Notes under the pieces: generated by a model
Told to the model about the DNA's origin: nothing
Seen by the model: the letters and a program-made list of their open reading frames with translations, nothing else
Database searches by the model: none
Source of the DNA: an uncultured Gemmatimonadota bacterium
Lineage (GTDB): Bacteria > JAAXHH01
Reading direction: 5' to 3'
Length of the DNA stretch: 64,000 nt
Assembly: GCA_951812955.1 (NCBI GenBank)
Contig: OX638340.1
Location: 2,624,001 to 2,688,000 of the forward strand
In this document: positions 1 through 64,000 of the stretch, piece by piece
How positions within the stretch are numbered: position 1 is the first letter of the stretch
How the letters are laid out: every line of letters starts with the position of its first letter
Translations under genes and position numbers: made by a program

Positions 1-277
1 CTTCCTTGAGGTAGACGAACTGCCCGCCACTTCGGGGCATCATGGTACCGAGTTCGGCGAAGCACAGGGCCCCCGCGAAACCCAATGCCCCACCCAGAAT
101 CCATACCAGCAGGAAAAGACCGGGGTTGCCGAGTTGCTGGGCGATGCCCGCCGGCGCGCCGAAGATTCCGGACCCGATGATGCCGCCGACGATAATGGTC
201 GTGGCGGATACGACGCCCAGATCGCGCCTGAGTTCGGTTTCGAGTTGGAAGGGACTGGAAGTGTGACCGGTTTTCAC
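1..277 (-). CDS. APC-family amino acid permease (partial, N-terminal part only; gene continues beyond window start)
   Basis: Reverse-strand translation from GTG at 277 gives MKTGHTSSPFQLETELRRDLGVVSATTIIVGGIIGSGIFGAPAGIAQQLGNPGLFLLVWILGGALGFAGALCFAELGTMMPRSGGQFVYLKE; GSGIF and GGxFxYL motifs typical of APC permeases. Confidence 0.5.
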   Translation of the reverse strand, partial: MKTGHTSSPFQLETELRRDLGVVSATTIIVGGIIGSGIFGAPAGIAQQLGNPGLFLLVWILGGALGFAGALCFAELGTMMPRSGGQFVYLKE

Positions 278-701
278 TGGTGCGTATTCCGTGATGCGTC
301 ATGCATCGTTCGAATCGTCAAAGTCCTCGCGTGCGTAACCGGGAGGCGGCAGCGTTGTAGGGTCCGGTGGTATACGAGCGGGTGCGTCCAGAGATAATAC
401 CATGCAACGGGAGCGGCACGCCACCGTTTTATTCCCGGCGGTCACCGGGACCTGTTGTCGGGCGCACCCCAGGCAACGCTATCCGCAGGCATGAAATCAG
501 GTCACCTTGGCGCTTGACAATCGTCCCGGCTGATATCTACCTTATGGCATGGCCGGCCGGGAGGATCACGGCTGTGCCGGACCGCCGATTTCCTACGGTC
601 TATTCAGTCTCCGCAGGATACCCATACCGCGTATCCGGATAACCAGACTTGACTTAGAGATTCCTTGCCATGAAACCCGCATATCGTAATCGGCCGGACT
701 A

Positions 702-711
702 CACACGTGTG
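702..711. promoter_or_regulatory. Perfect 10-bp palindrome CACACGTGTG upstream of first LacI-family gene; candidate operator
   Basis: Seen directly in sequence about 70 bp upstream of the GTG start at 780; related CGTGTGT/CACGTG cores recur upstream of the two downstream paralogs. Confidence 0.3.
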
Positions 712-779
712 CGCTTGAAGAAAAGGGCATTGATTCTTGCTGCCACCGCGAACCGCGCGCGGCCACAGGAGCCAGACCC

Positions 780-1796
780 GTGAGGAACCGGCCGGTCACC
801 ATAAAGGACATCGCGCGGCACCTGGGCATTTCGTACTCCACGGTCTCCAGGGCGCTCTCTCCCCGCATGTCCCATCTAGTTAAAGAACAGACGCGCGTTC
901 TTGTACGGCAGGCCGCGATAGACATGGATTATTCGCCCAATCTCATGGCTCAGGCTTTCGTGAAGGGTACAGAGGGAGTCCTGGGATTGTTGACCACCCG
1001 GCACGGGACGGAGTTCACCCGCAGGCAGATCAACCACCTGGTGCGGGCAGCCGCCGAATACGGTTACCAGGTGCTGATCGCGGCGGTTTCGGACCAAACA
1101 GCATCTTCTGTGGACAACGAACGGGTCGATCGGTTTATGCAACTGAAGTCCCGCGACGTGGACGGAATTCTGATCCAGGCGTTCGGCGAAGAGACCGGAT
1201 CGTCCCGGATCGTCCATGCCGCGGTCGGTGAACTGCCAGTGGCAACCGTAGGATACGCAGGGGACGGTATCGCAGGCGTTTCACTGAACCTGGCATCGGG
1301 CATGCAGGAGGTAACCGAGCATTTGATCGGACTCGGTCACGAACGGATTTGCTTTCTGGGTGAAGACTGGACTGGAGCGGACGGCCTGCGGTCGATTGGA
1401 AATGGATACCGCGACACGATGCGCAGGCATGGCCTGACGCCCCGTGTCACGCCCGTCGAATCCTCACGCGCCCGATCCGGTTACAACCTGGGCAAGGCAC
1501 TGCGCGACCGGTTTACGGCTTTCGCATGCTGCTGTGATTACACGGCCCTCGGCGTCTGCCGCGGACTGATCGAAACCGGTGTACGCGTTCCGGACGACGT
1601 CGCGGTAACGGGCTTCGGCGACTTCGAAGTGTCGGCTTACGTCAGCCCATCCCTGACAACGCTTACCATCCCCTACGAGGATGTGGCCGCCACGGCTGTA
1701 CGTGGCATCCTTCGACAACTCAAGGGCCACTCTGACTCCGGCCGAAGCATATTCAAACCCCGGCTTACCGTACGTGAATCCTGCGGCGCGGGATAA
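780..1796 (+). CDS. LacI-family transcriptional regulator (paralog 1 of 3)
   Basis: N-terminal HTH VTIKDIARHLGISYSTVSRAL; periplasmic-binding-fold C-terminus; GTG start with AGGAG 9 nt upstream. Confidence 0.8.
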   Translation: MRNRPVTIKDIARHLGISYSTVSRALSPRMSHLVKEQTRVLVRQAAIDMDYSPNLMAQAFVKGTEGVLGLLTTRHGTEFTRRQINHLVRAAAEYGYQVLIAAVSDQTASSVDNERVDRFMQLKSRDVDGILIQAFGEETGSSRIVHAAVGELPVATVGYAGDGIAGVSLNLASGMQEVTEHLIGLGHERICFLGEDWTGADGLRSIGNGYRDTMRRHGLTPRVTPVESSRARSGYNLGKALRDRFTAFACCCDYTALGVCRGLIETGVRVPDDVAVTGFGDFEVSAYVSPSLTTLTIPYEDVAATAVRGILRQLKGHSDSGRSIFKPRLTVRESCGAG

Positions 1797-1965
1797 GATC
1801 ACACCGTTCCAAAAAAAGATTGACACGTGGCCCGCTCCGGGCCAAATTCGGTTTTGCAAACGTGTGTAATTACCCCATCAAACCAACTGAATGGGCGTCG
1901 GGTCCGGTCTGCTGGCGGAACGCGGGCCGCCTTGAACGCATTCGTGAGCCGGGGCGGAAGGAACG

Positions 1966-3006
1966 ATGAAAAAGAAGCGGGTGACCATCAAGGATCTTGC
2001 GAAAACGCTGGGAATCTCCCACTCCACGGTCTCTCGCGCCCTGTCCAGGAACAAGTCGCACATGGTAAGCGAGGAAACCCGCAGGCGGGTAGAACAGGTT
2101 GCCGAGGAGTTTTCCTACCGGCCCAACCTGCTGGCCAAGGGGTTTTCCACGGGAAGGACGGGAACACTGGGCCTGCTGGCCAGCGAGTGCCACGAGGAGC
2201 AGTCCGGCGCACAGATCGAGAGTTTTCTCAAGGCCGCGGACGAATGGAACTACCGGCTCCTGGTGGGCATATCCGCCGAATGGGATTCCTCGTCCCCGGA
2301 ATTCGGCCAGGCGGCGCAGATGGAGCAGTTCGTATCGAGGGGCATAGACGGGCTTCTGCTCCAGACCTTAGGCGACGAGGGAGAGTCGGAGCGCATCCGG
2401 AGCGTGGTCGACGGCCGGGTACCCGTGGTGACTCTAAACTATCCCGCCCCGGGCTTCCCGGGCGTGGTTCTGGATTTCGCGACGGGATTCTACCGGGCGA
2501 CCGAGCACCTGATCGCGCTGGGTCACGAACGCATAGGATTCCTCGGCGATACATGGGACGGGTCCGGTCAGGATGCTGCCCGGGGCAGGGGGTATTTCGA
2601 CGCCATGAATGAACACGGCCTCCACCCCGAAGGACTGCCCGTAGGCCGCCATCAGACGGAATCCGGCTATCGGCTGTCCAGGGAGATAAAAGACCGGTTC
2701 TCCGCCCTCCTTTGCTGCAGTGACTACACGGCCATCGGCGTATACCGCGGCCTGGCCGAATTGGGGATCCGCGTACCTGAAGACGTGGCCGTCGTGGGCA
2801 GTGGCGATTCGGACGTCTCGGCTTTCGTGACACCCGCGCTCACCACGCAGTCGACACCAACCAGAGGAATCGCAAATGCGGCGATGGAACTGATGAAGAA
2901 GATAATCGAAGGCCAGGAGGTGGCGTGCCAGGTCGTTCTTTCGTCCAACCTGATCGTAAGGGAATCCTGTGGATCGGCGTTCATGGACCGCTCCAGGATA
3001 CCGTAG
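1966..3006 (+). CDS. LacI-family transcriptional regulator (paralog 2 of 3)
   Basis: MKKKRVTIKDLAKTLGISHSTVSRALS HTH; ATG with GGAAGG SD. Confidence 0.8.
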   Translation: MKKKRVTIKDLAKTLGISHSTVSRALSRNKSHMVSEETRRRVEQVAEEFSYRPNLLAKGFSTGRTGTLGLLASECHEEQSGAQIESFLKAADEWNYRLLVGISAEWDSSSPEFGQAAQMEQFVSRGIDGLLLQTLGDEGESERIRSVVDGRVPVVTLNYPAPGFPGVVLDFATGFYRATEHLIALGHERIGFLGDTWDGSGQDAARGRGYFDAMNEHGLHPEGLPVGRHQTESGYRLSREIKDRFSALLCCSDYTAIGVYRGLAELGIRVPEDVAVVGSGDSDVSAFVTPALTTQSTPTRGIANAAMELMKKIIEGQEVACQVVLSSNLIVRESCGSAFMDRSRIP

Positions 3007-3367
3007 CGAACCGCACCGAACCGCACCGAACCACGTGATTGGCATCCGGTTTACGTAGGCTTCTGAGTCCGTTTCGCGATTCACCGGCATGGTTCCGCGC
3101 GGGGTCCCCCGCCTTCCGCAACCGCCCTCGATCCGCGGTCTCAACTTCCTTGACACGAGACCGCCTCATTCTATCTTAAATGATGTTACAAATCTCTGCC
3201 GTCGTACTGATTCGAGAACGACGCCACAGGGTCCCAACCAGCGCGACTCACGTCCTGACTTGATTGTTCTGAACTCCTTCGGGATCAGGGATCGGTTCGA
3301 CCGGCCCCTTGCCGCGTTGGATAGCTGCCGATGTCATTTCGGCCCCACAGGTAGACCGGATCGGTCC

Positions 3368-4390
3368 ATGAGAGTCAAGCAGGTTACCATCAAAGACATC
3401 GCCCAGCGGCTGGGTATTTCCCATTCCACGGTTTCGCGGGCTCTATCCAACAGCGCGGCTTACCTCGTCAACGAGAAGACCCGGATGCTCGTGAAGCAGA
3501 CCGCGGACGAGATGCAATATACTCCCAATCTGATGGCGCAGGGATTCGTAACCGGCAAGACGGGTACGCTGGGTTTGCTCACCTACCAGATTTCACTTGA
3601 AACGTACGGAAACCAGACCGAACAGATTCTCAGAGCGGCGGAAAATCAGCATTATCAACTGCTGATGGGCATGGCCGTAAGCCGGACTTCCAGGTCTTCC
3701 CAGGACGACCAGCGTACGCAGATCAGGCAGTTGATTTCAAGGGGCGTGGATGGACTCCTGATCAACACGCGGGGCGACAGGGAGGAATCGGATCGGATTA
3801 TCGAAGCGGTGCGGGACCGCATTCCAGTGGTGACGTATCATTATCCAACGGATCACATCAGTGGCGTCGTGCTGGACCTCGAGTCGGATTTCTATCAGGC
3901 GACGAAACACCTGATCGAATTGGGACACCGCAGGATCGGTTTCATCGGCCGGGTCATGGACGCGGAAAGTCCGGTGTCGTCCAAAGGGAGAGGGTACTTC
4001 AGGGCGATGAGAGACCACGACATGCCCCACGAGATCATTCCACCCCTGGGTATCCGGGGCGAGGGCGGCTACATCCAGGGCCAGAACCTGCGAGACCGGT
4101 TCACCGCGCTGGTGTGCAGGGATGACTACACGGCCATCGGCGTATGCCGCGGCCTGCGCGATGCGGGACTTCTAATACCGGAAGACGTGGCCGTGGTGGG
4201 CTTTGGAGATATCGACGTATCGGCCTACCTGTCGCCCGCGCTGACCACGATGGCCGTCCCTTACGAGGAAATAGCCCGGTCGGCGATGGAGCTGTTGCTG
4301 CGAAAGATCGGCGGAGAAGACACGACAGATCGGGCAACGCTCCGCTCCCGCCTCATCATACGCGAGTCCTGCGGTGGATACAGGGAATAA
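3368..4390 (+). CDS. LacI-family transcriptional regulator (paralog 3 of 3)
   Basis: MRVKQVTIKDIAQRLGISHSTVSRALS HTH; the long upstream extension of ORF 3089.. has no homology and is rejected, so start set at ATG 3368. Confidence 0.75.
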   Translation: MRVKQVTIKDIAQRLGISHSTVSRALSNSAAYLVNEKTRMLVKQTADEMQYTPNLMAQGFVTGKTGTLGLLTYQISLETYGNQTEQILRAAENQHYQLLMGMAVSRTSRSSQDDQRTQIRQLISRGVDGLLINTRGDREESDRIIEAVRDRIPVVTYHYPTDHISGVVLDLESDFYQATKHLIELGHRRIGFIGRVMDAESPVSSKGRGYFRAMRDHDMPHEIIPPLGIRGEGGYIQGQNLRDRFTALVCRDDYTAIGVCRGLRDAGLLIPEDVAVVGFGDIDVSAYLSPALTTMAVPYEEIARSAMELLLRKIGGEDTTDRATLRSRLIIRESCGGYRE

Positions 4391-4461
4391 GCCTTTTCCC
4401 ACCCTCTCGGAAACATCCCCTACAAAACAACCGCGATGGTCCGTGGCGCAATGCGGAAGGC

Positions 4462-5310
4462 CTATTCCCAGCGGTCCAGGCCCAGCAGCCGGCGTCCCAG
4501 GGCGGTGAGGCGCGCGGGACCGCTTCGTCGTTCGACGCCGCGCGGATCTCCCGGGAAAACTTCCGGATGCAAGCGGTTTCTCCAGAGCGAGATGCGGTGT
4601 TGCCGATGGTTTTCGTCATCTTCCTGGTTGGGCTTGGCGGAAATGTACTGGCACCAGCGCGGCCTGTCGGAAGTGTTGCGGCTGTTCCCGTGGGGCAGCA
4701 GACTGTGCCAGATGAGCAGGTCGCCGGCCTTTCCGGGAATCGCGGCAGGTTCCAGGCCCGTCATGTCCGGTCGCATGGGATCCCGGTCGGAAGGCTGGGT
4801 CTTCACCCATTCGAAAAACCGTTTGTGAAACCCCGGGACGCACTGGAAGCCGCCCTGGTTCTCCGCCGTATCGGTGAGGTACAGCACGCCCTGTACATTG
4901 AGCGCTTCGGGATGGGCCGTCGTGTCGATGTCCCAGTGTATCAGCGGCTCGTTGAAACCGTGCGGCCTGCTTTCCCGCTCCGGCGGCGTCATGTTGGTCC
5001 GGTCGATGCTCACCCACAGTTTCTCGTCGTCCCAAAGACGCTTGAAGGCCTCGTATACCCGGGGATACTGCCGGTTGTCCCACATCGCCTGGTGATGGTA
5101 CATTTCGACGAAACCGAGACGGCGCGGCGGACCTTCATACCATGTCTCCGGATCGCGTGGGTCCAGTTCCAGGAATGCGGCGATCGCCGATATCGTGGCC
5201 TCGAGATGCGATTCGGGTACAGCCCGGGGAATGATCACGTAGCCGTTTTCGTCCCAGCAGGTTTGCTGTTCATCGTTAAGCAACGCATTCCCCCGGTGTA
5301 ACGCATACAC
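4462..5310 (-). CDS. Phytanoyl-CoA dioxygenase (PhyH) family Fe(II)/2-oxoglutarate oxygenase
   Basis: 282-aa product with PhyH-like sequence (…HWDIDTT…, …GFHKRFFEW…); operon partner of the downstream Gfo/Idh/MocA gene. Confidence 0.6.
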   Translation of the reverse strand: MYALHRGNALLNDEQQTCWDENGYVIIPRAVPESHLEATISAIAAFLELDPRDPETWYEGPPRRLGFVEMYHHQAMWDNRQYPRVYEAFKRLWDDEKLWVSIDRTNMTPPERESRPHGFNEPLIHWDIDTTAHPEALNVQGVLYLTDTAENQGGFQCVPGFHKRFFEWVKTQPSDRDPMRPDMTGLEPAAIPGKAGDLLIWHSLLPHGNSRNTSDRPRWCQYISAKPNQEDDENHRQHRISLWRNRLHPEVFPGDPRGVERRSGPARLTALGRRLLGLDRWE

Positions 5311-5340
5311 ACTGGTGAATCGAATCGTCGTGCGGCCATA

Positions 5341-5440
5341 GCGCTCAGATCAAGGGTTCGATGGGCATTTCGCACCGCGTTTCGGCCGGAGCGCTCAGAT
5401 CAAGGGTTCGATGGGCACTTCGCGGCCCGTTTCCGCGGAT
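5341..5440. repeat. Imperfect 50-bp tandem duplication covering the 3' end and stop codon of the oxidoreductase gene
   Basis: Unit 5341-5390 vs 5391-5440, about 42/50 identical; second unit contains the stop codon of the gene 5395..6444. Confidence 0.7.
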
Positions 5441-6444
5441 CGGTAAATGCCGTTCAGAATCTGTTGCACAAGAAGGCCGTGCTCGCCCGGCGCTTCGGAC
5501 GGTTTACGGGTCCTCACGCAATCGATGTAATGTTCCATCTTGTAGCGGAAACCATTCAAATCGGGAAGATAATCCGGCGTCATGTTGACCATGGTGCCGG
5601 ACTGGTCCTTGAATACCCGGGGCGGACTGAACTCGCCGCCGGCCTTCTCTCCCATGAGGGAGAAGGTCCATTCGCCCTTGCCGATATGGGCCGCGAAAGA
5701 CGCTTCCACAGAGAGCGTGGCGCCGTTGTCGAACCTGATCATTCCCACCGCCAGGTCCTCGACCGAGTAGGTTTCGTGATCCCATTCGGGCCACATGGAA
5801 ACCGTGTCGCTGGGCCGGTCTCCCAGGTAGGTGTAGGCGCTCCCGAAGGCGCTGACGGGTTGCGGCGATCCCATGAGATAGTGAGCCGCTTCAATCATGT
5901 GCACGCCGATATCGATCAACGCGCCCCCGCCCTGAAGGTCTTTGCGGCCGAATACGCCCCAGTTCGGAATTCCCCGGCGGCGCAGGGCAAGGCATCGTCC
6001 GTACAGGATCCTGCCGAATTCTCCACGGTCGATGAAGCGCTTGAGCATCTGCGCCTCGGGCGCGAACCGGTGTTGAAATCCGATCACCAGGATGCGGTCC
6101 GTATCCCGGCTCGCTTTAACCATTCCCGCGGCCTCTTCCGCCGTAATGGCCATGGGTTTTTCCACAAGGACGTCTTTACCGGCCCGGAGCGCGTCGATGG
6201 TCGGTTCGTAATGGGCGCTGTTCGGCGTGCCCACGGTGACCGCGTCGATCGAATCCATCTCCAGCAGTTCCCGGTAGTCCTTGAAACAGTGTGAGATGCC
6301 GTACATATCCCGGCAGGTTTCCAGGGCGGCATCGCTGATGTCGGCGACCGCCGCAAGCTCCACGTCTTCCAACTCGGACAGGTACTTCATATGCTCCCGG
6401 GCGATACCGCCCCCACCGATGAAACCCACCTTCGTTCTACGCAC
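5395..6444 (-). CDS. Gfo/Idh/MocA family NAD(P)-dependent oxidoreductase
   Basis: N-terminal Rossmann fold KVGFIGGGGIAREHMKYL; EKPMA motif. Confidence 0.8.
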   Translation of the reverse strand: MRRTKVGFIGGGGIAREHMKYLSELEDVELAAVADISDAALETCRDMYGISHCFKDYRELLEMDSIDAVTVGTPNSAHYEPTIDALRAGKDVLVEKPMAITAEEAAGMVKASRDTDRILVIGFQHRFAPEAQMLKRFIDRGEFGRILYGRCLALRRRGIPNWGVFGRKDLQGGGALIDIGVHMIEAAHYLMGSPQPVSAFGSAYTYLGDRPSDTVSMWPEWDHETYSVEDLAVGMIRFDNGATLSVEASFAAHIGKGEWTFSLMGEKAGGEFSPPRVFKDQSGTMVNMTPDYLPDLNGFRYKMEHYIDCVRTRKPSEAPGEHGLLVQQILNGIYRSAETGREVPIEPLI

Positions 6445-6791
6445 GCTCCCATCCTTTCTTCATCCCGCCTCCATCGTTTCGTATTTCCCGGCAGGCTCAT
6501 TTCGCCAACGATCGAATCGATAAGGGGAACTGATTCATATGGTTATGTATTCTATATATTAGACACGCATCATGCGCCGTGCCGCGCGGTCGAAGCGGTG
6601 ACCTCCCGTTCGCCGCCGTTCGGTCATTCCCGGGCGGTGCGGATGCAAATAATACTTTTGCCGGTCAACGATATGCAAATATATTGCTTGATAAATCCCG
6701 ACACAACTGTATCAACGCACCGTGGCAGGCTAATTCGATCTAGGTGCGCGCCGGCTATGCGGTGTGCCACCTTGCGCGCAGTGGAGGTTCG

Positions 6792-8123
6792 ATGTTCGGC
6801 GTTGCAGGTTGCATGAACATCCTTCTGGTGGCCGGGTTGCTTCTGGCGGTTCCGGCCGCACCGGCGGCGGCGGGTCCACCGGACCGCGGTCCCGATCAAC
6901 CGGCCAGAATCAACCCGGGTCTCGCCGTGGTGGATATCGTCACTTCACGCGGCGAGTCGGTCGACAGCACGCGCGTCGACTGCTACTACCGCCTTTCAAA
7001 CGAACTGTTCAATTTCGTCAAGGCCGGGGATCGCTTCGCCGCCCGTTTCGAGCTTTCGCTGATCGTGATCGACAATGACGATTACCAGGTGACCGCCGAG
7101 ACCATCCTGGATTCGGTCCTGGTGGAAACCGAAACCGAAACGCGCGTGATGGACCATTCCAGGGCGAAGCTGTATACCACCTACCTGCCGCCGGGCAAGT
7201 ACGACCTGGAGATCAAGCTTTACGAACAGGAAACCGGCAAACAGCATGATATGGCCAGGTCCTTCGAGGTGCCCGATTACTACAAGGACCGGCTCAGCAT
7301 AAGCGACATACAATTCGCCGGACTGGTCCTTGAAGAATCTTCCCAGATCGGCCTGGAACGCAGAGGCATCCGGATCGTGCCCAACCTTTCCCGCGCCTTC
7401 GGCGAGGATCATACCGACATGTACATCTACTACGAGGTGTACTCGGACGCGGCCGAGGAAGCACAACAGCCCCTTTCGGTGGTATACACAATCAAGTCGC
7501 CATCGGGCCGGGAGATGTTGAACCGGGAAGAACAATTGGAACGGCAGGGCAATATCGGCGCGTACAGCGGCCGATTCGACACCAGCGGCCTGTCCCAGGG
7601 GGTGTACACACTCGAAGTCGAAGTCGATGACCGGGCCGTGCGAAACCGCGCGAAATCCAAGTCGGAGTTCCATATCACCTGGCGGTTCCTGCTGCCCCTG
7701 TCGACGGCCAAGAACTTCAGGGAGATCACCGAACAGTTGAGATATATCGCCAAGAACGAAGAACTGGATACGCTGAAAAAATACCGGGACGCGCCGGCCG
7801 GGGAACAGAAAGTCGCCCTTGAAGCGTTCTGGAAACGCCGGGACCCCACGCCGGAGACGGACCGGAACGAGCATATGATCACCTACTACCGGCGGATAGC
7901 TTACGCGAACGAACATTTCGACGATGGACTCAGGAAAGGCTGGCGCAGCGACCAGGGCCGGATCTATATCGTCTATGGTCCCCCGGACGAATTAGAACGG
8001 CACACCTGGGACCGCGCCTACTCCCATCCGTACCAGGTATGGCACTACAACAACATAAGCCGAAGTTTCGTTTTCGTCGACTTCGATGGCTACGGTAGAT
8101 ATCAGCTATATCGGGTGTATTGA
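6792..8123 (+). CDS. GWxTD domain-containing secreted protein
   Basis: Signal peptide MFGVAGCMNILLVAGLLLAVPAAPAAA; C-terminal GWRSD/…YQVWHYNN…FVFVDFDGYGRYQL resembles the GWxTD family; ATG 6792 with GGAGG SD. Confidence 0.6.
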   Translation: MFGVAGCMNILLVAGLLLAVPAAPAAAGPPDRGPDQPARINPGLAVVDIVTSRGESVDSTRVDCYYRLSNELFNFVKAGDRFAARFELSLIVIDNDDYQVTAETILDSVLVETETETRVMDHSRAKLYTTYLPPGKYDLEIKLYEQETGKQHDMARSFEVPDYYKDRLSISDIQFAGLVLEESSQIGLERRGIRIVPNLSRAFGEDHTDMYIYYEVYSDAAEEAQQPLSVVYTIKSPSGREMLNREEQLERQGNIGAYSGRFDTSGLSQGVYTLEVEVDDRAVRNRAKSKSEFHITWRFLLPLSTAKNFREITEQLRYIAKNEELDTLKKYRDAPAGEQKVALEAFWKRRDPTPETDRNEHMITYYRRIAYANEHFDDGLRKGWRSDQGRIYIVYGPPDELERHTWDRAYSHPYQVWHYNNISRSFVFVDFDGYGRYQLYRVY

Positions 8124-8140
8124 AACGGCGGTTACAGCCT

Positions 8141-10600
8141 ATGGCGGCTTCCGTCCGGTTTGCCGAAATAGCCCTCCCTCTTCCGGTCGACCAGGTATTC
8201 TCCTACAGCATTCCGGAAAATCTCCTCGACGCGGCGCTGCCGGGACGCAGGGTGTCCGTCGTCTTCACGAACCGCAGGATGACCGGCCTGATCACCGCGC
8301 TCTCGGACACCTGTCCCGTGGAACGGTACAGACCGTTGCTGGACGTCCTCGATCACGAGTCGGTCCTGGACGCCACGCTGCTCGAACTCACGGGGTGGAT
8401 TGGCCGTTACTACCTCTGCCCGTGGGGCGAAGCGATCAAGGCGGCCCTGCCCGCGGGCCTGTTGTCCGAAAGCGAACAGATCGTCAGCAGGGACGGTCCG
8501 TGTCCTCCCGAGTCCATGGACCGGCTCCGGCGTACCGCCCCGCGACAGGCCGAACTGCTCGCCCAGGTCCCCGAACAGGGCGCCGTAACCCTGTCCAGCC
8601 TACGGCGCCGGACCCGCATCCGGCAGCCCTTTGCGGCCCTCCGAGGTCTCGAAGCAAAGGGGCTGGTGTCGATAACAATCGGAGAGTCTGGCGGCGCTCC
8701 GGGCATCCGGTACGAGACCTGGGTCGAATTGATCCCTTCGAAGGAGGAAGCGGCGCGAATCGTGTCCAGGCTGATCCCCCGCGCGACGCGGCAGGCCAGC
8801 TGCATCAATCTCCTGGCGCGGCACGATGGACGGTTGACCACCGAACAGCTCCGCCATCTGGGCAAAATCGAACGGGACGTTGTCAGAAGACTCGAGAAAA
8901 AAGGCCTGGTGTCGCTCAACGAGGTCGAGTCGATACGCGATCCCTACCGGGACGCCGAACTGCCCGATCCAGCCGAGGTCGATCCGACGAGCGAGCAGGC
9001 CGAAGCGCTGCGCGAGATCCACGGCGCTATCGGCGACGGCGCGTTCAAGTCCCTGCTGCTCTACGGCGTCACCGGCAGCGGGAAGACGCACGTGTACGTC
9101 AAATCCATAGAAAAGACCCTGGAAGCGGGCAAGTCGGCCATCGTGCTCGTCCCGGAACTCGCCCTGACCCCGCAGGCCGTTCGGCAGTTCCGCGCCCACT
9201 TCGGCGATCTCGTGACCGTCCTGCACAGCGGCCTGTCCCCGGGAGAACGGTACGATTCCTGGCGAAGGACCCGCGCCGGGGATTACCGCATCGTCGTGGG
9301 CGCCCGATCCGCCGTGTTCGCGCCGCTGTCCAACCTCGGCCTGGTCGTCATCGACGAGGAACACGAGCCGTCCTACAAGCAGTTCGACGATCCCCCGCTC
9401 TACCACGCGCGGGACGTGGCGATCGTCCGGGCCCGCATGGTGAACGCGGTGACGGTCATGGGCAGCGCGACGCCTTCCCTGGAGACTTACGCCAATACGC
9501 GGAACGGCAAGTTCGCATGCTGCCGCCTGACCCGGCGGGTGGATCGGCGCCCGCTGCCGGGCGTGCGGATTGTCGACATGCGGGAAGAGCGCAGGCTCGG
9601 CCGCCTGTCGGTTTTCTCAAGCCCCCTGGCCAGCCGGATCAAGGACCGCCTGGACCGGAAGGAGCAGATCATCCTCTTTCTGAACCGGCGGGGATTCTCC
9701 CCCTTCGTACAGTGCTATGACTGCGGGCATTCCGTTTCTTGTCCCCACTGCAGCGTGACCATGACCTACCACGCCGACAGCCTGTTCATGCGGTGCCATT
9801 ACTGCGACCACCGGGACCAGGCGCCGGAGGTCTGCCCCAAGTGCCGTTCCGGTTCGATCGGATACCGCGGCGTGGGCACCCAGCGCGTCGAGGAGGAACT
9901 GAAGGACCGGTATCCGGAAGCCAGGATCGTCCGCATGGACATGGACACCACGTCTCGGAAAGGCGCCCACCAGGACATCTTCCACCGCGTGCTCAATCAC
10001 GAAGCGGATATCCTGCTCGGTACGCAGATGGTGGCCAAGGGGTTCGATTTTCCGAACGTGACGCTCGTAGGCGTCATCTCGGCCGACACCTCCCTCAACC
10101 TCCCCGACTTCCGGGCCAGCGAAAGAACCTTTCAATTGCTAACCCAGGTGGCCGGAAGGACCGGGCGGGGAAAACTGGGCGGCGAGGTGATTGTCCAGAC
10201 CTATTCACAGGGCCATCACAGCATAGCCAGCGCGCAGACGCATGACTACGAGTCCTTTTTCGCCCGGGAAATCGCCGACAGAAAGGCACTGAGCTATCCG
10301 CCCTTCGGACGCATGGTCGGCATGCTGTTCCAGGGCGAACAGGACGATTACGTGATGCGGGAGGCGCGCCGTTTCGCCGATCTGATGCGGAAGCAACCGG
10401 GCGCGCTGAACATACTCGGACCGGCGCCGCCGGTGATCGCCCGGGTGCGCAACCAGTACCGCTGGCAGATCGTCGCGCGGAGCAGCCATTCCGCGCGTCT
10501 GCGCGATGCCGTGCGTCGAGTCCGGCAACACTGGGAGCGCGCCGCCGACAACCGGCGCGTTCATCTGAAAGTCGACGTGGATCCCGTGGGGTTGATGTGA
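8141..10600 (+). CDS. priA: Primosomal protein N' (replication restart helicase PriA)
   Basis: Walker A GVTGSGKT, DEEHE box, Cys-rich zinc-binding CYDCGHSVSCPHCSVTMTYH…CHYCDH…CPKC; N-terminal MAASVRFAEIALPLPV matches PriA N-termini. Confidence 0.9.
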   Translation: MAASVRFAEIALPLPVDQVFSYSIPENLLDAALPGRRVSVVFTNRRMTGLITALSDTCPVERYRPLLDVLDHESVLDATLLELTGWIGRYYLCPWGEAIKAALPAGLLSESEQIVSRDGPCPPESMDRLRRTAPRQAELLAQVPEQGAVTLSSLRRRTRIRQPFAALRGLEAKGLVSITIGESGGAPGIRYETWVELIPSKEEAARIVSRLIPRATRQASCINLLARHDGRLTTEQLRHLGKIERDVVRRLEKKGLVSLNEVESIRDPYRDAELPDPAEVDPTSEQAEALREIHGAIGDGAFKSLLLYGVTGSGKTHVYVKSIEKTLEAGKSAIVLVPELALTPQAVRQFRAHFGDLVTVLHSGLSPGERYDSWRRTRAGDYRIVVGARSAVFAPLSNLGLVVIDEEHEPSYKQFDDPPLYHARDVAIVRARMVNAVTVMGSATPSLETYANTRNGKFACCRLTRRVDRRPLPGVRIVDMREERRLGRLSVFSSPLASRIKDRLDRKEQIILFLNRRGFSPFVQCYDCGHSVSCPHCSVTMTYHADSLFMRCHYCDHRDQAPEVCPKCRSGSIGYRGVGTQRVEEELKDRYPEARIVRMDMDTTSRKGAHQDIFHRVLNHEADILLGTQMVAKGFDFPNVTLVGVISADTSLNLPDFRASERTFQLLTQVAGRTGRGKLGGEVIVQTYSQGHHSIASAQTHDYESFFAREIADRKALSYPPFGRMVGMLFQGEQDDYVMREARRFADLMRKQPGALNILGPAPPVIARVRNQYRWQIVARSSHSARLRDAVRRVRQHWERAADNRRVHLKVDVDPVGLM

Positions 10601-10682
10601 CCATAACAGGTCGGATGACCCGGCCGCCCAGTGAGGTTCCGGCCGGATGGGATGACCCGGCCGCGCGGGACTGGAAGCAGAT

Positions 10683-11510
10683 ATGGCTACGAGCGTACGT
10701 GAAATTACCTGCAAGACGATCCTGACCCGCACGGGCGGGTTTCTGGAAGGCTATACCCACACCCTTCAGCCCTACGTCGGCTGCGTGTACCGGTGCCCCT
10801 ACTGCTACGTGCAGGCCCTGCCCGTCCACCTCTATCACGGCGGGACGTGGGGAGACTACGTCGACGTTAAGATCAATGCGCCTGAACGGCTCGAGGCCGA
10901 GATGGCCCGTTTGAAGAAGCGGGACCGGGCGGTACGGGTGTTCCTGAGTTCCGCCACCGACCCCTACCAGGGCGCCGAGGCGAAGTACCGGATCACCCGG
11001 CAGTGCCTGGAGGTGTTTGCCGGCATGCAGCCGGACCGGCTCGTCGTGCAGACGCGCAGCCCCATGATCCGGCGGGACTTCGACGTACTGAAGCGCATCG
11101 ACCGGGTCGAGCTGAACCTGACGCTCGAAACCCACGACGAGGCCGTCCGCCGCAATCTAACGCCCCATGCCCCGTCCGTTGCCTCGCGGCTCAAGACGCT
11201 CGACGCCGCCATGGAAACCGGCCTTCCGGTCAGGGTCACCATCAGCCCCATGCTGCCCAACGATCCGGCGACGTTCGTGGAAACGCTCCGGGACCGCTGT
11301 CACTCCGTAGTCGTGGATACGTACTTCGACGGAGACGGGTCGGGTGGCATGCGGACTGAGCGCCTCCAGGTAAGGGAGATGTACGAGCGGTTCGGATACG
11401 GGGAATGGTACCGGATCGGCGCCCATCACGCCCTGGTGGACGCGCTGAAGGCCAGCCTGGGTGGCGAGCGTGTCGCGTACAGCAAAGAAGGGTTCAATCA
11501 GTCCGCGTAG
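10683..11510 (+). CDS. Radical SAM domain protein, SplB/DNA-photolyase-like (COG1533 type)
   Basis: CVYRCPYC (Cx3Cx2C) radical-SAM cluster motif near N-terminus; 275 aa. Confidence 0.6.
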   Translation: MATSVREITCKTILTRTGGFLEGYTHTLQPYVGCVYRCPYCYVQALPVHLYHGGTWGDYVDVKINAPERLEAEMARLKKRDRAVRVFLSSATDPYQGAEAKYRITRQCLEVFAGMQPDRLVVQTRSPMIRRDFDVLKRIDRVELNLTLETHDEAVRRNLTPHAPSVASRLKTLDAAMETGLPVRVTISPMLPNDPATFVETLRDRCHSVVVDTYFDGDGSGGMRTERLQVREMYERFGYGEWYRIGAHHALVDALKASLGGERVAYSKEGFNQSA

Positions 11511-11696
11511 GCCGCCCGCCCGGACTGCCTGGGACCGCTCAGGCAGGCGGGTACCACCCAGCCAGGCGGGACCGCTCAGGGCGACCGCCGGGGCCATATA
11601 GTGATGGACACGCGACGGTGTTTGGGTTATCATCCGTCGAGCGTTTTCGCCCCGACCATGTTCCACAGGATGCCTTAAACCAACACCACCACTTCA

Positions 11697-12119
11697 ATGC
11701 CCAAGGTAACCGTCGAAGAACTGCAGGATTTCGTAGATCGCGTGCCCTACGTCCACGACCTCGGTCTGCAGATCGTGGAAGTGGAAGAGGGCGTCTGCCG
11801 TGCCCGACTGCCCTACCAGCCCCGCTTCGCCCAATACTACAACCTGGTCCACGGCGGGGTCACCGCGTCCCTGGCCGATACGATGCTGTACATGGCCCAC
11901 GCCACGCTTAACGGCATCACCACGGACACGGTTACCACCAACCTGTCGGTCACCTACCTCAACGCTGCGAGCGAGGAAGCCCTGAACGCCGAGGCCCGCG
12001 TCATCAAAAACGGCAGGAAGATGATCTTCGGCGAAGTACGGATCACCAACGACGCCGGGACGCTGACCGCCCATGCCACGGTGACCTATCTCAGGCTGAA
12101 CTACGAGCTTCGCGGGTAG
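11697..12119 (+). CDS. PaaI/hotdog-fold thioesterase family protein
   Basis: 140 aa; …YNLVHGGVTASLADTM… motif typical of PaaI-type thioesterases. Confidence 0.6.
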   Translation: MPKVTVEELQDFVDRVPYVHDLGLQIVEVEEGVCRARLPYQPRFAQYYNLVHGGVTASLADTMLYMAHATLNGITTDTVTTNLSVTYLNAASEEALNAEARVIKNGRKMIFGEVRITNDAGTLTAHATVTYLRLNYELRG

Positions 12120-12150
12120 GTGCTGCCTGTTCGCGGGTAGGCGCTGTCTG
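12109..12150. repeat. 21-bp x2 tandem duplication spanning the stop codon of the thioesterase gene
   Basis: ttcgcgggtaggtgctgcctg / ttcgcgggtaggcgctgtctg, 18/21 identical. Confidence 0.7.
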
Positions 12151-12315
12151 CAGGACCCCCCGTATTCATCCGCCACCGTATATACATTGCGTGACAAAGT
12201 ACAGTCTGTCTGACTCCACACGTATGTCCGCTGGTATGTTTTGCGCGATCAGGCGCAAAAAATGCGTCGGCAGGCGCTTCATCCAGACGGGCCGGATTCC
12301 ATTCGCTATGTGGAT

Positions 12316-13458
12316 CTAAGAACTAAGCCTGGTCAGTCCGTGCAGGGCGATGTCGTGCGGGGTTTCCCCCGTGGTGGCGAGGTCGGCCATGATTTCCCCG
12401 ATGACGCTGCAGAACTTGAATCCGTGGCCGGAGCACGGAGAAGCGACGTAGACGTTCGCATGCTCCGGATGTGCGTCCAGGATGAAATGGCCGTCGCCGG
12501 TGTTGGTGAAGGCGCAGACCTGCATGCTCATGGTAGGACCCGAGCCATCCGGGAAGTAGCGTTCGGCGAATTCCCGGAGCACGGCCTCGTCGCGGGGATG
12601 GGTGGACCGGTCGATGCCGTCCATGTCCACCCTTTCTTCCAGGTGATGGTAACGGCCGATCTTGAATCCCGGCACGCCATGGACCGGTAGTCCGTAGTAC
12701 CGGCCCTCTGCCACCTGCAGGTTGAATACCGGGAACCGGTCCGGCAGGAACAGATCGAGCCGCTGGGGCTGAAACCAGCCCAGGACCTGGCGTTCAGTCT
12801 GCACCATCCGGTCCAGCCGTTTTACCACCTTGCCGATCCAGCCGCCCGCGGTAATCACCAGCCGGTCCGCCGTGTAGGTCGATTTCGAAGTATCTACCGT
12901 GACGCCGTGCCCGTTGGAGGTCCAGCCCAGCACCGGTTCGCATGCGTGGATCTCGGCGCCATGCTCCTGTGCCGTCTCGACGTGGGCGACAATGCAGCGC
13001 TCCGGCAGGAGATAGCCCCCGTCCGTTTGAAAGACCGCCATGAGGTCGTCCGGCAGCCGGTATCCGGGAAACCGCCGGTTCACTTCCACGCCGGTGAGGA
13101 TCTCGTGTGCGAGGCCGTGTTCTTCGCAGGACGCCTTCGAGCCCTGGAAGACCCAGTCGTCTGCGGGACCGGCGTCCAGGGCCCCCGTGATGTGCAGCAG
13201 ACGCTCGCCCGCACGTTCCTCGATTTCGCGCCACAGGGCGTACGCACTGCGAAGAAGGGGTACGTACGACGGATGTTCCGAGTAGGCCAAGCGGATGATG
13301 CGCGTCTGACCGTGGGACGATCCCAGGTCGTGGGGGATGTTGAACTGCTCGAGTCCAAGTACGCGGCACCCGCGCCGGGCGAGATGCCAGGCCGTGGCGC
13401 TGCCCATGCCGCCCACACCGATCACGATGACGTCGTATGAGGAGGATGGCCGGTTCAT
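12316..13458 (-). CDS. FAD-dependent sarcosine/N-methyltryptophan oxidase family (monomeric MSOX/SolA-like)
   Basis: N-terminal dinucleotide fold YDVIVIGVGGMGSATAWHLARRG; overall MSOX-like. Confidence 0.75.
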   Translation of the reverse strand: MNRPSSSYDVIVIGVGGMGSATAWHLARRGCRVLGLEQFNIPHDLGSSHGQTRIIRLAYSEHPSYVPLLRSAYALWREIEERAGERLLHITGALDAGPADDWVFQGSKASCEEHGLAHEILTGVEVNRRFPGYRLPDDLMAVFQTDGGYLLPERCIVAHVETAQEHGAEIHACEPVLGWTSNGHGVTVDTSKSTYTADRLVITAGGWIGKVVKRLDRMVQTERQVLGWFQPQRLDLFLPDRFPVFNLQVAEGRYYGLPVHGVPGFKIGRYHHLEERVDMDGIDRSTHPRDEAVLREFAERYFPDGSGPTMSMQVCAFTNTGDGHFILDAHPEHANVYVASPCSGHGFKFCSVIGEIMADLATTGETPHDIALHGLTRLSS

Positions 13459-13537
13459 GGTTCAGAAGTTTCAGGAAGCATAGCTAGGCCGTTCAATTTA
13501 AACCGCGCGTCTATTAAACTTCGCGCCTTTCGTAATG

Positions 13538-13598
13538 TCGCAGCCGGTCGAAAGAGGGCGCTCTAAGATCTACCGCAGCCGGACGGAAGAGTGCGCTC
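13538..13598. promoter_or_regulatory. Two imperfect 26-bp direct repeats in the divergent MSOX/purB intergenic region
   Basis: tcgcagccggtcgaaagagggcgctc (13538-13563) and ccgcagccggacggaagagtgcgctc (13573-13598), 21/26 identical. Confidence 0.3.
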
Positions 13599-13851
13599 GC
13601 TTGGCTATGTTAAAGGTGGGCTGAATATAGTGTGTTGGCGCGCGCCGAATCAAGCACATCATCGTTCCCTGAATTCCCTTTCATCATGACATGTAAGAAA
13701 GAAACTTGCCGATTCCCATGGTCGAAGGGTATACTGAATCCGCAGTTGCGCTACATGGCCGGTTAGGGTCGGGAAGGACCCGCCGATCCGTGGGAATCTG
13801 CTGGTCTGCGTGAATACGAACTTACGGTTTTGAAGAAAATCGAGGCGACTC

Positions 13852-15216
13852 ATGTCCCTGCGTACAATATCCCCACTGGACGGCCGCTACGGCGATCGGC
13901 TAAAGAACCTGTCCTCCTACTTCTCCGAATGGGCGCTGATCAAGTACCGGGTGCACGTGGAGATCGAGTGGCTGATCACCATGGCGGAGCGGCCCGAGAT
14001 CGAGCACGTACGTCTGTTTACGAAAGAAGAGACCGATTTCCTCCGGTCGCTGGTCATCGAGTTCGGCGACACCCAGGCCCTTCGGATCAAGGAGATCGAG
14101 CAGGAAACCCGTCACGACGTCAAGGCGGTTGAGTATTACGTACGGGAAGCCATCGCGGGAACATCCCTGCGGGACGTCACCGAGTCGGTCCATTTCTGTT
14201 GTACCTCCGAAGACATCAACAACCTCGCCTACGCCCTTATGCTCAAGGACGGGATCCAGGAGGAATGGCTGCCGAACGCCCAGGAGCTGATCTCCGCCGC
14301 GGCCGCCCTCGCAGCCGAAACGGCGGACATCCCGATGCTGAGCCGTACCCACGGCCAGTCCGCCACGCCCACCACCGTCGGCAAGGAGCTGGCCGTGTTC
14401 GTTTTACGCTGGCAGCGCCAGATCGACCAGGTCGCCGACAGCGAGTATCTCGGCAAGTTCAACGGGGCGGTGGGAAACTACAACGCACATCTCGTCGTCT
14501 ATCCCGACGTGCCGTGGGAAGCCGCGGCGCGCCATTTCGTGGAAGGCCGTCTCGGGCTAACCTTCAATCCCCTCACCACCCAGATCGAGTCCCACGACTA
14601 CATGGCCGAACTATTCCACCGGATGATGCGCTTCAATGCGGTGCTGCTCGATTTCGACCGGGACATGTGGTCGTACATCTCCCTCGGCTATTTTCGTCAG
14701 AAGGTCGTCGGCGCCGAGACGGGGTCGTCCGTCATGCCCCACAAGGTGAACCCCATCGATTTCGAGAACTCCGAGGCCAACGTGGGTATCAGCAACGCGC
14801 TGCTGGATCACCTGGCCGGAAAACTGCAGGTCTCGCGGCAGCAACGCGACCTGAGCGACTCCTCCGCCCTCCGGAACGTGGGCGTGGCCATCGGCCACTC
14901 GCTACTGGCGATCCACTCCGCCATCCAGGGTCTGAGCCGGGTCGAAGTGGACCGCGACGCGCTACGCGCCGATCTCGACGGCGCCTGGGAGGTGCTGGCG
15001 GAAGCGGTGCAGATGGTCATGCGCAAGGCCGGTCTGGAGAACCCCTACGAGCAGGTCAAGGCGCTGACCCGGGGGCAGGCCATCACGCAGGAGACCATGG
15101 AAGACCTGATCCGCAACCTGGATCTGCCGGACGAAGACAAGCTGCGCCTGCTCGCCCTGACCCCCTCGGATTACGTCGGACTCGCATCCGAACTGGTCCG
15201 GCACATCGACCGATAA
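13852..15216 (+). CDS. purB: Adenylosuccinate lyase
   Basis: MSLRTISPLDGRYGDRLKNLSSYFSEWALIKYRVHVEIEWL N-terminus and fumarate-lyase signature region; 454 aa. Confidence 0.9.
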   Translation: MSLRTISPLDGRYGDRLKNLSSYFSEWALIKYRVHVEIEWLITMAERPEIEHVRLFTKEETDFLRSLVIEFGDTQALRIKEIEQETRHDVKAVEYYVREAIAGTSLRDVTESVHFCCTSEDINNLAYALMLKDGIQEEWLPNAQELISAAAALAAETADIPMLSRTHGQSATPTTVGKELAVFVLRWQRQIDQVADSEYLGKFNGAVGNYNAHLVVYPDVPWEAAARHFVEGRLGLTFNPLTTQIESHDYMAELFHRMMRFNAVLLDFDRDMWSYISLGYFRQKVVGAETGSSVMPHKVNPIDFENSEANVGISNALLDHLAGKLQVSRQQRDLSDSSALRNVGVAIGHSLLAIHSAIQGLSRVEVDRDALRADLDGAWEVLAEAVQMVMRKAGLENPYEQVKALTRGQAITQETMEDLIRNLDLPDEDKLRLLALTPSDYVGLASELVRHIDR

Positions 15217-16740
15217 ATGCCGTCTCTCCCGACAAATTTCGGAACCCTGGACTGGCTGATCGTCGCCGTATACATGGCAGCCACGGTGGGCGTAGGCCTG
15301 TACATGAACCGGTACATCCGGGACATGGGAGACTATATCGTGGCGGGCAGGTCGCTCAAGTCCCGCCTGGCCGTGGCGACCATGATCGGGAGCGAATTGG
15401 GCCTGGTGACGGTCATGTATTCGGCGCAGAAGGGCTTCACCGGCGGGTTTGCCGCCTTCCACATCGCGGTCATCGCCGGCGTGGTCACCTTCATCGTCGG
15501 CATGACCGGCTTCATCGTCGTGCCCCTACGCCGATTGGGCGTAATGACGATCCCGGAGTTCTACGAGAAGCGCTTCAGCCGGGGCGTGCGGATATTCGGC
15601 GGCCTGCTCCTCGCCTTTGCCGGCATCCTGAACATGGGGCTCTTCCTCAAAGCCGGCGCCCTGTTCGTGACGGGCCTCACGGGCCTGACCGATCCCAATG
15701 CCGTCGCCGTGGTGATGTCCGTCATGCTGGCGCTGGTCATCGCCTACACCATCATGGGCGGCATGGTGTCGGTGGTGATCACCGATTACATCCAGTTCGT
15801 GGTCCTCTCCTTCGGCATGATCCTGACCTGCGGTATGGCCGTCTACGCACTCGGCTGGCCGACCATCGTGGAAACCGTGGCGGCCGTCCACGGCGAGTCC
15901 GGGTTCAATCCCCTGATCGAGGGCAGTGGCTTCGGACCCTCCTATATCATGTGGATGATCTTCACGGCGGGACTCGTGTCCTGCGCCGTGTGGCAGACCT
16001 CGGTCATGCGCGCCTGCGCCGCCGAAAGCGTAGAAGTGGTGCGCAGGTTGTACAAGTGGTCCTCCATCGGCTTCCTGATCCGGTTCATGATCCCCCAGTT
16101 CCTCGGCATCTGCGCGCTCACGTATTTCTTCAACGAACCCGGGTTCCGTGCCTTCTTCTTCGATGAAAACGGATCACCCACCGCTGACACCACCATGACG
16201 CTGCAGGCCATGCCGCTCTTCCTGTCCCAGATCCTGCCCACCGGTATCATCGGCCTCGTCGGTGCGGGACTCCTCGCCGCCTTCATGTCGACCCACGACA
16301 GCTACCTGCTCTGCTGGGCGTCGGTGCTGACTCACGACGTCGTGGCGCCGGCCACCAATGAGCGATTGACCACCCGGTGGCGTCTGATGCTGTCGCGCAT
16401 CTTCATCCTGATAATCGGTCTGTTTCTGCTCGTATGGGGACTCTGGTACGACCTGGGGCAGGACCTGTGGGACTACATGGCCGTGAGCGGCGCCATCTAC
16501 TTCACCGGTGCCTTCACGCTGCTGCTGGCGGGACTGTACTGGAAGCGCGCGAGTACCGTGGGCGCCTACCTGGCGCTCATCGCGGGCATCGGCGCCGTGA
16601 CGGGCCTGGGACCCGTAAACAAGGCGCTGGGCCTGGGCATGTACAGGAGCGACGAGATTGGGCTGTCCGTAACCGCGCTGGCCCTGGTCCTCATGTTCGC
16701 CGGATCGCTGCTGTTCCCGGACCGGAAGGAGGAAGTGTGA
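15217..16740 (+). CDS. Sodium:solute symporter (SSS) family transporter
   Basis: 507 aa, about 13 predicted TM segments, SSS-like pattern; start 1 nt after purB stop. Confidence 0.8.
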   Translation: MPSLPTNFGTLDWLIVAVYMAATVGVGLYMNRYIRDMGDYIVAGRSLKSRLAVATMIGSELGLVTVMYSAQKGFTGGFAAFHIAVIAGVVTFIVGMTGFIVVPLRRLGVMTIPEFYEKRFSRGVRIFGGLLLAFAGILNMGLFLKAGALFVTGLTGLTDPNAVAVVMSVMLALVIAYTIMGGMVSVVITDYIQFVVLSFGMILTCGMAVYALGWPTIVETVAAVHGESGFNPLIEGSGFGPSYIMWMIFTAGLVSCAVWQTSVMRACAAESVEVVRRLYKWSSIGFLIRFMIPQFLGICALTYFFNEPGFRAFFFDENGSPTADTTMTLQAMPLFLSQILPTGIIGLVGAGLLAAFMSTHDSYLLCWASVLTHDVVAPATNERLTTRWRLMLSRIFILIIGLFLLVWGLWYDLGQDLWDYMAVSGAIYFTGAFTLLLAGLYWKRASTVGAYLALIAGIGAVTGLGPVNKALGLGMYRSDEIGLSVTALALVLMFAGSLLFPDRKEEV

Positions 16741-16883
16741 TGGAATTCTGGAGCACGCTCTGGACCGTGGTCTTCGTCCTGTGCCTGTTGATTTTTGCCG
16801 GCGTAGCTGTCTACGTCGGTGTAGGAGCGATCGGCGATATCAGGGCGTTGTTTAAGAGGATGGAGAGGCGGGGACCGAATTAA
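16740..16883 (+). CDS. Small (47-aa) single-pass membrane protein translationally coupled to the SSS transporter
   Basis: ATG overlaps TGA of the SSS gene (TGATG); MEFWSTLWTVVFVLCLLIFAGVAVYVGVGAIGDIRALFKRMERRGPN is one hydrophobic helix plus basic tail. Confidence 0.45.
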   Translation: MEFWSTLWTVVFVLCLLIFAGVAVYVGVGAIGDIRALFKRMERRGPN

Positions 16884-16893
16884 TGGTAGTGTA

Positions 16894-17115
16894 TCAGTTT
16901 GAATCCGGCAGGGTCTTCCCTCTGTAGATGGCCAACCATTTGGCGTGAATAGCCTCCCAGTATTCGATGTCCCTGTCGATCTCGTCATCGACTGTTGTTC
17001 CCGTCCAGGGCGTTTCTCTGAGCGGCCTCAGCTTGTGCCATTCAATAAGAAACATCTGGTGTCTGGCATTCATCTTTGACGCCCAGTTAATGCGTCGTGT
17101 ATCTTGCACAGACAT
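16894..17115 (-). CDS. Hypothetical protein (island)
   Basis: 73-aa ORF, no recognised domain. Confidence 0.3.
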   Translation of the reverse strand: MSVQDTRRINWASKMNARHQMFLIEWHKLRPLRETPWTGTTVDDEIDRDIEYWEAIHAKWLAIYRGKTLPDSN

Positions 17116-17319
17116 AACCTTCTCCTTTTCGTGGGAGATCAGTGTTCGGCGGGCGCAAACGCCGTAGATGTACGAATGCCCTTACCCTGTTGCCGAAGGA
17201 CCTCGTTTCAAACTTCTGAGTACAAGAAAACCCTGTCGGCCTTACTGGTCAATCGGGTTTTTGTTTCATTGCATCTCTTAAGTTGAGTCACCTTAGTCTG
17301 ACGGATCTGCCATCGCCAC

Positions 17320-17529
17320 CTAAAATCGTGTTAGAGTGTCTCCAATTCCTCTAGCAATTTCTCTTGCCTCATCATCGTCAAATTCAATCCTGAAATCTTC
17401 AAGGCCTCTATTCGTTTTCTCGATGAGCTTGTCGCGTAGATCTTTTTCATGGAAATACCCTTTTAACAGTTGAGTTAAAAGGTGTTCGATGAACAGGAAT
17501 CTTTTGTAGAATGCCCTTACATCAGTCAA
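17320..17529 (-). CDS. Hypothetical protein (island); TTG start preceded by a 10-codon upstream ORF with strong SD
   Basis: 69-aa ORF; upstream AAGGAG-ATG mini-ORF ends in TTGA overlapping the TTG start. Confidence 0.35.
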   Translation of the reverse strand: MTDVRAFYKRFLFIEHLLTQLLKGYFHEKDLRDKLIEKTNRGLEDFRIEFDDDEAREIARGIGDTLTRF

Positions 17530-17578
17530 TGGGGTGAATCAGGTTGAAACAATTTCATCTTTTTTACTCCTTCTACGT

Positions 17579-17938
17579 TCACGATCCCTCTCGGCGCAGG
17601 GTTTCGTAATCCCTGGCCCTGTCGCCTATCTCTAACTCGGCCAGCGTGTCGTCGATTCCCGCCTGGTAGGCCTCTCCTACCTGCGAATTGAGCGACTTGA
17701 CCTCCGCTTCCAACTCATCGACTCTGTTTTGTAGTTTCTTTGACGGATCAGGTGTGTACTCTTCCCCAAACAGACGGCTGATAACCTCTTCGAAAGGACT
17801 GGTTGCCGGTTGAGTGACTGCAGGCGGAACATATCCTAAAGCAGCTCGTAATGCGCCCCCGCCTTGGATACCACCGCTGATTCGCTTTAATTTTCTTCTT
17901 GAATCATCAGCTGGTTGATTTTGTTTATTCAAAGGCAT
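17579..17938 (-). CDS. Hypothetical coiled-coil protein (island)
   Basis: 119 aa, ATG with AGGAGA SD 6 nt upstream; Gly-rich then heptad-like region. Confidence 0.5.
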   Translation of the reverse strand: MPLNKQNQPADDSRRKLKRISGGIQGGGALRAALGYVPPAVTQPATSPFEEVISRLFGEEYTPDPSKKLQNRVDELEAEVKSLNSQVGEAYQAGIDDTLAELEIGDRARDYETLRREGS

Positions 17939-18120
17939 GGCCTTTCTCCTTTCTAGGTGATGCCATTAACAGTTCGGCCGTTGCCACCGCCGGATGAAAT
18001 ACAAAGAGACCCATACAGATCTCCCACTCTGAGGTCTTGCTGAAAGCCTTCTTTCAAGTTAGCCCGGTCGACTTATGCGGTCATCCGGGTTTCCTGTATT
18101 GCCTGTCCTACCGATCAGTT

Positions 18121-18357
18121 CTAGGCGAAGATGATTTCTCTCACTACTCTCTCCGCGATAGCGTACGACAGACGCGATTCAACGTAGATAAAGAACCAAC
18201 CCTCATTGAAAACGATACGATCTACTTTCCGTTCCTCCCCTTCTTCAGCATGGATATCTCCCACGCTGACACTACGCCGGGCGGTAAGGAGTCCTATTCG
18301 AGATTGATCTGCCGACGGGTCTAATTCCAACTTCAAAGACGCGATGTTTCCTAGCAT
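18121..18357 (-). CDS. Hypothetical protein (island)
   Basis: 78 aa; ATG preceded by GGAGG; preferred over overlapping + strand ORF 18037..18324. Confidence 0.45.
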   Translation of the reverse strand: MLGNIASLKLELDPSADQSRIGLLTARRSVSVGDIHAEEGEERKVDRIVFNEGWFFIYVESRLSYAIAERVVREIIFA

Positions 18358-18385
18358 ACCATCCTCCGAAAAGCATGAGTTGACC

Positions 18386-18407
18386 GGCCCCGCCGCGCGG
18401 CGGGGCC
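18386..18407. repeat. Perfect 22-nt GC palindrome GGCCCCGCCGCGCGGCGGGGCC
   Basis: Self-complementary as read; lies just upstream of the minus-strand gene start 18357. Confidence 0.6.
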
Positions 18408-18577
18408 GTGATATACGGACCGTCTATCTGACTCGGATCCGTCGTGTACGAATCGTGGTCCTTACCGTGCAGGTACGGGTGACCTTTACACGGACCGGGA
18501 CGCGTCTCGTACGTACAGGACTCCTTCGAATCCTGGGCATAGTACGACCCTCCATTTTAAACAGGGCCACTTTTTTG

Positions 18578-18606
18578 TTGATTTCCACACGAGGGAGGGT
18601 TATAAT
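18578..18606 (+). promoter_or_regulatory. Predicted sigma70-type promoter (-35 TTGATT, 17-nt spacer, -10 TATAAT)
   Basis: Exact -10 consensus and 17-nt spacing read directly; no + strand ORF for about 450 nt downstream. Confidence 0.4.
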
Positions 18607-18821
18607 ACGGAGCGACCCTCAGAAAGCGCGCCCTGTTGGTCAATCACCTGTGGCCCGGAGTTCCCTATACTTCGGGCCACTTCTTTATAACGGTGTAATA
18701 TACCTTACGCGGCTTCGTTCGTCAACCTGTTTTGCGCATCATATTCTATCGTTTTCTTCCTGCTCCGCCGATCACCGCAACATGTTGTGTGCTACACATT
18801 TATTGACCTAATAACGGGTGT

Positions 18822-18914
18822 TTAGTACGTCGATAACATGCTCTTGCCGGAATCGGCTTTCTGGAGAACCTGGAGCTTGAACTCACGGAAGAACTGACGG
18901 CGTTTCAGGGACAT
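18822..18914 (-). pseudogene. IS3-family transposase OrfA N-terminal remnant (30 codons then stop)
   Basis: MSLKRRQFFREFKLQVLQKADSGKSMLSTY* resembles IS3/IS911 OrfA N-terminus (…RRxFSxEFKLxAVxLV…GxSV). Confidence 0.35.
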
Positions 18915-19069
18915 GGGGTGTCTCCTCGTTCAGAAGGAAGCTTAACTCTGTGTCCCGTTCAACGGTGCAGTACATCATTCCTACCTAACCCCGCTTTGTT
19001 GTGACGTATACTACCGTGTACAAGCTCCGCAAAATTTGTTATGTACGTCGTGTGTAGGAGATTTCAACT

Positions 19070-19483
19070 ATGGAACAAATCGTTCCCCTATTTCTGAAAT
19101 ACGAATGGTGGCAAATAGTTGCGATTTTCCTCGCCTTGAGTGCGCCGGTCGCTGTTTACTGTATTTTTAAAAACTTCAACCTAACAGAATGGCGCAAAGC
19201 TCGAGACGAAAGGCACAGGGAACGAATGCAGTCCTGCTGTCCCCACGCTGAACGTGTATTGCAAGAAAACGGTGTAGTTTATTTCAAACCACTTATAAAC
19301 TCGTCCGTAAAAACTCGCGAAGGAGTCTGTTCCGAATGTGGAAAATCCTTTCTCCACGGCAGAACTGCCGTACTTGACACTGCAGTCCATTACGAAATGC
19401 ATATCGAAACATATCAAGAACGCGCAAAGGAATACAACACACTCGCCAAAAAATACGGTAAACGACTCCTGAACGTTAAGTAA
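19070..19483 (+). CDS. Hypothetical membrane-anchored Cys-rich (zinc-ribbon-like) protein
   Basis: N-terminal TM helix; CCPH…(39 aa)…CSECGKSF… Cys pairs. Confidence 0.45.
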   Translation: MEQIVPLFLKYEWWQIVAIFLALSAPVAVYCIFKNFNLTEWRKARDERHRERMQSCCPHAERVLQENGVVYFKPLINSSVKTREGVCSECGKSFLHGRTAVLDTAVHYEMHIETYQERAKEYNTLAKKYGKRLLNVK

Positions 19484-19740
19484 ACCTGGCCTCTGTTTTG
19501 TCCCACATTCGACAATGTCTACCCTTTTCACTTTACATTCCAAAAAAGCGCCTGACCGATAACAGTAAAGTGTGTATACTTTCCGCAGACATTCCAATCG
19601 ACTTACTTACATTAACCTTATAGATTTATATATAGTTATGTGACGTAATTCGGAACAGTTAAGCAGGTATATACAAACTTGCTTTTTAAACTGCCCGAAG
19701 ATTCTACAAGTCGTTAGACGGAATTCAAAGTAAAGGTATC

Positions 19741-22422
19741 ATGAGTCAAGACAAAATCACATTGGCCCAACTAGAGTCCTTCCTATTTAAAGCAGCCGAC
19801 ATCCTGCGCGGGAAGATGGATGCATCCGAATTTAAGGAGTTCATTTTCGGCATGCTGTTCCTGAAACGGCTCTCCGATGAGTTTGATCAAACGCGCGAAC
19901 AGTTACGCGAAAGGGTCTACGCCCACCTAGAACCCGATACAAAGGCAGGAGTGCTTGAGGATAAAACGTCCTATGGAGAGACATTTTACGTACCCGTTCG
20001 TGCACGTTGGCATGAGGAGTGGAAGGATGAGAATGGCGACTTAGTTCCAGCACTCAAGGATCTTAAGAGCGACATTGGCAATATGTTGAATAAAGCTATT
20101 GCTGCGGTCGAGGATGAGAACGACTCACTAGCAGGGGTGCTGAAGAACAACATTGACTTTAATGCTGTTAAGGGTAAGACGAAGATATCTGATCAAAGGT
20201 GGAAGGACTTACTCGATCATTTCAACCAACCTCAGTTTGTCCTGGTTAACGACAATTTTGAGTTCCCCGATCTACTCGGTGCAGCTTATGAATACCTGAT
20301 CAAGTATTTCGCGGACAGCGCAGGTAAAAAGGGAGGCGAGTTTTACACCCCCGCGGAGGTAGTGCGTCTGTTGGTTCAGCTAACCAAACCAACTGCCGGG
20401 AATGAAATCTATGACCCAGCTGTTGGTTCTGGTGGCTTTCTGATTCAGGCACACCAGTATGTCGAAGAGCAGGGTGAGGATCCCAACAATCTGGCCCTAT
20501 ATGGTCAGGATTCCAACGGCACCACCTGGTCGATCTGTAACATGAACATGATTCTTCACAACATCACGCGTTTCACGATTGAGAACGACGACACTTTGGA
20601 AAATCCTCTGATATTGCAGAATGGTCAGGTTCGAAAGTTCGACCGCGTGCTGGCCAATCCCCCATTTTCGCAGAACTACACCCGCGCCAACGTGAAATTT
20701 ACCAATCGTTTCCGAGAGTGGTGCCCAGAGACAGGCAAGAAAGCTGATCTAATGTTCGTCCAGCACATGTTGGCAAGTCTCAAAGGCGACGGCCACATGG
20801 CTACCATTATGCCTCACGGTGTCCTCTTTCGCGGAGGCAAGGAGAAGCTGATTCGGGAACTGTTGATAGACGACGATGTTATCGAGGCAATCATCAGTTT
20901 GCCTCCAGGGTTATTTTACGGGACTGGCATACCGGCTTGCGTGCTCGTTTGCGATAAGAACAAGCCCGACGAGTTGCGCGACAAAGTCTTATTCATCAAC
21001 GCAGACCGCGAGTATGCCGAAGGAAAGAATCAAAACAAGCTGCGGCCGGAGGATGTGGAGAAAATCGACTTTGTGTTCTCCAACAAACTCGAGATCCCCC
21101 AATATAGCCGGCTCGTACATAAATCAGAGATCGCCGACAAGCACGACTACAATCTGAACATTCGACGCTATGTAGATAATACCCCTAAGCCAGAGCCGGA
21201 GGACGTGCAAGCCCATCTAATCGGCGGCATCCCTGAATCTGAAGTTGCAGCGAAAGAAGATAGTTTCTCTAAGTTTGGCTTTCAGGCCAAAACGCTATTC
21301 TGCCCTGATCGACCAGGCTACCTCGCATTCAGAGAGTCGATTACAGGCAGATCGGTCATCAAAGAGATCATTGAAGGGGATCCATCGATCGTGCAGACGT
21401 TGAAAATACATCGCAATGCACTCAAGCAATGGTGGAACGTAGCCCGTGATGAATTCGCCGAGCTTGAGCATGGCAATCACAGCGGTCGAAAGATGCCCAA
21501 AGTGCGTCATGAGCTTATGAAGACACTCAAGGGTAAGCTCGTTCCGCTATGTGTACTCGACGAGTTCAAGAGTGCGGGCGTTTTCGTCAACTGGTGGCAG
21601 CAAATTCGCTATGACCTGAAGACCATTGTTTCAACAGGATGGCATCATACACTCATCCCAAAAGAATATCTGACCGCCGCGTTTTTCCAGAGTGATGCAG
21701 ATGCTATTGAGGAACTGGAGACCCGTATAGGTGAACTACAGGCAGAATTTGCTGAAGCCGTGGAAACTGCTCAAGAGGTCGCCGCGTATGAGCCGGAAGA
21801 AGATAAAACGGTAACGGCATCGGCCATTAAGACAGCTCTAACGGACCTCATTAATGACCTAAAGGATAGCACTGGCGAGTCGGCCAAGCGAGAGCTTAAC
21901 ATACTCAAGGCACAGGATGTTGCTATAAAGGACATAGAAAAGAAGATCAGGAGCAGCAAAATTTCATTAAAGAATAAGACCATGGAATTGGAAGACAAAC
22001 TCCAACTCAAGCGACTCGGAGGAGATGGATTCAAGAGCGAAAATCAGAGACTCATAGAGGAAGACGAAAGCCAGATTGCATTACTGAATCCAAGCAACAA
22101 AACTGAAAATACAAAGATCAATGCGTTAAATAAAGATATCGCTGTACTTGAGGAACGTATCGCCAAGACCCACGCGGTACTGGAGGCACTCGGTGGTTCA
22201 CTAACCGATGACGAAGCCAAGCATCTCATCCTCAAGAAGCTCTACGACATCGTGAGCACTGAATTCGAACGCTACCTCAATGCAGAGATACGTCACCTAA
22301 TTTCAGGTGTCGAAAAACTGTGGAGTAAATACGCCAGCAGCAGCCAGAAGATAGAAAGCGACCGAGAAATCACGCTCGGCCAGCTCAATGCATTTCTAAG
22401 TAGATTGGGATATATGGGATGA
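19741..22422 (+). CDS. hsdM: Type I restriction-modification system methyltransferase subunit HsdM (N6-adenine), with about 350-aa C-terminal coiled-coil extension
   Basis: HsdM N-terminal domain [24 protein letters not shown]; NPPF catalytic motif ([10 protein letters not shown]); AdoMet motif [10 protein letters not shown]. Confidence 0.9.
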
Positions 22423-23618
22423 GTAAGAAATTTGAAACGCTATCGAAAATCGGTCTTCTTCGAATGGGAGAAACGATTATCGCAAAGGACTGTTCTGGAG
22501 ATGGTTTGCCAATCTATTCCGCAAATAAAGGGAACAAGCCATGGGCGCATTCCGACCACTTTAGATGCAAAAATGAAAGAGGCTGTATTGTCATAGGGGC
22601 AAGAGGAACTATTGGCTATCCACGTCTTCCGAAAGATGAACTGTTTGGCGCAACTCAAACCACAATCGTATTTTCTCCTGACAAAGATCATTTTATCCCG
22701 GAATTCCTGCACTACAGCCTGCAACAAGTTGATTTTGAGAGTCTCGGAGCACAGCAGGCAATTCCTATGCTCACTGTTTCCAATTTAGAGAACCTAACGA
22801 TTCGTTCGTTCAAAAAACCTGAACAATCTAAGATCGCCAAGATTCTTACAACGGTCGATCAGGCGATTGAACAGACCGAAGCGTTGATAGCAAAACAGCA
22901 ACGCACCAAGACCGGTCTGATGCAAGACCTGCTCACACGCGGTATCGACGAAGATGGAAACCTTCGCTCCGAAGACACCCATGAATTTAAAGATTCACCG
23001 TTTGGGCGTATTCCGGTGGAGTGGGTAGTGAAAGAACTAAGTGATTTTTGCGACGTAACATCCAGTAAACGCATATACTTACATGATTACAATACAGAAG
23101 GTATTCCGTTCTATCGTTCAAAAGAAATCATCGAACTGGTAAGGGAAGGAAAAACTCTTGGTGGATTATATATCACGAAAAGTAAGTATCTTGCAATAAA
23201 GCGCATCTTTGGAACTCCTAATAAGGGCGACGTACTCATTAGCTCAGTAGGAACTCTTGGAATTTGCTATTTGGTCAGGGACAACGATCGATTCTATTTT
23301 AAAGATGGAAATCTCATCTGGCTCCGTCGATTTCAAAAACATATGAATCGGATATTTTTAATAGAATTACTACCAAGGATGATCAATACCCAATTTGATG
23401 ATCTTGTGATTGGGACAAGTCAAAAGGCATTCACGATTGAGAAGCTTAAGCGTCTCAAGCTTTATTTCCCATCGACCGAGGAGCAGAATAGACTAGCGGT
23501 TTCTGTTCAACAGTTCCAAGCTAAAATCGATTGCGAGATACAAAGTCTGCAAAAACTCCGATTCCTCAAGACCGCTTTAATGCATGACCTCCTCACTGGC
23601 AAGGTTTCTGTCAGGTAG
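22419..23618 (+). CDS. hsdS: Type I R-M specificity subunit HsdS
   Basis: 399 aa with two target-recognition-domain halves and conserved central/terminal helices; ATGA overlap with hsdM. Confidence 0.8.
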
Positions 23619-23644
23619 TTAATCACAGAAGCGGAGAGCAGTAT

Positions 23645-26600
23645 ATGAGTAAAAACGAGTCTCCAGCGCACATTAAACTCGACGAAAGGAATCACGTTGA
23701 GAAGCCAATTCTTGATCAGCTTGAGGGTATGGGCTGGGAGATTATCGACCTCGACAGTCAGCAACTCCCTGTAGATACTCACCGCGAGACTTTATTGGAA
23801 GTTGTCATGTTCCCAGTGTTGCGTGAGCAACTCAAGGTCATCAATCCCTGGATAGAGAACGATCAGGTTGAAGAGGTCGTCAAGCAACTTTCTGCGAGTT
23901 TCCCAGGCACGGGGCTGACTGAGAGTAACAAGCATGTGCTTCATCTGCTGCTCGGAAACACAATCGTCAGTGAAAATCGGCAATCCGGTGAGAATAGCCC
24001 GACTGTGCGCTATATCGACTTCAAGAACCTGGACAACAACCGATTCATTGCAGTTTGCCAATTCAAAGTCCGCATCTTGGGCACGGAGAAACACATCATC
24101 CCGGATATCGTGTTATTCGTAAATGGTCTACCGGTGGTTGTAGTCGAGTGCAAGTCCCCTAAAGTAAAGGATGCCATCCCAGAGGCCATCGACCAGATAC
24201 TACGCTACAGCGAGCAGCGGGGTGACAAAGGCGAGGGAAGTGCTCCACTCTTTTATTACAACCAGTTTGTAGTCGCCACATGTCGCCAGGAGGCCAAGTT
24301 TGGGACGATAACCACGCATATTGAAAAACATTTTTTTCGTTGGGCTGATCCTTATCCAAAAACGCTCAATGATCTCGAGCATGGCTCTGGTACTCCAAAC
24401 GATCAGCAGCGCCTGGTCGCTGGGATGATGGCTAAAGATAACCTGCTCGATCTCATTCGCACCTTCACTCTGTTTTCAACCAACGATAAAGGTCAGACCA
24501 TTAAGATCGTCGGACGATATCAGCAGTACCGCGCGGTCAAAATCGCTGTTAAGCGTCTCATGGAAGGCGCGACCCCACGGGAACGCAGCGGCATCATCTG
24601 GCACACTCAGGGATCCGGTAAATCGCTGACCATGATGTTTATGGTGCGTGAGATGTACCAACAACCGAAACTGGCAAGCTGGAAAGTGGTATTCGTCACT
24701 GATCGGACACAACTCGAAAATCAGTTGAGCGAGACCAGCCAAAGCATTGGGTTCACAGTGAAGACGGCGAACAAGATCAGCGAGTTGAAGGAACTCCTGA
24801 GCACTGATACGTCGGATTTGGTCATGGGTATGATCCACAAATTTCAAGAAGACGATCTTGAAGAGACCTTCCCACAGCTAAACGACAGCCCCAATATACT
24901 GGTCATGACTGATGAAGCTCACCGTTCTCAATACAAGCTACTTGGTGCGAATCTTGACAGAGCTATACCCAATGCTGCAAAAATCGGCTATACAGGCACT
25001 CCGATTGATAAGACAGAGCAAGTCTTTGGCGACTACATCGACAAATATACCATGCGGCAGTCCATAGACGATGGTGTGACTTTGGAGATAGTCTATGAAG
25101 GTCGCACTCACAACGCGGAAGTCTCTGACCAGGAAGGTATGGATGAGGCGTTCACTGATGTGTTCAGCGATTACAACATTGAGGAAAGACTTGCAATCCT
25201 TGGCTACGGTACCCGAAGAGCCTATCTGGAAGCAGAAACAACGATTGAAGCCAAAGCCAAGGATATGATTAATCACTACCTGAAGCATGTATATCCGAAT
25301 GGCTACAAGGCACAGATTGTAGCCACTTCTCGGGAGGCTGCTGTCCGCTACAAGAAGCACGTAGACAATACCCTTGAAGCTTCAATTGCTGATCTGGAAA
25401 AATCAAATCCAAATGGTCTTGATTTGGATCTGTTAAAGTCTATTGAGACAGATGTAGTGATTTCTGGGGAAGGAAACGATTTAAGTCATCTAAAAACATA
25501 CTCAAACCCGACCAAGCACGAGAGTAGCATCAAAAGTTTCAAGATGGATTTCGGTGGTGAAGTTGACGGTCTTCATGGAAACATGGGAATACTTATTGTC
25601 AATAACATGCTTATCACGGGATTCGACGCCCCTGTAGAACAGGTTATGTATTTGGACAAAGTCATTTTTGGCCACAACTTGTTGCAGGCCATCGCAAGGG
25701 TAAATCGTGTTGCAGGTGAGGCCAAGGGTAAAGGCTTTGTAATCGATTATGTTGGGATTGGTCATAACCTAAAGAGGGCAATTGATCTTTATGATAAGAA
25801 AGAAAAGAACGAAATCATCGATACACTTGTTTTTCCTGAAGAAGCATTGCGTGAATTGGAGGATAGCCATGCCGAGATCTTAGCTTTTCGGGAAGCGAAC
25901 GGCTTAGAGGAATTGGCAGACTTGGATGCATATTACGATGTGTTTTATGATGAGGCACTACGTTTTGAATACATGCAGTCTTTCAAGAAGTTCACTAGGA
26001 ATCTGAATTCAGTGTTCCCAGCTAGGCAGGCTTTGGAATACATGGACGAATATAATGTATACGCTGAAATCAACACACTTGCTGGAAAGCATTTTAGAGA
26101 TGAACGATTAAGTATGAAGGGAATCCCACCGAAGCTCCTCGCAATCACAGACAAGTACTTGGTGTCAGAAGGTATACATCAGCAGGTCAAACCAGTCTCA
26201 ATTTTGGACGATTCATTCCAAGAATCTGTTAACAGCCATACACGTACAAAGACAAAAGCAGCTGAAATCGAGCATGCTATTCGACACCACCTAGATGTAG
26301 AATTGAATGACGATCCAGATTTGCAGGCATCCTTTGCAGAAGCGCTTGCTAAAATACTGCAAGAGTTCAAGGACAATTGGAGCAAGGTTTACGAGGAATT
26401 GGAGAAGTTACGACAGCGTATCATCAACGTTAGTAAAGAGCCCACATATGGGCTTAGTCGAAAAAAACAGATGCCATTCTTTCGATGTTACAAAAGGGAG
26501 ATGTTTGGCGAAAATGAGCTTAATGAAGATGAGATTTCACTTCTTGTCGACTTAACTAAGCAGGTATTTTCTGTGATAGAACTTGAGCTGAAGTTGATTG

Positions 26601-26773
26601 GTTTTTGGGAAAGCATTTCTGCACGCAACAAACTAAGGGCTGAAATTCAGAAAAAACTGCTTGGATCTACTTACGCGGCATTACCACACATAGTAGAGAA
26701 AAAAGACAGCATTATCAGCCGCACGATGGAGATCGCGGAGAAGAACAACGATATCATACTTTATGCGGAATAA
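23645..26773 (+). CDS. hsdR: Type I restriction enzyme R subunit HsdR (EcoKI-like endonuclease/helicase)
   Basis: 1042 aa; SF2 helicase motifs (TQGSGKSLTM Walker A, MTDEAHRSQY DEAH box); HsdR N-terminal nuclease region (VVVECKSPK). Confidence 0.9.
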   Translation: MSKNESPAHIKLDERNHVEKPILDQLEGMGWEIIDLDSQQLPVDTHRETLLEVVMFPVLREQLKVINPWIENDQVEEVVKQLSASFPGTGLTESNKHVLHLLLGNTIVSENRQSGENSPTVRYIDFKNLDNNRFIAVCQFKVRILGTEKHIIPDIVLFVNGLPVVVVECKSPKVKDAIPEAIDQILRYSEQRGDKGEGSAPLFYYNQFVVATCRQEAKFGTITTHIEKHFFRWADPYPKTLNDLEHGSGTPNDQQRLVAGMMAKDNLLDLIRTFTLFSTNDKGQTIKIVGRYQQYRAVKIAVKRLMEGATPRERSGIIWHTQGSGKSLTMMFMVREMYQQPKLASWKVVFVTDRTQLENQLSETSQSIGFTVKTANKISELKELLSTDTSDLVMGMIHKFQEDDLEETFPQLNDSPNILVMTDEAHRSQYKLLGANLDRAIPNAAKIGYTGTPIDKTEQVFGDYIDKYTMRQSIDDGVTLEIVYEGRTHNAEVSDQEGMDEAFTDVFSDYNIEERLAILGYGTRRAYLEAETTIEAKAKDMINHYLKHVYPNGYKAQIVATSREAAVRYKKHVDNTLEASIADLEKSNPNGLDLDLLKSIETDVVISGEGNDLSHLKTYSNPTKHESSIKSFKMDFGGEVDGLHGNMGILIVNNMLITGFDAPVEQVMYLDKVIFGHNLLQAIARVNRVAGEAKGKGFVIDYVGIGHNLKRAIDLYDKKEKNEIIDTLVFPEEALRELEDSHAEILAFREANGLEELADLDAYYDVFYDEALRFEYMQSFKKFTRNLNSVFPARQALEYMDEYNVYAEINTLAGKHFRDERLSMKGIPPKLLAITDKYLVSEGIHQQVKPVSILDDSFQESVNSHTRTKTKAAEIEHAIRHHLDVELNDDPDLQASFAEALAKILQEFKDNWSKVYEELEKLRQRIINVSKEPTYGLSRKKQMPFFRCYKREMFGENELNEDEISLLVDLTKQVFSVIELELKLIGFWESISARNKLRAEIQKKLLGSTYAALPHIVEKKDSIISRTMEIAEKNNDIILYAE

Positions 26774-26776
26774 CTG

Positions 26777-27460
26777 ATGAACGTGGACTATACAGTAAAG
26801 CGATCGCATAAGCGAAAGAAGCTGACAATTACAGTTGAGCGTGACCGGCAGGTTGTGATCTCCGCTCCCGAGTCAACTTCTGAGGAGGCAATTAGAAGAT
26901 ACATCGAATCGAAACGCCAGTGGATTTACGAGAAGTTGAATCACCTGCAGAAATACGAAACTCAACCTCATCCGCCTGGTAAGGAATTAGTAAATGGTGA
27001 ATCTACGCTTTATCTTGGCTCCGAGTATCAGATCCAGATTATCACTAGCAGTACGACTGAGATACGATTAGAGCAACGTTTTCTAGTTCCGAATTCTTTG
27101 GCGGGAGAAAGAAGGAAGGTATTTCAAAAATGGTATGTCGACCGGGCTAAAGAGAACATATTACCAAAAGTAAAATCGTTCGCCAGTATGCTCGGAGTGG
27201 AGTTTGCCAATGCGAAGATCATGGATAGTCGCTACCGTTGGGGCTCTTGTACAATCAAAGACAACATCAACTTAAACTGGCGTTTAATTAAAGCACCTAT
27301 GTTCGTAATCGACTATGTAGTAGTTCACGAACTCGCACATCTGATGGAGGCAAACCACACCTCTCGATTCTGGAATATCGTTAGGACGCACGCACCATTG
27401 ATGGAAAAGGCTCAAAGATGGCTTAAAGAAAATGGCCAGATACTCGAACAGGATATCTAG
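26777..27460 (+). CDS. YgjP/DUF45-family metal-dependent hydrolase (HExxH, WLM/SprT-like)
   Basis: HELAH zinc motif in YVVVHELAHLMEANH; 3 nt after hsdR stop; family frequently linked to hsdR. Confidence 0.75.
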   Translation: MNVDYTVKRSHKRKKLTITVERDRQVVISAPESTSEEAIRRYIESKRQWIYEKLNHLQKYETQPHPPGKELVNGESTLYLGSEYQIQIITSSTTEIRLEQRFLVPNSLAGERRKVFQKWYVDRAKENILPKVKSFASMLGVEFANAKIMDSRYRWGSCTIKDNINLNWRLIKAPMFVIDYVVVHELAHLMEANHTSRFWNIVRTHAPLMEKAQRWLKENGQILEQDI

Positions 27461-27525
27461 CGCGCAGTTCGAATAAACCAGTATCAGGTATTAACTGAAT
27501 CGTCGATTCATCCGCTTTTTTTAGA

Positions 27526-27921
27526 TTATCCGCATCCGCACACCAGCGCCTTACCCTCGGTGGCCTGCAGCCCCTCGGTTTCGTAGCCGTCCCGCATCCA
27601 CCAGTCCAGCCCGCCAATTAGTTCCTTTACGTTGAAACCCAACCTCGCCATGTTGAGCGCGCCCTTGGTCGACGCGTTGCAACCGATCCCATCGCAATAG
27701 GTTACGTACAGTGATTTTTTGTTCAGGTCGGCCGTGGAATCGGGATCCATGGTCCGGTGGGGAATGTTAACGGAGCCGGGGATATGCCGTTCGGTGTACG
27801 CTTCGGCGGACCGCGTGTCCACTACGACGATGTCATTGCCCAGGGTGATGGATTCCCACAGGTCGTAGGCATCGATCTCGTATTTCAGCTTACTCTCGTA
27901 GTGGGTAATCTGGTCTTTCAT
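27526..27921 (-). CDS. Single-domain rhodanese-like sulfurtransferase
   Basis: Active-site Cys loop CDGIGCNAS; ATG 27921 with GAGG SD; visibly GC-richer than its island neighbours. Confidence 0.65.
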   Translation of the reverse strand: MKDQITHYESKLKYEIDAYDLWESITLGNDIVVVDTRSAEAYTERHIPGSVNIPHRTMDPDSTADLNKKSLYVTYCDGIGCNASTKGALNMARLGFNVKELIGGLDWWMRDGYETEGLQATEGKALVCGCG

Positions 27922-28271
27922 TGTGCCTCTAACTGGTATGAGCCAAAGTGGGTGGTTCTGCGACACATCTATCTTAGGGAATACAAGAAGCTACCCAGCT
28001 CATTTCTAGTATAACAAATTAGCGTGCTGGATAGTGTATTCGTCTCAATTCTTCTTTAGGTTTATAACGCGGTTGGAATTTCTATACACGGCCATCAAGC
28101 CGAAAAATCCAGTTTATATTAGGAGTTGTGTCTGAAACTTCGGACCTATGGCGGGCATTACTCGCGAGGATTTGTAAATCTTTATATAAAACTAAACTCA
28201 AGTTACTCGCCCAATCTATCGATTAATGGTTTCATCTTAGCAGTTGATGTTTAATCTGAAATGAATGGATA

Positions 28272-29018
28272 TCAATGGACAAGAGCTTGAAACTCTTTCC
28301 CATTCATAGGCTTGTGTTTCGTCCAGCTTCCGCTCATTTCAACCAGGATTCGCTGCATCCATGAGTATGAATCAGAGGTGTAGATTTTCAGCACTCTAGC
28401 TTTGTATTCGGGATGTTCTTTCATAGCTTTAGTTAAATCATAAACCAAGTAACGAGGTGACCAACCAATCATGTGATAATCTAAAGTCTGGATTTGAACT
28501 GCCACCTTTGATACAGGATTGGTTAGTTCCAAGGTTACATACAACGGTTCATCTTCCTCTAATTTACTTAATCGGTTCTTTGCCGGTTTATTGATATGTC
28601 GAGTTCCGTGAAGAAAAAACCGGCACGTAAAGCTACCATCCGCTTCCTTGCGGATTTTCGGAAACACCTCATATGAATCAGTTACACGATTACCTCCATT
28701 AATGGATAGGATCTCAATTGGATCTGCTTCGTCACAGAGATCAAACCCCTTAAGGTAGTCCTCAAATTCTGGCCTCGATCGATTCAGAATTCGATTCTTA
28801 AATAACGGAAACAACTCCTTTGATGTATATTCATGGTCGAAACTAGGGAATTCAACCAGTGGAGCGAATCGTGCTTTTTCCATTGCCCGTTTTGCGCCGT
28901 AGATATAACGAAACTTAAAGAAAGGTTCGTTGATATCGGCATCAAGTCGACCTACGGGATACCATTCTCGGGTTGTTACCTGATCTTGCCAAGCAAGAAA
29001 AAGTGTTCTGAAGTTCAC
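28272..29018 (-). CDS. Uncharacterised 248-aa partner of the HipA-like kinase; N-terminal region weakly HipA-N/HipS-like
   Basis: GTG start overlaps kinase stop (GTGA); N-terminal …REWYPVGRLDADINEPFFKFRYIYGA…FPLFKNRIL… loosely resembles the HipA N-subdomain (V-G-L, F-x-Y, …F.NLLPE…) pattern. Confidence 0.45.
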   Translation of the reverse strand: MNFRTLFLAWQDQVTTREWYPVGRLDADINEPFFKFRYIYGAKRAMEKARFAPLVEFPSFDHEYTSKELFPLFKNRILNRSRPEFEDYLKGFDLCDEADPIEILSINGGNRVTDSYEVFPKIRKEADGSFTCRFFLHGTRHINKPAKNRLSKLEEDEPLYVTLELTNPVSKVAVQIQTLDYHMIGWSPRYLVYDLTKAMKEHPEYKARVLKIYTSDSYSWMQRILVEMSGSWTKHKPMNGKEFQALVH

Positions 29019-29905
29019 GAATCTATCTCCAATAGTTTTTGACGGTTATATAACATTAAATTCATTGCGAATTGTCGGGCGTGTATGCTCATCCAATCAT
29101 CTGGAATACGATTAACGATTTCCTCAAGGCTGCTTATGTCAAGTTGGTAGAGTCTTTGCAAAACGGAACTAAAAGACTCCGGTAGTTCATTGAATGTAGT
29201 GCGCACGACGCCAAGGGGGCTTAGCCCTCTAGTGTCTTCGCTAGACCTGTAAATCGGGCTTCGACCTTTTTCGGCATATTGTCCAACTCTATCCTCATCT
29301 AACAATCGAATACGCCTGTCATCATCGATTTCTCTTCCCAGAGACGATGCGTGGTCATATGACGGTGCCATAGTTTTCGACACCATAGAAAAATCCATCA
29401 AAACTCCCCAGTTTTCGTGATGTCGATCAGTGTTTCCAATAAACGCATCTAAGATTATGTATTCACAGAAAGTTTGTTTTGCACTATCGGCTTTTTCTTG
29501 TTCAAATACTGTCTCAAGAACGCTCCAGATATTAAAGATGGTATGGTCTGATTGCTTTTGTGTCTTTTCTGGCTCATATTCATTAAATATAAAACTCAGA
29601 AGTTGGTTACCATGAATCAGTTCATGGTAACGATCGGTAAATGACTTGGTAGCTGTTCCTTTGGTTTGCCTGAAAACGGCTAATTCGACGATTGCATGTG
29701 GGATATTGAGTAATTCTGCAACTTCAGATGCAACCTTTTCAGCCCAATGTTCGCCCCTACTCTCTCGATGGTATTTAAAAAGCCATAGTTCATCTTCAGA
29801 TTCGGATCGATTGAACCAGAATTTAGGTTTGCTTCCCATTTCTTCCTGAAGATACTGGTCTTCCTTAATTTCCTCGATCTGATAGTCATTCAACTTCCGC
29901 CCCAT
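29015..29905 (-). CDS. HipA-C-domain (HipT-like) Ser/Thr kinase, stand-alone kinase core
   Basis: Gly-rich loop MGSKPKFWF (cf. HipA GAQEKTAL), catalytic ILDAFIGNTDRHHENWGVL (cf. HipA ATDGHAKNFS), APSYDHASS (cf. HipA TPFYD); 296 aa, lacks HipA N-subdomain. Confidence 0.75.
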   Translation of the reverse strand: MGRKLNDYQIEEIKEDQYLQEEMGSKPKFWFNRSESEDELWLFKYHRESRGEHWAEKVASEVAELLNIPHAIVELAVFRQTKGTATKSFTDRYHELIHGNQLLSFIFNEYEPEKTQKQSDHTIFNIWSVLETVFEQEKADSAKQTFCEYIILDAFIGNTDRHHENWGVLMDFSMVSKTMAPSYDHASSLGREIDDDRRIRLLDEDRVGQYAEKGRSPIYRSSEDTRGLSPLGVVRTTFNELPESFSSVLQRLYQLDISSLEEIVNRIPDDWMSIHARQFAMNLMLYNRQKLLEIDS

Positions 29906-30794
29906 TTTTCTCGGTCTATGTCATTGGGCCTTAACATCCTGTTTTGCAATATCCAATGCGATGTTTGTTTTTTACGGTCCATCCCCAGTCACTAATGCGT
30001 CCACTTATGGCCTTTGGACAGATAAATTGCATGTCCTCGGTTTCCTCGGCTCGGTAGGAATCCTGCCGACTTGGACCACACGTCATTTCACGTCTGAGTG
30101 GCGGTTTTCACGACATGGCCCTCCAGTATGTGTCATTTCCTTATTTAACGCTATTAAACCAAAAAGTACCAGATGAACTGCAGGTGCTCCTCCAACTTGT
30201 CTGAGCACGTTCAATAGATCTCGATCATAATTTCGACTAAGTCTACGACAGTCATCCGTATTTCGCAATCCTTTCTCAAGCCGTAGAGCGGTGAAGTTAC
30301 GATCAGTTTTGAAACTGTCGTCTGGGAAAATTGCTATATATGTAAAATGTCTTCGTAGACTAGGTTTAGCGAAAAACTAATTACATCACGACTAGACTTG
30401 TCTGTGGATTTGCCATCATAGTCTGGCAATTTTCACCAATGTCTACCCAGGTAGACACATACTCTGGGTGACTCCTTTCGGGATGAAGGCGGACAGGTCC
30501 GCCCTGTCCGACCGAACATAAATCTTTGTTCGGTATTGCAATTATACGGTTTTCCGGGGGCCATAGCAATACTAAATTGAACAGGTACTATTCAGATGCG
30601 ATTTCTAATTGATACACATCCGCGTGTTGATCAGTACAGGTCAATATACTGGTCAATACCGTCTTGCTGTCTTGACCGTACAGCACTTCTTTTTCTAAGC
30701 ATTCCCACGCTTACTATAGAAAGTGTTTCAGTTTCTTTGGCGAACCATTTCCGTCAAATCGGTGATAATTCACCTCCATCGACAACAGGGGTAA

Positions 30795-32453
30795 TCTCAC
30801 ATTTCTGCTAATTACCTAAGCCTTAAAACCACCATCCAGTGGATCGGCCTGATCGCCGGTCCAGTCGTGGCGATCCTGCTCTACAGCCAGTTGCCCCATG
30901 CGTACATGAGCGGCACGGGCGAGGTGGTGGCGTTCTCGAACGCCGGCCGTGCGACATTGGCCCTGGCGGTGTGGATGGCGATCTGGTGGATGACAGAGGC
31001 CGTCGAGCTTTACGCCACGGCATTGTTGCCCCTGGTCGCCCTTCCGTTGGCCGGTGCGTCACCGGTGCGGGAAGCGGCCGCTCCCTACGCACACGAGTTG
31101 ATCTTCCTCTTCATGGGCGGTTTTCTCATCGCCCTGGCCATGCAGCGATGGGGGCTCCACCGACGCATGGCGTTCAAGGCCCTGCGTGCGGCCGGCGACC
31201 ACCCGGCGGGCATCGTGGCGTGCTTCATGGGCGTGACGGCCTTTTTCAGCATGTGGGTGTCCAACACGGCCACCGCGGTCATGATGCTCCCCATTGCCCT
31301 CAGCATCATCGCCTTGGTGGAGCAGGTGGAACCCGGTAGCGTGGCAGGCGGCGCTGGAAACGGCAGCACAGATAACAATGGTGCAGGAAGCGGAAATTCT
31401 GCCGCCGGAAACGGTGGCCCCGGAAGCGGCGTAGCAGTAGACGGTGACACGGGCAACGGCGGCCCCGGAAACAAAGGGCCTGAAACAAAGACGCGGCCCC
31501 ATTTCGCCCTGTGCCTGCTTCTGGGCATCGCCTACGCCGCATCCATCGGCGGGATCGGTACGATCATCGGCACGCCGCCCAACGTATTCCTCGCGTCCTT
31601 CATCCAGTCCAACCTGGGCCAGGAGATCAGCTTCGTCCGGTGGATGGGCGTGGGACTTCCCCTGGTGGCCGTTTTCCTGCCGCTGACGTGGCTGATGCTG
31701 ACCCGAGTCCTTTATCCCCTTCGGGCCGTGCGCATCGAGGGAAGCCGGGAGGTGACGGATAAGGCCTACCGGGAACTGGGCTCCATGTCGCGGGGGGAGA
31801 GGGTCGTGCTGGCGGTGTTCCTCCTCGCCGCCGTATCCTGGATTGCCCGTCCGTTGCTGGTCCAGGTCCAGATAGGTGACCTGACCCCGCTGGCCGGTCT
31901 GTCCGATCCGGTCATCGCCATGGTTGCGGCGCTGGCCCTCTTCGTCGTGCCGGTGGACGTAAAACGGCGAATCTTCGTGATGAACTGGGAAACGGCCGTG
32001 AAGCTTCCCTGGGGGATCCTGCTGCTCTTTGGAGGTGGGCTCAGCCTGGCCGCGGCCATCCGGGCCAATGCCGTGGGGGAATACATCGGGCACCAACTGG
32101 CCTTCCTGTCCGGCATCCCCACGCTGCTGCTCGTTATGGCCGTCATCGCGCTGGTGATCTTCCTGACCGAACTGACCAGCAACACGGCCACCACGGCCAC
32201 GTTCATCCCCATCCTGGCCGCCCTGGCGCCGGTTTTCGACCTGCACCCCTTCATGCTGATCGTGCCGGCCGCCATCGCCGCCAGCTGTGCCTTCATGCTG
32301 CCGGTCGCCACCCCGCCCAACGCCATCATCTTCGGTTCCGGTCACGTCACGATCCAGCAGATGATCCGCGCGGGGTTCTGGCTGAATCTGACCGGCGTCG
32401 TACTGATAACCTTGCTCGTATACACCGTGATGATGCGGATGCTCGGGGTCTGA
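30795..32453 (+). CDS. DASS (SLC13-like) divalent anion:Na+ symporter family transporter, 5' end removed at the island junction (no canonical start before GTG 30867)
   Basis: VSNTATAVMMLP DASS signature; in-frame open from 30795 with homology starting …IQWIGLIAGPVVAILLY (TM1) immediately at the GC shift; G/N-rich low-complexity loop. Confidence 0.7.
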   Translation, partial: SHISANYLSLKTTIQWIGLIAGPVVAILLYSQLPHAYMSGTGEVVAFSNAGRATLALAVWMAIWWMTEAVELYATALLPLVALPLAGASPVREAAAPYAHELIFLFMGGFLIALAMQRWGLHRRMAFKALRAAGDHPAGIVACFMGVTAFFSMWVSNTATAVMMLPIALSIIALVEQVEPGSVAGGAGNGSTDNNGAGSGNSAAGNGGPGSGVAVDGDTGNGGPGNKGPETKTRPHFALCLLLGIAYAASIGGIGTIIGTPPNVFLASFIQSNLGQEISFVRWMGVGLPLVAVFLPLTWLMLTRVLYPLRAVRIEGSREVTDKAYRELGSMSRGERVVLAVFLLAAVSWIARPLLVQVQIGDLTPLAGLSDPVIAMVAALALFVVPVDVKRRIFVMNWETAVKLPWGILLLFGGGLSLAAAIRANAVGEYIGHQLAFLSGIPTLLLVMAVIALVIFLTELTSNTATTATFIPILAALAPVFDLHPFMLIVPAAIAASCAFMLPVATPPNAIIFGSGHVTIQQMIRAGFWLNLTGVVLITLLVYTVMMRMLGV

Positions 32454-32494
32454 GGTGAAGATCGCAACGCAAGCTCCCGCCTGCGGACTGGACC

Positions 32495-34882
32495 ATGATA
32501 ACAAGCGACATGATTATAGCGCTGCGGCACCTGAGACGGCACAAGGGCTACGCGATGGTCAACGTCCTGGGCCTGGCGGTCGGCATGGCCTGCGCGATCC
32601 TGATTTTCCTATATGTCGTGCATGAACTGAGTTACGACCGCTACCACGATCAGGCTGGCCGGATCTACCGGGTCGTGTTCAACGACAACGCCAAAACGCC
32701 CCGCAGCGTGGGACCCGCCCTGCAGACCGACTTCCCTGAAGTGCAGGACCTGTTGCGCATGCATCCCACGACCGGCACCTGGATCATGAAGTACGAAGAT
32801 CGCGTTTTCTACGAAAGAGCGGTGTATTGGGCGGAAGACTCGCTGTTCGACTTTTTCTCGCTGCCCCTGGTTCGGGGAAATCCCGAGACCGCGCTCGAGG
32901 CGCCGTATAACCTGGTCATCAGCGAGGACACGGCCCGCAAGTACTTCGGCGACGAAGATCCTATGGGCAAGACGATCATCGCCGACAACGGCTTCATGTT
33001 GCTGACCGTCACCGGGGTCATGAAAAACATGCCGGCGAACACCCATTTCCAGGCCGATTTCTTCATTTCACTGGCTTCGGGGTACGAGGAATACGGGCAC
33101 TGGTCGCGGGAGACCTGGGACGCGTTCTTCTTCTACACCTACATCATGTTGGGAGACGGCCATTCGCCGAGGGATTTGGCGGCGAAGCTCCCCGATTTCG
33201 TGGACCGGCACGTGGGAGAGCAGCTCCAGGTGCGTGGCGGCCGATACGAGTTCTCGCTTCAGCCAGTCACCGATATTCACCTGTATTCCCACCTGGAGAA
33301 CGAACCCGGCGCCAACACCGACGTCAGCTATGTCTATATCCTGGCCGCCCTGGGCCTCTTCATCCTCGTGATCGTCTGCATCAACTACGTGAACCTGTCC
33401 ACCGCGCAGTTCGTCCACCGGATGGGTGAGACCGGCACGCGAAAGGTACTCGGCGCGTCGCGGCTGCACCTGGTCCGGCAGTACCTGGGAGAGTCCGTCC
33501 TGCTGGCCCTGGCGGCCCTGTTGATCTCCCTGCTGGCGGTTTGGCTCGTTTCTCCCTGGTTCGATGGGCTGACGGGCATGCCGGCATCCGACGGATTCAT
33601 GGCGCACGCACTCTGGTTGGTAGCCCTGCCGGTCGCGGCGGTCATCATCGGCCTGTTGTCCGGCGGATATCCGGCCGTCAGGCTCTCCTCCTTCGGGGCG
33701 ATTCCAGGGCTCAAGGATGGCCGGCAGTTCGGAACGGACCGAGCGCTTTCGAGGAAAGTGCTCGTCGTCATCCAGTTCGCAATTTCCATCGCGCTCATCA
33801 TTGGCACGGGCGTCCTGTTCAGCCAGATCAGCTACATCCAGAGCAAGCACCTGGGTTTCGACAAGGAATACGCGATCGCTATTCCGTCGATCGCCCAGGT
33901 CGCCTACAAGTACCAGCCGTGGAAGGATGAACTGCTCGGGTACAGCGGGGTGTCCGCGGTGAGCCAGGGCATCTACCTGCCCGGCCTGACGGGAAACATC
34001 GGACGAATCACCACCGAAACGGCCTGGCGCGTCGATGATCCGGACCAGGTCAAGCACGACCTGCAGGGCATCATCGTCGCGGCGGGTTACGTGGAGACGC
34101 TGGGCCTGGAGCTGCTGGCGGGAAGGTCGTTCGGCGGTCCGCTGGATAGCCAGGCGGAATCCGGTAACATCCTGCTCAACGAAAGTGCGCTTCGCCTACT
34201 GGGCTGGGATACGCCGGAGGAGGCGCTGGGAAACCAGGTTCGGTTCGGCATCGGCTTGACGCAAACGGTCATCGGCGTGGTCAGGAACTTCCACCTGCGC
34301 TCGCTGCACCTGCCCATCGAACCCCTCGTGATCATGTACGGCCGCGGACAGCTCATCGCGGCCCGAATCCACCCGGAGGACACATCGGGTACCCTCGATT
34401 ACATGGAACGGGCGTGGGTGCGGCACTTCCCCGATTTTCCCTTCGCCTTCTCCTTTATCGACGTAGATATCGACCGATTGTACCGTGCCGAACAGCGCAT
34501 GGGATACGTCTTCGCGGTTTTCGCCGTGGTGGGGGTACTGCTCGCGTGCCTGGGTCTCTTCGCGCTGGTCTCCTACACGGTCGAGCGGCGGGTCCGGGAG
34601 ATCGGCATCCGCAAGGCGCTGGGCGCTTCCGCGCGCCGCATGCTCGCCGCGCTGTCCGCCGAATTCATTGGGCTCGTGGTCGTCGCCAACGCCCTCGCCT
34701 GGCCTGCCGCCTGGTTCGTCATGAGCCGCTGGCTCGATTCCTTCGCCTACCGGATCGAGATGGGTTGGGAGATCTTCTTCGCTTCCGGTGGCGCGGCCCT
34801 GCTGATCACGATGCTGACCATCGCATACCACGTAACCCGGACCGCGCTGGCCAATCCCGCCGAAGTGCTGCGCAGCGAGTAA
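32495..34882 (+). CDS. MacB/FtsX-type ABC transporter permease with two FtsX domains (paralog 1)
   Basis: 795 aa; N-terminal TM plus MacB-like periplasmic domain, central FtsX 4-TM, second periplasmic domain, C-terminal FtsX. Confidence 0.8.
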   Translation: MITSDMIIALRHLRRHKGYAMVNVLGLAVGMACAILIFLYVVHELSYDRYHDQAGRIYRVVFNDNAKTPRSVGPALQTDFPEVQDLLRMHPTTGTWIMKYEDRVFYERAVYWAEDSLFDFFSLPLVRGNPETALEAPYNLVISEDTARKYFGDEDPMGKTIIADNGFMLLTVTGVMKNMPANTHFQADFFISLASGYEEYGHWSRETWDAFFFYTYIMLGDGHSPRDLAAKLPDFVDRHVGEQLQVRGGRYEFSLQPVTDIHLYSHLENEPGANTDVSYVYILAALGLFILVIVCINYVNLSTAQFVHRMGETGTRKVLGASRLHLVRQYLGESVLLALAALLISLLAVWLVSPWFDGLTGMPASDGFMAHALWLVALPVAAVIIGLLSGGYPAVRLSSFGAIPGLKDGRQFGTDRALSRKVLVVIQFAISIALIIGTGVLFSQISYIQSKHLGFDKEYAIAIPSIAQVAYKYQPWKDELLGYSGVSAVSQGIYLPGLTGNIGRITTETAWRVDDPDQVKHDLQGIIVAAGYVETLGLELLAGRSFGGPLDSQAESGNILLNESALRLLGWDTPEEALGNQVRFGIGLTQTVIGVVRNFHLRSLHLPIEPLVIMYGRGQLIAARIHPEDTSGTLDYMERAWVRHFPDFPFAFSFIDVDIDRLYRAEQRMGYVFAVFAVVGVLLACLGLFALVSYTVERRVREIGIRKALGASARRMLAALSAEFIGLVVVANALAWPAAWFVMSRWLDSFAYRIEMGWEIFFASGGAALLITMLTIAYHVTRTALANPAEVLRSE

Positions 34883-34890
34883 GGAACGGA

Positions 34891-35898
34891 CTACGCCGTG
34901 CCCAGGTAGAGGTCCCGCCCCGCCACCAGGCTGGCCATCTTGCGGTCCGCCACGCTGCGGGGAAGCATCCAGAAACCGCAGTCGGGGTGCACCCAACGCA
35001 CGCGCTCAGGGCCGAGTACGTCGACGGAATGCTCGATGCGCCGGGCGACCTCGTCCGGAGATTCGACCCCGTTGTCCTTGATGTCGATCACGCCCACGCC
35101 CAGGGCGATGTCTTCGCGCAGTTCTCTGAACAGCGGCAACTCGTCGTATCCCCGCCGGGCGAACTCCAGCACCAGGTGATTCACGTCGAGGTTGTTCAGG
35201 AAGCCCATAAGATCGTTCCACAGGCCGCTTTGGATGCTCTGGCCGCCGTAATTTCCGAAGCAGAGGTGCAGCCCCTTCTCGCCCTTCACGGCGCCCAGCA
35301 CGTGGTTGACGGGCTCGTGGGCCCAGCTCGCGTCCTTCGGGTGGCCGGTCAGATTGGCCTCGTCCACCTGCAAGATCGGCGCGTCGATCTCGCCGACCTG
35401 CTTGCGCAACACCTCCGCGATGTCCATCGTCATCTTCTGCAGATCGCCGTAGTGCTCGTCCAGCAACGTCTTGGCCAGCATGTAGGGCGAGGTGACGGTG
35501 AACTTGAGCGTCCGGTCCGTGAGGGGCCGGATCATCTTCCACGCGGCCGGAAGATTCAGCGTGCCCTCTTCGATCCAGTCCTTCACGATGCCGCCCGGGG
35601 TACTGCGAAAGGCCATCCCTTCCCGCTTTCTGAATTGGGCAAGGACCTCGCGGGAAACATCCGTCGTGATCCCGGACATGGGCCGGATGAAATACTCGAT
35701 CATCCCATTGGTCTCCGGGTGGCTGACGTCGAAACGGGAAAGCTCGCCGTCGGTGAGCACATCGATCCCGGACAGTTCCTGGGTCTTCAGGATCACCTTG
35801 GCCGCGTCGATCAGATTGGGCGTAGTGGGATAGGCCGCCAGCCAGTCGGGGATGGGATAGCTGCCAACTACGGTCGTCTTGATTGCGGGTACCGCCAT
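34891..35898 (-). CDS. Cobalamin-independent methionine synthase (MetE) catalytic-domain family protein (short form)
   Basis: 335 aa; VVGSYPIPDWL, DGE motif, …HLCFGNYGG… typical of MetE C-terminal domain-like proteins. Confidence 0.6.
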   Translation of the reverse strand: MAVPAIKTTVVGSYPIPDWLAAYPTTPNLIDAAKVILKTQELSGIDVLTDGELSRFDVSHPETNGMIEYFIRPMSGITTDVSREVLAQFRKREGMAFRSTPGGIVKDWIEEGTLNLPAAWKMIRPLTDRTLKFTVTSPYMLAKTLLDEHYGDLQKMTMDIAEVLRKQVGEIDAPILQVDEANLTGHPKDASWAHEPVNHVLGAVKGEKGLHLCFGNYGGQSIQSGLWNDLMGFLNNLDVNHLVLEFARRGYDELPLFRELREDIALGVGVIDIKDNGVESPDEVARRIEHSVDVLGPERVRWVHPDCGFWMLPRSVADRKMASLVAGRDLYLGTA

Positions 35899-36203
35899 TG
35901 TGTGGACTCCCTTTACCGATAAGGTCCTTCAGAGCCTTCGTTCCGGTTCCAGTTCTTTTCACATAACATAACGCTGACATCAAGTATACATTATGCATCT
36001 CAAAGTGGGTATCAATACCGAACACTCAGGTCCTGCAACAGCGTGTTATTTCCGATGGCGCGTGCCGTTGCCATCCGTTGCCATTGGTACGCTGTAAGAT
36101 GTCGCTTTAAGTTGCCGTAGTAGGACCGCAATAGGTATGCATACGCGCCTCATGTCCATTCTCCGCATACGGATCCAGAAAGCCCTGCCAGCAAGGTCCT
36201 GAG

Positions 36204-38567
36204 ATGCTCAAAAGCTACCTGACCATAGCGATCCGGAATATGACGAGGCAGAAGGGATATACGGCGATCAACGTGCTCGGACTGGCCGTGGGCATGGTCT
36301 GCGCCATTTTGATCTTCTTTTACGTCGATTTCGAGCTCAGTTATGACCGGTATCATGAGAACGCCGGCCGTATCTACCGGGTCGCGGTCAACAACGACGC
36401 CCGGACGCCTCCAGCCCTGGCGCCCGCACTGCAGCAAGATTTCCCGGAAATCACGCGTTCTGTTCGCCTGCTGCCGACAACCGGTGTGTGGATCATGAAC
36501 CACGCGGAGAACATATATTACGAAAACCGGGTTTACTGGGCGGACAACGCGCTGTTCGACATTCTTGATTTTCCCTTGATCCAGGGAGATTCCCGGTCTG
36601 CGCTCGTTGCGCCTTTATCCGTGGTAATCAGCGAAGATACGGCCCAAAAGTACTTCGGAGAAACGGATCCGATGGGCAAGACGATTATCGCCGATAACGG
36701 TTTCCTGGTACTGACCGTTACGGGCGTCATGGAAAACACGCCGGCGAATACACACCTTCAGGCAGACTTCATCATTTCCCTTTCCACGGCATACCAGGAT
36801 GACCTGAAATACTGGTCGTGGATCAATTTCTACACCTACATCCTGTTGTCCGAGGGCCAGTCACCAGAGGCTACCGAGAGGAAACTGCCCGATTTCGTGA
36901 ACCGGCACATCGGGGAACGCGAGGGCCGTTTCGATCTCTTTCTGCAGCCGGTCACCGACATTCATCTCCATTCCAATCTCGAGCATGAACCCGGCGCGAA
37001 CAGCGATATCACCTACGTTTACATCCTGTCGGCCATCGCCGTCTTCATCCTGGTCGTCGCCTGCATCAATTTCATCAACCTGTCTACCGCACGGTTTGCC
37101 GTCCGCGCTCGAGAAGTGGGACTGCGCAAAGTGCTGGGAGCCCACCGAATCCAGCTGATACGTCAGTTTCTGGGAGAATCGGTCCTGGTAACCGCCGCCG
37201 CGCTGATCATCGCCCTGGTGGTCCTTTTGCTGATCTCCCCGTATATCGACGGCTTTGCAGGGAAACCGGTAACCGCGGCATTCACGGGACATCTCCCCTG
37301 GCTGCTCGCACTGCCGGTGGTTGCGCTGGTCATCGGGTTGTTATCCGGCAGCTATCCCGCTTTCCTTCTTTCTGCCATGCAACCGATACAGGGCGTGAAG
37401 GGAGGCCGCCGGCTCGATTCGGCCGGGGCCATGTCGAGGAAGATTCTGGTTGTTATCCAGTTCTCGATATCCATCGCGTTGATCATCAGCACGGGGATTT
37501 TGTTCAGTCAGATGGAATACCTCCGCAACAAGCGTCTGGGCTTCGATCAGAACCAGGTGATCGTGATACCCACGTTTAACGATGTCCTGGATGACTTTCA
37601 ACCCTGGAAAGAAGCCTTGCTGCAACATGCAGGCGTGATCGGGGTGACCCAAAGCAGGTCGCTGCCAGGACTGGCCGGCAACATCGGCCAGGTTGAGACC
37701 GTCACGATACAGCGTGTCGATGACCCCGGCAATACCAGGCACGACGCGCAGGGACTGAACGTCGGTCTGGATTTCGTGGAGACCCTGGGCATGGAACTGA
37801 TTGCAGGGCGGTCTCATGATGGTGCGTTTGCCAGGGAAGCGGAGAGACTGAACATCGTAATCAACGAAACGGCGCTCCGCGCGCTGGGCTGGGAAACCCC
37901 GGAGGCGGCCATCGACCAGCAGGTACGGTTCGGCAACGACGCGACGCGGACTGTTATCGGAGTGATCGGGGATTTCCATTTTCGATCGTTGCATCTGAAG
38001 ATCGAACCGCTCGTGTTGTTTCTGGGCGGCGGTTCCCACATGGCGGTCAAGCTCCAGCCCGGGGTCGTGGAAGATACGCTGGATATGATTGAAAGCCAGT
38101 GGTCGCGGTTCTTTCCGGATTTCCCCTTCGCTTATACGTTTCTCGACGAGAACATCGATCGGCTGTACAGGTCTGAAGTCGCTACCAGTTACGTGATCGG
38201 CATATTCGCCATGGTGGCTGTTTTCCTTGCCTGTCTCGGACTGTTCGCGTTGGTTTCGTTCACGGTGGAGCTGCGAACCAGGGAGATCGGCATTCGGAAA
38301 TCGCTCGGTGCTTCCGTCCATCGGATGCTGGCCCTGCTTTCCAGCGAGTTCATCGGCCTCGTGCTCCTCGCCAATTTCTTCGCCTGGCCGGCTTCGTGGC
38401 TGGTCATGCAGCGGTGGCTCGAGTCTTTCGCTTACCGCACGGAGGTCGGATTGGGCGTCTTCTTTCTTGCGTGCGGTCTGGCCCTGCTGATCACGCTGAT
38501 CACCATCGCCTTTCATGTGACCCGTACCGCCCTGACCAATCCGGCGGAGGTGTTGCGAAACGAGTGA
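36204..38567 (+). CDS. MacB/FtsX-type ABC transporter permease (paralog 2)
   Basis: 787 aa, high similarity to paralogs 1 and 3 throughout. Confidence 0.8.
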   Translation: MLKSYLTIAIRNMTRQKGYTAINVLGLAVGMVCAILIFFYVDFELSYDRYHENAGRIYRVAVNNDARTPPALAPALQQDFPEITRSVRLLPTTGVWIMNHAENIYYENRVYWADNALFDILDFPLIQGDSRSALVAPLSVVISEDTAQKYFGETDPMGKTIIADNGFLVLTVTGVMENTPANTHLQADFIISLSTAYQDDLKYWSWINFYTYILLSEGQSPEATERKLPDFVNRHIGEREGRFDLFLQPVTDIHLHSNLEHEPGANSDITYVYILSAIAVFILVVACINFINLSTARFAVRAREVGLRKVLGAHRIQLIRQFLGESVLVTAAALIIALVVLLLISPYIDGFAGKPVTAAFTGHLPWLLALPVVALVIGLLSGSYPAFLLSAMQPIQGVKGGRRLDSAGAMSRKILVVIQFSISIALIISTGILFSQMEYLRNKRLGFDQNQVIVIPTFNDVLDDFQPWKEALLQHAGVIGVTQSRSLPGLAGNIGQVETVTIQRVDDPGNTRHDAQGLNVGLDFVETLGMELIAGRSHDGAFAREAERLNIVINETALRALGWETPEAAIDQQVRFGNDATRTVIGVIGDFHFRSLHLKIEPLVLFLGGGSHMAVKLQPGVVEDTLDMIESQWSRFFPDFPFAYTFLDENIDRLYRSEVATSYVIGIFAMVAVFLACLGLFALVSFTVELRTREIGIRKSLGASVHRMLALLSSEFIGLVLLANFFAWPASWLVMQRWLESFAYRTEVGLGVFFLACGLALLITLITIAFHVTRTALTNPAEVLRNE

Positions 38568-38641
38568 CCGGGGCCGGGGGCGGGAGTTCTGATTTCAGTT
38601 CCCGCCGGGGCAAGCGAGGTTTCGTAGCGATACGCAAAGGG

Positions 38642-40066
38642 ATGGTCAACTCCATGAAACACGTCGTCATCGTGGGCGGCGGCTTTGCCGGACTGAACGC
38701 GGCCAAGAAACTCGGCGGCCGGACCGATGTCCGCGTCACCCTGGTGGACCGGCAGAACTACCACCTGTTCCAGCCGCTCCTCTACCAGGTGGCCATGGCC
38801 GGCCTGTCGCCCGCCGATATCGCCACGCCCATACGCAGCGTGCTTGCCCGGTGCGGGAACATTTCGGTGCTGCAGGGCTCGGTCGAGCGGGTCGATCTGC
38901 AGGAACGGACCGTATCGGTGGATTTCGGCCAGCTTCAATATGATTATCTGATGCTCTGTTGCGGGTCGATCCCGAGCTATTTCGGTCACGAGGACTGGGA
39001 GGAGCACGCACCCAGCCTGAAGACGATTCCGCAGGCCACCGAGATTCGCCGGCGCCTGCTGAGTGCCTTCGAAGAAGCGGAACGGACCGACGACACTGAG
39101 CGGCGCCGGCAACTGCTGACCTTCGTCGTCATAGGCGGCGGACCCACCGGAGTGGAGCTAGCGGGCGCCATCGGCGAAATGAGCCGTTTCACCCTCGCGC
39201 GGGACTTCCGCAACATCGACACGAAACTTACCCGCGTCATCCTGATCGAATCGGGCCCGCGCATCCTCTCGATGTTCTCCGAAAAGCTGGCGTCCCGGGC
39301 GACGCGGGACCTGGAAAAGCTCGGCGTGCAGGTCTGGCCGAACACGCTCGCGACGGATATAGACGAGCATGGCGTGCAGGCGGGACCGGAACGCATCGCG
39401 TCCTCGACGGTACTCTGGGCGGCGGGCGTTCGGGGCGTTGAAATCGAGGGACAGCGGCAACAGGGCGTGGAGGCGGAGCGAGTGGGGCGCGCGGAAGCAG
39501 ACTGCGAGGGACACGTGGAGGTAGACTGCGAGGGACACGTGGAGGTAGACCGCGGTGGACGCGTGGAGACGGACCGCGGAGCGCACGTGGAGGTGGACCG
39601 CGGGGGACGCGTAGTCGTCAACGAAGACCTGAGCATCCCAGGACACCCGAACGTGTTCGTCGCGGGCGACCAGGCCTGTTTTACCCACCAGACCGGCAGT
39701 CCCCTTCCGGGCACAGCGCCCGTGGCTATCCAGCAGGGACGCTTCGTGGCACAGACTATTCGCCGCGACCTCGCGTGCAGACCGCGTGAGGCCTTTCGAT
39801 TCGTCGACAAGGGACAGATGGCGACGATCGGTCGCAGCCGTGCCATCGTGGAAATCGGTAAACTCAGATTCTCAGGCTGGTTCGCGTGGGTCACCTGGCT
39901 GGTGGTGCACGTCTACTTCCTCGTGGGTTTCAAGAACCGGCTGCTGGTCGTACTGCACTGGGCCTGGTCCTATCTGACCTTCCGCCGCGGCGCCAGGCTG
40001 ATCGTGGAGCGCGAGTGGCGTTTCGGCGGGCGCAAGGACGAGACCATGCCTGACAGGGAAGAATAA
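38642..40066 (+). CDS. ndh: Type II NADH dehydrogenase (NDH-2) family FAD-dependent oxidoreductase, carrying an in-frame repeat insertion
   Basis: KHVVIVGGGFAGLNAAKKL FAD fold; second dinucleotide fold FVVIGGGPTGVELAG; …NVFVAGDQA…; start at ATG 38642 (MVNSMKH). Confidence 0.8.
   Translation: MVNSMKHVVIVGGGFAGLNAAKKLGGRTDVRVTLVDRQNYHLFQPLLYQVAMAGLSPADIATPIRSVLARCGNISVLQGSVERVDLQERTVSVDFGQLQYDYLMLCCGSIPSYFGHEDWEEHAPSLKTIPQATEIRRRLLSAFEEAERTDDTERRRQLLTFVVIGGGPTGVELAGAIGEMSRFTLARDFRNIDTKLTRVILIESGPRILSMFSEKLASRATRDLEKLGVQVWPNTLATDIDEHGVQAGPERIASSTVLWAAGVRGVEIEGQRQQGVEAERVGRAEADCEGHVEVDCEGHVEVDRGGRVETDRGAHVEVDRGGRVVVNEDLSIPGHPNVFVAGDQACFTHQTGSPLPGTAPVAIQQGRFVAQTIRRDLACRPREAFRFVDKGQMATIGRSRAIVEIGKLRFSGWFAWVTWLVVHVYFLVGFKNRLLVVLHWAWSYLTFRRGARLIVEREWRFGGRKDETMPDREE
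39500..39619 (+). repeat. In-frame 24-bp tandem repeat x5 inside ndh (DCEGHVEV-DCEGHVEV-DRGGRVET-DRGAHVEV-DRGGRVVV)
   Basis: First two units identical; last unit corresponds to the conserved DRxGRVVV(N/D) segment of NDH-2. Confidence 0.85.
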
Positions 40067-42456
40067 TGCCCGGAAGCAAGTTCACCATAAGTCTACGGCA
40101 CATGAGCCGCCAACGGGGATATACCGCGATAAACGTCCTCGGGCTGGCCGTGGGCCTGGTCTGCGCGATCCTGATCTTCCTGTACGTGCGCTGGGAACTG
40201 AGCTACGACCGCTACCACGAAAAGGCCGACCGTATCTACCGGGTAACGCTCAACGACAGCGCCCGATCGCCCCGTGAACTGGGTCCGATACTGCAGGCCG
40301 ACTTCCCCGAAATCCAGCAGTACGCCCGATTGCTTCCCACCATTGGAACCTGGATCATGAAGTACGAAGACCGGGTTTACTATGAAAAGAACGTGTACTG
40401 GGCCAACAACGAGCTGTTCCACGTATTTGACTTTCCCCTCGTCAGAGGAGATCCCGATCATGCCCTCGTAGCACCGTACACGGCGGTGATCAGCGAGGAT
40501 ACGGCCAGGAAATATTTCGGCGAGGACGATCCCATGGGGAAGACCATAATCGCCGACAATGGCTACATGCTGCTGACCGTCACAGGCGTCATGGAGAATG
40601 TTCCGGAAAACTCCCATTTTCATCCCGAATTCCTGATATCCTTGCCTACCGGATATGACAAATTCCAATGGAGCGAGACCCCGAGAATCTGGTATAGCGA
40701 CCTTTTTTACACCTACGTCGTCATGCCTGAAGGCCATCCGCCGTTGGAGACCCAGGAGAAACTGCCCGGTTTCGTGGAGAAACACGTAGAAGCGAGTTTC
40801 CTGGAGGACATCGGCCGTTTCGAACTGACGCTGCAACCCCTCACCGATATCCACCTTCATTCCCATCTTGAAAACGAGCACGGCACGAACACCGATATCT
40901 CCTACGTGTATATCCAGTCCGCCATCGGGCTGTTCATCCTGATCATCGCTTCGGTGAATTATGTAAACCTGTCCACCGCGCAGTTCGCGCACCGGGCCCG
41001 CGAGATCGGCATGCGCAAGGTTCTGGGGGCGTCCCGGGGACAGTTGATTCGGCAATACCTGGGCGAATCGGTCCTGATGACCATCGCGGCCCTGTTGATC
41101 GCCCTGGCGGCGGTCTACTTTCTTGCGCCGTATTTCGACGCGCTGCTGGGCCTGCCGGTAACCGCGGTCCATGCGCTGCACCCCCTGTGGTGGTTCGCCA
41201 TGCCGGCCATCGCGATCCTCATCGGGCTCCTTTCGGGTGGTTACCCGGCCCTTTTGTTCTCCTCCATGCGGGTCATTCCGGGGCTCAAGGCAGCGCAGCC
41301 CTACCAGCTTGGCGGCGCGTGGTCCAGGAAGATCCTGGTCATCGCCCAGTTCGTCATTTCCATCGCGCTGATCATCGGAACGGGCATCCTGTTCAGCCAG
41401 TTGAACTTCATTCAGAACAAGAAACTGGGATTCGAAAAGGACCTGGTGATCGTGATTCCCACGGTTCAGCAGGTGGCGGTCAACTACCAGCCGTGGAAAG
41501 ATGCCCTGTTGCAGTACACCGGAGTGGACGGCGTGAGCCAGGCCATCACCCTGCCCGGCCTGTTCGGTACCATAGGCCGGATGTCGACCGGTACGATCCA
41601 GCGCGTCGAGGATCCGGACCACGTCCGGCATACCGTCCAGGGATTTCAGGCCGCCGTGGATTTCGTGGAGACGATGGGCATGGAACTGCTCGCGGGCAGG
41701 TCTCATCGCGGGTCATTCAGAAACGACACCGAAACTGAAAACATCGTGATCAACGAAGCGGCTATGCGCGTCCTGGGCTGGGAAACGCCCGAAGAGGCCA
41801 TCGGCCGGCAGGTCCGCTTCGCCAGTGGAAACATCCACACGGTAGTCGGCGTGGTCCGGGACTTTCACTTCCGTACGCTTCACCTTGCCATCGAGCCGCT
41901 CGTATTCTTTCACGGCACAGGCCTGCACCTGGTGGTCCGGATCCGACCCGAAGACATCAGTCGCACGCTGGAATTCATCGAAGGGACATGGTCCGAGTTC
42001 TTCCCCGATTTCCCCTTTGCCTATACGTTTCTCGACGAAGACATCGACCGCCTGTATCGGACAGAGGCTCGTATCGGCTACTTCTTCGGCGCATTCGCCC
42101 TGGTTGCTGTTTTCCTCACCTGCCTGGGCCTCGTCGCGCTGGTATCGTTCACGGTCGAACGGCGGACCCGGGAGATCGGCATACGCAAGGCACTGGGCGC
42201 TTCCGTGCGGCGGCTACTCGCCATGCTGTCCGCCGAGTTCGTAGGACTTGCGCTCGTTGCCAATGTCTTCGCCTGGCCTGCGGCGTGGCTGATCATGACC
42301 CGCTGGCTCGAGGATTACGCCTACCGTGTCGAGTTCGGATGGGACATATTCTTCCTTTCGGGCGGCGCAGCGGTGCTGATCACCCTGGTCACCATCGGGT
42401 ACCACGTAATCCGGACTGCGTTGGCCAACCCCGCGGACGTGTTGCGGAGTGAGTGA
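40066..42456 (+). CDS. MacB/FtsX-type ABC transporter permease (paralog 3)
   Basis: 796 aa; ATG overlaps ndh stop (TAATG). Confidence 0.8.
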   Translation: MPGSKFTISLRHMSRQRGYTAINVLGLAVGLVCAILIFLYVRWELSYDRYHEKADRIYRVTLNDSARSPRELGPILQADFPEIQQYARLLPTIGTWIMKYEDRVYYEKNVYWANNELFHVFDFPLVRGDPDHALVAPYTAVISEDTARKYFGEDDPMGKTIIADNGYMLLTVTGVMENVPENSHFHPEFLISLPTGYDKFQWSETPRIWYSDLFYTYVVMPEGHPPLETQEKLPGFVEKHVEASFLEDIGRFELTLQPLTDIHLHSHLENEHGTNTDISYVYIQSAIGLFILIIASVNYVNLSTAQFAHRAREIGMRKVLGASRGQLIRQYLGESVLMTIAALLIALAAVYFLAPYFDALLGLPVTAVHALHPLWWFAMPAIAILIGLLSGGYPALLFSSMRVIPGLKAAQPYQLGGAWSRKILVIAQFVISIALIIGTGILFSQLNFIQNKKLGFEKDLVIVIPTVQQVAVNYQPWKDALLQYTGVDGVSQAITLPGLFGTIGRMSTGTIQRVEDPDHVRHTVQGFQAAVDFVETMGMELLAGRSHRGSFRNDTETENIVINEAAMRVLGWETPEEAIGRQVRFASGNIHTVVGVVRDFHFRTLHLAIEPLVFFHGTGLHLVVRIRPEDISRTLEFIEGTWSEFFPDFPFAYTFLDEDIDRLYRTEARIGYFFGAFALVAVFLTCLGLVALVSFTVERRTREIGIRKALGASVRRLLAMLSAEFVGLALVANVFAWPAAWLIMTRWLEDYAYRVEFGWDIFFLSGGAAVLITLVTIGYHVIRTALANPADVLRSE

Positions 42457-42490
42457 CGCGGAGGAAAGTATCGACTGTATGGAGGGCCGG

Positions 42491-43246
42491 ATGAGTACAT
42501 CGCAATCCTGGGACCCGGAACGTTACGCCCGTAACGCCCGGTTCGTGGCGGACCTGGGCATGCCCGTGGTCGAGCTGCTGGAACCGCAGCCGGGTGAGTG
42601 CATCCTGGACCTGGGATGTGGCGACGGGGCACTGACGGCGAAGCTCGTCGATATGGGCTGCAGCGTCGTCGGCGTGGACAGCAGCGCGGAGCAGATCGAG
42701 GCGGCCAGGCAGATTGGTCTCGACGCACACGTCATGGACGGGCATCGGCTGACTTTCGAAGACGAATTCGACGCGGTGTTCAGCAATGCGGCGCTCCACT
42801 GGATGGGCCATCCGGACGAGGTGATCGCGGGCGTGCGGCGCGCGCTCAAGCCCGGCGGGAGGTTCGTGGCTGAATGCGGCGGGCACGGGTGCGTGGACAC
42901 CATTGTAAGGGCCCTCACTGAGGCGTTGAAACGGCGCGGTCTATGGGCGGACGGGATCAATCCGTGGTATTTTCCAACGGACGAGGAGTATCGCGAACGG
43001 TTGATCCGGCAAGGATTCGACGTGAAGTACATCGCGCTTATCCCCCGGCCCACCCCGCTTCCGGGCGACATCGGAGGCTGGCTGGAGACCTTCGCCGAAA
43101 ACTTCACGTCTCGGGTGCCCGAGGCGGAACGTCCCGCGTTTCTCGAAGAGGTCCGGGAAGCGATGAGGCCGAAGTTGTGCGATGCAGAGGGAGCGTGGAC
43201 GGCGGACTATATTCGGCTGAGGTTTAAGGCGGTGAAGGAGGGTTAG
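42491..43246 (+). CDS. Class I SAM-dependent methyltransferase, trans-aconitate methyltransferase (Tam)-like
   Basis: MSTSQSWDPERYARNARFVADLG…ILDLGCGDG motif I. Confidence 0.65.
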   Translation: MSTSQSWDPERYARNARFVADLGMPVVELLEPQPGECILDLGCGDGALTAKLVDMGCSVVGVDSSAEQIEAARQIGLDAHVMDGHRLTFEDEFDAVFSNAALHWMGHPDEVIAGVRRALKPGGRFVAECGGHGCVDTIVRALTEALKRRGLWADGINPWYFPTDEEYRERLIRQGFDVKYIALIPRPTPLPGDIGGWLETFAENFTSRVPEAERPAFLEEVREAMRPKLCDAEGAWTADYIRLRFKAVKEG

Positions 43247-43341
43247 ATTTGAAATCGTCAGATGCCGGCGCGGCACCTGTTTAAGTGTCCGGTGATTAAT
43301 TCGAAGTGCGATTCCAACAACATGGGAAAGGACAGTAAATC

Positions 43342-43764
43342 ATGTCTCCAAATAACGCATCATTAGATTCGGAATTGGTTCAACGATTCGTTTCCGACGC
43401 CCATAGAGATTTCGATAGTGTCAAGGATATGGTCGAAAAGGAACCCAAGTTGGTCAACGCCTGCTGGGACTGGGGTGGCGGTGACTGGGAAACCGGGCTC
43501 GGTGCCGCCGCGCACACGGGAAGCAGGGATATTGCGGAGTATCTGCTGCAAAAAGGGGCGCGCATAGATCTGTACGCTGCGGCTATGTTGGGCAAGCTGA
43601 GCGTCGTGCAGGCTATTCTTGAAGACAATCCATCTGAAAAAGACAAGCCGGGTCCCCACGGGATTAAGCTCATGACCCACGCGAAAAAGGGAGGTAAGGA
43701 AGCCGCGGAGGTCGTTAAGTTGCTGCAGTCCCTCAACAAGAAACCGAAGTCTAAGGAGAAGTAA
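43342..43764 (+). CDS. Ankyrin-repeat protein
   Basis: …GAAAHTGSRDIAEYLLQKGARIDL… ankyrin-like repeats; Lys-rich C-tail. Confidence 0.55.
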   Translation: MSPNNASLDSELVQRFVSDAHRDFDSVKDMVEKEPKLVNACWDWGGGDWETGLGAAAHTGSRDIAEYLLQKGARIDLYAAAMLGKLSVVQAILEDNPSEKDKPGPHGIKLMTHAKKGGKEAAEVVKLLQSLNKKPKSKEK

Positions 43765-43768
43765 CGAA

Positions 43769-44131
43769 TTGCCGAGACCCACGCAGACTCATTCGACGGA
43801 ACGCGATGGCAAGCGGTACATCTGGTATACGGAACGCCTGTGGAAACTGGCGAAGGATCTTCCGGAATACGAGGTGGAAGTGGAGCGTTTCGCGGAGTTG
43901 GACCGCGACTGCTGGTTCGGAGAAGGCAGGACGCCAACAATTCGTCAGGTGGCTGCCCACTGCCGTCGGATTAACGAGGCCGACCCCGAAATCCCTGTCA
44001 TCGTCAACGACAACGGACGGCTGATGGACGGTGGTCACCGCCTTGCGCGCGCCCTGCTCGAAGGGCGAGAGACCGTGAAGGCGGTACAATTTGTGGAGAT
44101 GCCGGCGCCGGACGAGGTGGAGGAGTTGTGA
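43769..44131 (+). CDS. Small ParB/Srx-like domain protein (hypothetical)
   Basis: …IVNDNGRLMDGGHRLARALLEG… resembles ParB N-terminal/sulfiredoxin DGHHR-type motif. Confidence 0.35.
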   Translation: MPRPTQTHSTERDGKRYIWYTERLWKLAKDLPEYEVEVERFAELDRDCWFGEGRTPTIRQVAAHCRRINEADPEIPVIVNDNGRLMDGGHRLARALLEGRETVKAVQFVEMPAPDEVEEL

Positions 44132-44485
44132 TGCGGAGTTGGTCTGAATGTTTATACAAGCCTATCGGACGCTTACAGATCTGATCTACTAAAAACCGGA
44201 CTATTAGTACATTGGTCCAGGCCTATACTCATTACCCCATCTGCTCCTGTGAATGTGCGAACTGCTCCGCCACAAACCGAGCATATGATGTAGAGCTACA
44301 AGTTAATGATGTCGTGAAATCACACGTGAATAATGTTGTTTATCTTCTTTGGTGAAAGCTGATAGGGGCGGACCCGCGTGGCGGAGGGCCAAAAGTAACA
44401 GGAGCTCTTGCACAGGAACGGTGCCGGCGTGTAAACCAGAAAGCGTAAGTCTGCCCCTCCCAGGCGAGCCCCCAACTGGTCCAGA

Positions 44486-45601
44486 CTACCCCATCCTCAA
44501 ACCGCGGTCCTCAAGCGGCAGATCAACGCGAACGTTTCCCCTGCGGTGAGATTCCCTTAAGGCAATGGCGATTTCGAGGGCTTCGCGGCCGAACTCGCCG
44601 GGACAGGTCGTCTCCCTTCCATCTTCGATCGAACGGCACACACCCTCGATGGCGTCGACCATGGAGCTCCTGGGATGCCAGGGTCCGGGCAGGTGCGTCT
44701 GGGTAGGTGCGCCGGTTTCGGGGTGAGGCGTCCATAGCTCGAACTGGGCATGGGAATTCCGGGATACGATGCGGCCGGTTTCGCCGATGAACTCGAGGGA
44801 CCAGGAGTAAAGCAGGGATTCGGACCGGGAGTTCAGGATGGTGCGGATTCCGTTTTCGTATACAATTATCCCCGATCCGGGGATGTCGCCCTCTGAAGCG
44901 GCCTGGTCGTCTGTATCGATCAGACCGACTACCCACCGGGCGGGCGCACCGGCGAATAGACGCAGCAGGGCCAGGGTGTGGCTCTGGATGTTGGACAGCG
45001 TGGAGTGGCTGTGGCAGACCATGCTCTTCAATGGTCCAATGGCGCCTTCGGCGATGAGCCTGCGCGCCGTCGTGTAATAGCTGTACCAGTTGAGATGGCA
45101 GGCCATGGCGAGGATGACGCCGTGCCTGGCGCAGGCATCGATCATGGCATCGGCTTCGGCCAGCGTGCGGCACATGGGCTTCGTGGCAAAAATGGCCTTA
45201 ACCCCCAGTTCGGCCAATCCCACCGTGATCTCCGTGCGCGGCTCGGGCCGGGTGGTCAGGCAGACCAAGTCGATCGCTTCCTTTTCAACCATCTCCCGAT
45301 AGTCGGTGTAGAGGGCCGAAACGCCCCAGCGCCGCTTGAAATCCTCGAGTTTGGCGGGATCCTCGTCCGCCGCGGCGACGAGATCGATCCCCCGCGCCTC
45401 CATCATGGCGGGCGCGTGCGCCCAGGGCCAGGGGTAATGGGGCTGACCGACATGTTCGTCGTCGATGGTGCTGCCCATCCTTCCGCATCCGACCACGGCG
45501 CCCCGGTAGGTATGCTTTGGCGCTGTGTCCTCTACGGCCTGGAAGGCTTCATCGTTGGATTCGGGCATGGGGGACATTCCTTCTTCTGTCTTGCCAGTCA
45601 C
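44486..45601 (-). CDS. Gfo/Idh/MocA family oxidoreductase
   Basis: GAVVGCGRMGS Rossmann motif; 371 aa. Confidence 0.7.
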   Translation of the reverse strand: MTGKTEEGMSPMPESNDEAFQAVEDTAPKHTYRGAVVGCGRMGSTIDDEHVGQPHYPWPWAHAPAMMEARGIDLVAAADEDPAKLEDFKRRWGVSALYTDYREMVEKEAIDLVCLTTRPEPRTEITVGLAELGVKAIFATKPMCRTLAEADAMIDACARHGVILAMACHLNWYSYYTTARRLIAEGAIGPLKSMVCHSHSTLSNIQSHTLALLRLFAGAPARWVVGLIDTDDQAASEGDIPGSGIIVYENGIRTILNSRSESLLYSWSLEFIGETGRIVSRNSHAQFELWTPHPETGAPTQTHLPGPWHPRSSMVDAIEGVCRSIEDGRETTCPGEFGREALEIAIALRESHRRGNVRVDLPLEDRGLRMG

Positions 45602-45634
45602 CGGTCAGAGAGAACCGTGCTTACCAAGTGGAAC

Positions 45635-46033
45635 CTATTTGGAAGAAATGCGCTGCGAGGTATGGTTTGGCCCGAGTTCGACCGGTTTGCCGTGCGGCGT
45701 GTTCAGATACGCCCTTCGCCATGCGTCCTTGCGGTTCGACGCTTCCGCCTGAGACACGAGCCCGCGCGCTCTGCAGAAGCGCTCAAGGGCCCGGAGCCAG
45801 TGCCGGTAATACGTATTGCCCTGGTCGGGGTCGCCCTCCCGCTGTGCCGCACGTATCTCCTCGCTCAGCGTGGCGGCCCACTCGCCCCACGTGAAGTAAC
45901 CTTCGCCGGAGAGACGCACCGCGAGCGCGAACGCCGATGCCTCCCATGGCGCGGCGAACACCGGCGAGCCATCGTCCCCAAGCGGTATGTCTCCCAGCCC
46001 ATGCGTGACGCCGGGCAGTTGCGAGTCTGTCAC
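45635..46033 (-). CDS. Nitrile hydratase accessory/activator protein (beta-subunit homologue, self-subunit-swapping chaperone type)
   Basis: …PVFAAPWEASAFALAVRLSGEGYFTWGEWAATLSEEI… resembles NHase beta N-terminus; GTGA overlap with beta gene. Confidence 0.65.
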   Translation of the reverse strand: MTDSQLPGVTHGLGDIPLGDDGSPVFAAPWEASAFALAVRLSGEGYFTWGEWAATLSEEIRAAQREGDPDQGNTYYRHWLRALERFCRARGLVSQAEASNRKDAWRRAYLNTPHGKPVELGPNHTSQRISSK

Positions 46034-46701
46034 GGTTCAGGCTCCAGGTACGATTCCCAGAGGTCGACGTATACGGCGCTGTTCAAGTTGGCCGATTCCC
46101 CCCACAGATCACGCCCCTCGAAGCGAACGTTGTAGAGATGCCTTCCCTCGTCCACGCCCTGGGCGCTCAGGTCTGGGTACACCTGTGACCCGTAGTGCTC
46201 CCGCACGATCCCCGTGTGGCCTCGAACATAACGCGGTGCGCGTGTGTGCCCGCTTGGGTGGCGGTTGATTGCGCGCACACGGTCGCCGGGCGTAAAGCGG
46301 GCCGGGCCGGGCGCGGGCCGGACGTAGCTCGCAGTCATGTAGGGAGCCCCCAGCACCTGTTCGGCATGCACGACCCGTTCCATGATGTATTCCGGCACGG
46401 GGGTCGCCGCCCTTCCGGTCTGCAATTCCTCTTCGGAAACGAGGCCGGACCTGACCAGTTGCTTCTGTATACCCGCGAACCAATTCTCGTAGTATGAGTT
46501 GGCGAGATATTCGGCAGGAGGCAACTGCTCCCTGTTGTGGCGGGACATGTCGATGTTCCACAGTCCCAGAAGCCCGATAAGACGGACGATGCCGTACACC
46601 CGGCTCTCCCATTCCTCGTGGAAGACCGGCTCCTCGGACTCCGGTTCAGGTTGCACCGGTCCGAACCCCTTCATCCCGCCCAGGTCGTGTACGCCCTTCA
46701 T
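46030..46701 (-). CDS. Nitrile hydratase beta subunit
   Basis: Starts [10 protein letters not shown] (classic MNGxHDLGG); C-terminal …[10 protein letters not shown]…. Confidence 0.8.
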
Positions 46702-47333
46702 GGTTTGCCGCCTTGCGCTGCCGGTTGCCGCGCCTCCTCGACTCCGATCATGGCGTTGCGCGTCACGAGTTCCATGAGTTCCTCTTCGCTCCATCCCTCC
46801 GTGCCTTCGGGTCGCTGCGGCAGCACGAGGTAGCGCATCTCAGAGGTGGAATCCCATACGCGCACCTCTTTCCGATCGGCAATCTCCGAACCGAACTGCC
46901 TGATCACGCCTCGCGGATCGATGACGGCCTGCGCTCTGTATGGCGCGGACTTGTACCAGACGGGCGGCAGGCCAAGGAGCGGCCACGGGTAGCAGGAGCA
47001 GAGCGTACAGACGACGAGGTTGTGTACGTCGTCCGTGTTTGCCACGACACGCATCTGCTCGCCCTGCGCCCCCACGTAGCCCATCGATGCGATGGCGGCA
47101 TCCGGGTCGTCAAGCAGCCACCGCCTGTACGCTTCGTCCGACCAGGCATGCGCAACGACGTGCTTGCCGTTCGCCGGACCGATCTTGTCCTGGTACAGGT
47201 CAATGAGCGCGTCCAGCGCCTCCGGATCGACGAGGCCTTTCTCCACGAGCAGTGACTCGAGCGCTTTCACGCGCAACTCGATATCCGGGGGCGGCTCCGT
47301 GTGGTCTTGATGGTGCCGGTGATCGATGGCCAT
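46698..47333 (-). CDS. Nitrile hydratase alpha subunit, cobalt-type
   Basis: Metal-binding [10 protein letters not shown] (Co-type CTLCSCY rather than Fe-type CSLCSCT). Confidence 0.85.
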
Positions 47334-47365
47334 GGCGTTCTTCTCCCGCTCGGGAAGCTCCGGTG

Positions 47366-47578
47366 TCAGCGGTCAATCTGATGGTCGTCGGAAATCCGGA
47401 GATGTCCTTCGTCCCTACCCAGGTGGGTATTCCTATCGTGCATTTCGATTCGAACCTCGGAGAACTTTACGTTCATTTCAGTTCGTAACTCTTCAATATC
47501 GTCTCGCAGGGAGGCGATGTCCTTCCGGATAGCAATGGTAGAACGCCCCATGAAGGTCAGGATCGCCACGACCAGCAC
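47366..47578 (-). CDS. Small membrane protein (copy 1 of a duplicated gene)
   Basis: 70 aa, N-terminal [14 protein letters not shown]; 3' portion contains the ~67-bp repeat shared with copy 2. Confidence 0.35.
47412..47479. repeat. Direct repeat copy 1 (~67 bp, identical to 48997-49064) flanking the phosphotransferase cassette
   Basis: ccctacccaggtgggtattcctatcgtgcatttcgattcgaacctcggagaactttacgttcatttc read at both sites. Confidence 0.85.
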
Positions 47579-47683
47579 ACCACGGCTGTGATCCCCTGCA
47601 TTTACTAACCTGTGTTTTCCGTATTTAAAAGCATTATATCATGTTTTTGACTTTATGATGGAGACTTCGGAAAGTATTCCCTT

Positions 47684-48781
47684 TTACGCCTCGGTTAAAC
47701 TCAAATCCGTGATTGCTGCAATAAATCTCTCGGACACTGCTCGTGCGAGTCTGTTTTCTCGGTCATTTTCCGGATTCAAAGAAGCTACCATAAGTACAGC
47801 CTGGATAAAATAACGTAGCATGGCGAGACGGTAGTCTTTCCAGCAATCATCCAAGGTGTATCCTCTGACTCCATTGGCCTTCAGGGTTTCATGGTAGAAT
47901 TTAAGGAGTTGGCGTTCTTCGGCTTGTCGTTTTGGTGTGGTTTTTAAACATCCACCGATATACCATGCGATATCCGAAACGCCCTCTCCGCACGATACGT
48001 CCTGCCAGTCGATCACGGCGAAGCCCGGCTCTCCAAGAGAAGCACCAAAAAACACGTTCTCCAAACGAAAATCTCCGTGAACCATGGTTCTCGGCGGTTT
48101 ACCCAATTGGGATTCATTTTTTAACTTCTCGGGTAATTGTTTTCCAAATGTCTTGACTGCATCCGTCATCAAGTCTTCAGTTTTATCGGCAAAGACTGGA
48201 AAAGCTTCTTTATACTGATCAAGGATCCAATTCGAAACAGCGTCAGAATCCTTCGGCGAATTCGCCAGCCAATCAAACGCTTCGAGTCTTTTGTTTTCCC
48301 ACCAATAGGCGTGAAACCTGGCTATTTCGTGGAGAGCATGTGCCGTCTCTTTCATTGTACTTCCACTGATTTGATCTCCAACTTTCGCGGGAGCAAGGTC
48401 TTCAAGAATCCTGATGTACTTTCCATGAGTAACACTCATCGCACTGAAATAACAGAGGGGTGTGCGAAGGGGTATCTCGCTGGCAATTTGCTGATAAAAC
48501 AAAATCTCGCACTTATCTGGTGTAGGTAGACGCGTTTTTGCTCGTAGAGGCTCATCTGGTGCATGTAGTTTGGCAATCAGCTTTTTGGGCAGTTCTGATT
48601 GAGGTTGATTAAAGCCAAGGTGCAAGCGTGCTAACTGTCCGTCACAAGTCAATTCTGCAATCGGCTCGATACGAAGCGAGGCTATACCGACATTCGAAAA
48701 CGTATTTGTTGAAACTAGTGCTGCGGTGAGCCAATGAGATGTTATATCCAGAGGTGTATTGGGAATACTCAAAAGAGTCAT
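47684..48781 (-). CDS. APH/choline-kinase-like phosphotransferase (kinase-like fold, HGDxxxxN)
   Basis: …MVHGDFRLENVFF… Brenner motif; …VIDWQDVSCGEG…; AT-rich relative to surroundings. Confidence 0.65.
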   Translation of the reverse strand: MTLLSIPNTPLDITSHWLTAALVSTNTFSNVGIASLRIEPIAELTCDGQLARLHLGFNQPQSELPKKLIAKLHAPDEPLRAKTRLPTPDKCEILFYQQIASEIPLRTPLCYFSAMSVTHGKYIRILEDLAPAKVGDQISGSTMKETAHALHEIARFHAYWWENKRLEAFDWLANSPKDSDAVSNWILDQYKEAFPVFADKTEDLMTDAVKTFGKQLPEKLKNESQLGKPPRTMVHGDFRLENVFFGASLGEPGFAVIDWQDVSCGEGVSDIAWYIGGCLKTTPKRQAEERQLLKFYHETLKANGVRGYTLDDCWKDYRLAMLRYFIQAVLMVASLNPENDRENRLARAVSERFIAAITDLSLTEA

Positions 48782-48996
48782 CAGAATTCCAGCCGCCTAG
48801 ATGTAGCCGAATAACGAGCACGCTTACTACATCAGTGTTCGAGAGGAATAACCAGTAATGAGTTACAGGTTTATGATATGGCGGTGCCAATTACACAGAA
48901 CTACAGACTCAAACAACGGCGCTGAGATCACCGTTCGCCCTTACTGTGGTCGTTGGAATTCGTAGATCTCCTTCGACCGTACCCAGGCGGTTATTC

Positions 48997-49064
48997 ACCC
49001 TACCCAGGTGGGTATTCCTATCGTGCATTTCGATTCGAACCTCGGAGAACTTTACGTTCATTTC
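48997..49064. repeat. Direct repeat copy 2 (~67 bp)
   Basis: Identical to 47412-47479; preceded by an extra 20-bp imperfect duplication (tacccaggcggttattcacc / ctacccaggtgggtattcc). Confidence 0.85.
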
Positions 49065-49207
49065 TGTCCGTAGCCCTTGAAATCGTCCCTCAAAGTCCCG
49101 ATGTCTTCCCTCAGAGCGTTTGTCGAACGCCCCAGGAAGGTGGGGATCGCCACGACCAGCACGCCGACAGCAGTGATTCCTTGTATGAATATGCCGAGTG
49201 ATTCCAT
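49058..49207 (-). pseudogene. Small membrane protein copy 2, frameshifted relative to copy 1
   Basis: MESLGIFIQGITAVGVLVVAIPTFLGRSTNALREDIGTLRDDFKGYGQK* ; 1-nt difference from copy 1 puts the shared repeat out of frame. Confidence 0.4.
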
Positions 49208-49311
49208 GACCAGGATGTGTGGATGAGAGTTTAGGAATTATGACACACTAACTATATCAGTGTGAGAAGTCCTGGAAATCTTGGTGGTTTTTTAATTTTT
49301 AAAAAAGGACC

Positions 49312-50658
49312 TTACGCGCCGTCCTGCCCGATCAGCAGTTCGAGCGGTTGCTCGAGGACTTCCCTGAGGTGGGAGAGGAACCGGCCGGCGACCGCGCCGT
49401 CGATAAGCCTGTGGTCGGAGGAGAGCGTGATCGACATCATGGCCTTGATCTCGACCTTGCCGTCCACCGCGACCGGGGTGTCCTTCACCCGGCCCACGGC
49501 GAGGATGGCCGCTTCCGGCGGGTTGATGATGGCGGTGAACTGGTCCACGCCGAACATGCCGAGATTGGAGATGGTGAAGGTGCCATAGCCGTAGTCTGAG
49601 GGGCCCAGGCCCTGTGCCCGTGCCTTCTTGCCCAGCGCACTGGTCAGCGCGGCGATCTCGAAGACCGATTTCTGATCGGCGGACGCCACGACCGGGACGA
49701 CCAGCCCGTCATCTAGGGCGACGGCGAAACCCACGTTCACGTCCGCATACTCCACGATATCCCCGCCTTCGAGGGACGCGTTGACGGCGGGGAAGGACCG
49801 CAGGGCGATCCCGGCGGCCTTGATGATCAGGTCGTTCACGGAGACCCTGGCCAAGCCGCGTTTTTCGCCGTAGGCGATCAGCTGTTCCCGCAGCCCGGTA
49901 AGCCGCGTCATGTCCACGTCCATGGTGAGGTAGAAGTGGGGAATGGTTGAAGCGCTTTCGGCCAGTCGCGTCGCGGCGACCTTGCGCAGGCCGCTGAGCG
50001 GCGCGCGGCGTTGGACGCGTTTCGAACCGGGACTGGATGGGGCCGAGGCCGTTGCTGGCTCCGTCACGGGCGTCGCCGTTGCTGCCGCTGGAATCGGCGC
50101 GGCGGCGGCCTGGGCAGCAAAGGCTTCCACGTCCGAGAAAACAATCCGCCCACCGGGGCCCGTCCCCGCTATATTTCCGATGTCTACGCCGAGATCTCGT
50201 GCGTGCCGACGCGCCTTGGGCGAAATTTTGACGCGGCCGGGTTGTCCGGGCCGTCCGTCCGGTTCGGTCATGGCCGCCTGCCCCTGGCCGTTTTGTTCGG
50301 GAGCTACGGCGGCCGGGATACCTTCCCCGGTCGTTCCAGCCGGGTCGGACACCAATGCATCCGCGCCACCTGTCGCGCCTCCGCCATCGCCGGGGTCTCC
50401 GTCGCCGCCGACGGTCTCACCCGCTTCGCCGATGTATCCGATGACCTGCTGAATGGGCACGTCGTCTCCCGGTCCGTGCATAATCTTGAGCAGCGTGCCG
50501 GAAGCCTTTGCCTCGACTTCCATCACGCTCTTGTCCGTTTCGACGTTGAAGAGCACTTCGCCCTCTTTGACGGAATCGCCTTCATTTTTCATCCACTCGA
50601 CGATGATTCCGGATTCCATGGTCATGCCGAGTACGGGCATGATGACTTCTGTGGCCAT
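49312..50658 (-). CDS. Dihydrolipoamide acyltransferase (E2) of a 2-oxoacid dehydrogenase complex
   Basis: Lipoyl domain (…ETDKSVMEVEA…), Pro/Gly-rich linker, subunit-binding region (ISPKARRHARDLGVDI), catalytic C-terminus; start MATEVIMP. Confidence 0.85.
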   Translation of the reverse strand: MATEVIMPVLGMTMESGIIVEWMKNEGDSVKEGEVLFNVETDKSVMEVEAKASGTLLKIMHGPGDDVPIQQVIGYIGEAGETVGGDGDPGDGGGATGGADALVSDPAGTTGEGIPAAVAPEQNGQGQAAMTEPDGRPGQPGRVKISPKARRHARDLGVDIGNIAGTGPGGRIVFSDVEAFAAQAAAAPIPAAATATPVTEPATASAPSSPGSKRVQRRAPLSGLRKVAATRLAESASTIPHFYLTMDVDMTRLTGLREQLIAYGEKRGLARVSVNDLIIKAAGIALRSFPAVNASLEGGDIVEYADVNVGFAVALDDGLVVPVVASADQKSVFEIAALTSALGKKARAQGLGPSDYGYGTFTISNLGMFGVDQFTAIINPPEAAILAVGRVKDTPVAVDGKVEIKAMMSITLSSDHRLIDGAVAGRFLSHLREVLEQPLELLIGQDGA

Positions 50659-50988
50659 TACGGGCTCCCGGGGTCCTTTGATACGTCCGATCCTGGTCTG
50701 TATTCTCTGTGCTAAATCTTTTGTATCTATGTGACTTACAACGCGATAAAAAGTCCGTAGAGCATACACTTCCGCATGGCCGGCGTCAAGCATTTTTTGA
50801 TTGACTTGGACCGGAGGAAAGGGATAGATTCATCCCGGTTCCGCATTCGAAAAACACGGGAGGGAAACCGTCCCGAGGTACGGATTCTTCCATCCTGAAC
50901 GAATGTAAGAACAGTTTTTCGGAACGTCCGCGTTTCGAGGACCTGTTCGGCTGTTGTTCACCCTACCTGCGTGGAGGATCCGAGCCAC

Positions 50989-51279
50989 ATGGAAATCAAA
51001 GTCGATCGATACACGAAAGTGGTGTTGACACTGATCGCCGTCGGTCTGCTGGCGAATGTATTCAAGGATGAGTTGTCCACCATGTCCACGCCGTTGAATC
51101 CCCAACCGGCCATGGCCAAGAACATCGTCATGGGATCCACGATCGCGAATATGGGACAGCGTTTCATCACGGCCAGCCCCGACGGGAAGATCGTCTACAC
51201 TTGGTTTCGGGAAGAGGACCGGCAATGGTACGATCGCGACAAGGTGTATTTCATAGACGCTACGCACGCGGACGATTGA
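50989..51279 (+). CDS. Hypothetical small membrane-anchored protein
   Basis: 96 aa, one N-terminal TM. Confidence 0.3.
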   Translation: MEIKVDRYTKVVLTLIAVGLLANVFKDELSTMSTPLNPQPAMAKNIVMGSTIANMGQRFITASPDGKIVYTWFREEDRQWYDRDKVYFIDATHADD

Positions 51280-51343
51280 TGGGCGGTCCGCGGGCAAAGG
51301 ACCTGCTGAAGGGCGCTGGGCGGGCGAAAGTTCGGCAGATTCG

Positions 51344-51955
51344 ATGATATCGGGTCTCGTACTCGCCGCCGGCCGGTCCGAGCGCATGGGGACGCCGAAG
51401 CAGTTGCTGCCCTTTGGAAGCTTGACGTTGATCGAACAGGTGATCCGGACGCTGACACGTTCGCGCCTGGGGAAAGATGTTGTCGTCGTGCTGGGCCACC
51501 GCGCCATGGATATCGTAAAGCGGATCTCGGGTATGCCGGTCAGCCTCGCGTACAACCCGGACCCGGAAGGCGACATGATCTCGTCGATCCGATGCGGTCT
51601 GGCGTACATCGAACCCGAACAGGCATTCCTGATCGCCCTCGGCGATCAGCCCCTGGTCACGACGGGGATCGTGGACCGGTTGATTGACGAATACGAGCGG
51701 CGTCCCGAAGGCATGGTACTCCCGGTGCATGAAGGAAAGCGGGGCCATCCCATGATCCTGTCGCCAGCGTACAGGGAGGAAATCCTGTTTGAATCGATGC
51801 CGGGTGGCTTGAAGGCGTTGCGCGACCGGCACGCCGATAGCGTCCGCCCGGTGCCCGTGGATACGGATGCGGTCCTGATCGACCTGGATTACCGGAGCGA
51901 TTACGAAGAAGCACTGCGAAGATGGCGAGAGGAAACCGATCTTGATGAACAGTAG
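51344..51955 (+). CDS. MobA-like NTP-transferase (molybdenum-cofactor cytidylyl/guanylyltransferase-like)
   Basis: LVLAAGRSERMGTPKQLL nucleotide-binding motif. Confidence 0.65.
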   Translation: MISGLVLAAGRSERMGTPKQLLPFGSLTLIEQVIRTLTRSRLGKDVVVVLGHRAMDIVKRISGMPVSLAYNPDPEGDMISSIRCGLAYIEPEQAFLIALGDQPLVTTGIVDRLIDEYERRPEGMVLPVHEGKRGHPMILSPAYREEILFESMPGGLKALRDRHADSVRPVPVDTDAVLIDLDYRSDYEEALRRWREETDLDEQ

Positions 51956-51970
51956 AGGAAACCGGACCTG

Positions 51971-52951
51971 TTGAACAGTAACGTGCTCGTTACGCGGCGA
52001 ATCCCCGACGAATCTATCGGAATGCTGGAAGCGGCCTGCGGCGTGGTGGACGTCAATCCCCACGACCGGGCCATGACCCGCGAGGAGTTCCTTGCGGCGG
52101 CCCGGGACCGCGACGGGCTGCTCTGCCTGTTGACCGAGGACATCGACGACGAGGTCCTGGATCTGTCCCCGGACCTGAAAGGCGTGGCCATCTACGCGGT
52201 CGGATATAACAATATCGACGTGGATGCCTGCACGCGGCGCGGCATCCCGGTGACCAACACGCCGGATGTGCTGACCGACACGACCGCCGACATCGCCTGG
52301 GCCCTCATGTTCGCCGCGGCGAGGCGGGTGGCGGAAGGCGACCGGTACGTGCGTGAGGGCCGATTCTCGGGGTGGGGCCCCTTGCTGATGCTGGGCAGCG
52401 ACGTCACCGGCGCGACGCTGGGCATTGTAGGAGCCGGTCGTATCGGCACGGCCACGGCAAAGCGGGCGGCCGGGTTTTCCATGCCCATCGTTTATGCCAG
52501 CCGACGCCGCAGCGAGGCGATCGAGCGCCTAGGAGCGCGGTACCTTCCGCTGGACGACCTGCTCCGGGAATCGGATTTCGTGTCACTGCACGTGCCGCTC
52601 ACGACTGAGACCACCCACCTCATCAGCGAACGCGAACTGGATCTGATGAAGTCCACGGCATATCTCATAAATACGACCCGCGGCCCCGTGGTCGACGAAA
52701 AGGCCCTGGTGCGGGCGCTTCGCGACGGCGTCATCGCCGGTGCGGGACTCGATGTCTTCGAACGCGAACCCGAACTGGAACCTGGGCTGGCGGACCTGGA
52801 GAACGTGGTCATGCTGCCCCACGTCGGCAGTGGGACGGTCGCCACGCGCATCCGGATGGGCAACACGGCCGCGGCGAACCTGATTGCCATGGTCAACGGG
52901 GCGGACCCGCCGAATTGCGTGAATCCGGAATGGAAGGAATATCGTACGTAA
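51971..52951 (+). CDS. D-isomer-specific 2-hydroxyacid dehydrogenase (glyoxylate/hydroxypyruvate reductase-like)
   Basis: GIVGAGRIGTATAKRA NAD fold, catalytic region …LPHVGSGT…; TTG start inferred. Confidence 0.75.
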   Translation: MNSNVLVTRRIPDESIGMLEAACGVVDVNPHDRAMTREEFLAAARDRDGLLCLLTEDIDDEVLDLSPDLKGVAIYAVGYNNIDVDACTRRGIPVTNTPDVLTDTTADIAWALMFAAARRVAEGDRYVREGRFSGWGPLLMLGSDVTGATLGIVGAGRIGTATAKRAAGFSMPIVYASRRRSEAIERLGARYLPLDDLLRESDFVSLHVPLTTETTHLISERELDLMKSTAYLINTTRGPVVDEKALVRALRDGVIAGAGLDVFEREPELEPGLADLENVVMLPHVGSGTVATRIRMGNTAAANLIAMVNGADPPNCVNPEWKEYRT

Positions 52952-53018
52952 AACACACGACAGCGTGTGAATATGAATCGTCAAACCCGGCCGGGAAGAC
53001 CGGATACAGGAGCCTGAA

Positions 53019-53864
53019 ATGAAACTTGTGACCTATGGAGAAAGCGGACAGGAACGGATCGGCGCGGTCGCCGGCAGCGAGATCGTCGACCTTCAGTCGG
53101 CCGATTCGTCCCTGCCCGGCACCGTGCTGGGCGTGATTGAAGCGGATGCCGTCGAGGCGGTATCCCGCGCGGTGGAAAGCGGAGCCGGTGCGCGGACGCC
53201 CCTGGAAAGCGCCCGGCTGGCATCTCCCATTCCCCGACCGCCCAAGATCGTCTGTGTCGGGCTCAACTACCTCGATCACGCGACGGAGCAGAACGTGCAG
53301 CTGCCCGAGCACCCGCTGCTGTTCTCCAAGGCCACCTCGTCGGTGGTCGGTCCCTACGACGACGTGGTACTGCCGGCCGAAAGCGAGCAGGTGGACTACG
53401 AGGTCGAACTCGCCGTGGTAATCGGGAAGACCGCCACCGCCGTACCGGAGGCGGATGCCTACGATTACGTCGCCGGGTACACCGTGGCCAACGACGTCAG
53501 CGCACGCGACATCCAGTTCAGGCAGCAGCAGTGGCATCAGGGCAAGAGCTACGACACGTTCTGTCCCATGGGCCCGTGGTTGGTGACGAAGGACGAGATC
53601 CCCGATCCGAACGCGCTCGCCGTGAAACTGACGCTGAACGGGACCGTCCTGCAGGACAGCAACACGGACAATCTCATTTTCAACGTACCCACGCTGGTGT
53701 CGCGCATATCGAGCGCCATGACCCTGTTGCCGGGCGACGTGATCTCGACCGGAACGCCCGCGGGCGTGGGCGTGTTCCGCGATCCGAAGATCCTGCTCAA
53801 GGCCGGCGACTACATGGAGACCTGGGTGGAAGGCATCGGCACGCTGAAGAATCACGTGCGGTAG
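53019..53864 (+). CDS. Fumarylacetoacetate hydrolase (FAH) family protein
   Basis: …CVGLNYLDHA…, …DYEVELAVVIGK…; 281 aa. Confidence 0.75.
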   Translation: MKLVTYGESGQERIGAVAGSEIVDLQSADSSLPGTVLGVIEADAVEAVSRAVESGAGARTPLESARLASPIPRPPKIVCVGLNYLDHATEQNVQLPEHPLLFSKATSSVVGPYDDVVLPAESEQVDYEVELAVVIGKTATAVPEADAYDYVAGYTVANDVSARDIQFRQQQWHQGKSYDTFCPMGPWLVTKDEIPDPNALAVKLTLNGTVLQDSNTDNLIFNVPTLVSRISSAMTLLPGDVISTGTPAGVGVFRDPKILLKAGDYMETWVEGIGTLKNHVR

Positions 53865-53925
53865 CCACCGTGCCGCGAAGGCTGAAATTCAGACCACCGG
53901 TGATCGATCCGGTAAAGGAAGGATC

Positions 53926-54501
53926 ATGGAGAAACTGAACAGGGAACAGGTGCTGGCCAGGGCGGCGGACACGGGCGACCTCAACGGCGTTGACCTGGGT
54001 GGCCTGGATCTGTCGGAGGCCATTCTGCCCCGTGTCGATTTCAGGGACGCCAACCTGGAGGGAACGAATTTCCGGGAGGCGGATCTGACCGAGGCGGAAT
54101 TCCGCGACGCGAAGATGAGCGGCGCCGATTTTTCGGGCGCGAAGTTGGAAAGAGCGGTGCTGATCGGCGCCAGTATCGAGGGAGCGCGATTCGACGGCGC
54201 CCACATGGTCGGCGCCTTTCTCAACGGTACGGCCGCGTCGGGCGCAAGTTTCAGGAAAGCGGACCTGCGTGCGGCCCGAATCGGCGTACCCAGGTTCCAG
54301 TCAGACGATCCCTTCGCCGCGGTCACGAGCTTCGAAGGCGCGGATATGACCTGGAGTCTATTCGGCGAGGCGGACCTGACGGGGGTGGACCTCAGGAACG
54401 CGAACCTTTCCCACGCCCACATGTACGAGACGGAGATGCGCAGCGCCTTGCTGGACGGAGCGATCCTGACCGGCGTCCGGTTGAAGCGGCAGACAGTCTA
54501 G
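53926..54501 (+). CDS. Pentapeptide-repeat protein
   Basis: Consecutive A(D/N)LxxA-type pentapeptides throughout. Confidence 0.75.
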   Translation: MEKLNREQVLARAADTGDLNGVDLGGLDLSEAILPRVDFRDANLEGTNFREADLTEAEFRDAKMSGADFSGAKLERAVLIGASIEGARFDGAHMVGAFLNGTAASGASFRKADLRAARIGVPRFQSDDPFAAVTSFEGADMTWSLFGEADLTGVDLRNANLSHAHMYETEMRSALLDGAILTGVRLKRQTV

Positions 54502-54577
54502 CCTGGACTGCCGGGCATGACCCGTTTACTCGACCAGGCGGCCAATCTGACCGTTCACTCGACCAGGTACGACCCGT

Positions 54578-55441
54578 TCACCCGACCAGGCGGCGCAGGT
54601 ATTCGCAGTACGCGTTGTCTTCCACATAATTTCCGATCTTCAGCACCTGGTCCCGGTCGATGTACCCCTTCCGGTAGGCGATTTCTTCGACGCAGCCGAT
54701 CTTCAAGCCCTGCCGGTGTTCGACGGCCTGGACGAAATTGCTCGCCTCCAGCAGGCTTTCCGGCGTGCCGGTATCCATCCAGACGATCCCTTCGTCGAAC
54801 CGCTCCACCTTCAGCTTGCCCCGCTGGAGATAGATGTTATTCACATCGGTGATCTCGAGTTCTCCGCGGCCCGATGGCCGCAGCGTTTTTGCAATGAATA
54901 CGACTTCGTTGTCGTAGAAGTAGAGCCCCGTGACGGCGTAGTTGGATCGTGGATTGCGGGGTTTCTCTTCAATGCCGACGACGCGCTCGTGCTCGTCGAA
55001 TTCGACCACGCCGTACCGTTCGGGCTCCTTGACGTAGCAGGCGAAGACCAGTCCTCCGTCTTCGTGCTGCGCGGCCTTTTCGACGATCTCGGTCAGGTTG
55101 CTGCCGTAGAAGAAGTTGTCTCCGAAGATCAGTGCACATGATTCATCGCCGATAAACGATTCCCCTATCAGAAAAGCCTGTGCCACCCCCGCGGGCGCGG
55201 GTTGTATGGCATATTCGAAGTGCATCCCGAGGGCGCTGCCGTCGCCGAAGAGCCTGCGGTACAGGTCGATGTGATCGGGAGAGGAAATGATCAGGATTTC
55301 CCGAATCCCCGCCATCAAGAGGACCGACAGCGGATAGTAGATCATCGGCTTGTCGAAGATGGGGATGATCTGCTTCGATATGGCCTGGGTCTGCGGGTAT
55401 AGACGCAATCCGTGCCCACCCGCGAGTATGATGCCCTTCAT
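54578..55441 (-). CDS. rfbA: Glucose-1-phosphate thymidylyltransferase
   Basis: Starts MKGIILAGGHGLRLYPQT; 288 aa; the 51 upstream ORF codons lack homology, so start set at ATG 55441. Confidence 0.85.
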   Translation of the reverse strand: MKGIILAGGHGLRLYPQTQAISKQIIPIFDKPMIYYPLSVLLMAGIREILIISSPDHIDLYRRLFGDGSALGMHFEYAIQPAPAGVAQAFLIGESFIGDESCALIFGDNFFYGSNLTEIVEKAAQHEDGGLVFACYVKEPERYGVVEFDEHERVVGIEEKPRNPRSNYAVTGLYFYDNEVVFIAKTLRPSGRGELEITDVNNIYLQRGKLKVERFDEGIVWMDTGTPESLLEASNFVQAVEHRQGLKIGCVEEIAYRKGYIDRDQVLKIGNYVEDNAYCEYLRRLVG

Positions 55442-55761
55442 TTGTGGTCTCCGGTTGTCGTAGGGGCGACTAGCACTAGAGGATCCTGTTTTAGGTGTCA
55501 TACACGCTTTCACAAGTTGAATTGCAAAAGATGGACAAGCGAAGAATCGCTGGACTGAGCACATCAGCAAAAAACGCGAAGTTGAATCCGGCAAGCCGAT
55601 TCTTTTTACGAGGCTACAAATCTGTTTTCGACTAAGTTTGTAGTCAAAGTAAACGCTTCATGCCGTAAAAAACACATGTCATTTTTTAAAATTAGAAACA
55701 ATCGCAATCGAAACTGGAGATAAACCACCCCTCATCGAACTCAAAAGCAAAGAAGCGACAT

Positions 55762-56650
55762 ATGGCTGATGACTCTACCACGACTGCTATACCACCAAAA
55801 CAACCGGATACGAGTAGTTCGATTGCAATTAAGTGGCTTCATTCCAAGCTTGTGGAGATTGAAGACCATACATGCATGGATGCGTTAACGATATTTGGTC
55901 CCATAACGGAAACAGTAGATCATCGAGTCAGGTTGGCGATCGAGAGTTTACCGAATCACCGCAACGGCTTGTTGGTCATTATCGATACACCCGGTGGAAT
56001 TGTAGAGGTAGCCGAACGTATTGTAACCACTATCAGGCATTACTACAAAGAGGTCAAGTTTCTCATACCTGATAAAGCGATGTCAGCAGGTACGGTTCTG
56101 GTGATGTCTGGAGATGCGATATTGATGGATCACTTTTCTTGTTTAGGCCCAGTTGATCCACAGTTGTATATCGAAGGCAAACCAATCCCGACGTCTGTCC
56201 TTTCTTATCTTGAACAATATGAACGATTTGTTCAAAAATCCATGGAAGGTACCTTGACGAGTGCTGATTTGGTTCTGCTTCAAAAGCTTGACGCTGCTGA
56301 CTTACGACAGTACGAACTGGCGGCCGAGTTATCTGTGCGCCCGTGATTGGCTTGTTCGGTATAAATTCAAGGATTGGTCCAAGCACAGTTCCACAGGGAA
56401 CACGGTTTCAAAAGAGGAAAAAACAATCCGTGCCGAAGAAGTTGCGAGAGCGCTTAATGATCAGGAAAGATGGGGTACCCATGGAAGGGGAATAAACCGA
56501 GAAGTTCTTGTCAAATTAAAGCTCAAGATTGATAATTTGGAATCCGATACTGAATTAAGTAGTCTAACAAAAGAGTATTTCTGGTTTTTTAGAGACTTAG
56601 CATTCAAAGAGGAGTCGCAAAGTCTTGTACACAACCGGTTATTCATCTGA
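55762..56650 (+). pseudogene. SDH-family (PF01972-like) Clp-fold serine protease, apparently frameshifted (55762..56346 frame A then 56261..56650 frame B)
   Basis: LLVIIDTPGGIVEVAERIVTTIRHY…KAMSAGTVLVMSGDAILMDHFSCLGPVDPQL matches the family core; frames A+B sum to the family's usual ~290 aa; AT-rich. Confidence 0.55.
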
Positions 56651-56660
56651 GAGGAATATC

Positions 56661-56882
56661 ATGAAAACAAATGACAAACTTGTCCTCACTAAGGAACAAC
56701 TGGTTGAGAACCCCGCTGTCAATCCCGGGATTGTAAAAGAAGCGCTGAAAATGCGCCTTGAACTGGAGCGTTTAGGAGTATGGGATAACAGTGGGACACG
56801 TGTGGTATCGCCTTCCGAAATCAGGCCAGCTAAGAATCCCATCGGGAATATCAGACGTCGGTCTATTTCTCAAATCCGGTAA
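56661..56882 (+). CDS. Hypothetical small protein
   Basis: 73 aa from MKTNDKLVLTKEQL; AT-rich like the preceding protease gene. Confidence 0.3.
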   Translation: MKTNDKLVLTKEQLVENPAVNPGIVKEALKMRLELERLGVWDNSGTRVVSPSEIRPAKNPIGNIRRRSISQIR

Positions 56883-57015
56883 TCCTAGCCTGCAGCCGTA
56901 TTATCCTCAGGTATTAAGTCCTTGTTCCGGATTCAATACCCATACTGAATGGTTTGATTAGGCAGTAGCGAAGAAAACGAGCCCGCCCGTTCCTCACCCG
57001 CTCTTCACCCGCTCT

Positions 57016-58065
57016 TCATCCACTCCTCACCCACTCCAGATCGAACCGGACCAACTTGATCGTCTCGTAGGGATGATCTTCTCCCCGTTCATAGAGGCAG
57101 GCGACGGTACCGTCTGGAAGCACGGCGAGGGATGAATAGGCGGACGGCCCGGGATGCAGCACCTTTTCACGTGGCCAGGATCCGCCGGCTTCATCGGAAA
57201 GTCTCACGGTCAGGTTACACCGCTCGTCCCGGCTGGCCGGATTCGAGAACAGCAGGCGGTCGCCCGCGCCGGGATACCGGACGAGGGCCGCCTGGCAGAT
57301 CGGTTCGATCAGCGTTTCGTCGTGGCGCTGGTTACGCCACGTCATCCCGCCGTCTCCGCTGACGGCGAACTGCCTGGTGCGCAAGGCCCGGTCGTAATTT
57401 CGCATGTTGAGCAGGACGTCGCCGTTTTCCAGCTCGGTGACGCAGCATTCGTTGACCTGGTCTTGCAAAGTCGTGCCGCCCATCCGCCAGGTTTCCCCAT
57501 GGTCTTCGCTGTATATGACATGAGAATAGTAGCGTTTGGTGCTTGCCTCTATGTGGTCGCAGGGTATCAGCATCCGGCCCGACGATAGCTGAATTCCGTT
57601 GCCCGGTCCGGTGGCGTACCACGTCCAGTCCGCGCGCTTCGCGGTGGAGGTGATATCCCGCGGTTCGCGCCACGTGCGGCCGTCGTCTTCGCTGGCCGTG
57701 ACCCAGACGGTCCGTGAGCCCTGGCTCGTCCCCTCGATGATCTCGGATTCGCGGTCGATCCCCATGTTGTGGGTCATGAGCAGCCATACTTTCCCGGTCT
57801 CGCCGTCTACCACCGGACAGGGATTGCCGCAGGTATTCCCTGCGTCCGCCCAGACCAGCTCCTGGTCCGACCAGGTGCGCCCGCCGTCTTCGCTCCGCTT
57901 CACCAGCATGTCGATATCGCCGGTGTCGCTTCGGCTGCTCCTCCGGCCTTCGCAGAAGGCGAGGACCGTACCCCGGGTTGTCGCGATGATCGCTGGAATG
58001 CGGTAGGTATCGTAACCTTCCGTGCCGCTGGTCCAGATATCGGATTGTTTACAGGAGCCGCTCAT
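57016..58065 (-). CDS. Exo-alpha-sialidase (GH33, BNR/Asp-box repeats)
   Basis: YRIP motif (YDTYRIPAI) and Asp-boxes SEDGGRTW, SEDDGRTW, SGDGGMTW. Confidence 0.85.
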   Translation of the reverse strand: MSGSCKQSDIWTSGTEGYDTYRIPAIIATTRGTVLAFCEGRRSSRSDTGDIDMLVKRSEDGGRTWSDQELVWADAGNTCGNPCPVVDGETGKVWLLMTHNMGIDRESEIIEGTSQGSRTVWVTASEDDGRTWREPRDITSTAKRADWTWYATGPGNGIQLSSGRMLIPCDHIEASTKRYYSHVIYSEDHGETWRMGGTTLQDQVNECCVTELENGDVLLNMRNYDRALRTRQFAVSGDGGMTWRNQRHDETLIEPICQAALVRYPGAGDRLLFSNPASRDERCNLTVRLSDEAGGSWPREKVLHPGPSAYSSLAVLPDGTVACLYERGEDHPYETIKLVRFDLEWVRSG

Positions 58066-58164
58066 GGGATTTCCTGGGCAATGAACGAGATTTCAGTCAA
58101 TCGGCCGACCACACCGGATCGGTTCAAGGCCTGAACTGATATATGCGGCCGGATTTCGTCATTT

Positions 58165-60120
58165 TCAGTTGAATATGATGTGCCCCGTTATGCCCGTCAA
58201 TCCATCTATGATGACCCATAGGCCTGCGCTGACGAACTCGCCGAGAATCAGCCCCAGGAAGAAGGGCAGCATCTTCCGATAGATGTCGATCCCACCGTAC
58301 TTGAGGATGAGTCCCTTGATCATCCAGGCGAGGAATATGGAAAACCACGCGGTGAGGAGCGGGGCGGAGGCGCCAACGGGAAATCCGATGAAATGGAGGG
58401 GCCACCAGATGAACTTCTGCCTCACGTACATAAGCGCCCACATGATGGTAGCGCCCAGACCGAAGAAGAACCATCGCCCGGCGGGTTCGGACGTGGAGGT
58501 GATGGTGGTCGCATAGTAGCTGAACCGGTTCTGCTGAAGCTCTCCGAAGAACTGCCAGTTGAGGTTGATGCCGCCGTGTTCATAGGCCAGGTACATGACC
58601 GTGTAGATCGAGCTGGCCAGGCTGCACAGGATGGCCAGGCCGATGGCCGCGGTGAGCCAGCGCTGGTTCCGGATCTTCGCCGTATCGGCCAGTTTCAGGC
58701 CGTTGACCATTGAGGGCATGATGAGCGTTCGGGTGTGGGTGAACCAGAACTTGGTCAATCCGATGGCCACCAGGTTGCGCGCGCCGACGAAGGGGCCGGT
58801 GAATCCGTGGATCATGAACTCCTGGGGATTGAAGGTCTCCGCGAAGATCACGCCCCCTTCCGCCACGATCCGCGCGAAGCCGACGTAGACCGCGAGTACC
58901 AGGATCAGCAGAATGATGGCCAGCCAGGCGGAGAGGCCGATCATCCATAGCCAACCGAGCAGGAACAGGACGCCCAGTCCCCCGCCGATCACGGCGAAAC
59001 GGTAGGAAAGGCATTCGTTGGAGTCGTCCGGCTCGCCGCCTCCGCGGAACGCCTTGCCCAGGATCTCGCGGATATGCGCCCGGGCCAGCCAGAGACTGAA
59101 CAGGGCGAGGACCATCAGCGCGCCGAACATCTGGTATTCACCCGGCAAGGTGGTACTGCCCGCCAGGTCCACGCCGAAGCTCGCGTTTACCAGGTTTTGC
59201 AATCGCCCGATGAGAAAGAAGAGCCACAGGCTGAATGAAATCTCGAGACTGAGCAGATAGGCGAAGCCCACCAGCGGGAACGACAGGTTGATGGGCAGCA
59301 CCAGCTGGTTGTTGAAGAGCCCGATGGTCTCCTGGAAGTAAATTGTCGGGAAAAAGTAGATATAGTTGTGTACGGCGTTCCAGGCGTTGATCAGGAAGGG
59401 AATGGCGAACCCCGCCCACATGATCCGGTTCCGGAAGAACGACGCAAGGCGGGAACTCGACCCATCCTCTCCCGGATCGATCATCTCGGCGGGCAGCTTG
59501 ACCAGGGGGAAGACGAGACGTTCCCGTTCCACCCATTGCTTGCGCAGGATTACGGTGATGCAGAACACCACGAAATATAGCACCAGGACGAAACTCAGCC
59601 AGGCGGCCAGGGGTACGGCCCATTCGCCCCAGGGGATGCTCCCGCCCCGGGGCAGGCCTTCGAAGAACGATCGCACCGCCTCGGAGTCCTGGGGCATCAG
59701 CCAGGGCTCGACATGGGGCCCCACGGTCTCGAGCCAGCGGTTCTCCGGCGTGGCGTAGTACATGGAGGCCATGGCCGGCAGGAGGACCTCGGTCAGGCCG
59801 TAAGACGGGATGGCCGACGCGATGAGCGACATGATGTAGACGACGGCCAGTTCGCCCTGCGTGAGCGCGTGGCCCGGCGACCAGGTCCGCAGCAGCGTGT
59901 TCACGATTCCGACGAGGACGGCAAAGAGGAAGACCACGCCGATTGGGGTGAAGTTGCTGCCCAGGTACGATCCCTGGATGATCATATTGGAATAGGGATC
60001 GGCGATACCCAGGATCAACGAGCAGGCCATCCCCACGGCCACGGCGCGAGGGGTGACCATCTCCCTCGGCGTAGATACGTGATGTTCATCCCGGGATGTA
60101 ACTGGACGGGGGACCGACAT
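58165..60120 (-). CDS. Large polytopic membrane protein of unknown family
   Basis: 651 aa, >12 hydrophobic segments, no recognised transporter signature. Confidence 0.5.
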   Translation of the reverse strand: MSVPRPVTSRDEHHVSTPREMVTPRAVAVGMACSLILGIADPYSNMIIQGSYLGSNFTPIGVVFLFAVLVGIVNTLLRTWSPGHALTQGELAVVYIMSLIASAIPSYGLTEVLLPAMASMYYATPENRWLETVGPHVEPWLMPQDSEAVRSFFEGLPRGGSIPWGEWAVPLAAWLSFVLVLYFVVFCITVILRKQWVERERLVFPLVKLPAEMIDPGEDGSSSRLASFFRNRIMWAGFAIPFLINAWNAVHNYIYFFPTIYFQETIGLFNNQLVLPINLSFPLVGFAYLLSLEISFSLWLFFLIGRLQNLVNASFGVDLAGSTTLPGEYQMFGALMVLALFSLWLARAHIREILGKAFRGGGEPDDSNECLSYRFAVIGGGLGVLFLLGWLWMIGLSAWLAIILLILVLAVYVGFARIVAEGGVIFAETFNPQEFMIHGFTGPFVGARNLVAIGLTKFWFTHTRTLIMPSMVNGLKLADTAKIRNQRWLTAAIGLAILCSLASSIYTVMYLAYEHGGINLNWQFFGELQQNRFSYYATTITSTSEPAGRWFFFGLGATIMWALMYVRQKFIWWPLHFIGFPVGASAPLLTAWFSIFLAWMIKGLILKYGGIDIYRKMLPFFLGLILGEFVSAGLWVIIDGLTGITGHIIFN

Positions 60121-60388
60121 GGAGGAGCCTTTCGGGCCGGCACGTGGCGTACGTCTCGCGGTCGGTCATCGGGGACGACCGGTGAAGGAAAAGGGTATAG
60201 CGTCGGGAAAGCCGATGTCAAGTTGATTGTCCGTGTGCCGGGGGCAGGTTGTCCCGTGTCAAGCATGTCGGCGTGCTCCTTTCTCGGCTTACTCGGTGCG
60301 GTGGGTGCGGCCGGCGGTACCCGGTTGCCTCCGGTGAACACGAAGATAGACTTGACGCTGCCCTTCTCCTCGCATACGGTTGTAGCCT

Positions 60389-61204
60389 ATGATGCTCACC
60401 AGTTTCCAGAATCCCCGGGTCAAGGCGATTCGGGCTCTTTCGCGGCGTAAAAACCGTCGGGAGACCGGGTTGTTCTTCGCGGAAGGCATCCGGCTCGCGG
60501 GCGAGGCCGTGCAGACCGGGGCGGACATCGAAACGCTCGTGGTCGCTCCGGAACTGCTGCGCAGCGATTTCGGACAAGATACGGTGCGCCGCGCGGAGCA
60601 GGATGGTGTCGAGACGCTGAACGTCAGCACCGCGGTGTTTCAGACGCTTTCGATGAAGGACGGCCCGCAGGGTATCGGGGCTGTCGTCCGGCAAAGGTGG
60701 ACCGCGCTCGACGAGGTGAGCGCGGACGACTTGGCGCCTGGCAAGACACTCGGCTGGGTGGTTCTCGAGGACGTGGGCAACCCGGGCAACCTGGGTTCGA
60801 TCCTGCGCACGAGTGAGGCGGTGGGTGGGTCCGGTGTCATCCTGCTGGGTGATACGGCGGACCCATACGATCCTGCATCGGTACGTGGCAGTATGGGGTC
60901 CATTTTCACGCAGCGGGTCGTTCGAACCTCGCTCGAATCCCTGATCGACTGGCAGAACGAGACCGATCTTCCGATGGTCGGCGCGTCAGACGCCGCGACG
61001 GTCGATTACCGGGATGCCGAATATGCCCCACCCATCCTCCTGTGCCTGGGTAGCGAACAACACGGTCTGTCTGAAATCCAACGCGCCGCCTGCGATCAGG
61101 TCGTACGCATTCCCATGGTCGGCCGGGCCGATTCCCTGAACCTGGCCGTGGCTGCCGGCGTGCTGCTGTACGATGTTTTCAATTGGGCGCGTGGTGCGGA
61201 CTGA
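60389..61204 (+). CDS. TrmH/SpoU-family RNA 2'-O-methyltransferase
   Basis: SpoU substrate-binding N-domain and SPOUT motifs LEDVGNPGNLGSILRTSEAVG, …LCLGSEQHGLS…, SLNLAVAAGVLLY. Confidence 0.8.
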   Translation: MMLTSFQNPRVKAIRALSRRKNRRETGLFFAEGIRLAGEAVQTGADIETLVVAPELLRSDFGQDTVRRAEQDGVETLNVSTAVFQTLSMKDGPQGIGAVVRQRWTALDEVSADDLAPGKTLGWVVLEDVGNPGNLGSILRTSEAVGGSGVILLGDTADPYDPASVRGSMGSIFTQRVVRTSLESLIDWQNETDLPMVGASDAATVDYRDAEYAPPILLCLGSEQHGLSEIQRAACDQVVRIPMVGRADSLNLAVAAGVLLYDVFNWARGAD

Positions 61205-61315
61205 CCGATTCCGTTTAATCGAGTTTTGCTTGTCATGATCGCGCCGGCCGGGTTATTATACCGTTCTGACTTTCGCAATCACAGGATACTCAATCTACAA
61301 CAAAGAGGTCGACCC

Positions 61316-62476
61316 ATGCCAGTTACCCGCCGCGCTTTCCTGGAAACCTCCGCCCTCGCGTTGACCGGTCTGGCCGCGTCCGCGAAGGCACACGCCGACA
61401 CTGCACCCCAGGATACGAGTTCTGTCCTCGCTCCGCCGACGGTAGTCGCGTCGCGTAACGGTATTCGCGGCGTCAGGAAGGCCTACGAGATGATGACGCA
61501 GGACCAGGCCGACCCACTCGACGCGGTCATCGCCGGCGTGAACATCCAGGAGCTGGACCCCAATGACCAGTCCGTAGGGTACGGGGGCCGTCCCAACGCG
61601 GACGGTGTCGTTACCCTGGACGCATCCGTCATGCACGGACCCACCCGGCGGGCCGGTTCGGTCGCCGCGCTGGAGGACATAGCCTCGGCGTCGTTGGTGG
61701 CCAAGGCGATCATGGACTATACCGATCACATCATGCTGGTCGGAAAAGGCGCGAAGCGCTTTGCCCTCGGCCTGGGATTCAAGGAACAGGACCTGTTGTC
61801 CGAGGAGAGCAGGCAGGACTGGCTGCGCTGGCGGTCCCAGCTCAGTCCGGACGACGACTGGCTGGACCATGAGGACGACATCGTGATCGATCGGCCGGGC
61901 GGCACGATCAACATGTGCGGGGTGGACGCCAACGGCGACATCGGCAGCGTAACGACCACGAGCGGCCTGTCCTGGAAGATCCCGGGCCGCGTGGGCGACA
62001 GCCCCATAATCGGTACGGGGCAGTACTGCGACAACGACGTGGGCGCTGCCGGGTCCACGGGCCGAGGCGAAGCGAACATCAAGGTATGCGGGGCCTTTCT
62101 GACCGTGGAATTCATGCGGCAAGGCAAGTCACCCCAGGAAGCCTGTCTGGCTACGCTCGAGCGGGCCGTGGCCATGACGGAGGACCGGCTGCTGGACGGC
62201 AAGGGCCGCCCCCTATTCAGCCTGAACTTCTACGCCGTGTCCAAGGACGGCCGGTTCGGCGGGGCGACCATGTACCAGTACCCGGACGAGTATCTCGAGG
62301 TGCTGCCGGGACGGGGCAATTACGCCGTGGCCAACGCGGATGGCGCCCGCCACGTGCCTCTACAGTACGTGTACGACCAGACGCAGCTTCCCGGATCGCT
62401 GAAGGACCGGATGATGGAGCGCGTGGAGCGGATCAGGAAGGAACGAGCCGAGATGGAAAACCAGGAGAACCAATAG
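61316..62476 (+). CDS. Asparaginase-2 family Ntn hydrolase, glycosylasparaginase-like, Tat-exported
   Basis: Tat signal MPVTRRAFLETSALALTGLAASAKAHA; Ntn-hydrolase asparaginase-2 family pattern around …GTINMCGVD… and …IIGTGQYCDNDVGAAGSTGRGE…. Confidence 0.6.
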   Translation: MPVTRRAFLETSALALTGLAASAKAHADTAPQDTSSVLAPPTVVASRNGIRGVRKAYEMMTQDQADPLDAVIAGVNIQELDPNDQSVGYGGRPNADGVVTLDASVMHGPTRRAGSVAALEDIASASLVAKAIMDYTDHIMLVGKGAKRFALGLGFKEQDLLSEESRQDWLRWRSQLSPDDDWLDHEDDIVIDRPGGTINMCGVDANGDIGSVTTTSGLSWKIPGRVGDSPIIGTGQYCDNDVGAAGSTGRGEANIKVCGAFLTVEFMRQGKSPQEACLATLERAVAMTEDRLLDGKGRPLFSLNFYAVSKDGRFGGATMYQYPDEYLEVLPGRGNYAVANADGARHVPLQYVYDQTQLPGSLKDRMMERVERIRKERAEMENQENQ

Positions 62477-62484
62477 AGGGTTTC

Positions 62485-63282
62485 ATGGTACTGAATGACC
62501 AGCAGATCGCCGCGTTCGAGGAATCGGGCTACCTGTTCTTTTCCGGATTACTCGACGAAGAGGAAGTGAAGACGCTGCAGGAGGCGGTTCCGGAAGTGCT
62601 AAGCCGCCAGGGACCCGAGGTGGTACGGGAGAAGGACGATCCCACGGCCGCCCGGCTGGCTTTCGGAGCGCATACCTATTCCGAGCCCTTCGGACGCCTG
62701 GCGCGGCTTCCCCGGCTGATGGACCCGGTCCGCCAGTTGGTGGGAGACGAGGTCTATCTCCACCAGACTCGCATGAATCCCAAGCAGGGCTTCGGAAGCG
62801 GGGCATCGTGGACGTGGCACCAGGATTATCCATCGTGGTACAAGGTGGACGGCATGCCCGAACCGAATTGCATCATGGCGTCGGTATTCATCGACGACTG
62901 CACGCCGGTCACATCTCCGCTCATGATCATTCCGGGGTCCCACCGATGGGGGCTGCTAAACTCGGAACTCCACGCTGACGCCAAAGGCCGGGGTTATCAC
63001 CTGTTTAACATCGACCGACCGACCCTGGAGCAGCTGGCCGACGAGCACGGCATCGAGCCGCTGATCGGCCCGGCGGGCTCGGTCGCCCTGATCCACAGCA
63101 ACATCGTCCACGGCTCTGCCGACAACGTATCGCCCTGGCGCAGGGCCATCTTCTACCTGATCTACAACGCGGTCGGCAACGCGTGCACTCGAGAGGTCCG
63201 GCCCTGGTACCAGAATAACCGGGACTTCACGCCCCTGGAACCGATCGAAGACGACGGGTTGCGGGTCCTCTCGACAGCCTGA
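62485..63282 (+). CDS. Phytanoyl-CoA dioxygenase (PhyH)/ectoine-hydroxylase-like Fe(II)/2OG oxygenase
   Basis: …WHQDYPSW… His/Asp motif and …IHSNIVHGSADN… distal His. Confidence 0.65.
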   Translation: MVLNDQQIAAFEESGYLFFSGLLDEEEVKTLQEAVPEVLSRQGPEVVREKDDPTAARLAFGAHTYSEPFGRLARLPRLMDPVRQLVGDEVYLHQTRMNPKQGFGSGASWTWHQDYPSWYKVDGMPEPNCIMASVFIDDCTPVTSPLMIIPGSHRWGLLNSELHADAKGRGYHLFNIDRPTLEQLADEHGIEPLIGPAGSVALIHSNIVHGSADNVSPWRRAIFYLIYNAVGNACTREVRPWYQNNRDFTPLEPIEDDGLRVLSTA

Positions 63283-63410
63283 TTCGCCGGGCCTGGCCCC
63301 TGTCGCCCGGAACCAGGCCACTTTCTCAGGTTGGGAACCTACCGGTCCGGGATCAGCACCCAGGCCGCCGCGCCTCCCAGTCATCCCGCCGCCCAGTCCG
63401 CCCCTGCCGG

Positions 63411-64000
63411 TTAGTCCGCCGCATTCGCCGCCTGGATCGCGGCATGGATGTACCCGTAGGCGTAGGCGAATCCCACCTGGCCCGCCTCGGGTCCTGAAAT
63501 CCCGGGCACGTGATCGGGCATGATCATGTACTCGTACCCCACTTCTTTGTAGGTACGCATCGCCTTCAGCATATCGACGTCGCCCTCGTCGGGGAACACC
63601 TCCACGAAGTTGTTCAGCCGACCCTTGATGTTCCGGAAGTGGACGTTGAAGATCTTCTTCCTGCTGCCGAAATATCGGATCACGTCGTAGATCTCCTCCG
63701 AGGGGTTCTCCAGGCTTTCCGACATGCAACCCTGGCAGAAGTTCAGCCCGTTGTAGGGACTGTCATAGAGTTCGATCAGTTTCTTGAAGCCGTCCGACAT
63801 CCCCAGCACGCGGGCGACACCGCGGTACGTCCGGCCGTGCCCGATGCCCGGGTCCGACGGATGGCAGGCCATCTGGACCTTGTATTCTTCGGCCACGGGG
63901 ATGATCGTCTTCAGCCAGTGATCGATGCGTTCCCACATTTCGTCTTCATCGGCGGGCCCCCCTTCGAATTCGGGTCTGCCCTGGTCGAGCTTGTCGTATT
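63411..64000 (-). CDS. uxuA: Mannonate dehydratase (C-terminal part; gene continues past window end)
   Basis: 175-aa C-terminal segment …[13 protein letters not shown]… matches UxuA family; reading frame stays open to the window edge. Confidence 0.7.

Follow-up and report, generated by a model that had tools for sequence, protein, structure and literature searches.

The interval between the genes for a sodium:solute symporter (SSS) and a DASS-family anion symporter in the window, i.e. the whole 64,000-nucleotide stretch of DNA analysed here, is a core-flanked hotspot for accessory and defence genes, the modules of which appear to be reshuffled by homologous recombination in the flanks; we assign this reading a probability of about 0.8. 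The AT-rich stretch is real, yet represents the current filling of a swappable hotspot rather than one inserted island.

In 1-kb windows the GC content is 0.60-0.65 on either side and 0.40-0.53 at 16.9-30.8 kb, with the drop from about 0.62 to 0.42-0.48 extending across 16884 to about 30815 (0.475 for 16884-19740, 0.457 for 19741-27525 and 0.418 for 27922-30660). Island genes have GC3 values of 0.37-0.55 as compared to 0.83-0.88 for core genes, and in tetranucleotide composition island segments correlate with the core at -0.34 to 0.07 and core segments at 0.96-0.98. Homology to L001, the closest relative, ends at 16873 and restarts at 30814. The initial annotation had proposed a sharp shift in base composition at about 16884 and back at about 30795; all these measures agree with it, and the sliding-window GC and tetranucleotide analyses confirm an AT-rich, compositionally foreign segment. 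The contents had also been listed correctly, namely hsdM-hsdS-hsdR-ygjP, an IS3 OrfA stub, a HipA-like gene pair, small orphan genes and a GC-rich rhodanese gene. A puzzling point is that the GC content of the island shows no drift toward that of the host.

As annotated, the segment sits between two transporter genes. The left anchor, the core SSS gene (15217..16740, plus strand; Pfam SSF 1.1e-31; GC3 0.88), encodes a protein that is found at the same position in 13 relatives with 91-99% identity. Its stop codon is overlapped by a 47-aa membrane ORF (16740..16883, plus strand), which is kept in all relatives compared. Homology stops at 16868-16877, and the alignments thereby place the left breakpoint of the variable region in the last 2-3 codons of this small ORF. 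The right anchor is the DASS gene (30822..32453, plus strand; Pfam Na_sulph_symp 1.3e-63; TIGR00785 271 bits; dN/dS 0.16). Its conservation starts at 'LKTT' (30822), and the few codons upstream differ in every relative, which qualifies the earlier statement that the right border cuts into the DASS gene. In the window, no ATG, GTG or TTG occurs between a TAA at 30792-94 and the GTG at 30867, which is the first canonical start; the sole near-cognate codon upstream of it is ATT at 30801. Several alternative versions exist of the DASS leader/promoter segment (30661..30821, plus strand). That of the window can be aligned to intergenic DNA of L006, a genome with a slot that is empty apart from rhodanese, and the two have a TTGAC...TAAGCA/TAGTAT element in common.

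The comparison of the locus covered 18 related genomes, all of them MAGs of uncultured bacteria that carry the label Gemmatimonadota or Latescibacterota; empty and alternative fillings were surveyed in the first 13 relatives, and L161, L165, L169 and L170 are among the further genomes compared. SSS and DASS are adjacent without the insert in L004 (gap of 195 bp) and L012 (54 bp). Rhodanese alone separates them in L003, L006 and L010, and likewise in L005 up to the contig end. Elsewhere the slot is filled by Fic/Doc toxins (L008, L009, L021), LRR proteins (L001, L021) or genes without recognised identity (L002, L007, L011). Because much of this cargo (LRR proteins, unknown genes) is not recognisably defensive, the label 'defence hotspot' may be too narrow. 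No conspecific genomes of the window's species were found, and the variation seen is between related species-level lineages.

The first module of the window (16884..18974, minus strand) consists of the small orphan genes o73 (16894-17115), o69 (17320-17529), o119 (17579-17938) and o78 (18121-18357) and an IS3-family remnant, of which a truncated orfA (18914->18822) and, at 18974, a terminal repeat end are present. A copy is found in L169, with 97.6% identity over 17040-18974 as compared to 87-93% for the flanking core genes; in that genome the module occurs alone, and 1.2 kb of unrelated DNA separates it from DASS. AGGAG-type ribosome-binding sites precede o73, o119 and o137 (see below), and copies of these genes exist in other genomes. 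Copies of o73 (>=90% identity) elsewhere adjoin a HicB-like gene or sit in MGE-like DNA, and o119 gave only 5 matches among 1.84 billion representative proteins. The OrfA stub itself was not directly recognised by Pfam or plasmid searches; it can be assigned to IS3 because a longer copy of the element in L001 (92% DNA and 81% protein identity) matches HTH_Tnp_1 at 1.4e-13.

The second module comprises o137 with the AT-rich region upstream of hsdM (18975..19737, plus strand) and a four-gene Type I restriction-modification (RM) cassette (19738..27460, plus strand). The product of the o137 gene (19070-19483, plus strand) is small and has a membrane helix near its N-terminus and a Cys-rich ribbon motif; no family was matched in Pfam, PADLOC and NCBIfam profile searches, and dN/dS versus L165 is 0.32. 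In this part, collinearity with L170 (88.7%) starts at 18979 and that with L165 at 19054, the end of the L165 sequence compared. The cassette, recognised by Pfam, PADLOC and NCBIfam domains, contains hsdM (19741-22422; 893 aa; TIGR00497 257 bits, cut-off 242.75), hsdS (22419-23618), hsdR (23645-26773) and, directly after hsdR, a gene for a YgjP-like metallopeptidase (26777-27460), all on the plus strand. The restriction system is intact, with full-length hsdM, hsdS and hsdR genes that have complete sets of domains. It shows no essential difference from Type I systems in which HsdM is long and a YgjP-like (PF01863) gene is linked. Genes of COG1451/YgjP occur in association with Type I systems; no paper supporting this association was found in the literature searched. 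HsdM has more than 120 relatives at 75-88% identity.

Positions 18979-27525 recur in L170, L165 and L161, and the cassette is found with identical limits (about 19738-27460) in unrelated defence/MGE contexts of L162-L164, in surrounding DNA with a GC content of 0.47-0.50. The in-clade hsdR and ygjP genes form one group, with 87-90% mutual identity and 72-80% identity to the outside copies. The hsdS target-recognition domains vary between copies, only 22821-23035 being conserved.

Next to the cassette lies the rhodanese gene (27526-27921, minus strand, with M16 as the true start; 131 aa; Pfam Rhodanese 5.6e-15), which has a host-like GC3 of 0.76. It lies in the SSS-DASS interval of 9 of the first 13 relatives, with a fragment in L023, and is also present in L161 and L165; in some genomes it occupies slots that are otherwise empty. 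This distribution marks it as a long-established occupant of the variable locus. Its alleles travel with the exchanged block: L161 and L011 are 84% identical in this gene, as compared to 97-99% in the flanks. The 65-bp spacer between the ygjP and rhodanese stop codons (27461..27525), which forms the cassette/locus junction, matches L161 base for base and lies inside an unbroken HSP to L165. It is common to the in-clade copies and absent beside the cassette copies in unrelated contexts, which indicates that the cassette entered beside rhodanese in one insertion event.

The third module (27922..30660, minus strand) is formed by hipI, hipN and, upstream of them, about 750 bp without coding sequence, and corresponds to the PADLOC candidate system PDC-M03 (PDC-M03A 2.9e-87, PDC-M03B 2.7e-72). 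The hipI gene (29015-29905, minus strand; Pfam HipA_C 8.6e-13) encodes a HipA_C kinase in which the motifs GNTDRHHENWG and DHASSLGRE are invariant, and hipN (28272-29018, minus strand), which overlaps hipI by 4 nt, encodes a HIRAN-domain partner. All 11 members of the HipN family match HIRAN and 2 of the 11 match Couple_hipA; with the family profile, HIRAN structures of HLTF are matched and HipS weakly so. L165 has the module in the same place, with 91% identity at the DNA level. Outside the clade, most relatives in the databases are only about 50% identical. The hipI-hipN pairing is retained in 64/64 viral-contig homologues. Both genes are intact and full length, and the pair is a candidate for kinase-based phage defence. 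The hipIN toxin-antitoxin family was described by Gerdes et al. 2021 (PMC8262856), and the window genes resemble it: the kinase is short (about 300 aa) and lacks HipA N-subdomain 1, the downstream gene encodes about 250 aa with HIRAN at the C-terminus and a HipS-like region at the N-terminus, and the two genes overlap (PMC8262856). No experimentally tested family member was found in the literature searched.

The RM genes and hipIN have dN/dS values of 0.07-0.16 (cassette 0.10-0.16, hipIN 0.07-0.12) and dS values of 0.37-0.62, as compared to a core-gene dS of 0.40-0.56. All large island genes are thus under purifying selection, and the description of an old or degraded island does not fit these full-length genes with core-like dS. 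Taken alone, the equality of cassette and core dS would also fit long vertical residence with many losses.

An ancestral, vertically inherited segment that was lost independently in the non-carriers, its odd composition being intrinsic to the genes, is unlikely. The dS of hsdR, ygjP and hipIN between carriers (0.37-0.55) does match that of the core, and carriers have identical junctions. However, only three or four non-sister genomes of about 18 have the same genes in the same place, and the segment is therefore considered acquired and patchy, not ancestral. Each carrier has a different partner, namely L001 for the window, L002 for L165 and L011 for L161, and all three partners are without the cassette. 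Empty sites are tight (5-18 bp from small-ORF stop to rhodanese stop) and scarless, and the same cassette circulates in unrelated genomes. Furthermore, L161 is nearer than L165 to the window in hsdR and rhodanese, whereas the core-gene trees show the opposite order, although the gene trees are neighbour-joining trees on short alignments and the rhodanese discordance comes from 396 nt only. The near-conspecific genomes L161 and L011 share 97-100% identity as far as the stop codon of the small ORF and once more from a point about 60 bp inside DASS, yet L011 lacks the cassette, the rhodanese genes are only 84% identical and the interiors are entirely different: the whole interval has been swapped.

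The initial annotation favoured a single insert of about 13.9 kb, and site-specific integration of such an island (an integrative element or prophage remnant) with later loss of the integrase would agree with the sharp composition change at both ends, the IS3 remnant and MGE-associated small genes inside, and the tyrosine integrase adjoining the cassette relative in L163. We consider this very unlikely. Domain and tRNA searches of the segment found no integrase, recombinase or tRNA, as had been noted before; no Rfam family matched, and a search of the borders gave no att-like direct repeats. Its parts are separate in relatives, since L169 has module 1 by itself and L161 has the cassette but no hipIN, and a rhodanese gene of host composition, also present in otherwise empty slots, lies in mid-segment. 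The mosaic origin suggested earlier is thus borne out, but for at least three independently assorting modules and a resident rhodanese (L169, L170, L165, L161) instead of one insert. Because L161 and L011 exchanged the whole interval between 97-100% identical core flanks, homologous recombination in the flanks is favoured over site-specific integration; the missing integrase, earlier taken as a sign of decay, then needs no such explanation since the locus behaves as a hotspot exchanged in this way. Joining of low-GC DNA from another organism during assembly or binning, conceivable for a metagenome-assembled genome with so extreme a composition contrast, is effectively refuted because the core/cassette, cassette/rhodanese, rhodanese/hipIN and hipIN/DASS junctions recur across L161, L165, L169 and L170, four independent assemblies from different samples.

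For the hotspot reading the following course of events is proposed. DNA of foreign composition would have come into the clade by horizontal transfer, and the restriction cassette would have been inserted once, beside rhodanese. Thereafter, homologous recombination within the conserved flanks would have reshuffled the modules between related species, with IS elements making internal junctions; the modules are found again, with identical junctions, in non-sister relatives (hipIN in L165, for example). In the window the interval now holds the small-gene block ending in the IS3 remnant, o137 and the RM cassette with its YgjP-like peptidase, rhodanese, and hipI-hipN. In the predicted restriction system, HsdM2S would methylate the host's own DNA and HsdR would cut unmethylated incoming DNA. 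HipI may act as a toxin kinase that shuts down translation, restrained by HipN through a HipS-like N-terminal domain, which is weakly supported for the window protein; the HIRAN domain is a plausible sensor of DNA ends that could free the kinase during infection.

The SSS-DASS locus represents a new case of a hotspot type that is already known. The enterobacterial immigration control region (ICR), which is the yjiA-yjiN interval or 'hotspot 36' (PMC12707154), is likewise a variable interval between conserved anchors with an empty site in some strains, in which Type I hsdRMS and toxin-antitoxin modules interchange and the anchors carry no mobilising gene (PMC12707154); its cassette-like variation was reported by Sibley & Raleigh 2004, as cited in PMC12707154. 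The anchors, host lineage and cargo families of the ICR are different, and at the SSS-DASS locus exchange is seen between species-level lineages that are about 10-15% apart in DNA, with non-defence cargo (e.g. LRR proteins) and a resident rhodanese in the interval. The loci cDHS1 and cDHS2 of Pseudomonas aeruginosa are also core-flanked and low in GC, with highly variable cargo and many sites without a detectable mobile gene (PMC10250203). IS3-family transposases are the most frequent mobile genes there, and transfer via recombination in the conserved flanks was proposed, not demonstrated (PMC10250203). A gene for a tRNA or tmRNA lies in the cDHS flanks but not at the SSS-DASS locus. The SSS-DASS locus is much smaller (0.05 to 14 kb), and in L161 and L011 a flank-to-flank swap is directly visible.

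Comparison with related genomes assigned the AT-rich DNA between the genes for a sodium:solute symporter (SSS, 15217-16740) and a DASS symporter (gene end at 32453) to a category that is already known: the interval is a variable or defence hotspot flanked by core genes, of the ICR or cDHS type. A scan with the SSS protein retrieved 13 relatives with an SSS 91-99% identical to that of the window, which are MAGs labelled Gemmatimonadota, Latescibacterota or plain 'bacterium', and protein look-ups added five more related loci (loci of other genomes carry L-numbers). The isolate names (APA, IRC, Plut) suggest to us that the hosts are sponge or coral holobionts. In the window and in the 16 relatives with both flanks, the SSS gene and a 47-aa membrane ORF that overlaps it (16740-16883 in the window) lie on one side and the DASS gene on the other. 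The adjacency without insert that the initial annotation had envisaged is indeed found, with gaps of 54 bp in L012 and 195 bp in L004. A rhodanese gene is the sole occupant in L003, L006 and L010, and in L005 as far as the contig reaches; in these loci 5-18 bp separate the small ORF from the rhodanese gene and about 270 bp separate the latter from DASS. An extra Fic/Doc gene is present in L008 and L009, and L007 has an extra four-gene cluster and a 240-aa ORF. L002, L011 and L161 each possess one ORF between rhodanese and DASS, of 304 (12509-13423), 318 (12214-13170) and 384 aa (18265-19419), respectively; the last protein matches DUF6575 and the other two are of no recognised family. The slot of L021 is filled with genes for a Fic/Doc protein, an LRR protein and an 1184-aa protein of no recognised family, and that of L001, the closest relative (SSS DNA 95% identical), with a gene for a 1630-aa LRR/Big_2/M66 protein, IS fragments and 38 bp of rhodanese. 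Across the genomes the cargo comprises Type I restriction-modification genes, the kinase pair hipIN, Fic/Doc, Panacea-like/PDC-M19A-like, DUF6575, LRR and unassigned genes, part of which are not recognisably defensive. Constant anchors around a varying interior are the pattern of a core-gene-flanked hotspot, and the earlier description of a single inserted island had to be abandoned.

The four-gene cluster of L007 (11833-14794, minus strand) encodes proteins of 197, 205, 140 and 455 aa. The 197-aa protein has weak Panacea-like and PDC-M19A-like matches (2.4e-14) and the other three gave no family match; the cluster may be a novel toxin-antitoxin or defence module. In L001, the rhodanese remnant is fused to an IS256/Mutator transposase fragment (2100-2420; Transposase_mut, 1.3e-5), and the same IS3 remnant as in the window lies near DASS (8609-8746). 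A metagenome scan for conspecific genomes gave no close relative besides L081 (contig LXNI01005224.1), and an exact look-up of the SSS and HsdM proteins of the window returned nothing on record. The L081 contig breaks off precisely where the SSS gene ends, as is expected of assembly at a polymorphic locus.

The compositional shift on which the initial annotation was based is real: GC content, tetranucleotide usage and GC3 all differ from the flanks. In 1-kb windows GC stays at 0.60-0.65 until about 16.5 kb, drops to 0.40-0.53 across 17-30.5 kb and is again 0.58-0.65 beyond 31 kb. Tetranucleotide profiles of island segments correlate with the rest of the window at r -0.34 to 0.07, as compared to 0.96-0.98 for core segments, and GC3 is 0.37-0.55 in island genes versus 0.83-0.88 in flanking genes. 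Every gene that had been named is found in the window: hsdM (19741-22422), hsdS (22419-23618), hsdR (23645-26773), a YgjP-like gene (26777-27460) and, on the minus strand, the rhodanese gene (27526-27921, start set at M16 by comparison with orthologues) and a HipA_C kinase gene (hipI, 29015-29905), which shares a 4-nt coding overlap with the gene of its 248-aa partner (hipN, 28272-29018, minus strand). A site-specific integrative island would be expected to carry an integrase, a tRNA or tmRNA target and flanking att repeats, and none of these features is present here. No recombinase domain occurs in any island ORF and neither tRNA nor tmRNA in the 64-kb window, in line with the lack of integrase, recombinase and tRNA that had been noted for the island from the sequence alone; an Rfam search found no family. 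The suggested att-like border repeats did not materialise, the region 16500-31300 yielding only short chance pairs, none of them at the borders. The features of a hotspot, on the other hand, are found together: the anchors are conserved, some sites are empty, the cargo is replaceable, an integrase is missing and the distribution is discordant with the species tree. In these respects the SSS-DASS locus behaves in the same way as the immigration control region of enterobacteria (PMC12707154) and the core defence hotspots of Pseudomonas (PMC10250203).

The presumed mosaic origin was borne out, as the filling consists of modules that are found separately in other genomes. Module 1 (16884-18974) comprises four small minus-strand ORFs and, at its end, a remnant of an IS3-family element. 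Its segment 17040-18974 is 97.6% identical to L169, whereas the flanking core genes of the same genome pair are only 87-93% identical; in L169, 1.2 kb of unrelated DNA separates module 1 from the DASS gene downstream. One of the small ORFs, o73, has copies of at least 90% identity elsewhere, beside a HicB-like gene and within MGE-like DNA, and no relatives on viral contigs. Another, o119, is nearly an orphan with 5 matches among 1.84 billion representative proteins. A resemblance of o73 to L001 sequence in a MAFFT alignment was not confirmed by BLASTP, the L001 stretch being the IS256/Mutator transposase fragment. The first bases of the IS remnant, from 18974, are TGTACTGCACC; IS3-family elements typically have a 5'-TG end. 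The remnant encodes codons 1-30 of OrfA and has a single terminal end left, and it is common to the window, L169 and L001, of which the longer L001 frame matches HTH_Tnp_1 (1.4e-13). The stub in the window itself gave no match by Pfam, plasmid tblastn or plasmid blastn. It is a remnant, with neither an OrfB DDE domain nor a second terminal repeat, rather than a complete element. Module 2 starts immediately outside the IS end at 18974. L170 is collinear with the window over 18979-26628 (88.7% identical) and L165 over 19054-29954, where 19054 is the limit of the L165 locus as fetched. Module 3 (ca. 27922-30660) contains the kinase pair and is 91% identical to L165, in which it occupies the same position.

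The cassette hsdM-hsdS-hsdR-ygjP within module 2 carries the full domain set of a predicted Type I restriction-modification system. HsdM matches PF12161 (HsdM_N, 1.8e-29), PF02384 (N6_Mtase, 9.4e-104) and TIGR00497 (257.3 bits, cut-off 242.75); HsdS has two Methylase_S stretches, corresponding to two target-recognition domains; and in HsdR the HSDR_N, SWI2_SNF2/ResIII, T1R_D3-like and T1RH-like_C domains are present (PADLOC REase_I, 8.8e-126). The literature searched contained nothing useful on a link of YgjP/COG1451 to Type I systems. The four genes form a self-contained unit; homology to three unrelated genomes spans exactly 19738-27459. These unrelated copies adjoin integrase, RadC, PIN/Phd, SLFN_AlbA_2 or IS genes at a local GC of 0.47-0.50. 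The in-clade hsdR and ygjP genes (window, L161, L165, L170) constitute one group with 87-90% mutual identity and 72-80% identity to the outside copies, and the window, L161 and L165 have in common a 65-bp spacer between the ygjP and rhodanese stop codons, which together indicate that the cassette entered the locus once. In contrast, hsdM is about 85-87% identical among all copies, in-clade and outside alike, and the hsdS target-recognition domains differ in every copy, which suggests that the M and S genes underwent extra swapping.

The carriers of the cassette are scattered on core-gene trees, in which the pairs are window and L001, L165 and L002, and L161 and L011, the second member of each being without cassette. 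The last pair is the most direct witness of what happened. In 100-bp bins, L161 and L011 are 97-100% identical right up to the stop codon of the small ORF and 97.4% identical onward from about 60 bp inside the DASS gene. In between, L161 harbors the cassette, a frameshifted rhodanese gene and the DUF6575 gene, and L011 an empty cassette slot, a rhodanese gene and a different ORF. The alignment indicates that the entire interval was replaced, with breakpoints within the conserved flanks. We also considered the rhodanese gene as a fixed core gene between two independent insertion slots, an idea that was dropped because its alleles travel with the block: those of L161 and L011 share only 84% identity, and for hsdR as well as rhodanese the window sequence is nearer to L161 than to L165, opposite to the core-gene trees. 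As judged from these sequences, the distribution of the cargo conflicts with the species tree and points to exchange via the flanks. We conclude that modules first reach the clade by horizontal transfer, that homologous recombination in the flanks then exchanges them among related lineages, and that IS elements create the internal joints; the route of recombination would be transformation, transduction or another process. Such a flank-to-flank swap was only proposed in the Pseudomonas hotspot study (PMC10250203) and is here directly visible between nearly identical genomes.

The initial annotation had further considered the island old or degraded, which is contradicted by low dN/dS values, full-length genes and equal gene lengths in all carriers. 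For the window compared with L161 or L165, dN/dS is 0.12-0.14 for hsdM, 0.10-0.13 for hsdR and 0.13-0.16 for ygjP, so that these restriction-modification genes, at 0.10-0.16, are under purifying selection. The values are 0.12 for hipI, 0.07 for hipN and 0.32 for o137, a small ORF upstream of hsdM. Decay is found in the rhodanese gene, which is frameshifted in L161 (17840-18234) and L011 (11667-12078), fragmentary in L023 (11718-11861), a remnant in L001 and missing in L004, L012 and L021; this repeated loss indicates that the gene is dispensable, notwithstanding its host-like composition. Synonymous divergence is 0.37-0.62 for island genes and 0.40-0.56 for flanking core genes, and although the cassette has diverged as much as the core genes it displays no drift to host GC. 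The three in-clade copies (window, L161, L165) all have hsdR and ygjP genes with a GC3 of about 0.50, below the 0.59-0.63 of cassette copies in contexts of 0.48 GC. According to outgroup-polarised third-position changes, GC3 would equilibrate at 0.41-0.46 in island genes versus 0.61-0.82 in core genes of the same genomes, a tentative estimate as it is parsimony-based and few AT sites are available in core genes. Persistence of an AT-rich island despite core-like divergence could be informative as to why accessory DNA remains rich in AT.

At the right border, the initial annotation had the island cut into the DASS gene. This holds for the first codons, which are variable in every genome, and not for the rest of the gene, which is intact and constrained. 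The window segment 30661-30821 can be aligned to the DASS leader of L006, a genome with an empty slot. Conservation begins at 'LKTT' (30822), and the codons before it and the start codon vary in every genome. In the window, a TAA at 30792-94 is followed by no ATG, GTG or TTG before the GTG at 30867; the only near-cognate start candidate is ATT at 30801, with AGGGG 10 nt upstream, and the corresponding codon of L006 is ATC. The stretch LKTTIQWIGLIAGP is probably translated, since its differences from L006 are mainly synonymous. The alternative that the insertion left DASS wholly untouched was softened accordingly, as the codons preceding 'LKTT' vary and a canonical start codon is missing from the window at this place.

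The kinase pair gave full-length matches to PADLOC candidate system PDC-M03 (kinase PDC-M03A, 2.9e-87; partner PDC-M03B, 2.7e-72), and has the architecture that Gerdes et al. reported for hipIN (PMC8262856). HipI (296 aa) has HipA_C as its only domain and no N-subdomain 1; its catalytic-loop (motif GNTDRHHENWG) and Mg-binding motifs are invariant and the family profile matches the HipA-like kinase CtkA. The score of HipN itself for the C-terminal HIRAN domain (22.8 bits) is slightly under the cut-off of 24.7 bits; in the HipN family, HIRAN (Pfam) is found in 11/11 members and the profile matches HLTF HIRAN structures at about 3e-3. Couple_hipA is detected in two of the 11 members (best 2.4e-6), and the family profile has a weak match to HipS structures (7ab3/7ab4, E 0.4), which weakly suggests a HipS-like N-terminal part. 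An AlphaFold model of HipN from single sequence was of too low confidence for use (pLDDT 37.6). The two-gene architecture of hipIN, a candidate defence system, is conserved in 64/64 viral-contig homologues, with the partner gene directly downstream of the kinase gene. Two of these, the prophage-borne L228 and L230, encode fused single proteins (486-515 aa) in which the kinase is united with HipS-like and HIRAN parts in the HipL architecture, which supports a functional link between hipI and hipN in the window. Experimental tests of the hipIN family were not found in the literature searched; HipAD, another HipA-type system, has been validated as defence (PMC13092281). A speculative role, which we consider unlikely, is anti-phage abortive infection, in which the HIRAN domain would sense DNA 3' ends and free HipI, halting translation. 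The free 3' ends could originate from phage DNA upon injection or during replication, or else from cleavage by the adjacent Type I restriction system. If true, the occurrence of hipIN beside the cassette in two species would represent a defence in two layers, a first and a second line, which persists at the hotspot as a long-lived allele open to exchange.

The findings leave current concepts unchanged. The locus is a clean and small example of a core-flanked defence hotspot in an uncultured clade, in which identical junctions, empty sites and alternative cargo occur in non-sister species. Several of the fillers are without known family, and the SSS-DASS interval is usable as bait for mining the clade for new defence or symbiosis genes.

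Three paralogous MacB/FtsX-type permease genes lie 3' of DASS (32495-34882, ca. 36200-38570 and ca. 40090-42000), with mutual DNA matches of 67-70% and a number and order that vary among relatives. Two further AT-rich islets are located at 47400-49250 (GC 0.47) and 55600-56950 (GC 0.43). The former contains a gene for an EcKL/APH-like kinase (47684-48781, minus strand), the latter a gene for an SDH/ClpP-like serine protease (55762-56346, plus strand) together with an ORF of 129 aa; both islets may be additional small variable loci.

Follow-up and report, generated by a model that had tools for sequence, protein, structure and literature searches.

The gene for type II NADH:quinone oxidoreductase (NDH-2) in the 64-kb stretch of DNA analysed here (the window) contains a full array of six head-to-tail 24-bp units (39476–39619), read in the frame of the enzyme, with the insert comprising residues 279–318. 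The array fits a coding variable-number tandem repeat (VNTR), or minisatellite, since its units are in-frame multiples of three nucleotides and copy number is polymorphic at the orthologous locus. Taken together, the evidence makes it likely that this is a protein-coding minisatellite, produced by slippage or unequal recombination in a FAD-domain loop that tolerates it, and that it is nearly neutral. The host is an uncultured sponge/coral-associated bacterium. The features referred to in the text are the following, with residues numbered according to the 474-aa form of the protein that starts at 38642.

38654..40066, + strand: NDH-2 (type II NADH:quinone oxidoreductase) gene, 470 aa from ATG 38654
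39323..39380, + strand: latent second slippage site, a 10-bp direct repeat GGCGTGCAGG at 39323–39332 and 39371–39380, copies 48 bp apart
39416..39475, + strand: WAAGV strand (39416–39430) and clade-specific 15-aa leader RGVEIEGQRQQGVEA, from loop extraction in homologues and loci
39476..39499, + strand: unit 1, degenerate, GAGCGAGTGGGGCGCGCGGAAGCA = ERVGRAEA, in register with the array
39500..39547, + strand: units 2 and 3, identical copies of GACTGCGAGGGACACGTGGAGGTA = DCEGHVEV, by direct reading and translation
39548..39595, + strand: unit 4, DRGGRVET, and unit 5, DRGAHVEV, by translation
39596..39619, + strand: unit 6, the native strand DRGGRVVV (residues 319–326), aligned to LDRAGRVKV of 9mqy

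Family assignment of the gene

The array is read in the frame of the enclosing open reading frame, 38396–40066 (+). ATG 38654 (MKHVVIVGGG) is the start in nearly all orthologue calls; the other in-frame starts are ATG 38642 and GTG 38564, the last of which is used in the 500-aa public call P0130. Pfam profiles identify Pyr_redox_2 (PF07992, 150.1 bits against a cut-off of 26.1), Pyr_redox (PF00070, 54.1 bits against 22) and the membrane-anchor domain NDH2_C (PF22366, 32.2 bits against 27.7). The top PDB sequence match is the mycobacterial NDH-2 9mqy (E 8.7e-101, 40% identity), and a Foldseek comparison of the AF2 model with the same structure gives an E-value of 6.4e-44 and TM scores of 0.77/0.82, followed by matches to the S. 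aureus and C. thermarum enzymes, Ndi1 and PfNDH2. Among 66 homologues, the glycines of the first GxGxxG motif (G12, G13, G14 and G17 in GGGFAG), those of the second together with its glutamate (G165, G167, G170 and E172 in GGGPTGVE), and the GD motif (G342 D343) are all invariant. Judged by profiles, motifs and closest structures, the gene can be regarded as a bona fide NDH-2, and the initial annotation, which had named it so, agrees with the Pfam assignment, the 9mqy match and the AF2 fold. Enzymes of this family are peripheral membrane proteins on the cytoplasmic face (bioRxiv 10.1101/2025.01.08.631920), and by family assignment the product would be located likewise.

Units, register and extent of the array

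The initial annotation described five in-frame 24-bp units at 39500–39619, the first two identical, and direct reading and translation give the same result. A sixth, degenerate unit was missed immediately upstream; in its 5′ half it matches unit 1 of the two-unit orthologue L086 exactly (GAGCGAGTGGG...). Because this unit adjoins the array, the earlier estimate of an insertion of ~32 residues is too low; compared with orthologue P0012, which has a single unit, the insertion amounts to 40 aa. Against the canonical 43-aa WAAGV...GD segment of ~20 diverse NDH-2 loci the difference is ~42 aa, and against the mycobacterial structure 9mqy it is ~38 aa. In canonical NDH-2, the place of the leader upstream of the array is usually taken by a linker, xASPLGxxLGxxx.

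Unit 6 opens the β-hairpin ahead of the GD motif, and D319, R320, G322, R323 and V326 within it are nearly invariant among the 66 homologues. That only this last unit represents the conserved DRxGRVxV strand, as had been proposed, holds across the 20 alleles described below, in which it is near-invariant while the internal units vary: the terminal unit reads DRGGRV[IV]V in 18 of them, and the two exceptions, ERGGRVIV and DRGGRLIV, each depart by a single residue. Within the internal units of the same alleles, the aspartate at position 1, the valine at position 6 and the glutamate at position 7 are well conserved, a pattern that could reflect constraint rather than recency or homogenisation.

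Tandem Repeats Finder reports the array with a 24-bp period (4.8 copies, 39499–39612, score 128) and with an alternative 48-bp period (score 142), and only one array in the window scores higher, an intergenic 50-bp repeat in two copies at 5333–5433 (score 160). The unit consensus has no further match in the window at up to three mismatches, where 0.00 matches would be expected by chance (100 dinucleotide-preserving shuffles). We therefore rejected an in-frame insertion of a dispersed repeat or mobile element. The variable region of a diversity-generating retroelement was likewise rejected, as no template repeat matches the unit consensus in the window at up to three mismatches and the alleles differ mostly in their number of copies.

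Copy number among related genomes

The locus has a conserved gene order, in which NDH-2 lies between two MacB/FtsX permease genes that are in turn flanked by a Meth_synt_2 (methionine-synthase-domain) gene next to the first permease gene and a methyltransferase gene next to the second. At syntenic loci in independent assemblies, the array consists of one unit (L083), two (L086), three (L084 and L087), four (L085 and L088) or six (L081, L082, L036 and L089), and these loci are ~93–99% identical in the NDH-2 gene. Altogether, 28 proteins provide 20 distinct arrays of one to six units, always in frame and in whole multiples of 8 aa. A DNA-pattern survey of a metagenome collection returned two contigs only, with 6 and 4 units. 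The comparison with L086 is especially direct, since this locus has two units against six in the window, yet is 99.1% identical at the nucleotide level in NDH-2 outside the loop; a blastn alignment over the 7.4-kb locus is broken nowhere except at the array, with 0 gaps across the 3.47 kb that lie downstream. Because orthologues with one to six units occupy one syntenic locus, amplification of the repeat is the source of the added residues, as the initial annotation had claimed, and in the alignment to orthologues the array is repetitive and variable rather than a universal, unique insertion. The length polymorphism that it foresaw is likewise seen among close strains.

The doubling of DCEGHVEV had also been considered recent. 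This is borne out by P0125, which has the window's array minus one DCEGHVEV, with the same unit order and the other units near-identical, and by L081, in which (as in L082) the identical 24-mer is present once. Near-identical units are found elsewhere too: unit 4 of the window is 1 nt off unit 4 of L081, unit 5 is 1 nt off unit 2 of L084, units 2 and 3 of L085 differ by 1 nt, and units 1 and 4 of L081 are identical. The unit duplications are repeated and recent, and several of them independent.

Identical tandem units are typical sites of assembler error, and the exact allele of the window is on record once, in P0130 from a single 3.81-Mb contig, with exact-protein look-ups yielding no further contig. 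Both points would suit an artefact, in which the assembler had wrongly collapsed or expanded the array, or at least the doubled identical unit. We find this highly improbable, given that 20 alleles from ENA, JGI, NCBI and Logan assemblies share the architecture of the array, on contigs of both short-read and long-read style, and that the six-unit allele of P0001 was assembled identically twice, once in ENA and once, from another run, in Logan. Furthermore, the two identical copies span 48 bp, which is less than one read, and none of the alleles is out of frame.

The initial annotation also raised the possibility of a contingency or phase-variable locus, where fast and reversible switching of copy number within a population alters phenotype. 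A copy-number difference between genomes that are 99.1% identical in the gene, and several independent and very recent unit duplications, are compatible with such behaviour. There is nevertheless very little probability in this reading, and we do not retain it. The unit is eight codons long, so that adding or removing one leaves the frame intact and gives no on/off switching, and each of the 20 alleles is in frame; the array lies inside the coding region and outside any promoter; and the product is, by family assignment, a housekeeping respiratory enzyme of the cytoplasmic face and not a surface antigen. In addition, the loop is constant in length in two sister lineages, cluster 4 (56 aa in each of 15 members) and cluster 5 (50 aa in each of the 8 members read), and the instability is therefore not extreme.

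Other repeats in the same gene

Signs of slippage are not confined to the 24-bp array. The 10-bp direct repeat GGCGTGCAGG occurs in the window in its two NDH-2 copies only, 48 bp apart. In a sister lineage (L009), the 48-bp segment bounded by this direct repeat is tandemly duplicated in frame (x2.2, copies 100% identical), and a 16-aa duplicate, GVQVRPNTLATEIDDQ, is present in P0020, P0025, P0031, P0033, P0040 and P0048. More distant relatives have 9-bp arrays, encoding Q-H-G units, in the same loop. The 48-bp duplication and the 9-bp arrays suggest that the NDH-2 gene has a general tendency to slippage. At least two repeat types, the 24-bp octapeptide and the 9-bp Q-H-G repeat, thus expand the loop, which is enlarged in most of the ~50 closest homologues (~74–94% identical) with an extractable loop. 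Persistence of the expansion in most close homologues could mean that selection favours length and charge in the loop, and not mere tolerance.

Formation of DNA hairpins or cruciforms was rejected as the cause of the instability. As DNA, the 192-nt coding strand has a minimum free energy of -31.9 kcal/mol compared with a shuffle mean of -33.7 kcal/mol (z = +0.65); the single-stranded array folds no better than shuffles, and no hairpin therefore explains the instability.

Constraint and predicted structure of the insert

Outside the insert, dN is 0.014–0.020 and ω is 0.09–0.15, and this strong purifying selection argues only for a functional gene. Inside the insert, dN is 0.12–0.30 and ω 0.44–1.5, and dN of the internal units is 6–15 times that of the remaining gene. 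In the AF2 model, residues 274–312, which cover most of the insert, have pLDDT values below 50, while the model of a single-unit orthologue contains no segment under 50 there. The inserted residues are charged and glycine-rich, with frequent His, Cys, Asp and Glu. A Pfam search of the insert gave a sub-threshold match to Gp5_trimer_C only (14.5 bits against 30.9, E 0.041) and no EF-hand, the best match in a PDB sequence search had an E-value of 0.76, and a CxxC motif is absent from the insert. A β-helix octapeptide of the T4 gp5 type was rejected on the same grounds, being below the cut-off and with an AF2 model that has no β-helix and pLDDT below 50.

These data bear on whether the charged loop is an adaptive, clade-specific module, built of octapeptide units here and of Q-H-G tripeptide units in relatives, for metal, partner, membrane or dimer contacts, with a length tuned by copy number and selected by the niche of the host. 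Retention of the expansion in most of the ~50 closest homologues, by at least two unrelated repeat types, would fit such a role, as would the conserved positions 1, 6 and 7 of the units and their frequent His, Cys, Asp and Glu residues. Colinear comparisons of the insert moreover give ω values below 1 (0.44, 0.53 and 0.58), and no allele exceeds six units, a ceiling that might be an upper bound set by selection or might reflect small sampling only. Even so, we regard an adaptive role as unlikely. Several branches contain alleles that are single-unit or near-canonical (P0011, P0012, P0014, P0029, P0035, P0044, P0047 and P0049), and the insert is therefore dispensable; the sequence of the units is poorly conserved, as the dN ratio shows; AF2 gives no confident structure, and matches in Pfam and the PDB stay below threshold. 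Furthermore, NDH-2 lies on the cytoplasmic side, and diversifying selection driven by a host is not expected there. If length did tune the behaviour of the enzyme, this would be an unusual instance of a respiratory enzyme tuned through a repeat.

A more specific variant, which we consider less probable still, is a selected, clade-specific arm, flexible, charged and rich in His, Cys, Asp and Glu, the length of which is tuned by the repeat and the units of which might stack as β-hairpins grown from the native DRGGRVxV hairpin. Were this the case, the stacked hairpins would capture, while still under way, the birth of a repeat subdomain from a single strand in the core of an enzyme, and the arm could modulate metal binding, partner docking, or membrane or dimer contacts.

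Proposed origin of the array

A nearly neutral coding minisatellite could have arisen as follows. The ancestral state would be that of the single-unit orthologue, ...QRQxG-VEADRGGR-VVVN, in which a 24-bp segment (approximately GTGGAGGCGGACCGCGGGGGACGS, encoding VEADRGGR) has GTGG on both flanks. Duplication of this seed would give DRGGRVEA-DRGGRVVV without further change. A duplication of the VEADRGGR segment would also account for the distribution of residues at the end of the units, where all internal units have V-E at positions 6–7 and the last unit alone retains the native, hydrophobic V-[IV]-V. The GTGG microhomology is only 4 bp long, and is weak as such.

From two copies on, slipped-strand mispairing, unequal recombination, or both, would add, delete and reshuffle units, with an outcome of one to six copies among genomes that are ~93–99% identical in the gene. 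Each step comprises eight codons, and the enzyme therefore stays in frame. The insert is placed between the WAAGV strand and the hairpin preceding the GD motif in the FAD domain, and this position, together with the low-confidence prediction, suggests that it is tolerated as a flexible and probably solvent-exposed loop.

Significance

The alleles form a clean natural series from one to six units, with 20 alleles and with the pre-duplication and single-unit states preserved. The series would show how a microhomology of a few bases can seed a coding minisatellite in a conserved housekeeping enzyme, and it shows how much extra loop NDH-2 tolerates at one site, which is of some value for questions of protein evolution and loop engineering. 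The array could also be used to type strains of an uncultured lineage of symbionts. It is otherwise an ordinary coding minisatellite of modest scope, which opens no new mechanism and resolves no open question.

Comparison with known systems

The window's enzyme shares with the solved NDH-2 enzymes (9mqy/9mqz, S. aureus 5na1, C. thermarum 4nwz and yeast Ndi1) the fold, the two GxGxxG motifs, the GD motif and the C-terminal membrane anchor. It differs in the region of the insert, where ~10 residues are unaligned in those structures compared with 48 here, and none of them has a repeat at the site. A full-text literature search for tandem-repeat insertions in NDH-2 found nothing relevant, and the preprint on the cryo-EM structure of mycobacterial NDH-2 (bioRxiv 10.1101/2025.01.08.631920) contains nothing specific on this loop.

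Known insertions in NDH-2, of the EF-hand and CxxC kinds, are located between the GD motif and helix α7 and have a functional motif (PMC5299459). As for the array, these are lineage-specific insertions in an otherwise conserved scaffold. The known site was nevertheless rejected as the site of the present insert, residues 279–318 of which precede G342 D343 and lie upstream of GD, after the WAAGV strand and before the DRxGR hairpin. Unlike the EF-hand and CxxC insertions, the insert is also repetitive, variable in length and free of a recognised motif.

Contingency loci switch expression by frameshift or promoter spacing, and are mostly found in surface or restriction-modification genes. The present array resembles those of host-adapted bacteria in that the length of the repeat tract differs among close strains, but here every change is in frame, and the gene is that of a housekeeping enzyme.

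The closest likeness is with bacterial coding VNTRs, with which the array has in common head-to-tail units in multiples of three nucleotides, copy-number differences between close strains, identical or near-identical neighbouring units, and a mosaic arrangement of units. Coding VNTR arrays are typically described in surface and secreted proteins, such as adhesins and antigens. In contrast, the array described here belongs to a core respiratory flavoenzyme, cytoplasmic-face by family assignment, and appears to have been seeded from the codons around a conserved β-strand of the FAD domain.

Repeat array in a type II NADH:quinone oxidoreductase gene

The open reading frame (ORF) that carries the array encodes a type II NADH:quinone oxidoreductase (NDH-2), as judged from Pfam, the match to the mycobacterial NDH-2 structure 9mqy, AlphaFold2 (AF2) superposition, and motifs. 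Three Pfam domains exceed their curated cut-offs: Pyr_redox_2 at 150 bits, Pyr_redox at 54, and NDH2_C at 32. Among solved relatives, 9mqy is the closest (E 8.7e-101); next come the enzymes from S. aureus, B. subtilis (YjlD), C. thermarum, and yeast (Ndi1). AF2 modelled the window protein with a mean pLDDT of 75.8, and the model superposes on 9mqy with TM 0.77/0.82. Among 66 aligned homologues, the GD motif and the two GxGxxG motifs show no variation. In nearly all orthologues the call begins at MKHVVIVGGG, here ATG 38654, and the public call of the window's own protein (P0130, 500 aa, window sequence on a 3,813,436-bp contig) begins at GTG 38564. The gene ends at 40066, which is also the start of the next gene. 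Two paralogous MacB/FtsX-type ABC permease genes flank NDH-2 (36204–38567 and 40066–42456; 787 and 796 aa), with the NDH-2 stop codon and the downstream start overlapping by one base; the permease–NDH-2–permease order is kept in all orthologous loci fetched.

Direct reading and translation confirm five head-to-tail 24-bp units at 39500–39619, in frame with the long plus-strand ORF, as described in the initial annotation, and extend the array slightly by a sixth, degenerate unit, revealed by counting 24-nt blocks backward from the loop end:

39476–39499, +, unit 1, degenerate: GAGCGAGTGGGGCGCGCGGAAGCA, ERVGRAEA, in register with the array
First two units of 39500–39619, +, units 2 and 3: GACTGCGAGGGACACGTGGAGGTA twice, identical, DCEGHVEV
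After the doubled DCEGHVEV, +, unit 4: GACCGCGGTGGACGCGTGGAGACG, DRGGRVET
After the DRGGRVET unit, +, unit 5: GACCGCGGAGCGCACGTGGAGGTG, DRGAHVEV
Residues 319–326 (474-aa form starting at 38642), +, unit 6, last: GACCGCGGGGGACGCGTAGTCGTC, DRGGRVVV, the native strand

In Tandem Repeats Finder, the array at 39499–39612 scores 128 with a 24-bp period (4.8 copies) and, alternatively, 142 with a 48-bp period. The unit consensus has no match elsewhere in the 64 kb, and none is expected from shuffles. The coding strand is G-rich at 39400–39599 (GC skew +0.36). A DNA hairpin was rejected as the cause of array instability (z = +0.65 against shuffles).

The sole higher-scoring array in the window (score 160) is an intergenic 50-bp x2 direct repeat at 5333–5433, 88% identical, between the convergent ORFs 4144–5301 (+) and 5395–6444 (−), and could be a small RNA, a terminator, or a REP-like element. 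The minus-strand ORF 57016–58065 has, at its 3′ end and just past it (56986–57037), a tandem array of 4.7 copies of an 11-bp unit (CCCGCTCCTCA-like, length not divisible by 3).

Position and structure of the insert

By sequence, the insert follows the WAAGV strand and comes before the hairpin that leads to the GD motif, within the second part of the FAD domain. Alignment to 9mqy leaves 48 window-protein residues unaligned opposite 10 chain residues, and the WAAGV-to-GD segment measures 85 aa in the window versus 43 aa in about 20 diverse NDH-2 loci. In the closest single-unit orthologues (P0011, P0012, and P0014) it is 45 aa and reads WAAGV-RGVELDGQRQHGVEA-DRGGRVVV-NEDLSIPGHPNVFVAGD; relative to these, the window has five extra octapeptides, i.e., 40 aa, at residues 279–318. 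Within the native strand, Asp319, Arg320, Gly322, Arg323, and Val326 are nearly invariant in the 66-homologue alignment.

For the window protein, AF2 pLDDT falls below 50 at residues 274–312 and returns to 86–94 within two ten-residue blocks in the flanks. The corresponding site in the model of P0012 is coil with pLDDT 55–73 and no sub-50 segment. The insert is therefore without confidently predicted structure. It is probably solvent-exposed. The mycobacterial NDH-2 structure paper places the dimer contacts in C-terminal helices and is silent on the insert loop (bioRxiv 10.1101/2025.01.08.631920). The best PDB sequence match for the insert peptide has an E-value of only 0.76. A match of the 39431–39619 peptide to the T4 gp5 C-terminal β-helix (Pfam Gp5_trimer_C; E 0.041, 14.5 bits where the cut-off is 30.9) was treated as a coincidence of periodicity, both being built of octapeptides.

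Copy-number variation at orthologous loci

The closest homologues, about 74–94% identical, belong to MAGs and metagenomes that bear the label Gemmatimonadetes or Candidatus Latescibacterota; names such as IrcVar142, SB0665_bin_8, APA_bin_41, and Plut_88884 in the records point to sponge and coral sources. The window gene order (methionine-synthase-domain gene (Pfam Meth_synt_2), MacB/FtsX permease, NDH-2, MacB/FtsX permease, methyltransferase) is common to eight loci, found by exact protein look-up, and to the genome locus L036, where colinear blastn shows it. From this shared order the loci are orthologous, and outside the loop the NDH-2 genes are 93–99% identical in nucleotide sequence, with no indels.

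Unit number at individual loci, and distinct arrays (20 in 28 proteins, from loci and members of 90% clusters)
Units; loci; distinct arrays
1; L083; 1
2; L086; 2
3; L084, L087; 3
4; L085, L088; 4
5; –; 3
6; L081 = L082, L036, metagenome contig L089; 7

Every one of the 20 arrays holds a whole number of octapeptides. L086 and the window have two versus six units despite 99.1% identity in NDH-2 outside the loop; the whole 7.4-kb locus is 95–97% identical (blastn), and the alignment is interrupted only at the array, with 0 gaps in 3.47 kb downstream. The repeat amplification proposed initially is thus real and was correctly placed, with 1–6 units at orthologous loci, and the idea of a length polymorphism was right as well, unit number spanning 1–6 across the 20 arrays. 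The six-unit allele of the homologue P0001 has the same sequence in an ENA assembly and in the Logan assembly of another run, which speaks against the array as such being an assembler artefact; the doubled DCEGHVEV in the window genome is supported by a single assembly. A metagenome DNA-pattern scan for the array returned two contigs only.

Nei–Gojobori estimates from pairs with equal unit number gave dN 0.014–0.020 and ω 0.09–0.15 for the gene outside the insert, and dN 0.12–0.30 and ω 0.44–1.5 for the insert, the latter from small counts and with uncertain unit orthology, so that dS is inflated too. Purifying selection on the enzyme is strong, and constraint on the insert much weaker.

Array history and other repeats in the gene

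Several unit duplications are visibly recent. Units 2 and 3 are identical in the window and differ by one base in L085, and units 1 and 4 are identical in L081, which contains the identical DCEGHVEV 24-mer once. Allele P0125 (DRVGRTEA DCEGHVEV DRGGRVET DRGAHVEV DRGGRLIV) has the window unit order minus one DCEGHVEV. Unit 1 of the window and of L086 share the 5′ half and not the 3′ half, a mosaic of the kind that unequal exchange should produce.

Of the 20 alleles, 18 end in the unit DRGGRV[IV]V, and the exceptions (ERGGRVIV and DRGGRLIV) differ by a single residue; internal units vary at positions 2–5 and 8, and have Glu rather than Val or Ile at position 7. This pattern would arise from an initial duplication of the VEADRGGR-encoding 24-mer, which in the single-unit locus has GTGG on either side (...GGC GTGGAGGCGGACCGCGGGGGACGG GTGGTC...). 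The product would be GVEA-DRGGRVEA-DRGGRVVV, with no further change needed. The GTGG-bounded origin is inferred, and the microhomology is short.

More distant relatives (about 78–83% identical) carry 9-bp arrays encoding Q-H-G/Q-Q-G in the same loop:

L004, 4868–4906: 9-bp array, 4.3 copies
L012, 4810–4883: 9-bp array, 6.3 copies
L004, beside its 9-bp array: 24-bp array, 1.9 copies

Because 9-bp and 24-bp arrays both occur there, the NDH-2 loop is a hot spot across the clade for repeats of different types. A sister lineage (P0020, P0025, P0031, P0033, P0040, and P0048) carries 48 bp of the NADH domain twice, in tandem and in frame, which adds 16 aa (GVQVRPNTLATEIDDQ); in L009 (4670–4775) the copies match at 100%. 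In the window this segment is single and bounded by GGCGTGCAGG at 39323–39332 and 39371–39380, the only two copies of that sequence in the 64 kb, 48 bp apart and inside NDH-2; 39323–39380 is the pre-duplication configuration of the sister-lineage repeat. The 9-bp arrays, the 48-bp duplication, and the bounding GGCGTGCAGG pair support the view that slippage seeded by microhomology is general in this gene.

Interpretation and comparison with known systems

The array is probably a coding minisatellite that expands and contracts nearly neutrally, by slippage or unequal recombination, within a tolerant loop. The suggested role in contingency or phase variation is unsupported, because length changes in 8-codon steps that keep all alleles in frame, the array lies outside the promoter, and the product is a housekeeping enzyme of the cytoplasmic face; in addition, no length change was found in the loop of two sister-lineage clusters (15/15 members of cluster 4 and 8 readable members of cluster 5). 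Less probably, the loop is adaptive and its length tuned, given that most of the closest homologues are expanded, with at least two repeat types, that six units is the maximum among alleles, and that Asp1, Val6, and Glu7 of the units are conserved, but single-unit alleles occur in several branches and unit sequence is otherwise poorly conserved.

A literature search for repeats in NDH-2 found nothing relevant. The array is another in-frame VNTR, a known phenomenon, in an unusual host protein. Its site differs from that of the described NDH-2 insertions (EF-hand and CxxC), since these follow the GD motif and precede helix α7 (PMC5299459), whereas the window insert is upstream of the GD motif.

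Follow-up and report, generated by a model that had tools for sequence, protein, structure and literature searches.

Organization of the locus

A gene for a putative small-molecule kinase, much poorer in GC than its neighbors, lies in a Latescibacterota-like sponge/coral symbiont between two copies of a small gene that share a perfect direct repeat, and the question raised by this locus is whether the repeat is the scar of a foreign insertion or the product of some other event. In the window (the whole stretch of DNA analyzed, 64 kb in length), the kinase gene (47684 to 48781) is intact and codes for 365 aa, and on each side of it lies a decayed copy of a small membrane/coiled-coil gene, copy 1 (47366 to 47622) and copy 2 (48909 to 49207). 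Beyond these are host genes, with E2 dihydrolipoamide acyltransferase (49312 to 50793) upstream of copy 2 and a nitrile hydratase (NHase) operon (45635 to 47333) directly downstream of copy 1; all of these are on the minus strand. Pfam matches identify E2 and the NHase alpha (46698 to 47333), beta (46030 to 46794), and accessory (45635 to 46033) genes, in keeping with an earlier note on this DNA that had placed the kinase next to an NHase operon. With a GFO-type oxidoreductase gene these form a conserved host cluster, within which the region forms an intergenic slot of unstable structure. The GC content is 0.39 to 0.48 over positions 47500 to 49300, versus 0.62 to 0.69 in the flanking genes.

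The repeat, which the earlier note gave as about 67 bp, is an exact match of 67 nt (47413 to 47479 in copy 1 and 48998 to 49064 in copy 2), and none of 100 shuffled sequences gave such a match. Ungapped extension covers 84 nt with 94% identity and a further 84 nt with 76%, and the copies are about 76% identical outside the core; by an arithmetic estimate, a run of 67 matches at this background has a chance of about 1e-8. The core is present twice in the window, an exact search of 185,579 species genomes found it in none, and it was not found outside the small-gene family, whose members all lie in one locus wherever the context was fetched; these observations argue against the suggestion that it is a MITE/REP-like element. 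A window-specific 33-mer has no exact match in metagenome contigs.

No transposase or integrase is present in the open reading frame (ORF) list from E2 to GFO or among the named neighbors that were scanned, the window has no tRNA genes that could serve as integration sites, and the inverted repeats at the locus are only weak. Rfam gave no match for the region, and promoter and terminator scans found no more sites than in shuffled sequence. No paper dealing specifically with this locus or with bacterial EcKL kinases turned up in a literature search. We note an extended -10-like sequence, TGATATAAT, at about 47633 to 47641, within the spacer between the kinase stop codon and copy 1, and an A-type promoter-like site at about 49237 to 49278.

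The small-gene copies and their family

Both copies now appear to be pseudogenes. Copy 2 is frameshifted, as had been noted, by a 1-nt deletion (AAA to AA at 49077/78), and its tail has a 3-nt insertion and a 1-nt deletion, with a family-homologous stop codon at 48928 to 48930. The damage extends to copy 1, which has a changed start codon (ATG to ACG), in-frame TAG and TAA codons, a 1-nt deletion, and one heptad fewer, and could instead be annotated as a 5′-truncated ORF. What was taken to be a 20-bp local duplication in copy 2 is 21 nt long (48977 to 48997, minus strand) and corresponds to one family-typical heptad of seven codons, the second (RVNNRLG), which is absent from copy 1.

The small-gene product has an N-terminal membrane helix and a variable number of heptads, and the family, with 84 representatives, has variable 7- and 11-residue repeats and a conserved C-terminal DMNTRLGRVEG tail. 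Pfam and NCBIfam searches with the protein gave only subthreshold coiled-coil noise. It resembles DUF948/CCDC90-like proteins in having a single N-terminal transmembrane helix and a heptad coiled coil, but its scores fall below threshold (17 to 21 bits, versus cut-offs of 33 to 37), and the DMNTRLGRVEG motif and the 7- and 11-residue repeats set it apart; we conclude that it is a separate, undescribed family. Every member for which the context was fetched lies in the E2-NHase-GFO locus, and the gene is both locus specific and lineage specific, with zero to three copies in relatives, with or without the kinase. A look-up of the exact proteins found none on record for the window kinase, P0043, or the copy-1 ORF.

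In genomes of the L025 clade, a block of about 550 nt that includes the small gene is 99 to 100% identical, versus 88 to 96% for the flanking genes, and this block also has no Rfam match. It is conceivable, if rather doubtful, that the small gene is a portable homology "handle" that multiplies in intergenic slots and converts among copies and strains. It would then repeatedly reshuffle, capture, or eject neighbors such as the kinase, and the invariant block would reflect active spread or a noncoding function, not chance.

The kinase and its origin

The kinase has matches above the Pfam gathering scores to EcKL (PF02958; 50 bits, cut-off 22, E = 3e-13), DUF1679 (PF07914; 39.8 bits, cut-off 24), and APH (PF01636; 37.8 bits, cut-off 23.2), which together with the low GC content upholds its initial description as an AT-rich APH/choline-kinase-like gene. 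Residues K71, E92, H235, D237, N242, and D258 are invariant across 40 homologues and all are present in the window kinase; the catalytic loop is HGDFRLEN (HxDxxxxN), the metal-binding Asp lies in IDWQD, and the N-lobe Lys/Glu pair is kept. The AF2 model (pLDDT 86.6, pTM 0.87) has a bilobal protein-kinase-like fold, and Foldseek assigns it to the APH/ChoK/PsiK fold with a probability of 1.0 to PsiK, NahK, APH(2''), and choline kinases. A single-sequence search of the PDB gave no match, and a profile was needed. The Pfam matches, the HGDFRLEN and IDWQD motifs, and the predicted fold (TM about 0.5) are those of the EcKL/APH/choline-kinase superfamily, but the window kinase is only 10 to 17% identical to any solved structure, those compared being PsiK 8zic, NahK 4wh2, APH(2'')-IIa 3ham, ChoK 1nw1, and the ACAD10/11 kinase domain (3dxp/8v3v).

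The idea that this is an antibiotic kinase gains no support, as the best resistance-enzyme models score 13 to 14 bits against cut-offs of 400 to 625 (APH(2'')-IIa, 14.2 bits, cut-off 625; viomycin Vph, 13 bits, cut-off 400), and by these scores the kinase matches no resistance family. The dN/dS ratio is 0.23 (0.22 to 0.30 across comparisons), which indicates that the gene is kept under purifying selection, and it is intact and probably functional as a small-molecule kinase.

The foreign composition remarked upon in the earlier note is evident in GC3, which is 0.43 in the window kinase and 0.38 to 0.43 in all of the high-GC hosts, versus 0.73 to 0.79 in host genes. The closest outside homologues are Poribacteria genes, with 70 to 76% identity and a GC content native to their genomes; in that phylum, the presumptive donor, the kinase is a conserved chromosomal core gene beside a HAD hydrolase and a GNAT acetyltransferase (conserved synteny, HAD-kinase-GNAT-Sortilin-glyoxalase). 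In the kinase tree, the host-lineage kinases are monophyletic (100% bootstrap) and form the sister group of the Poribacteria sampled rather than a branch among them; the donor is therefore identified by composition, synteny, and flank resemblance. The last of these concerns the 61-nt spacer between the kinase stop codon and copy 1 (47623 to 47683, minus strand), which is 85 to 89% identical to the same spacer in the relatives L001 and L003. Its local alignment scores against the sequence that follows the kinase in the low-GC loci L022 and L023 are 19 to 23, where 100 shuffles gave a maximum of 21 to 22 and a mean of about 10, and by eye a ATGATATAATG motif is common to the spacer and that sequence. 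The spacer appears to have traveled with the kinase from the donor. Taken together, these comparisons indicate that the kinase is foreign and was acquired horizontally from a low-GC Poribacteria-type donor.

Kinase dS values (0.30 to 0.50) are comparable to those of host genes (0.3 to 0.6). The acquisition is an old one, common to related Latescibacterota-like sponge/coral symbionts, and the composition of the kinase has barely ameliorated since. A recent arrival from an L001/L003-like strain was considered and rejected, because the kinase dS is as large as the host-gene dS.

Mosaic structure and the loci of relatives

We named the small-gene sites from L001 and L003, in which the order is E2-A-NHase-B-kinase-C-GFO; site A is thus between E2 and NHase, B is upstream of the kinase, and C is downstream of it. 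The order in L004 is E2-NHase-kinase-GFO, and L020 has the kinase followed by GFO fragments; in these four relatives the kinase adjoins the GFO oxidoreductase gene, and in the window it lies between E2 and NHase. Other relatives have no kinase at the locus but carry a single small gene (L025 to L034), copies A, B, and C (L035 to L037), or A plus one further copy (L039).

The two window copies are composed of segments resembling different sites. The upstream region and head of copy 2 are 77 to 89% identical to A, and its 3′ flank is 91% identical to B versus 55% to A; the upstream region of copy 1 is 85 to 89% identical to C, and its 3′ flank is 84% identical to A. Copy 2 can thus be described as an A/B-type head with a B-type tail and 3′ flank, and copy 1 as a C-type head with an A-type tail, and such reciprocal mosaics of the relatives' copies read as the signature of homologous recombination. 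The spacer between the tail of copy 2 and the kinase start (48782 to 48908, minus strand) is homologous to the B-to-kinase spacer of L001 and L003 and matches the B flank at 91% identity along 55 nt. We note also that its final 15 nt or so resemble Poribacteria upstream sequence, as judged by eye.

A rooted kinase tree groups the window with the L001-L003 pair and L004 with L020, ((window,(L001,L003)),(L004,L020)), and the kinase-GFO adjacency is therefore found on both sides of the root. The host-gene trees are star-like and unrooted, so that the polarity rests on the kinase tree and parsimony. The spacer that separates the NHase accessory gene from GFO (45568 to 45640, minus strand) matches the sequence downstream of the accessory gene in L036 up to "...GACCGGTGA" and then skips to a point about 35 nt ahead of the GFO start. 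We infer that it is a deletion scar at the position that the kinase and/or small genes occupy in relatives. In L001, L003, and L036, the last 34 to 39 nt of E2 are duplicated upstream of copy B, a match that was tested against shuffles. An E2 remnant in the accessory/GFO spacer of the window is only suggestive, because its match to E2 is no better than shuffles.

The repeat as a probable gene-conversion tract

An independent short-read contig, L038 (Logan ERR3887492, 2055 nt), spans E2, copy 2, the kinase, copy 1, and NHase alpha, and is about 96% identical to the window over 2054 aligned nt, with the same order and the same lesions in both copies. Its copy-2 core, however, equals the copy-1 core at just 50 of 67 positions. 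Mismatches between the window and L038 number 17 of 65 (26%) in the copy-2 core and 0 of 67 in the copy-1 core, and are about 3% elsewhere. Both window cores match those of the nearest relatives at 59 of 67 positions, and therefore share the same eight differences from them.

A block of 67/67 identity thus lies with sharp edges inside paralogs that are about 76% identical, and given the 50/67 match in L038 the perfect repeat is most simply a later gene-conversion tract and not an insertion scar, with the copy-1 core as the putative donor type and the copy-2 core as the putative recipient. Recombination or gene conversion was one of two origins proposed in the earlier note, and it is borne out by the mosaics and by L038. 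The copy-2 segment that differs from L038 also holds the 21-nt heptad and four to five changes that are absent from copy 1, and simple conversion of copy 2 by copy 1 therefore accounts for only part of the pattern. The donor may have been a third paralog that has since been lost, or L038, instead of the window, may be the converted lineage.

Proposed history and alternative explanations

We think it probable that the locus reflects an old acquisition of a Poribacteria-type kinase, its relocation between small-gene copies, and a later conversion. An ancestor gained the single kinase gene from a low-GC Poribacteria-type donor, apparently with about 60 nt of its 3′ flank, and the same locus carries the small gene, at sites A, B, and C in L001 and L003. 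The reciprocal mosaics and parsimony suggest that a "B tail-kinase-C head" segment then moved or was copied into copy A, either by Campbell-type excision and reintegration of a circle or by break repair templated on B...C. This would yield copy 2 (A/B head and B tail) and copy 1 (C head and A tail), and the remainder at the old accessory/GFO site would have been deleted. Conservative recombination among three copies predicts that the accessory gene would be separated from GFO by a third hybrid copy, which is absent in the window, and an extra deletion must therefore be assumed. No intermediate, such as a circle or a second copy of the kinase, is seen. Later, and only in the lineage of the window, gene conversion would have overwritten about 67 nt of copy 2 with copy-1-type sequence and created the perfect repeat; the comparison with L038 gives the difference, and the direction is the more tentative part.

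A different polarity, which we regard as unlikely, has the window order E2-small-kinase-small-NHase as ancestral and that of L001 and L003 as derived, the kinase module and the end of E2 having been copied downstream of the NHase accessory gene and the original then deleted, through recombination of its two flanking small genes, to leave copy A. The E2 3′ fragment that precedes B reproduces the neighborhood of copy 2, recombination of copy 2 with copy 1 would yield exactly an A-type gene, and the host-gene trees do not fix the root. However, the kinase-GFO adjacency also occurs in L004 and L020, which are separated from the window by the root of the kinase tree; the accessory/GFO spacer stops matching L036 where the E2 fragment and B begin, for which a deletion is the easier explanation; and L036 and L039 have copy A without any kinase. 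The other origin proposed in the earlier note is the insertion of a foreign cassette that duplicated its target gene; on this view the kinase entered a lone small gene, and the 67-nt repeat would be the scar of the duplication. The kinase is indeed compositionally foreign and bracketed by direct repeats in copies of one gene, but those copies diverge beyond the core and are different paralog types, joined reciprocally and with different flanks, the kinase occurs without the small gene (L004, L020) and small genes without the kinase (L025 to L037, L039), L038 has the same insertion without the perfect repeat, and the E2-to-GFO interval has no listed transposase or integrase ORF. We consider cassette insertion highly improbable.

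The identity of the cores might instead be maintained by selection if the 67 nt were functional, for instance as a site for recombination or protein binding or as a regulatory RNA, and both the identity of the copy-1 core between the window and L038 despite some 3 to 4% regional divergence and the invariant small-gene block of the L025 clade would fit such a role. It is nonetheless very unlikely, given that copy 2 of L038 has a 75%-identical core in the same arrangement, that the relatives' cores differ at 6 to 12 of 67 positions, and that the core has neither an Rfam match nor copies beyond the small-gene family. Least credible of all is an assembly artifact in which a low-GC contig of another organism was joined through a k-mer-sized repeat: 67 nt is within the range of assembler k-mers and the GC content of the insert is that of co-resident Poribacteria, but the independent L038 contig spans the whole arrangement without the perfect repeat, the same low-GC kinase recurs inside the same host cluster in relatives that come from other samples, and the kinases of the high-GC hosts form a clade separate from that of Poribacteria.

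Comparison with known systems

Relocation followed by conversion is ordinary genome evolution, and it leaves the understanding of the mechanisms unchanged. What the locus offers is a clean, datable case in which a gene crossed phyla among co-resident symbionts of sponges, passing from Poribacteria-type donors into Latescibacterota-like hosts, with subsequent local rearrangement and gene conversion, and a caution for genome scans, in that a foreign gene can be enclosed by a perfect direct repeat that is not an insertion scar. It also flags an uncharacterized kinase that belongs to the core genes of Poribacteria, together with a hitherto undescribed family of small proteins.

Ectopic gene conversion and unequal recombination between dispersed paralogs are familiar in bacteria from rRNA operons, tuf genes, insertion sequence copies, and rhs elements. 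The window resembles these in its sharp identity block within diverged paralogs, a sister lineage that lacks the block, its reciprocal mosaic copies, and the relocation of the gene between the repeats. Unlike those cases, its repeats are short (about 260 to 300 nt), diverged, locus specific, and decaying, and the tract is only about 67 nt. The direct orientation of the hybrid copies that flank the moved segment, with head and tail swapped, is also that of Campbell-type integration, but unlike plasmid or phage integration the locus has no replicon, recombinase, or att site, the presumed circle would comprise just about 1.6 kb of chromosomal DNA, and break-repair copying would give the same product.

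Organization of the locus

The exact direct repeat is 67 nt long and occurs twice in the window (47413-47479 and 48998-49064); no exact match like it was seen in shuffled sequence. Ungapped extension reaches ~168 nt, with 84 nt at 94% identity followed by 84 nt at 76%. Both units lie inside minus-strand copies of a small gene (copy 1, 47366-47622; copy 2, 48909-49207), and these flank a minus-strand open reading frame for a 365-aa kinase (47684-48781) with Pfam matches to EcKL, DUF1679, and APH, all above gathering scores. The GC content is 0.39 to 0.48 over 47500-49300, compared with 0.62 to 0.69 in neighboring genes. Nitrile hydratase (NHase) alpha, beta, and accessory genes flank the block on one side and the dihydrolipoamide acyltransferase (E2) gene on the other, with a GFO/IDH/MocA oxidoreductase (GFO) gene beyond the NHase genes; all are coded on the minus strand, in the order E2 - copy 2 - kinase - copy 1 - NHase - GFO. 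The earlier note described this arrangement accurately, as the repeat, small-gene copies, kinase reading frame, low GC, and neighbors were all found.

At the 3' end of the NHase accessory gene (45635-45660), CAG stands where L004, a coral-derived relative, has a TAG stop; read-through adds six residues (ending HTSQRISSK) and its sequence is common to the related locus L036. Elsewhere, a 14-kb low-GC stretch at 17000-31000 (GC 0.40 to 0.51, versus ~0.62 around it) codes for type I restriction-modification HsdM (19741-22422), HsdS (22419-23618), and HsdR (23645-26773), a YgjP-like metallopeptidase (26777-27460), and, on the minus strand, a HIRAN-domain protein (28272-29018) and a HipA-like kinase (29015-29905); the stretch probably represents an acquired defense island. 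A second, short low-GC stretch (55000-57000; GC 0.45 to 0.50) contains a ClpP/SDH-type serine protease-like reading frame (55762-56346), adjoined by an NTP-transferase gene (54578-55594, minus strand).

Origin and function of the kinase

The catalytic residues of the kinase (K71, E92, H235-G-D237, N242, and D258) are intact and are invariant across 40 homologues. Its AlphaFold model is confident (pLDDT 86.6) and aligns with small-molecule kinases that have the APH/choline-kinase fold (TM score ~0.5, 10 to 17% identity), including PsiK, NahK, APH(2''), choline kinases, MTR kinase, and 25-hydroxysteroid kinase. A sequence-profile comparison places ACAD10/11-type kinase domains nearest among solved proteins, with only the catalytic loop matched. 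No curated resistance-enzyme model came near its cutoff for this protein, and the suggestion of an antibiotic kinase is thus unsupported.

The closest homologues outside the window's lineage are on Candidatus Poribacteria chromosomes and on low-GC contigs resembling them (70 to 76% identity), where the kinase genes match the composition of their own genomes (GC 0.44 to 0.48) and the conserved neighborhood is PhyH - (carbonic anhydrase) - HAD hydrolase - kinase - GNAT - Sortilin/BNR - glyoxalase. In the window and four related high-GC loci, the kinase GC3 is 0.38 to 0.43, versus 0.73 to 0.79 in host genes. The high-GC-host kinases form one clade (100% bootstrap), sister to the low-GC clade; their synonymous divergence (0.30 to 0.50) is similar to that of flanking host genes (0.3 to 0.6), and dN/dS is 0.22 to 0.30. 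We conclude that these sequences reflect one old transfer from a Poribacteria-type donor and that the gene has since been maintained in a functional state. The 61-nt spacer 3' of the kinase stop codon resembles the 3' flank of the low-GC loci L022 and L023, with a ATGATATAATG motif in common, and it probably, but not certainly, came along with the gene, since the alignment score reaches only about the shuffle maximum. We note that the host lineage is named solely through its nearest labeled relative, L004, a MAG of Candidatus Latescibacterota; the other relatives are from sponge and Tara metagenomes.

The small-gene family

With frame-repaired copy 2 as the query, only 42 protein clusters (67 to 99 aa) matched among 5.8 billion, none of them with a Pfam domain. 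Common to these proteins are a membrane helix at the N terminus that is nearly invariant, 7- and 11-residue repeats in varying number, and a conserved tail with a 17-residue motif; a profile search extends them to a wider but sparse family, with 84 representatives of like design, and we regard this family as undescribed. Members such as P0008, P0012, P0031, and P0034 vary by whole repeat units (e.g., LREDIGV three times, or one 11-residue unit twice) with the helix and C-terminal motif fixed, and distant members (P0163 to P0179) retain the design and end in DMNTRLGRVEG.

All small-gene copies for which context was fetched sit in one locus, E2-NHase-GFO. There is one copy, before GFO, in L025 to L034, and two in L039; three (A between E2 and NHase, B, and C) are present in L035 to L037, which lack the kinase, and in L001 and L003, where the kinase separates B from C; L004 and L020 have the kinase without small-gene copies. 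Because every context-checked copy is in this locus and copy number varies, the small gene is locus specific and prone to local duplication; it is neither a dispersed element nor an insertion target that was duplicated. Neither a MITE/REP-like repeat, given also that the 67-nt core occurs only twice in the window, nor cassette insertion with target duplication, both raised in the earlier note, is supported.

The last 34 to 39 nt of E2 (ending LELLIGQDGA and the stop) are repeated 3' of the NHase accessory gene, directly 5' of copy B (L001, ~9437-9475; L003, ~9427-9492 and maybe up to ~70 nt; L036, ~7632-7665), scoring well above shuffles; because this E2 3' end precedes it, copy B derives from the E2-A junction. 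Copy C of L003 (11161-11373) is also frameshifted, with a 70-aa product (P0037) ending ...NTPWFGSILASIR, and small-gene decay is thus not confined to the window. In L025 (4759-5300), and also L026, L027, L028, and L030, a ~550-nt block is 99 to 100% identical; it comprises the spacer that follows the accessory gene, the small gene (here in one copy), and 22 nt before GFO. Identity in the NHase and GFO genes on either side is only 88 to 96%. The small gene has 0 to 3 synonymous differences in 63 sites, versus a pS of 0.11 to 0.34 in GFO, a comparison subject to ascertainment bias as the loci were picked by identical small protein. The block has no Rfam match, and its identity could reflect either constraint at the nucleotide level or a recombinational sweep in the recent past.

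Probable rearrangement and gene conversion

The order in L001 and L003 is E2 - A - NHase - B - kinase - C - GFO, and window segments were compared one by one with the relatives' copies A, B, and C. Copy 2 resembles A in its upstream region (73 to 77% identity) and membrane-helix head (84 to 89%, with B nearly equal and C at 76 to 77%), and B in its 3' flank (91%, versus 55% to A); copy 1 resembles C upstream (85 to 89%) and in its head (78 to 81%), and A in its 3' flank (84%). Copies 2 and 1 are the reciprocal products expected of a "B tail - kinase - C head" segment recombining into A. The segment could have been excised as a circle and then re-integrated, or break repair could have copied B...C with later deletion of the original; either route would require one extra deletion. 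Since the kinase adjoins GFO on both sides of the root of the kinase tree, ((window,(L001,L003)),(L004,L020)), its position in the window is presumably the derived state. The accessory-GFO spacer (45568-45640) matches L036 sequence 3' of the accessory gene up to ...GACCGGTGA; beyond this point the E2 fragment and copy B follow in L036, whereas the window resumes ~35 nt upstream of GFO. We read this spacer as a putative deletion scar at the kinase's old site.

L038, a 2,055-nt contig taken from an unrelated run (Logan ERR3887492), aligns to window 49351-47277 at ~96%, with the same gene order and lesions: a 1-nt deletion in copy 2 and, in copy 1, an ACG start, TAG and TAA stops, and a 1-nt deletion. 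This independent contig rules out an assembly artifact, and the common lesions rule out sequencing errors as the source of the frameshifts; the rearrangement and pseudogenization are therefore older than the split of the two strains.

Between the window and L038, the copy-1 core has 0/67 mismatches and the copy-2 core 17/65 plus an adjacent 21-nt indel, versus 0 to 7% in all other segments (~3% overall); in L038 itself, the copy-2 and copy-1 cores agree at only 50 of 67 positions. The cores of the nearest relatives agree with each window core at only 59/67, and the two window cores thus have the same 8 differences from them. Because the L038 copy-2 core differs and the window cores share these differences, the perfect repeat appears to be a short gene-conversion tract, younger than the rearrangement. 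The alternative offered in the earlier note, a recombination or gene-conversion tract, is borne out. Most simply, conversion occurred in the window's lineage from a copy-1-type donor. However, a heptad beside the copy-2 core and a few further copy-2 changes are absent from copy 1, so a third small-gene copy, since lost, may have served as donor; alternatively, L038 rather than the window may be the converted lineage. Within L001, the A and C cores match at 64/67, versus 60 to 61 of 67 between genomes, a hint of recurrent conversion of this kind.

Relatives show the locus to be a hotspot for structural change. In L020 (1-7800 and 9311-9710), a decayed GFO gene persists as two fragments after the kinase, and upstream of the kinase defense-type genes (NACHT, SIR2-like, Fic, and DUF433) take the place of the NHase operon; in L025, L028, and L035, GFO is followed by MmeI-type restriction genes.

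Implications

The locus is a well-resolved case of cross-phylum transfer between sponge symbionts, and it warns that perfect repeats flanking a gene can be younger than its insertion. It also draws attention to an uncharacterized Poribacteria core kinase and to the undescribed small-protein family. All of the components are familiar, namely, single-gene horizontal acquisition, rearrangement through recombination of short paralogous repeats, and ectopic gene conversion.

Follow-up and report, generated by a model that had tools for sequence, protein, structure and literature searches.

Clp-fold serine proteases differ in their catalytic residues: ClpP carries its triad in the order Ser-His-Asp, SppA has a Ser-Lys dyad, and the SDH family is defined by the order Ser…Asp…His. 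For the SDH family no functional study was found in the searchable literature and the profile libraries hold nothing functional, as the sequence-only reading of the present locus had already noted in calling the family one with no assigned function. Other proteases belong to the accessory genes of prophage immunity regions, where ImmA-type anti-repressor proteases adjoin ImmR, in the same way as rexAB adjoins cI. A further setting relevant here is the hma operon region, which has been described as a hotspot for defence-gene insertion (PMC11232893), and Hma has been reclassified among DUF499-centred BREX-related systems (PMC12839542). The main text of these two papers makes no mention of a Clp-fold or SDH protease, and the cassette described below, consisting of an SDH-type protease and a small partner, has previously gone unremarked, as has its Hma/BREX-related association across phylum labels.

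The window, i.e. the whole 64-kb stretch of DNA analysed here, contains one such protease gene, which is broken into two reading frames (Table 1). Frame A corresponds to residues 1-193 of the intact relatives (99% identity to residues 1-193 of P0001), followed by a proline and a premature TGA. Frame B, which as a mechanical ORF spans 56261-56650 (129 aa from a GTG at 56261), overlaps frame A by 86 nt (56261-56346). In a tblastn comparison of the L001 protein with the window, frame 1 aligned with residues 1-193 and frame 2 with residues 196-297 (97% identity). The conceptual fusion of both frames measures 295 aa, and the intact relatives have 297 aa in one frame; the sequence-only reading, which had given roughly 290 aa, had described the two frames correctly and had put the break near residue 190. 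Its SDH-family assignment holds at the Pfam level: frame A scores 62.0 bits against PF01972 (“ClpP-like SDH-type serine proteinase”; cutoff 31.3), compared with 61.3 bits for the intact P0001, and the core motifs IIDTPGG, AMSAGT and GPVDPQL are all intact within frame A. Against the NCBIfam equivalog NF047768 (Clp_like_SDH) frame A reached 66.6 bits, well below the curated cutoff of 250. Frame B alone has no match in Pfam or NCBIfam, because the intact relatives too match PF01972 only over residues 44-154; its missing family match is therefore not counter-evidence to homology. One relative with 75% identity (P0032) is named “SDH family Clp fold serine proteinase” at NCBI.

Table 1. Features of the window and their coordinates (positions count from the first letter of the window).
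Feature	Position	Strand	Remark
HsdM	19741-22422		type I R-M operon in the 17,000-31,000 island
HsdS	22419-23618		type I R-M operon in the 17,000-31,000 island
HsdR	23645-26773		type I R-M operon in the 17,000-31,000 island
YgjP-like metallopeptidase	26777-27460		type I R-M operon in the 17,000-31,000 island
Weak HIRAN-like ORF	28272-29018	-	17,000-31,000 island
HipA_C kinase ORF	29015-29905	-	17,000-31,000 island
EcKL/APH-type kinase ORF	47684-48781	-	inside the 47,351-49,309 insertion
rmlA	54581-55441	-	left neighbour of islet
AT-rich islet	55466-56960	.	composition profile; L006 DNA homology
Frame A, N-terminal protease pseudogene fragment (probable)	55762-56346	+	194 aa; PF01972, 62 bits
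Deletion junction	56341-56342	+	TCATT of L001-L004 absent; MAFFT alignment of window vs L001-L004
Frame B, C-terminal protease fragment	56342-56650	+	homologous to residues 196-297
GAGG, Shine-Dalgarno-like motif	56651-56654	+	6 nt upstream of partner ATG, read from sequence
73-aa partner ORF, intact	56661-56882	+	homologues directly downstream of protease
BNR sialidase gene	57016-58065	-	right neighbour of islet

Three residues, Ser108 (codon 56083-56085), Asp132 (56155-56157) and His242 (56480-56482), are invariant among 25 aligned relatives with identities as low as 49%, as is Leu194. Along the chain they follow each other in the order Ser, Asp, His that characterises PF01972, and all three codons exist in the window. 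They do not form part of one continuous polypeptide, however: Ser and Asp are encoded in frame A and His in frame B, and between the two halves lie a 5-nt deletion and the stop codon at 56344-56346. Judged by homology, the gene is an SDH-type Clp-fold serine protease with the triad Ser108-Asp132-His242 and predicted proteolytic activity.

The fold predicted for an intact relative (AF2 model, pLDDT 85.7, pTM 0.82) is of the ClpP/crotonase type, with SppA, ClpP and 1510-N as its best PDB matches in Foldseek. The likeness of the predicted fold to ClpP (S14), SppA (S49) and the NfeD-type 1510-N was given a probability of 1.00 and an E-value of about 1e-5, although identity is only 11-24% and TM only 0.3-0.6. 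By sequence, ClpP was the sole PDB match (E = 3e-4), and an alignment with the ClpP sequence puts the nucleophilic Ser in an equivalent G-x-S-x-G-like turn (AMSAG). In contrast to all three structural neighbours, the protease has an extra helical C-terminal region of about 110 residues that bears the His, and neither a partner ATPase nor a membrane anchor is evident for it; its Ser-Asp-His arrangement also sets it apart from ClpP and SppA. Within its own family, it differs from the PF01972 and NF047768 descriptions by a divergent C-terminal half and by the obligate small downstream partner of its subclade, which has not been described for the family.

Alignment to full-length relatives, as had been advised, located the frame break exactly after residue 193. 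Where L001-L004 read GTGCGCC-TCATT-CGTGATT, the window reads GTGCGCC-CGTGATT, so that the codons of the invariant Leu194 and of Ile195 are lost and the frame is shifted by +1. At the protein level, ELSVR-LI-RDWLV of the intact relatives becomes ELSVRP-stop in frame A, and frame B resumes with RDWLV, so that His242 is no longer read in the frame of Ser108 and Asp132. No homopolymer, repeat or microhomology was found at the junction. In the AF2 model the lesion falls in the middle of a helix (residues 178-203), and the final third of the modelled fold is lost with it. Translation would reach the stop two codons past the deletion; the 194-aa product would retain Ser and Asp and would lack His242 together with this C-terminal third. 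The partner ORF is left intact.

A search with the conceptual fusion recovered about 60 full-length relatives of 297 aa, and an exhaustive search extended the set to 187 representatives at 50% identity (E <= 1e-30) and 784 at E <= 1e-10. One of these relatives, P0001, is 98% identical and is encoded in three independent assemblies (L001-L003). Intact, single-frame orthologues of 297 aa are present in L001, L002, L003, L005 and L006, and the deletion is absent from all five. When substitutions were polarised with L006 as outgroup, the window branch received six derived synonymous changes and none that was both non-synonymous and clearly derived, which indicates that purifying selection acted on the gene up to the time of the lesion. 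Either this lesion is very young or it is not real. A fourth related assembly, L004, from a sibling population and taken from contig_9643 of ERZ19489075, carries a lesion in the same gene that represents a different 5-nt event, a tandem duplication of AAAGA at L004 position 5,804 (window ~56,046). Over ~1.8 kb the L004 islet otherwise departs from that of L001 by one mismatch and one other 1-nt indel, and the remaining L004 indels relative to L001 are all intergenic. This independent lesion suggests that the orphan protease gene is dispensable, or under relaxed selection, in this lineage.

Taken together, the locus is probably a two-gene cassette from a mobile gene pool, the protease of which has been inactivated very recently by the 5-nt deletion; this account, which presumes that the deletion is biological and not an assembly artefact, makes the gene a genuine recent pseudogene. 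Such a pseudogene had been one of three options named in the sequence-only reading, and the absence of the deletion from the sibling assemblies supports it. Another of these options, a sequencing error of a single base, was ruled out, since the difference from four related assemblies amounts to 5 nt in a non-repetitive site. An artefact of another kind is conceivable, in which the gene is intact and assembly or polishing dropped five bases, or a minor strain variant entered the consensus. The frameshifted allele and the frame-B product are known from only one public contig (the source contig of 3,813,436 bp), the gene-position index has no entry for the exact product of frame A or for the sialidase next to it, and the junction sequence was not found in JGI metagenomes in either allele; moreover, an intact gene would likewise show no derived non-synonymous changes at all. 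Against this, no homopolymer or repeat lies at the site, and the loss of 5 nt is not a typical sequencing error. In the ~17 kb common to the window and L001, all 17 of the 17 matching neighbour orthologues are intact and in a single frame, so that the window assembly does not appear indel-prone, and an independent 5-nt lesion is found in the same gene of the otherwise clean assembly L004. An artefact is thus considered unlikely, though still a reading to be reckoned with.

The two remaining explanations would preserve a functional protease from the genuinely broken gene. Programmed +1 ribosomal frameshifting, the third option of the sequence-only reading, would join both frames into the full-length enzyme, and would suit the 86-nt overlap as well as the position of the frame A stop, right where the homology of frame B begins. 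The slippery heptamers that had been suggested as a check were not found, however: the stretch 56258-56346 contains neither an X XXY YYZ heptamer nor a +1 re-pairing codon, the downstream RNA fold is not unusual (z = -1.04) and matches no Rfam element, the shift is absent from all relatives, close or distant, the lesion of L004 lies at another site, and the joined product would lack the invariant Leu194 in mid-helix. In view of the missing slippery site, stimulatory structure and conservation, this mechanism was rejected and is given practically no credence. A split but functional gene, in which the 194-aa N-terminal fragment and a C-terminal fragment initiated separately at GTG 56261 reassemble into an active enzyme, draws on GTG as a possible start codon, about 13 nt downstream of a GGAAGG stretch, and on the full conservation of both fragments, but the latter is equally well explained by a very young lesion. 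Because the break interrupts a long helix at the cost of an invariant residue, because the C-fragment would begin with 27 out-of-frame residues, and because no relative is split at this position, we regard such reassembly as very improbable. Phase variation through repeat slippage was also ruled out for the window, as the junction shows no repeat or microhomology and the two-copy duplication of L004 lies at a different site.

The small ORF that follows the protease has an alternative TTG start at 56625, which would extend the product to 85 aa. The GAGG motif in front of its ATG abuts the stop codon of the protease (56648-56650) and may serve in translational coupling of the two genes. A homologue of the partner directly follows the protease on the same strand in 84 of the 87 loci examined, and the fixed order and strict co-occurrence of the pair across distant hosts are those of a two-gene module of the toxin-antitoxin-like or defence-like kind. 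In a Latescibacterota MAG (L007), an IS4/5-family DDE transposase (6,994-7,809) has inserted between the two genes. The partner has no match in Pfam, PADLOC or PHROG, and all its named homologues are annotated as “hypothetical protein”. The family is recognised by an N-terminal NPxxD motif and a helix, and in its wider membership also by a GGYxLxPALGG-like tail; the AF2 model, which shows two helices and a low-confidence tail, has a pLDDT of 61, too poor for a fold search. On the basis of this conserved linkage, the 73-aa ORF is a real, hitherto unannotated partner of the protease in this subclade. Three partner homologues from Poribacteria (P0172, P0184, P0241) carry the C-terminal motif G-A-D-Y-N-L-x-H-P-L-A-S-x-D-x-P-T-D-A-Y-H twice in tandem, which is reminiscent of multi-core precursor peptides.

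Both genes lie in an islet with a GC content of 0.42-0.47 over about 55,470-56,960, compared with 0.57-0.65 in its flanks, in line with the AT-richness noted earlier; the islet is not unique in this respect, as larger low-GC islands occur elsewhere in the window. The order rmlA(-), protease(+), small ORF(+), BNR sialidase(-), DUF6785(-) is common to the window, L001-L003 and L004. Among the loci of the genome scan, only L005 and L006, each labelled “MAG: bacterium”, have the flanking genes of the window; their neighbours are 76-99% and their proteases 86-98% identical. In L006, a diverged sibling, the islet occupies the same slot between rmlA and the sialidase gene with flanking proteins only 76-95% identical, and DNA homology ends at 55465 on the left and resumes in the islet at 55762. 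Judging from these comparisons, the cassette is inherited vertically within the lineage of the window. Horizontal acquisition, as proposed in the sequence-only reading, is thus upheld as to the foreign origin of the AT-rich segment with its 73-aa ORF, the cassette being common to several phylum labels (see below), and not as to any recent date: the same slot in diverged siblings makes the acquisition old relative to them. No terminal direct or inverted repeats that could mark the boundaries of a mobile element, and no convincing promoter or terminator, were found for the islet. At its right edge (56,982-57,036) the window shows a 22-nt insertion compared with L001-L004, and three copies of a 13-nt TCCTCACCCGCTC-like motif are present in this interval at spacings of 11 and 22 nt; both features are located at the 3' end of the sialidase gene and just downstream.

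Outside this lineage, MAGs labelled Latescibacterota, Opitutales, Dehalococcoidia, Candidatus Foliamicus and Longimicrobiales were found in the genome scan to encode the pair with 70-81% protein identity, and many others with 44-56%. Many of the hosts may be sponge-associated, to judge from names of candidate taxa such as Poribacteria, Poriferisodalis and Spongiihabitans. The flanks of the other-phylum loci are unrelated to those of the window, and in all of the loci measured (20 of 20) the GC content of the gene was 4-20 points below that of its flanks. Eight of the ten other-phylum loci in the clade of at least 70% identity (L007-L016) contain Hma components according to PADLOC. HmaB (DUF1156 methylase, E = 1e-112) and/or HmaC (DUF499 ATPase, E = 1e-99) flank the pair in L007-L012, L015 and L016, and a SNF2/NOV_C helicase is additionally present in L012/L086. 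The pair is mostly found between HmaB and HmaC, in the company of AAA_15/AAA_21+DUF3696 ATPases and DUF433/DUF5615 toxin-antitoxin genes. In its placement and in the inserted modules that accompany it, the cassette resembles the cargo of the published “defence gene insertion hotspot” (PMC11232893). The window copy is unlike such cargo in being without Hma genes: no homologue was found anywhere in the 64-kb window, nor any Hma relic in the non-coding flanks of the islet; homology to the other-phylum copies is limited to 55762-56891.

In a distance tree the copies of the host lineage formed a clade with 100% support, placed among the Hma-embedded copies. Opitutales were nested inside Latescibacterota, so that the gene tree departs from taxonomy, and deep nodes were poorly supported. 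By parsimony, and given these weak deep nodes, the window cassette could be the remnant of a Hma-embedded ancestor. In the lineage of the window (58,165-60,120 in the window) as in the Hma-embedded Latescibacterota locus L085 (14,385-14,894), which covers the same stretch as L009, the cassette is followed at a distance of a few kb by a DUF6785 gene.

In the more distant bacterial loci no fixed third partner gene was identified among the 145 nearest neighbours. Recurrent among them were restriction-modification methylases, DDE transposases, AAA_15/21 ATPases, DUF1156 proteins, HTH regulators and SNF2/ResIII helicases, together with many housekeeping genes. IMG/VR contributed 172 relatives at 36-49% identity, the nearest neighbours of which were mostly CI-like repressors, other lysogeny regulators, integrases and N-like antiterminators, a setting that corresponds to the prophage immunity region. 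By their position next to CI-like repressors and integrases these viral relatives may be compared to accessory immunity genes such as rexAB and ImmA, although there is no homology to Rex or ImmA and the viral copies are mostly without the small partner. Since just 2 of 77 viral loci have the partner behind the protease, the pairing cannot be generalised to the whole family.

The cassette probably belongs to a low-GC mobile gene pool, in which its closest relatives outside the lineage reside in Hma (DUF499/DUF1156/SNF2) anti-phage operons and more distant ones in prophage immunity regions. In the lineage of the window it is an orphan between rmlA and the sialidase gene and, once orphaned, may have been free to decay. 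By guilt by association, the protease may act on or with its partner in a role related to defence or to mobile elements; no defence model of PADLOC-DB 2.0 matches either of the two proteins. We tentatively propose, with more doubt than confidence, that the protease and its largely disordered partner of ~70 aa constitute a self-contained switch of two genes that has not been described before. The protease would bind or cleave its partner, or act on some substrate or inhibitor, and the switch would be part of the mobile defence gene pool, passed between bacteria of different phylum labels as Hma/BREX-related cargo and with relatives in prophage immunity regions. Its mode of action may resemble that of toxin-antitoxin or abortive-infection systems or may be regulatory, to the benefit of whichever mobile element or defence island it is carried on. 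If this were true, the broken copies of the window and of L004 would show that the module is dispensable or costly away from a defence operon. The frameshift in itself matters little, as it amounts to one more recent pseudogene, or to an assembly flaw, in a protease family that is known but uncharacterised, and the gene is best annotated as disrupted. Its context defines a PF01972-like subfamily with an obligate partner, a recurrent home in Hma/BREX-related operons and prophage immunity regions, and a signature of transfer across phylum labels.

Several other segments of the window also stood out. A low-GC island at 17,000-31,000 (GC 0.40-0.49), much larger than the islet, contains a complete type I restriction-modification operon with a YgjP-like metallopeptidase gene, followed by the two minus-strand ORFs listed in Table 1. 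At 47,351-49,309 there is a low-GC insertion of ~2 kb, where the same interval in L001 comprises only 200 bp. Conversely, the window lacks at 61,209-61,301 a block of ~4.6 kb that is found in L001 (15,475-20,065) and in L004; in L001 this block contains ORFs of 78, 223 and 255 aa and a HATPase_c_4 gene, and in L004 a SLFN_AlbA_2/HATPase_c_4 gene, which makes this site another variable spot in the same neighbourhood.
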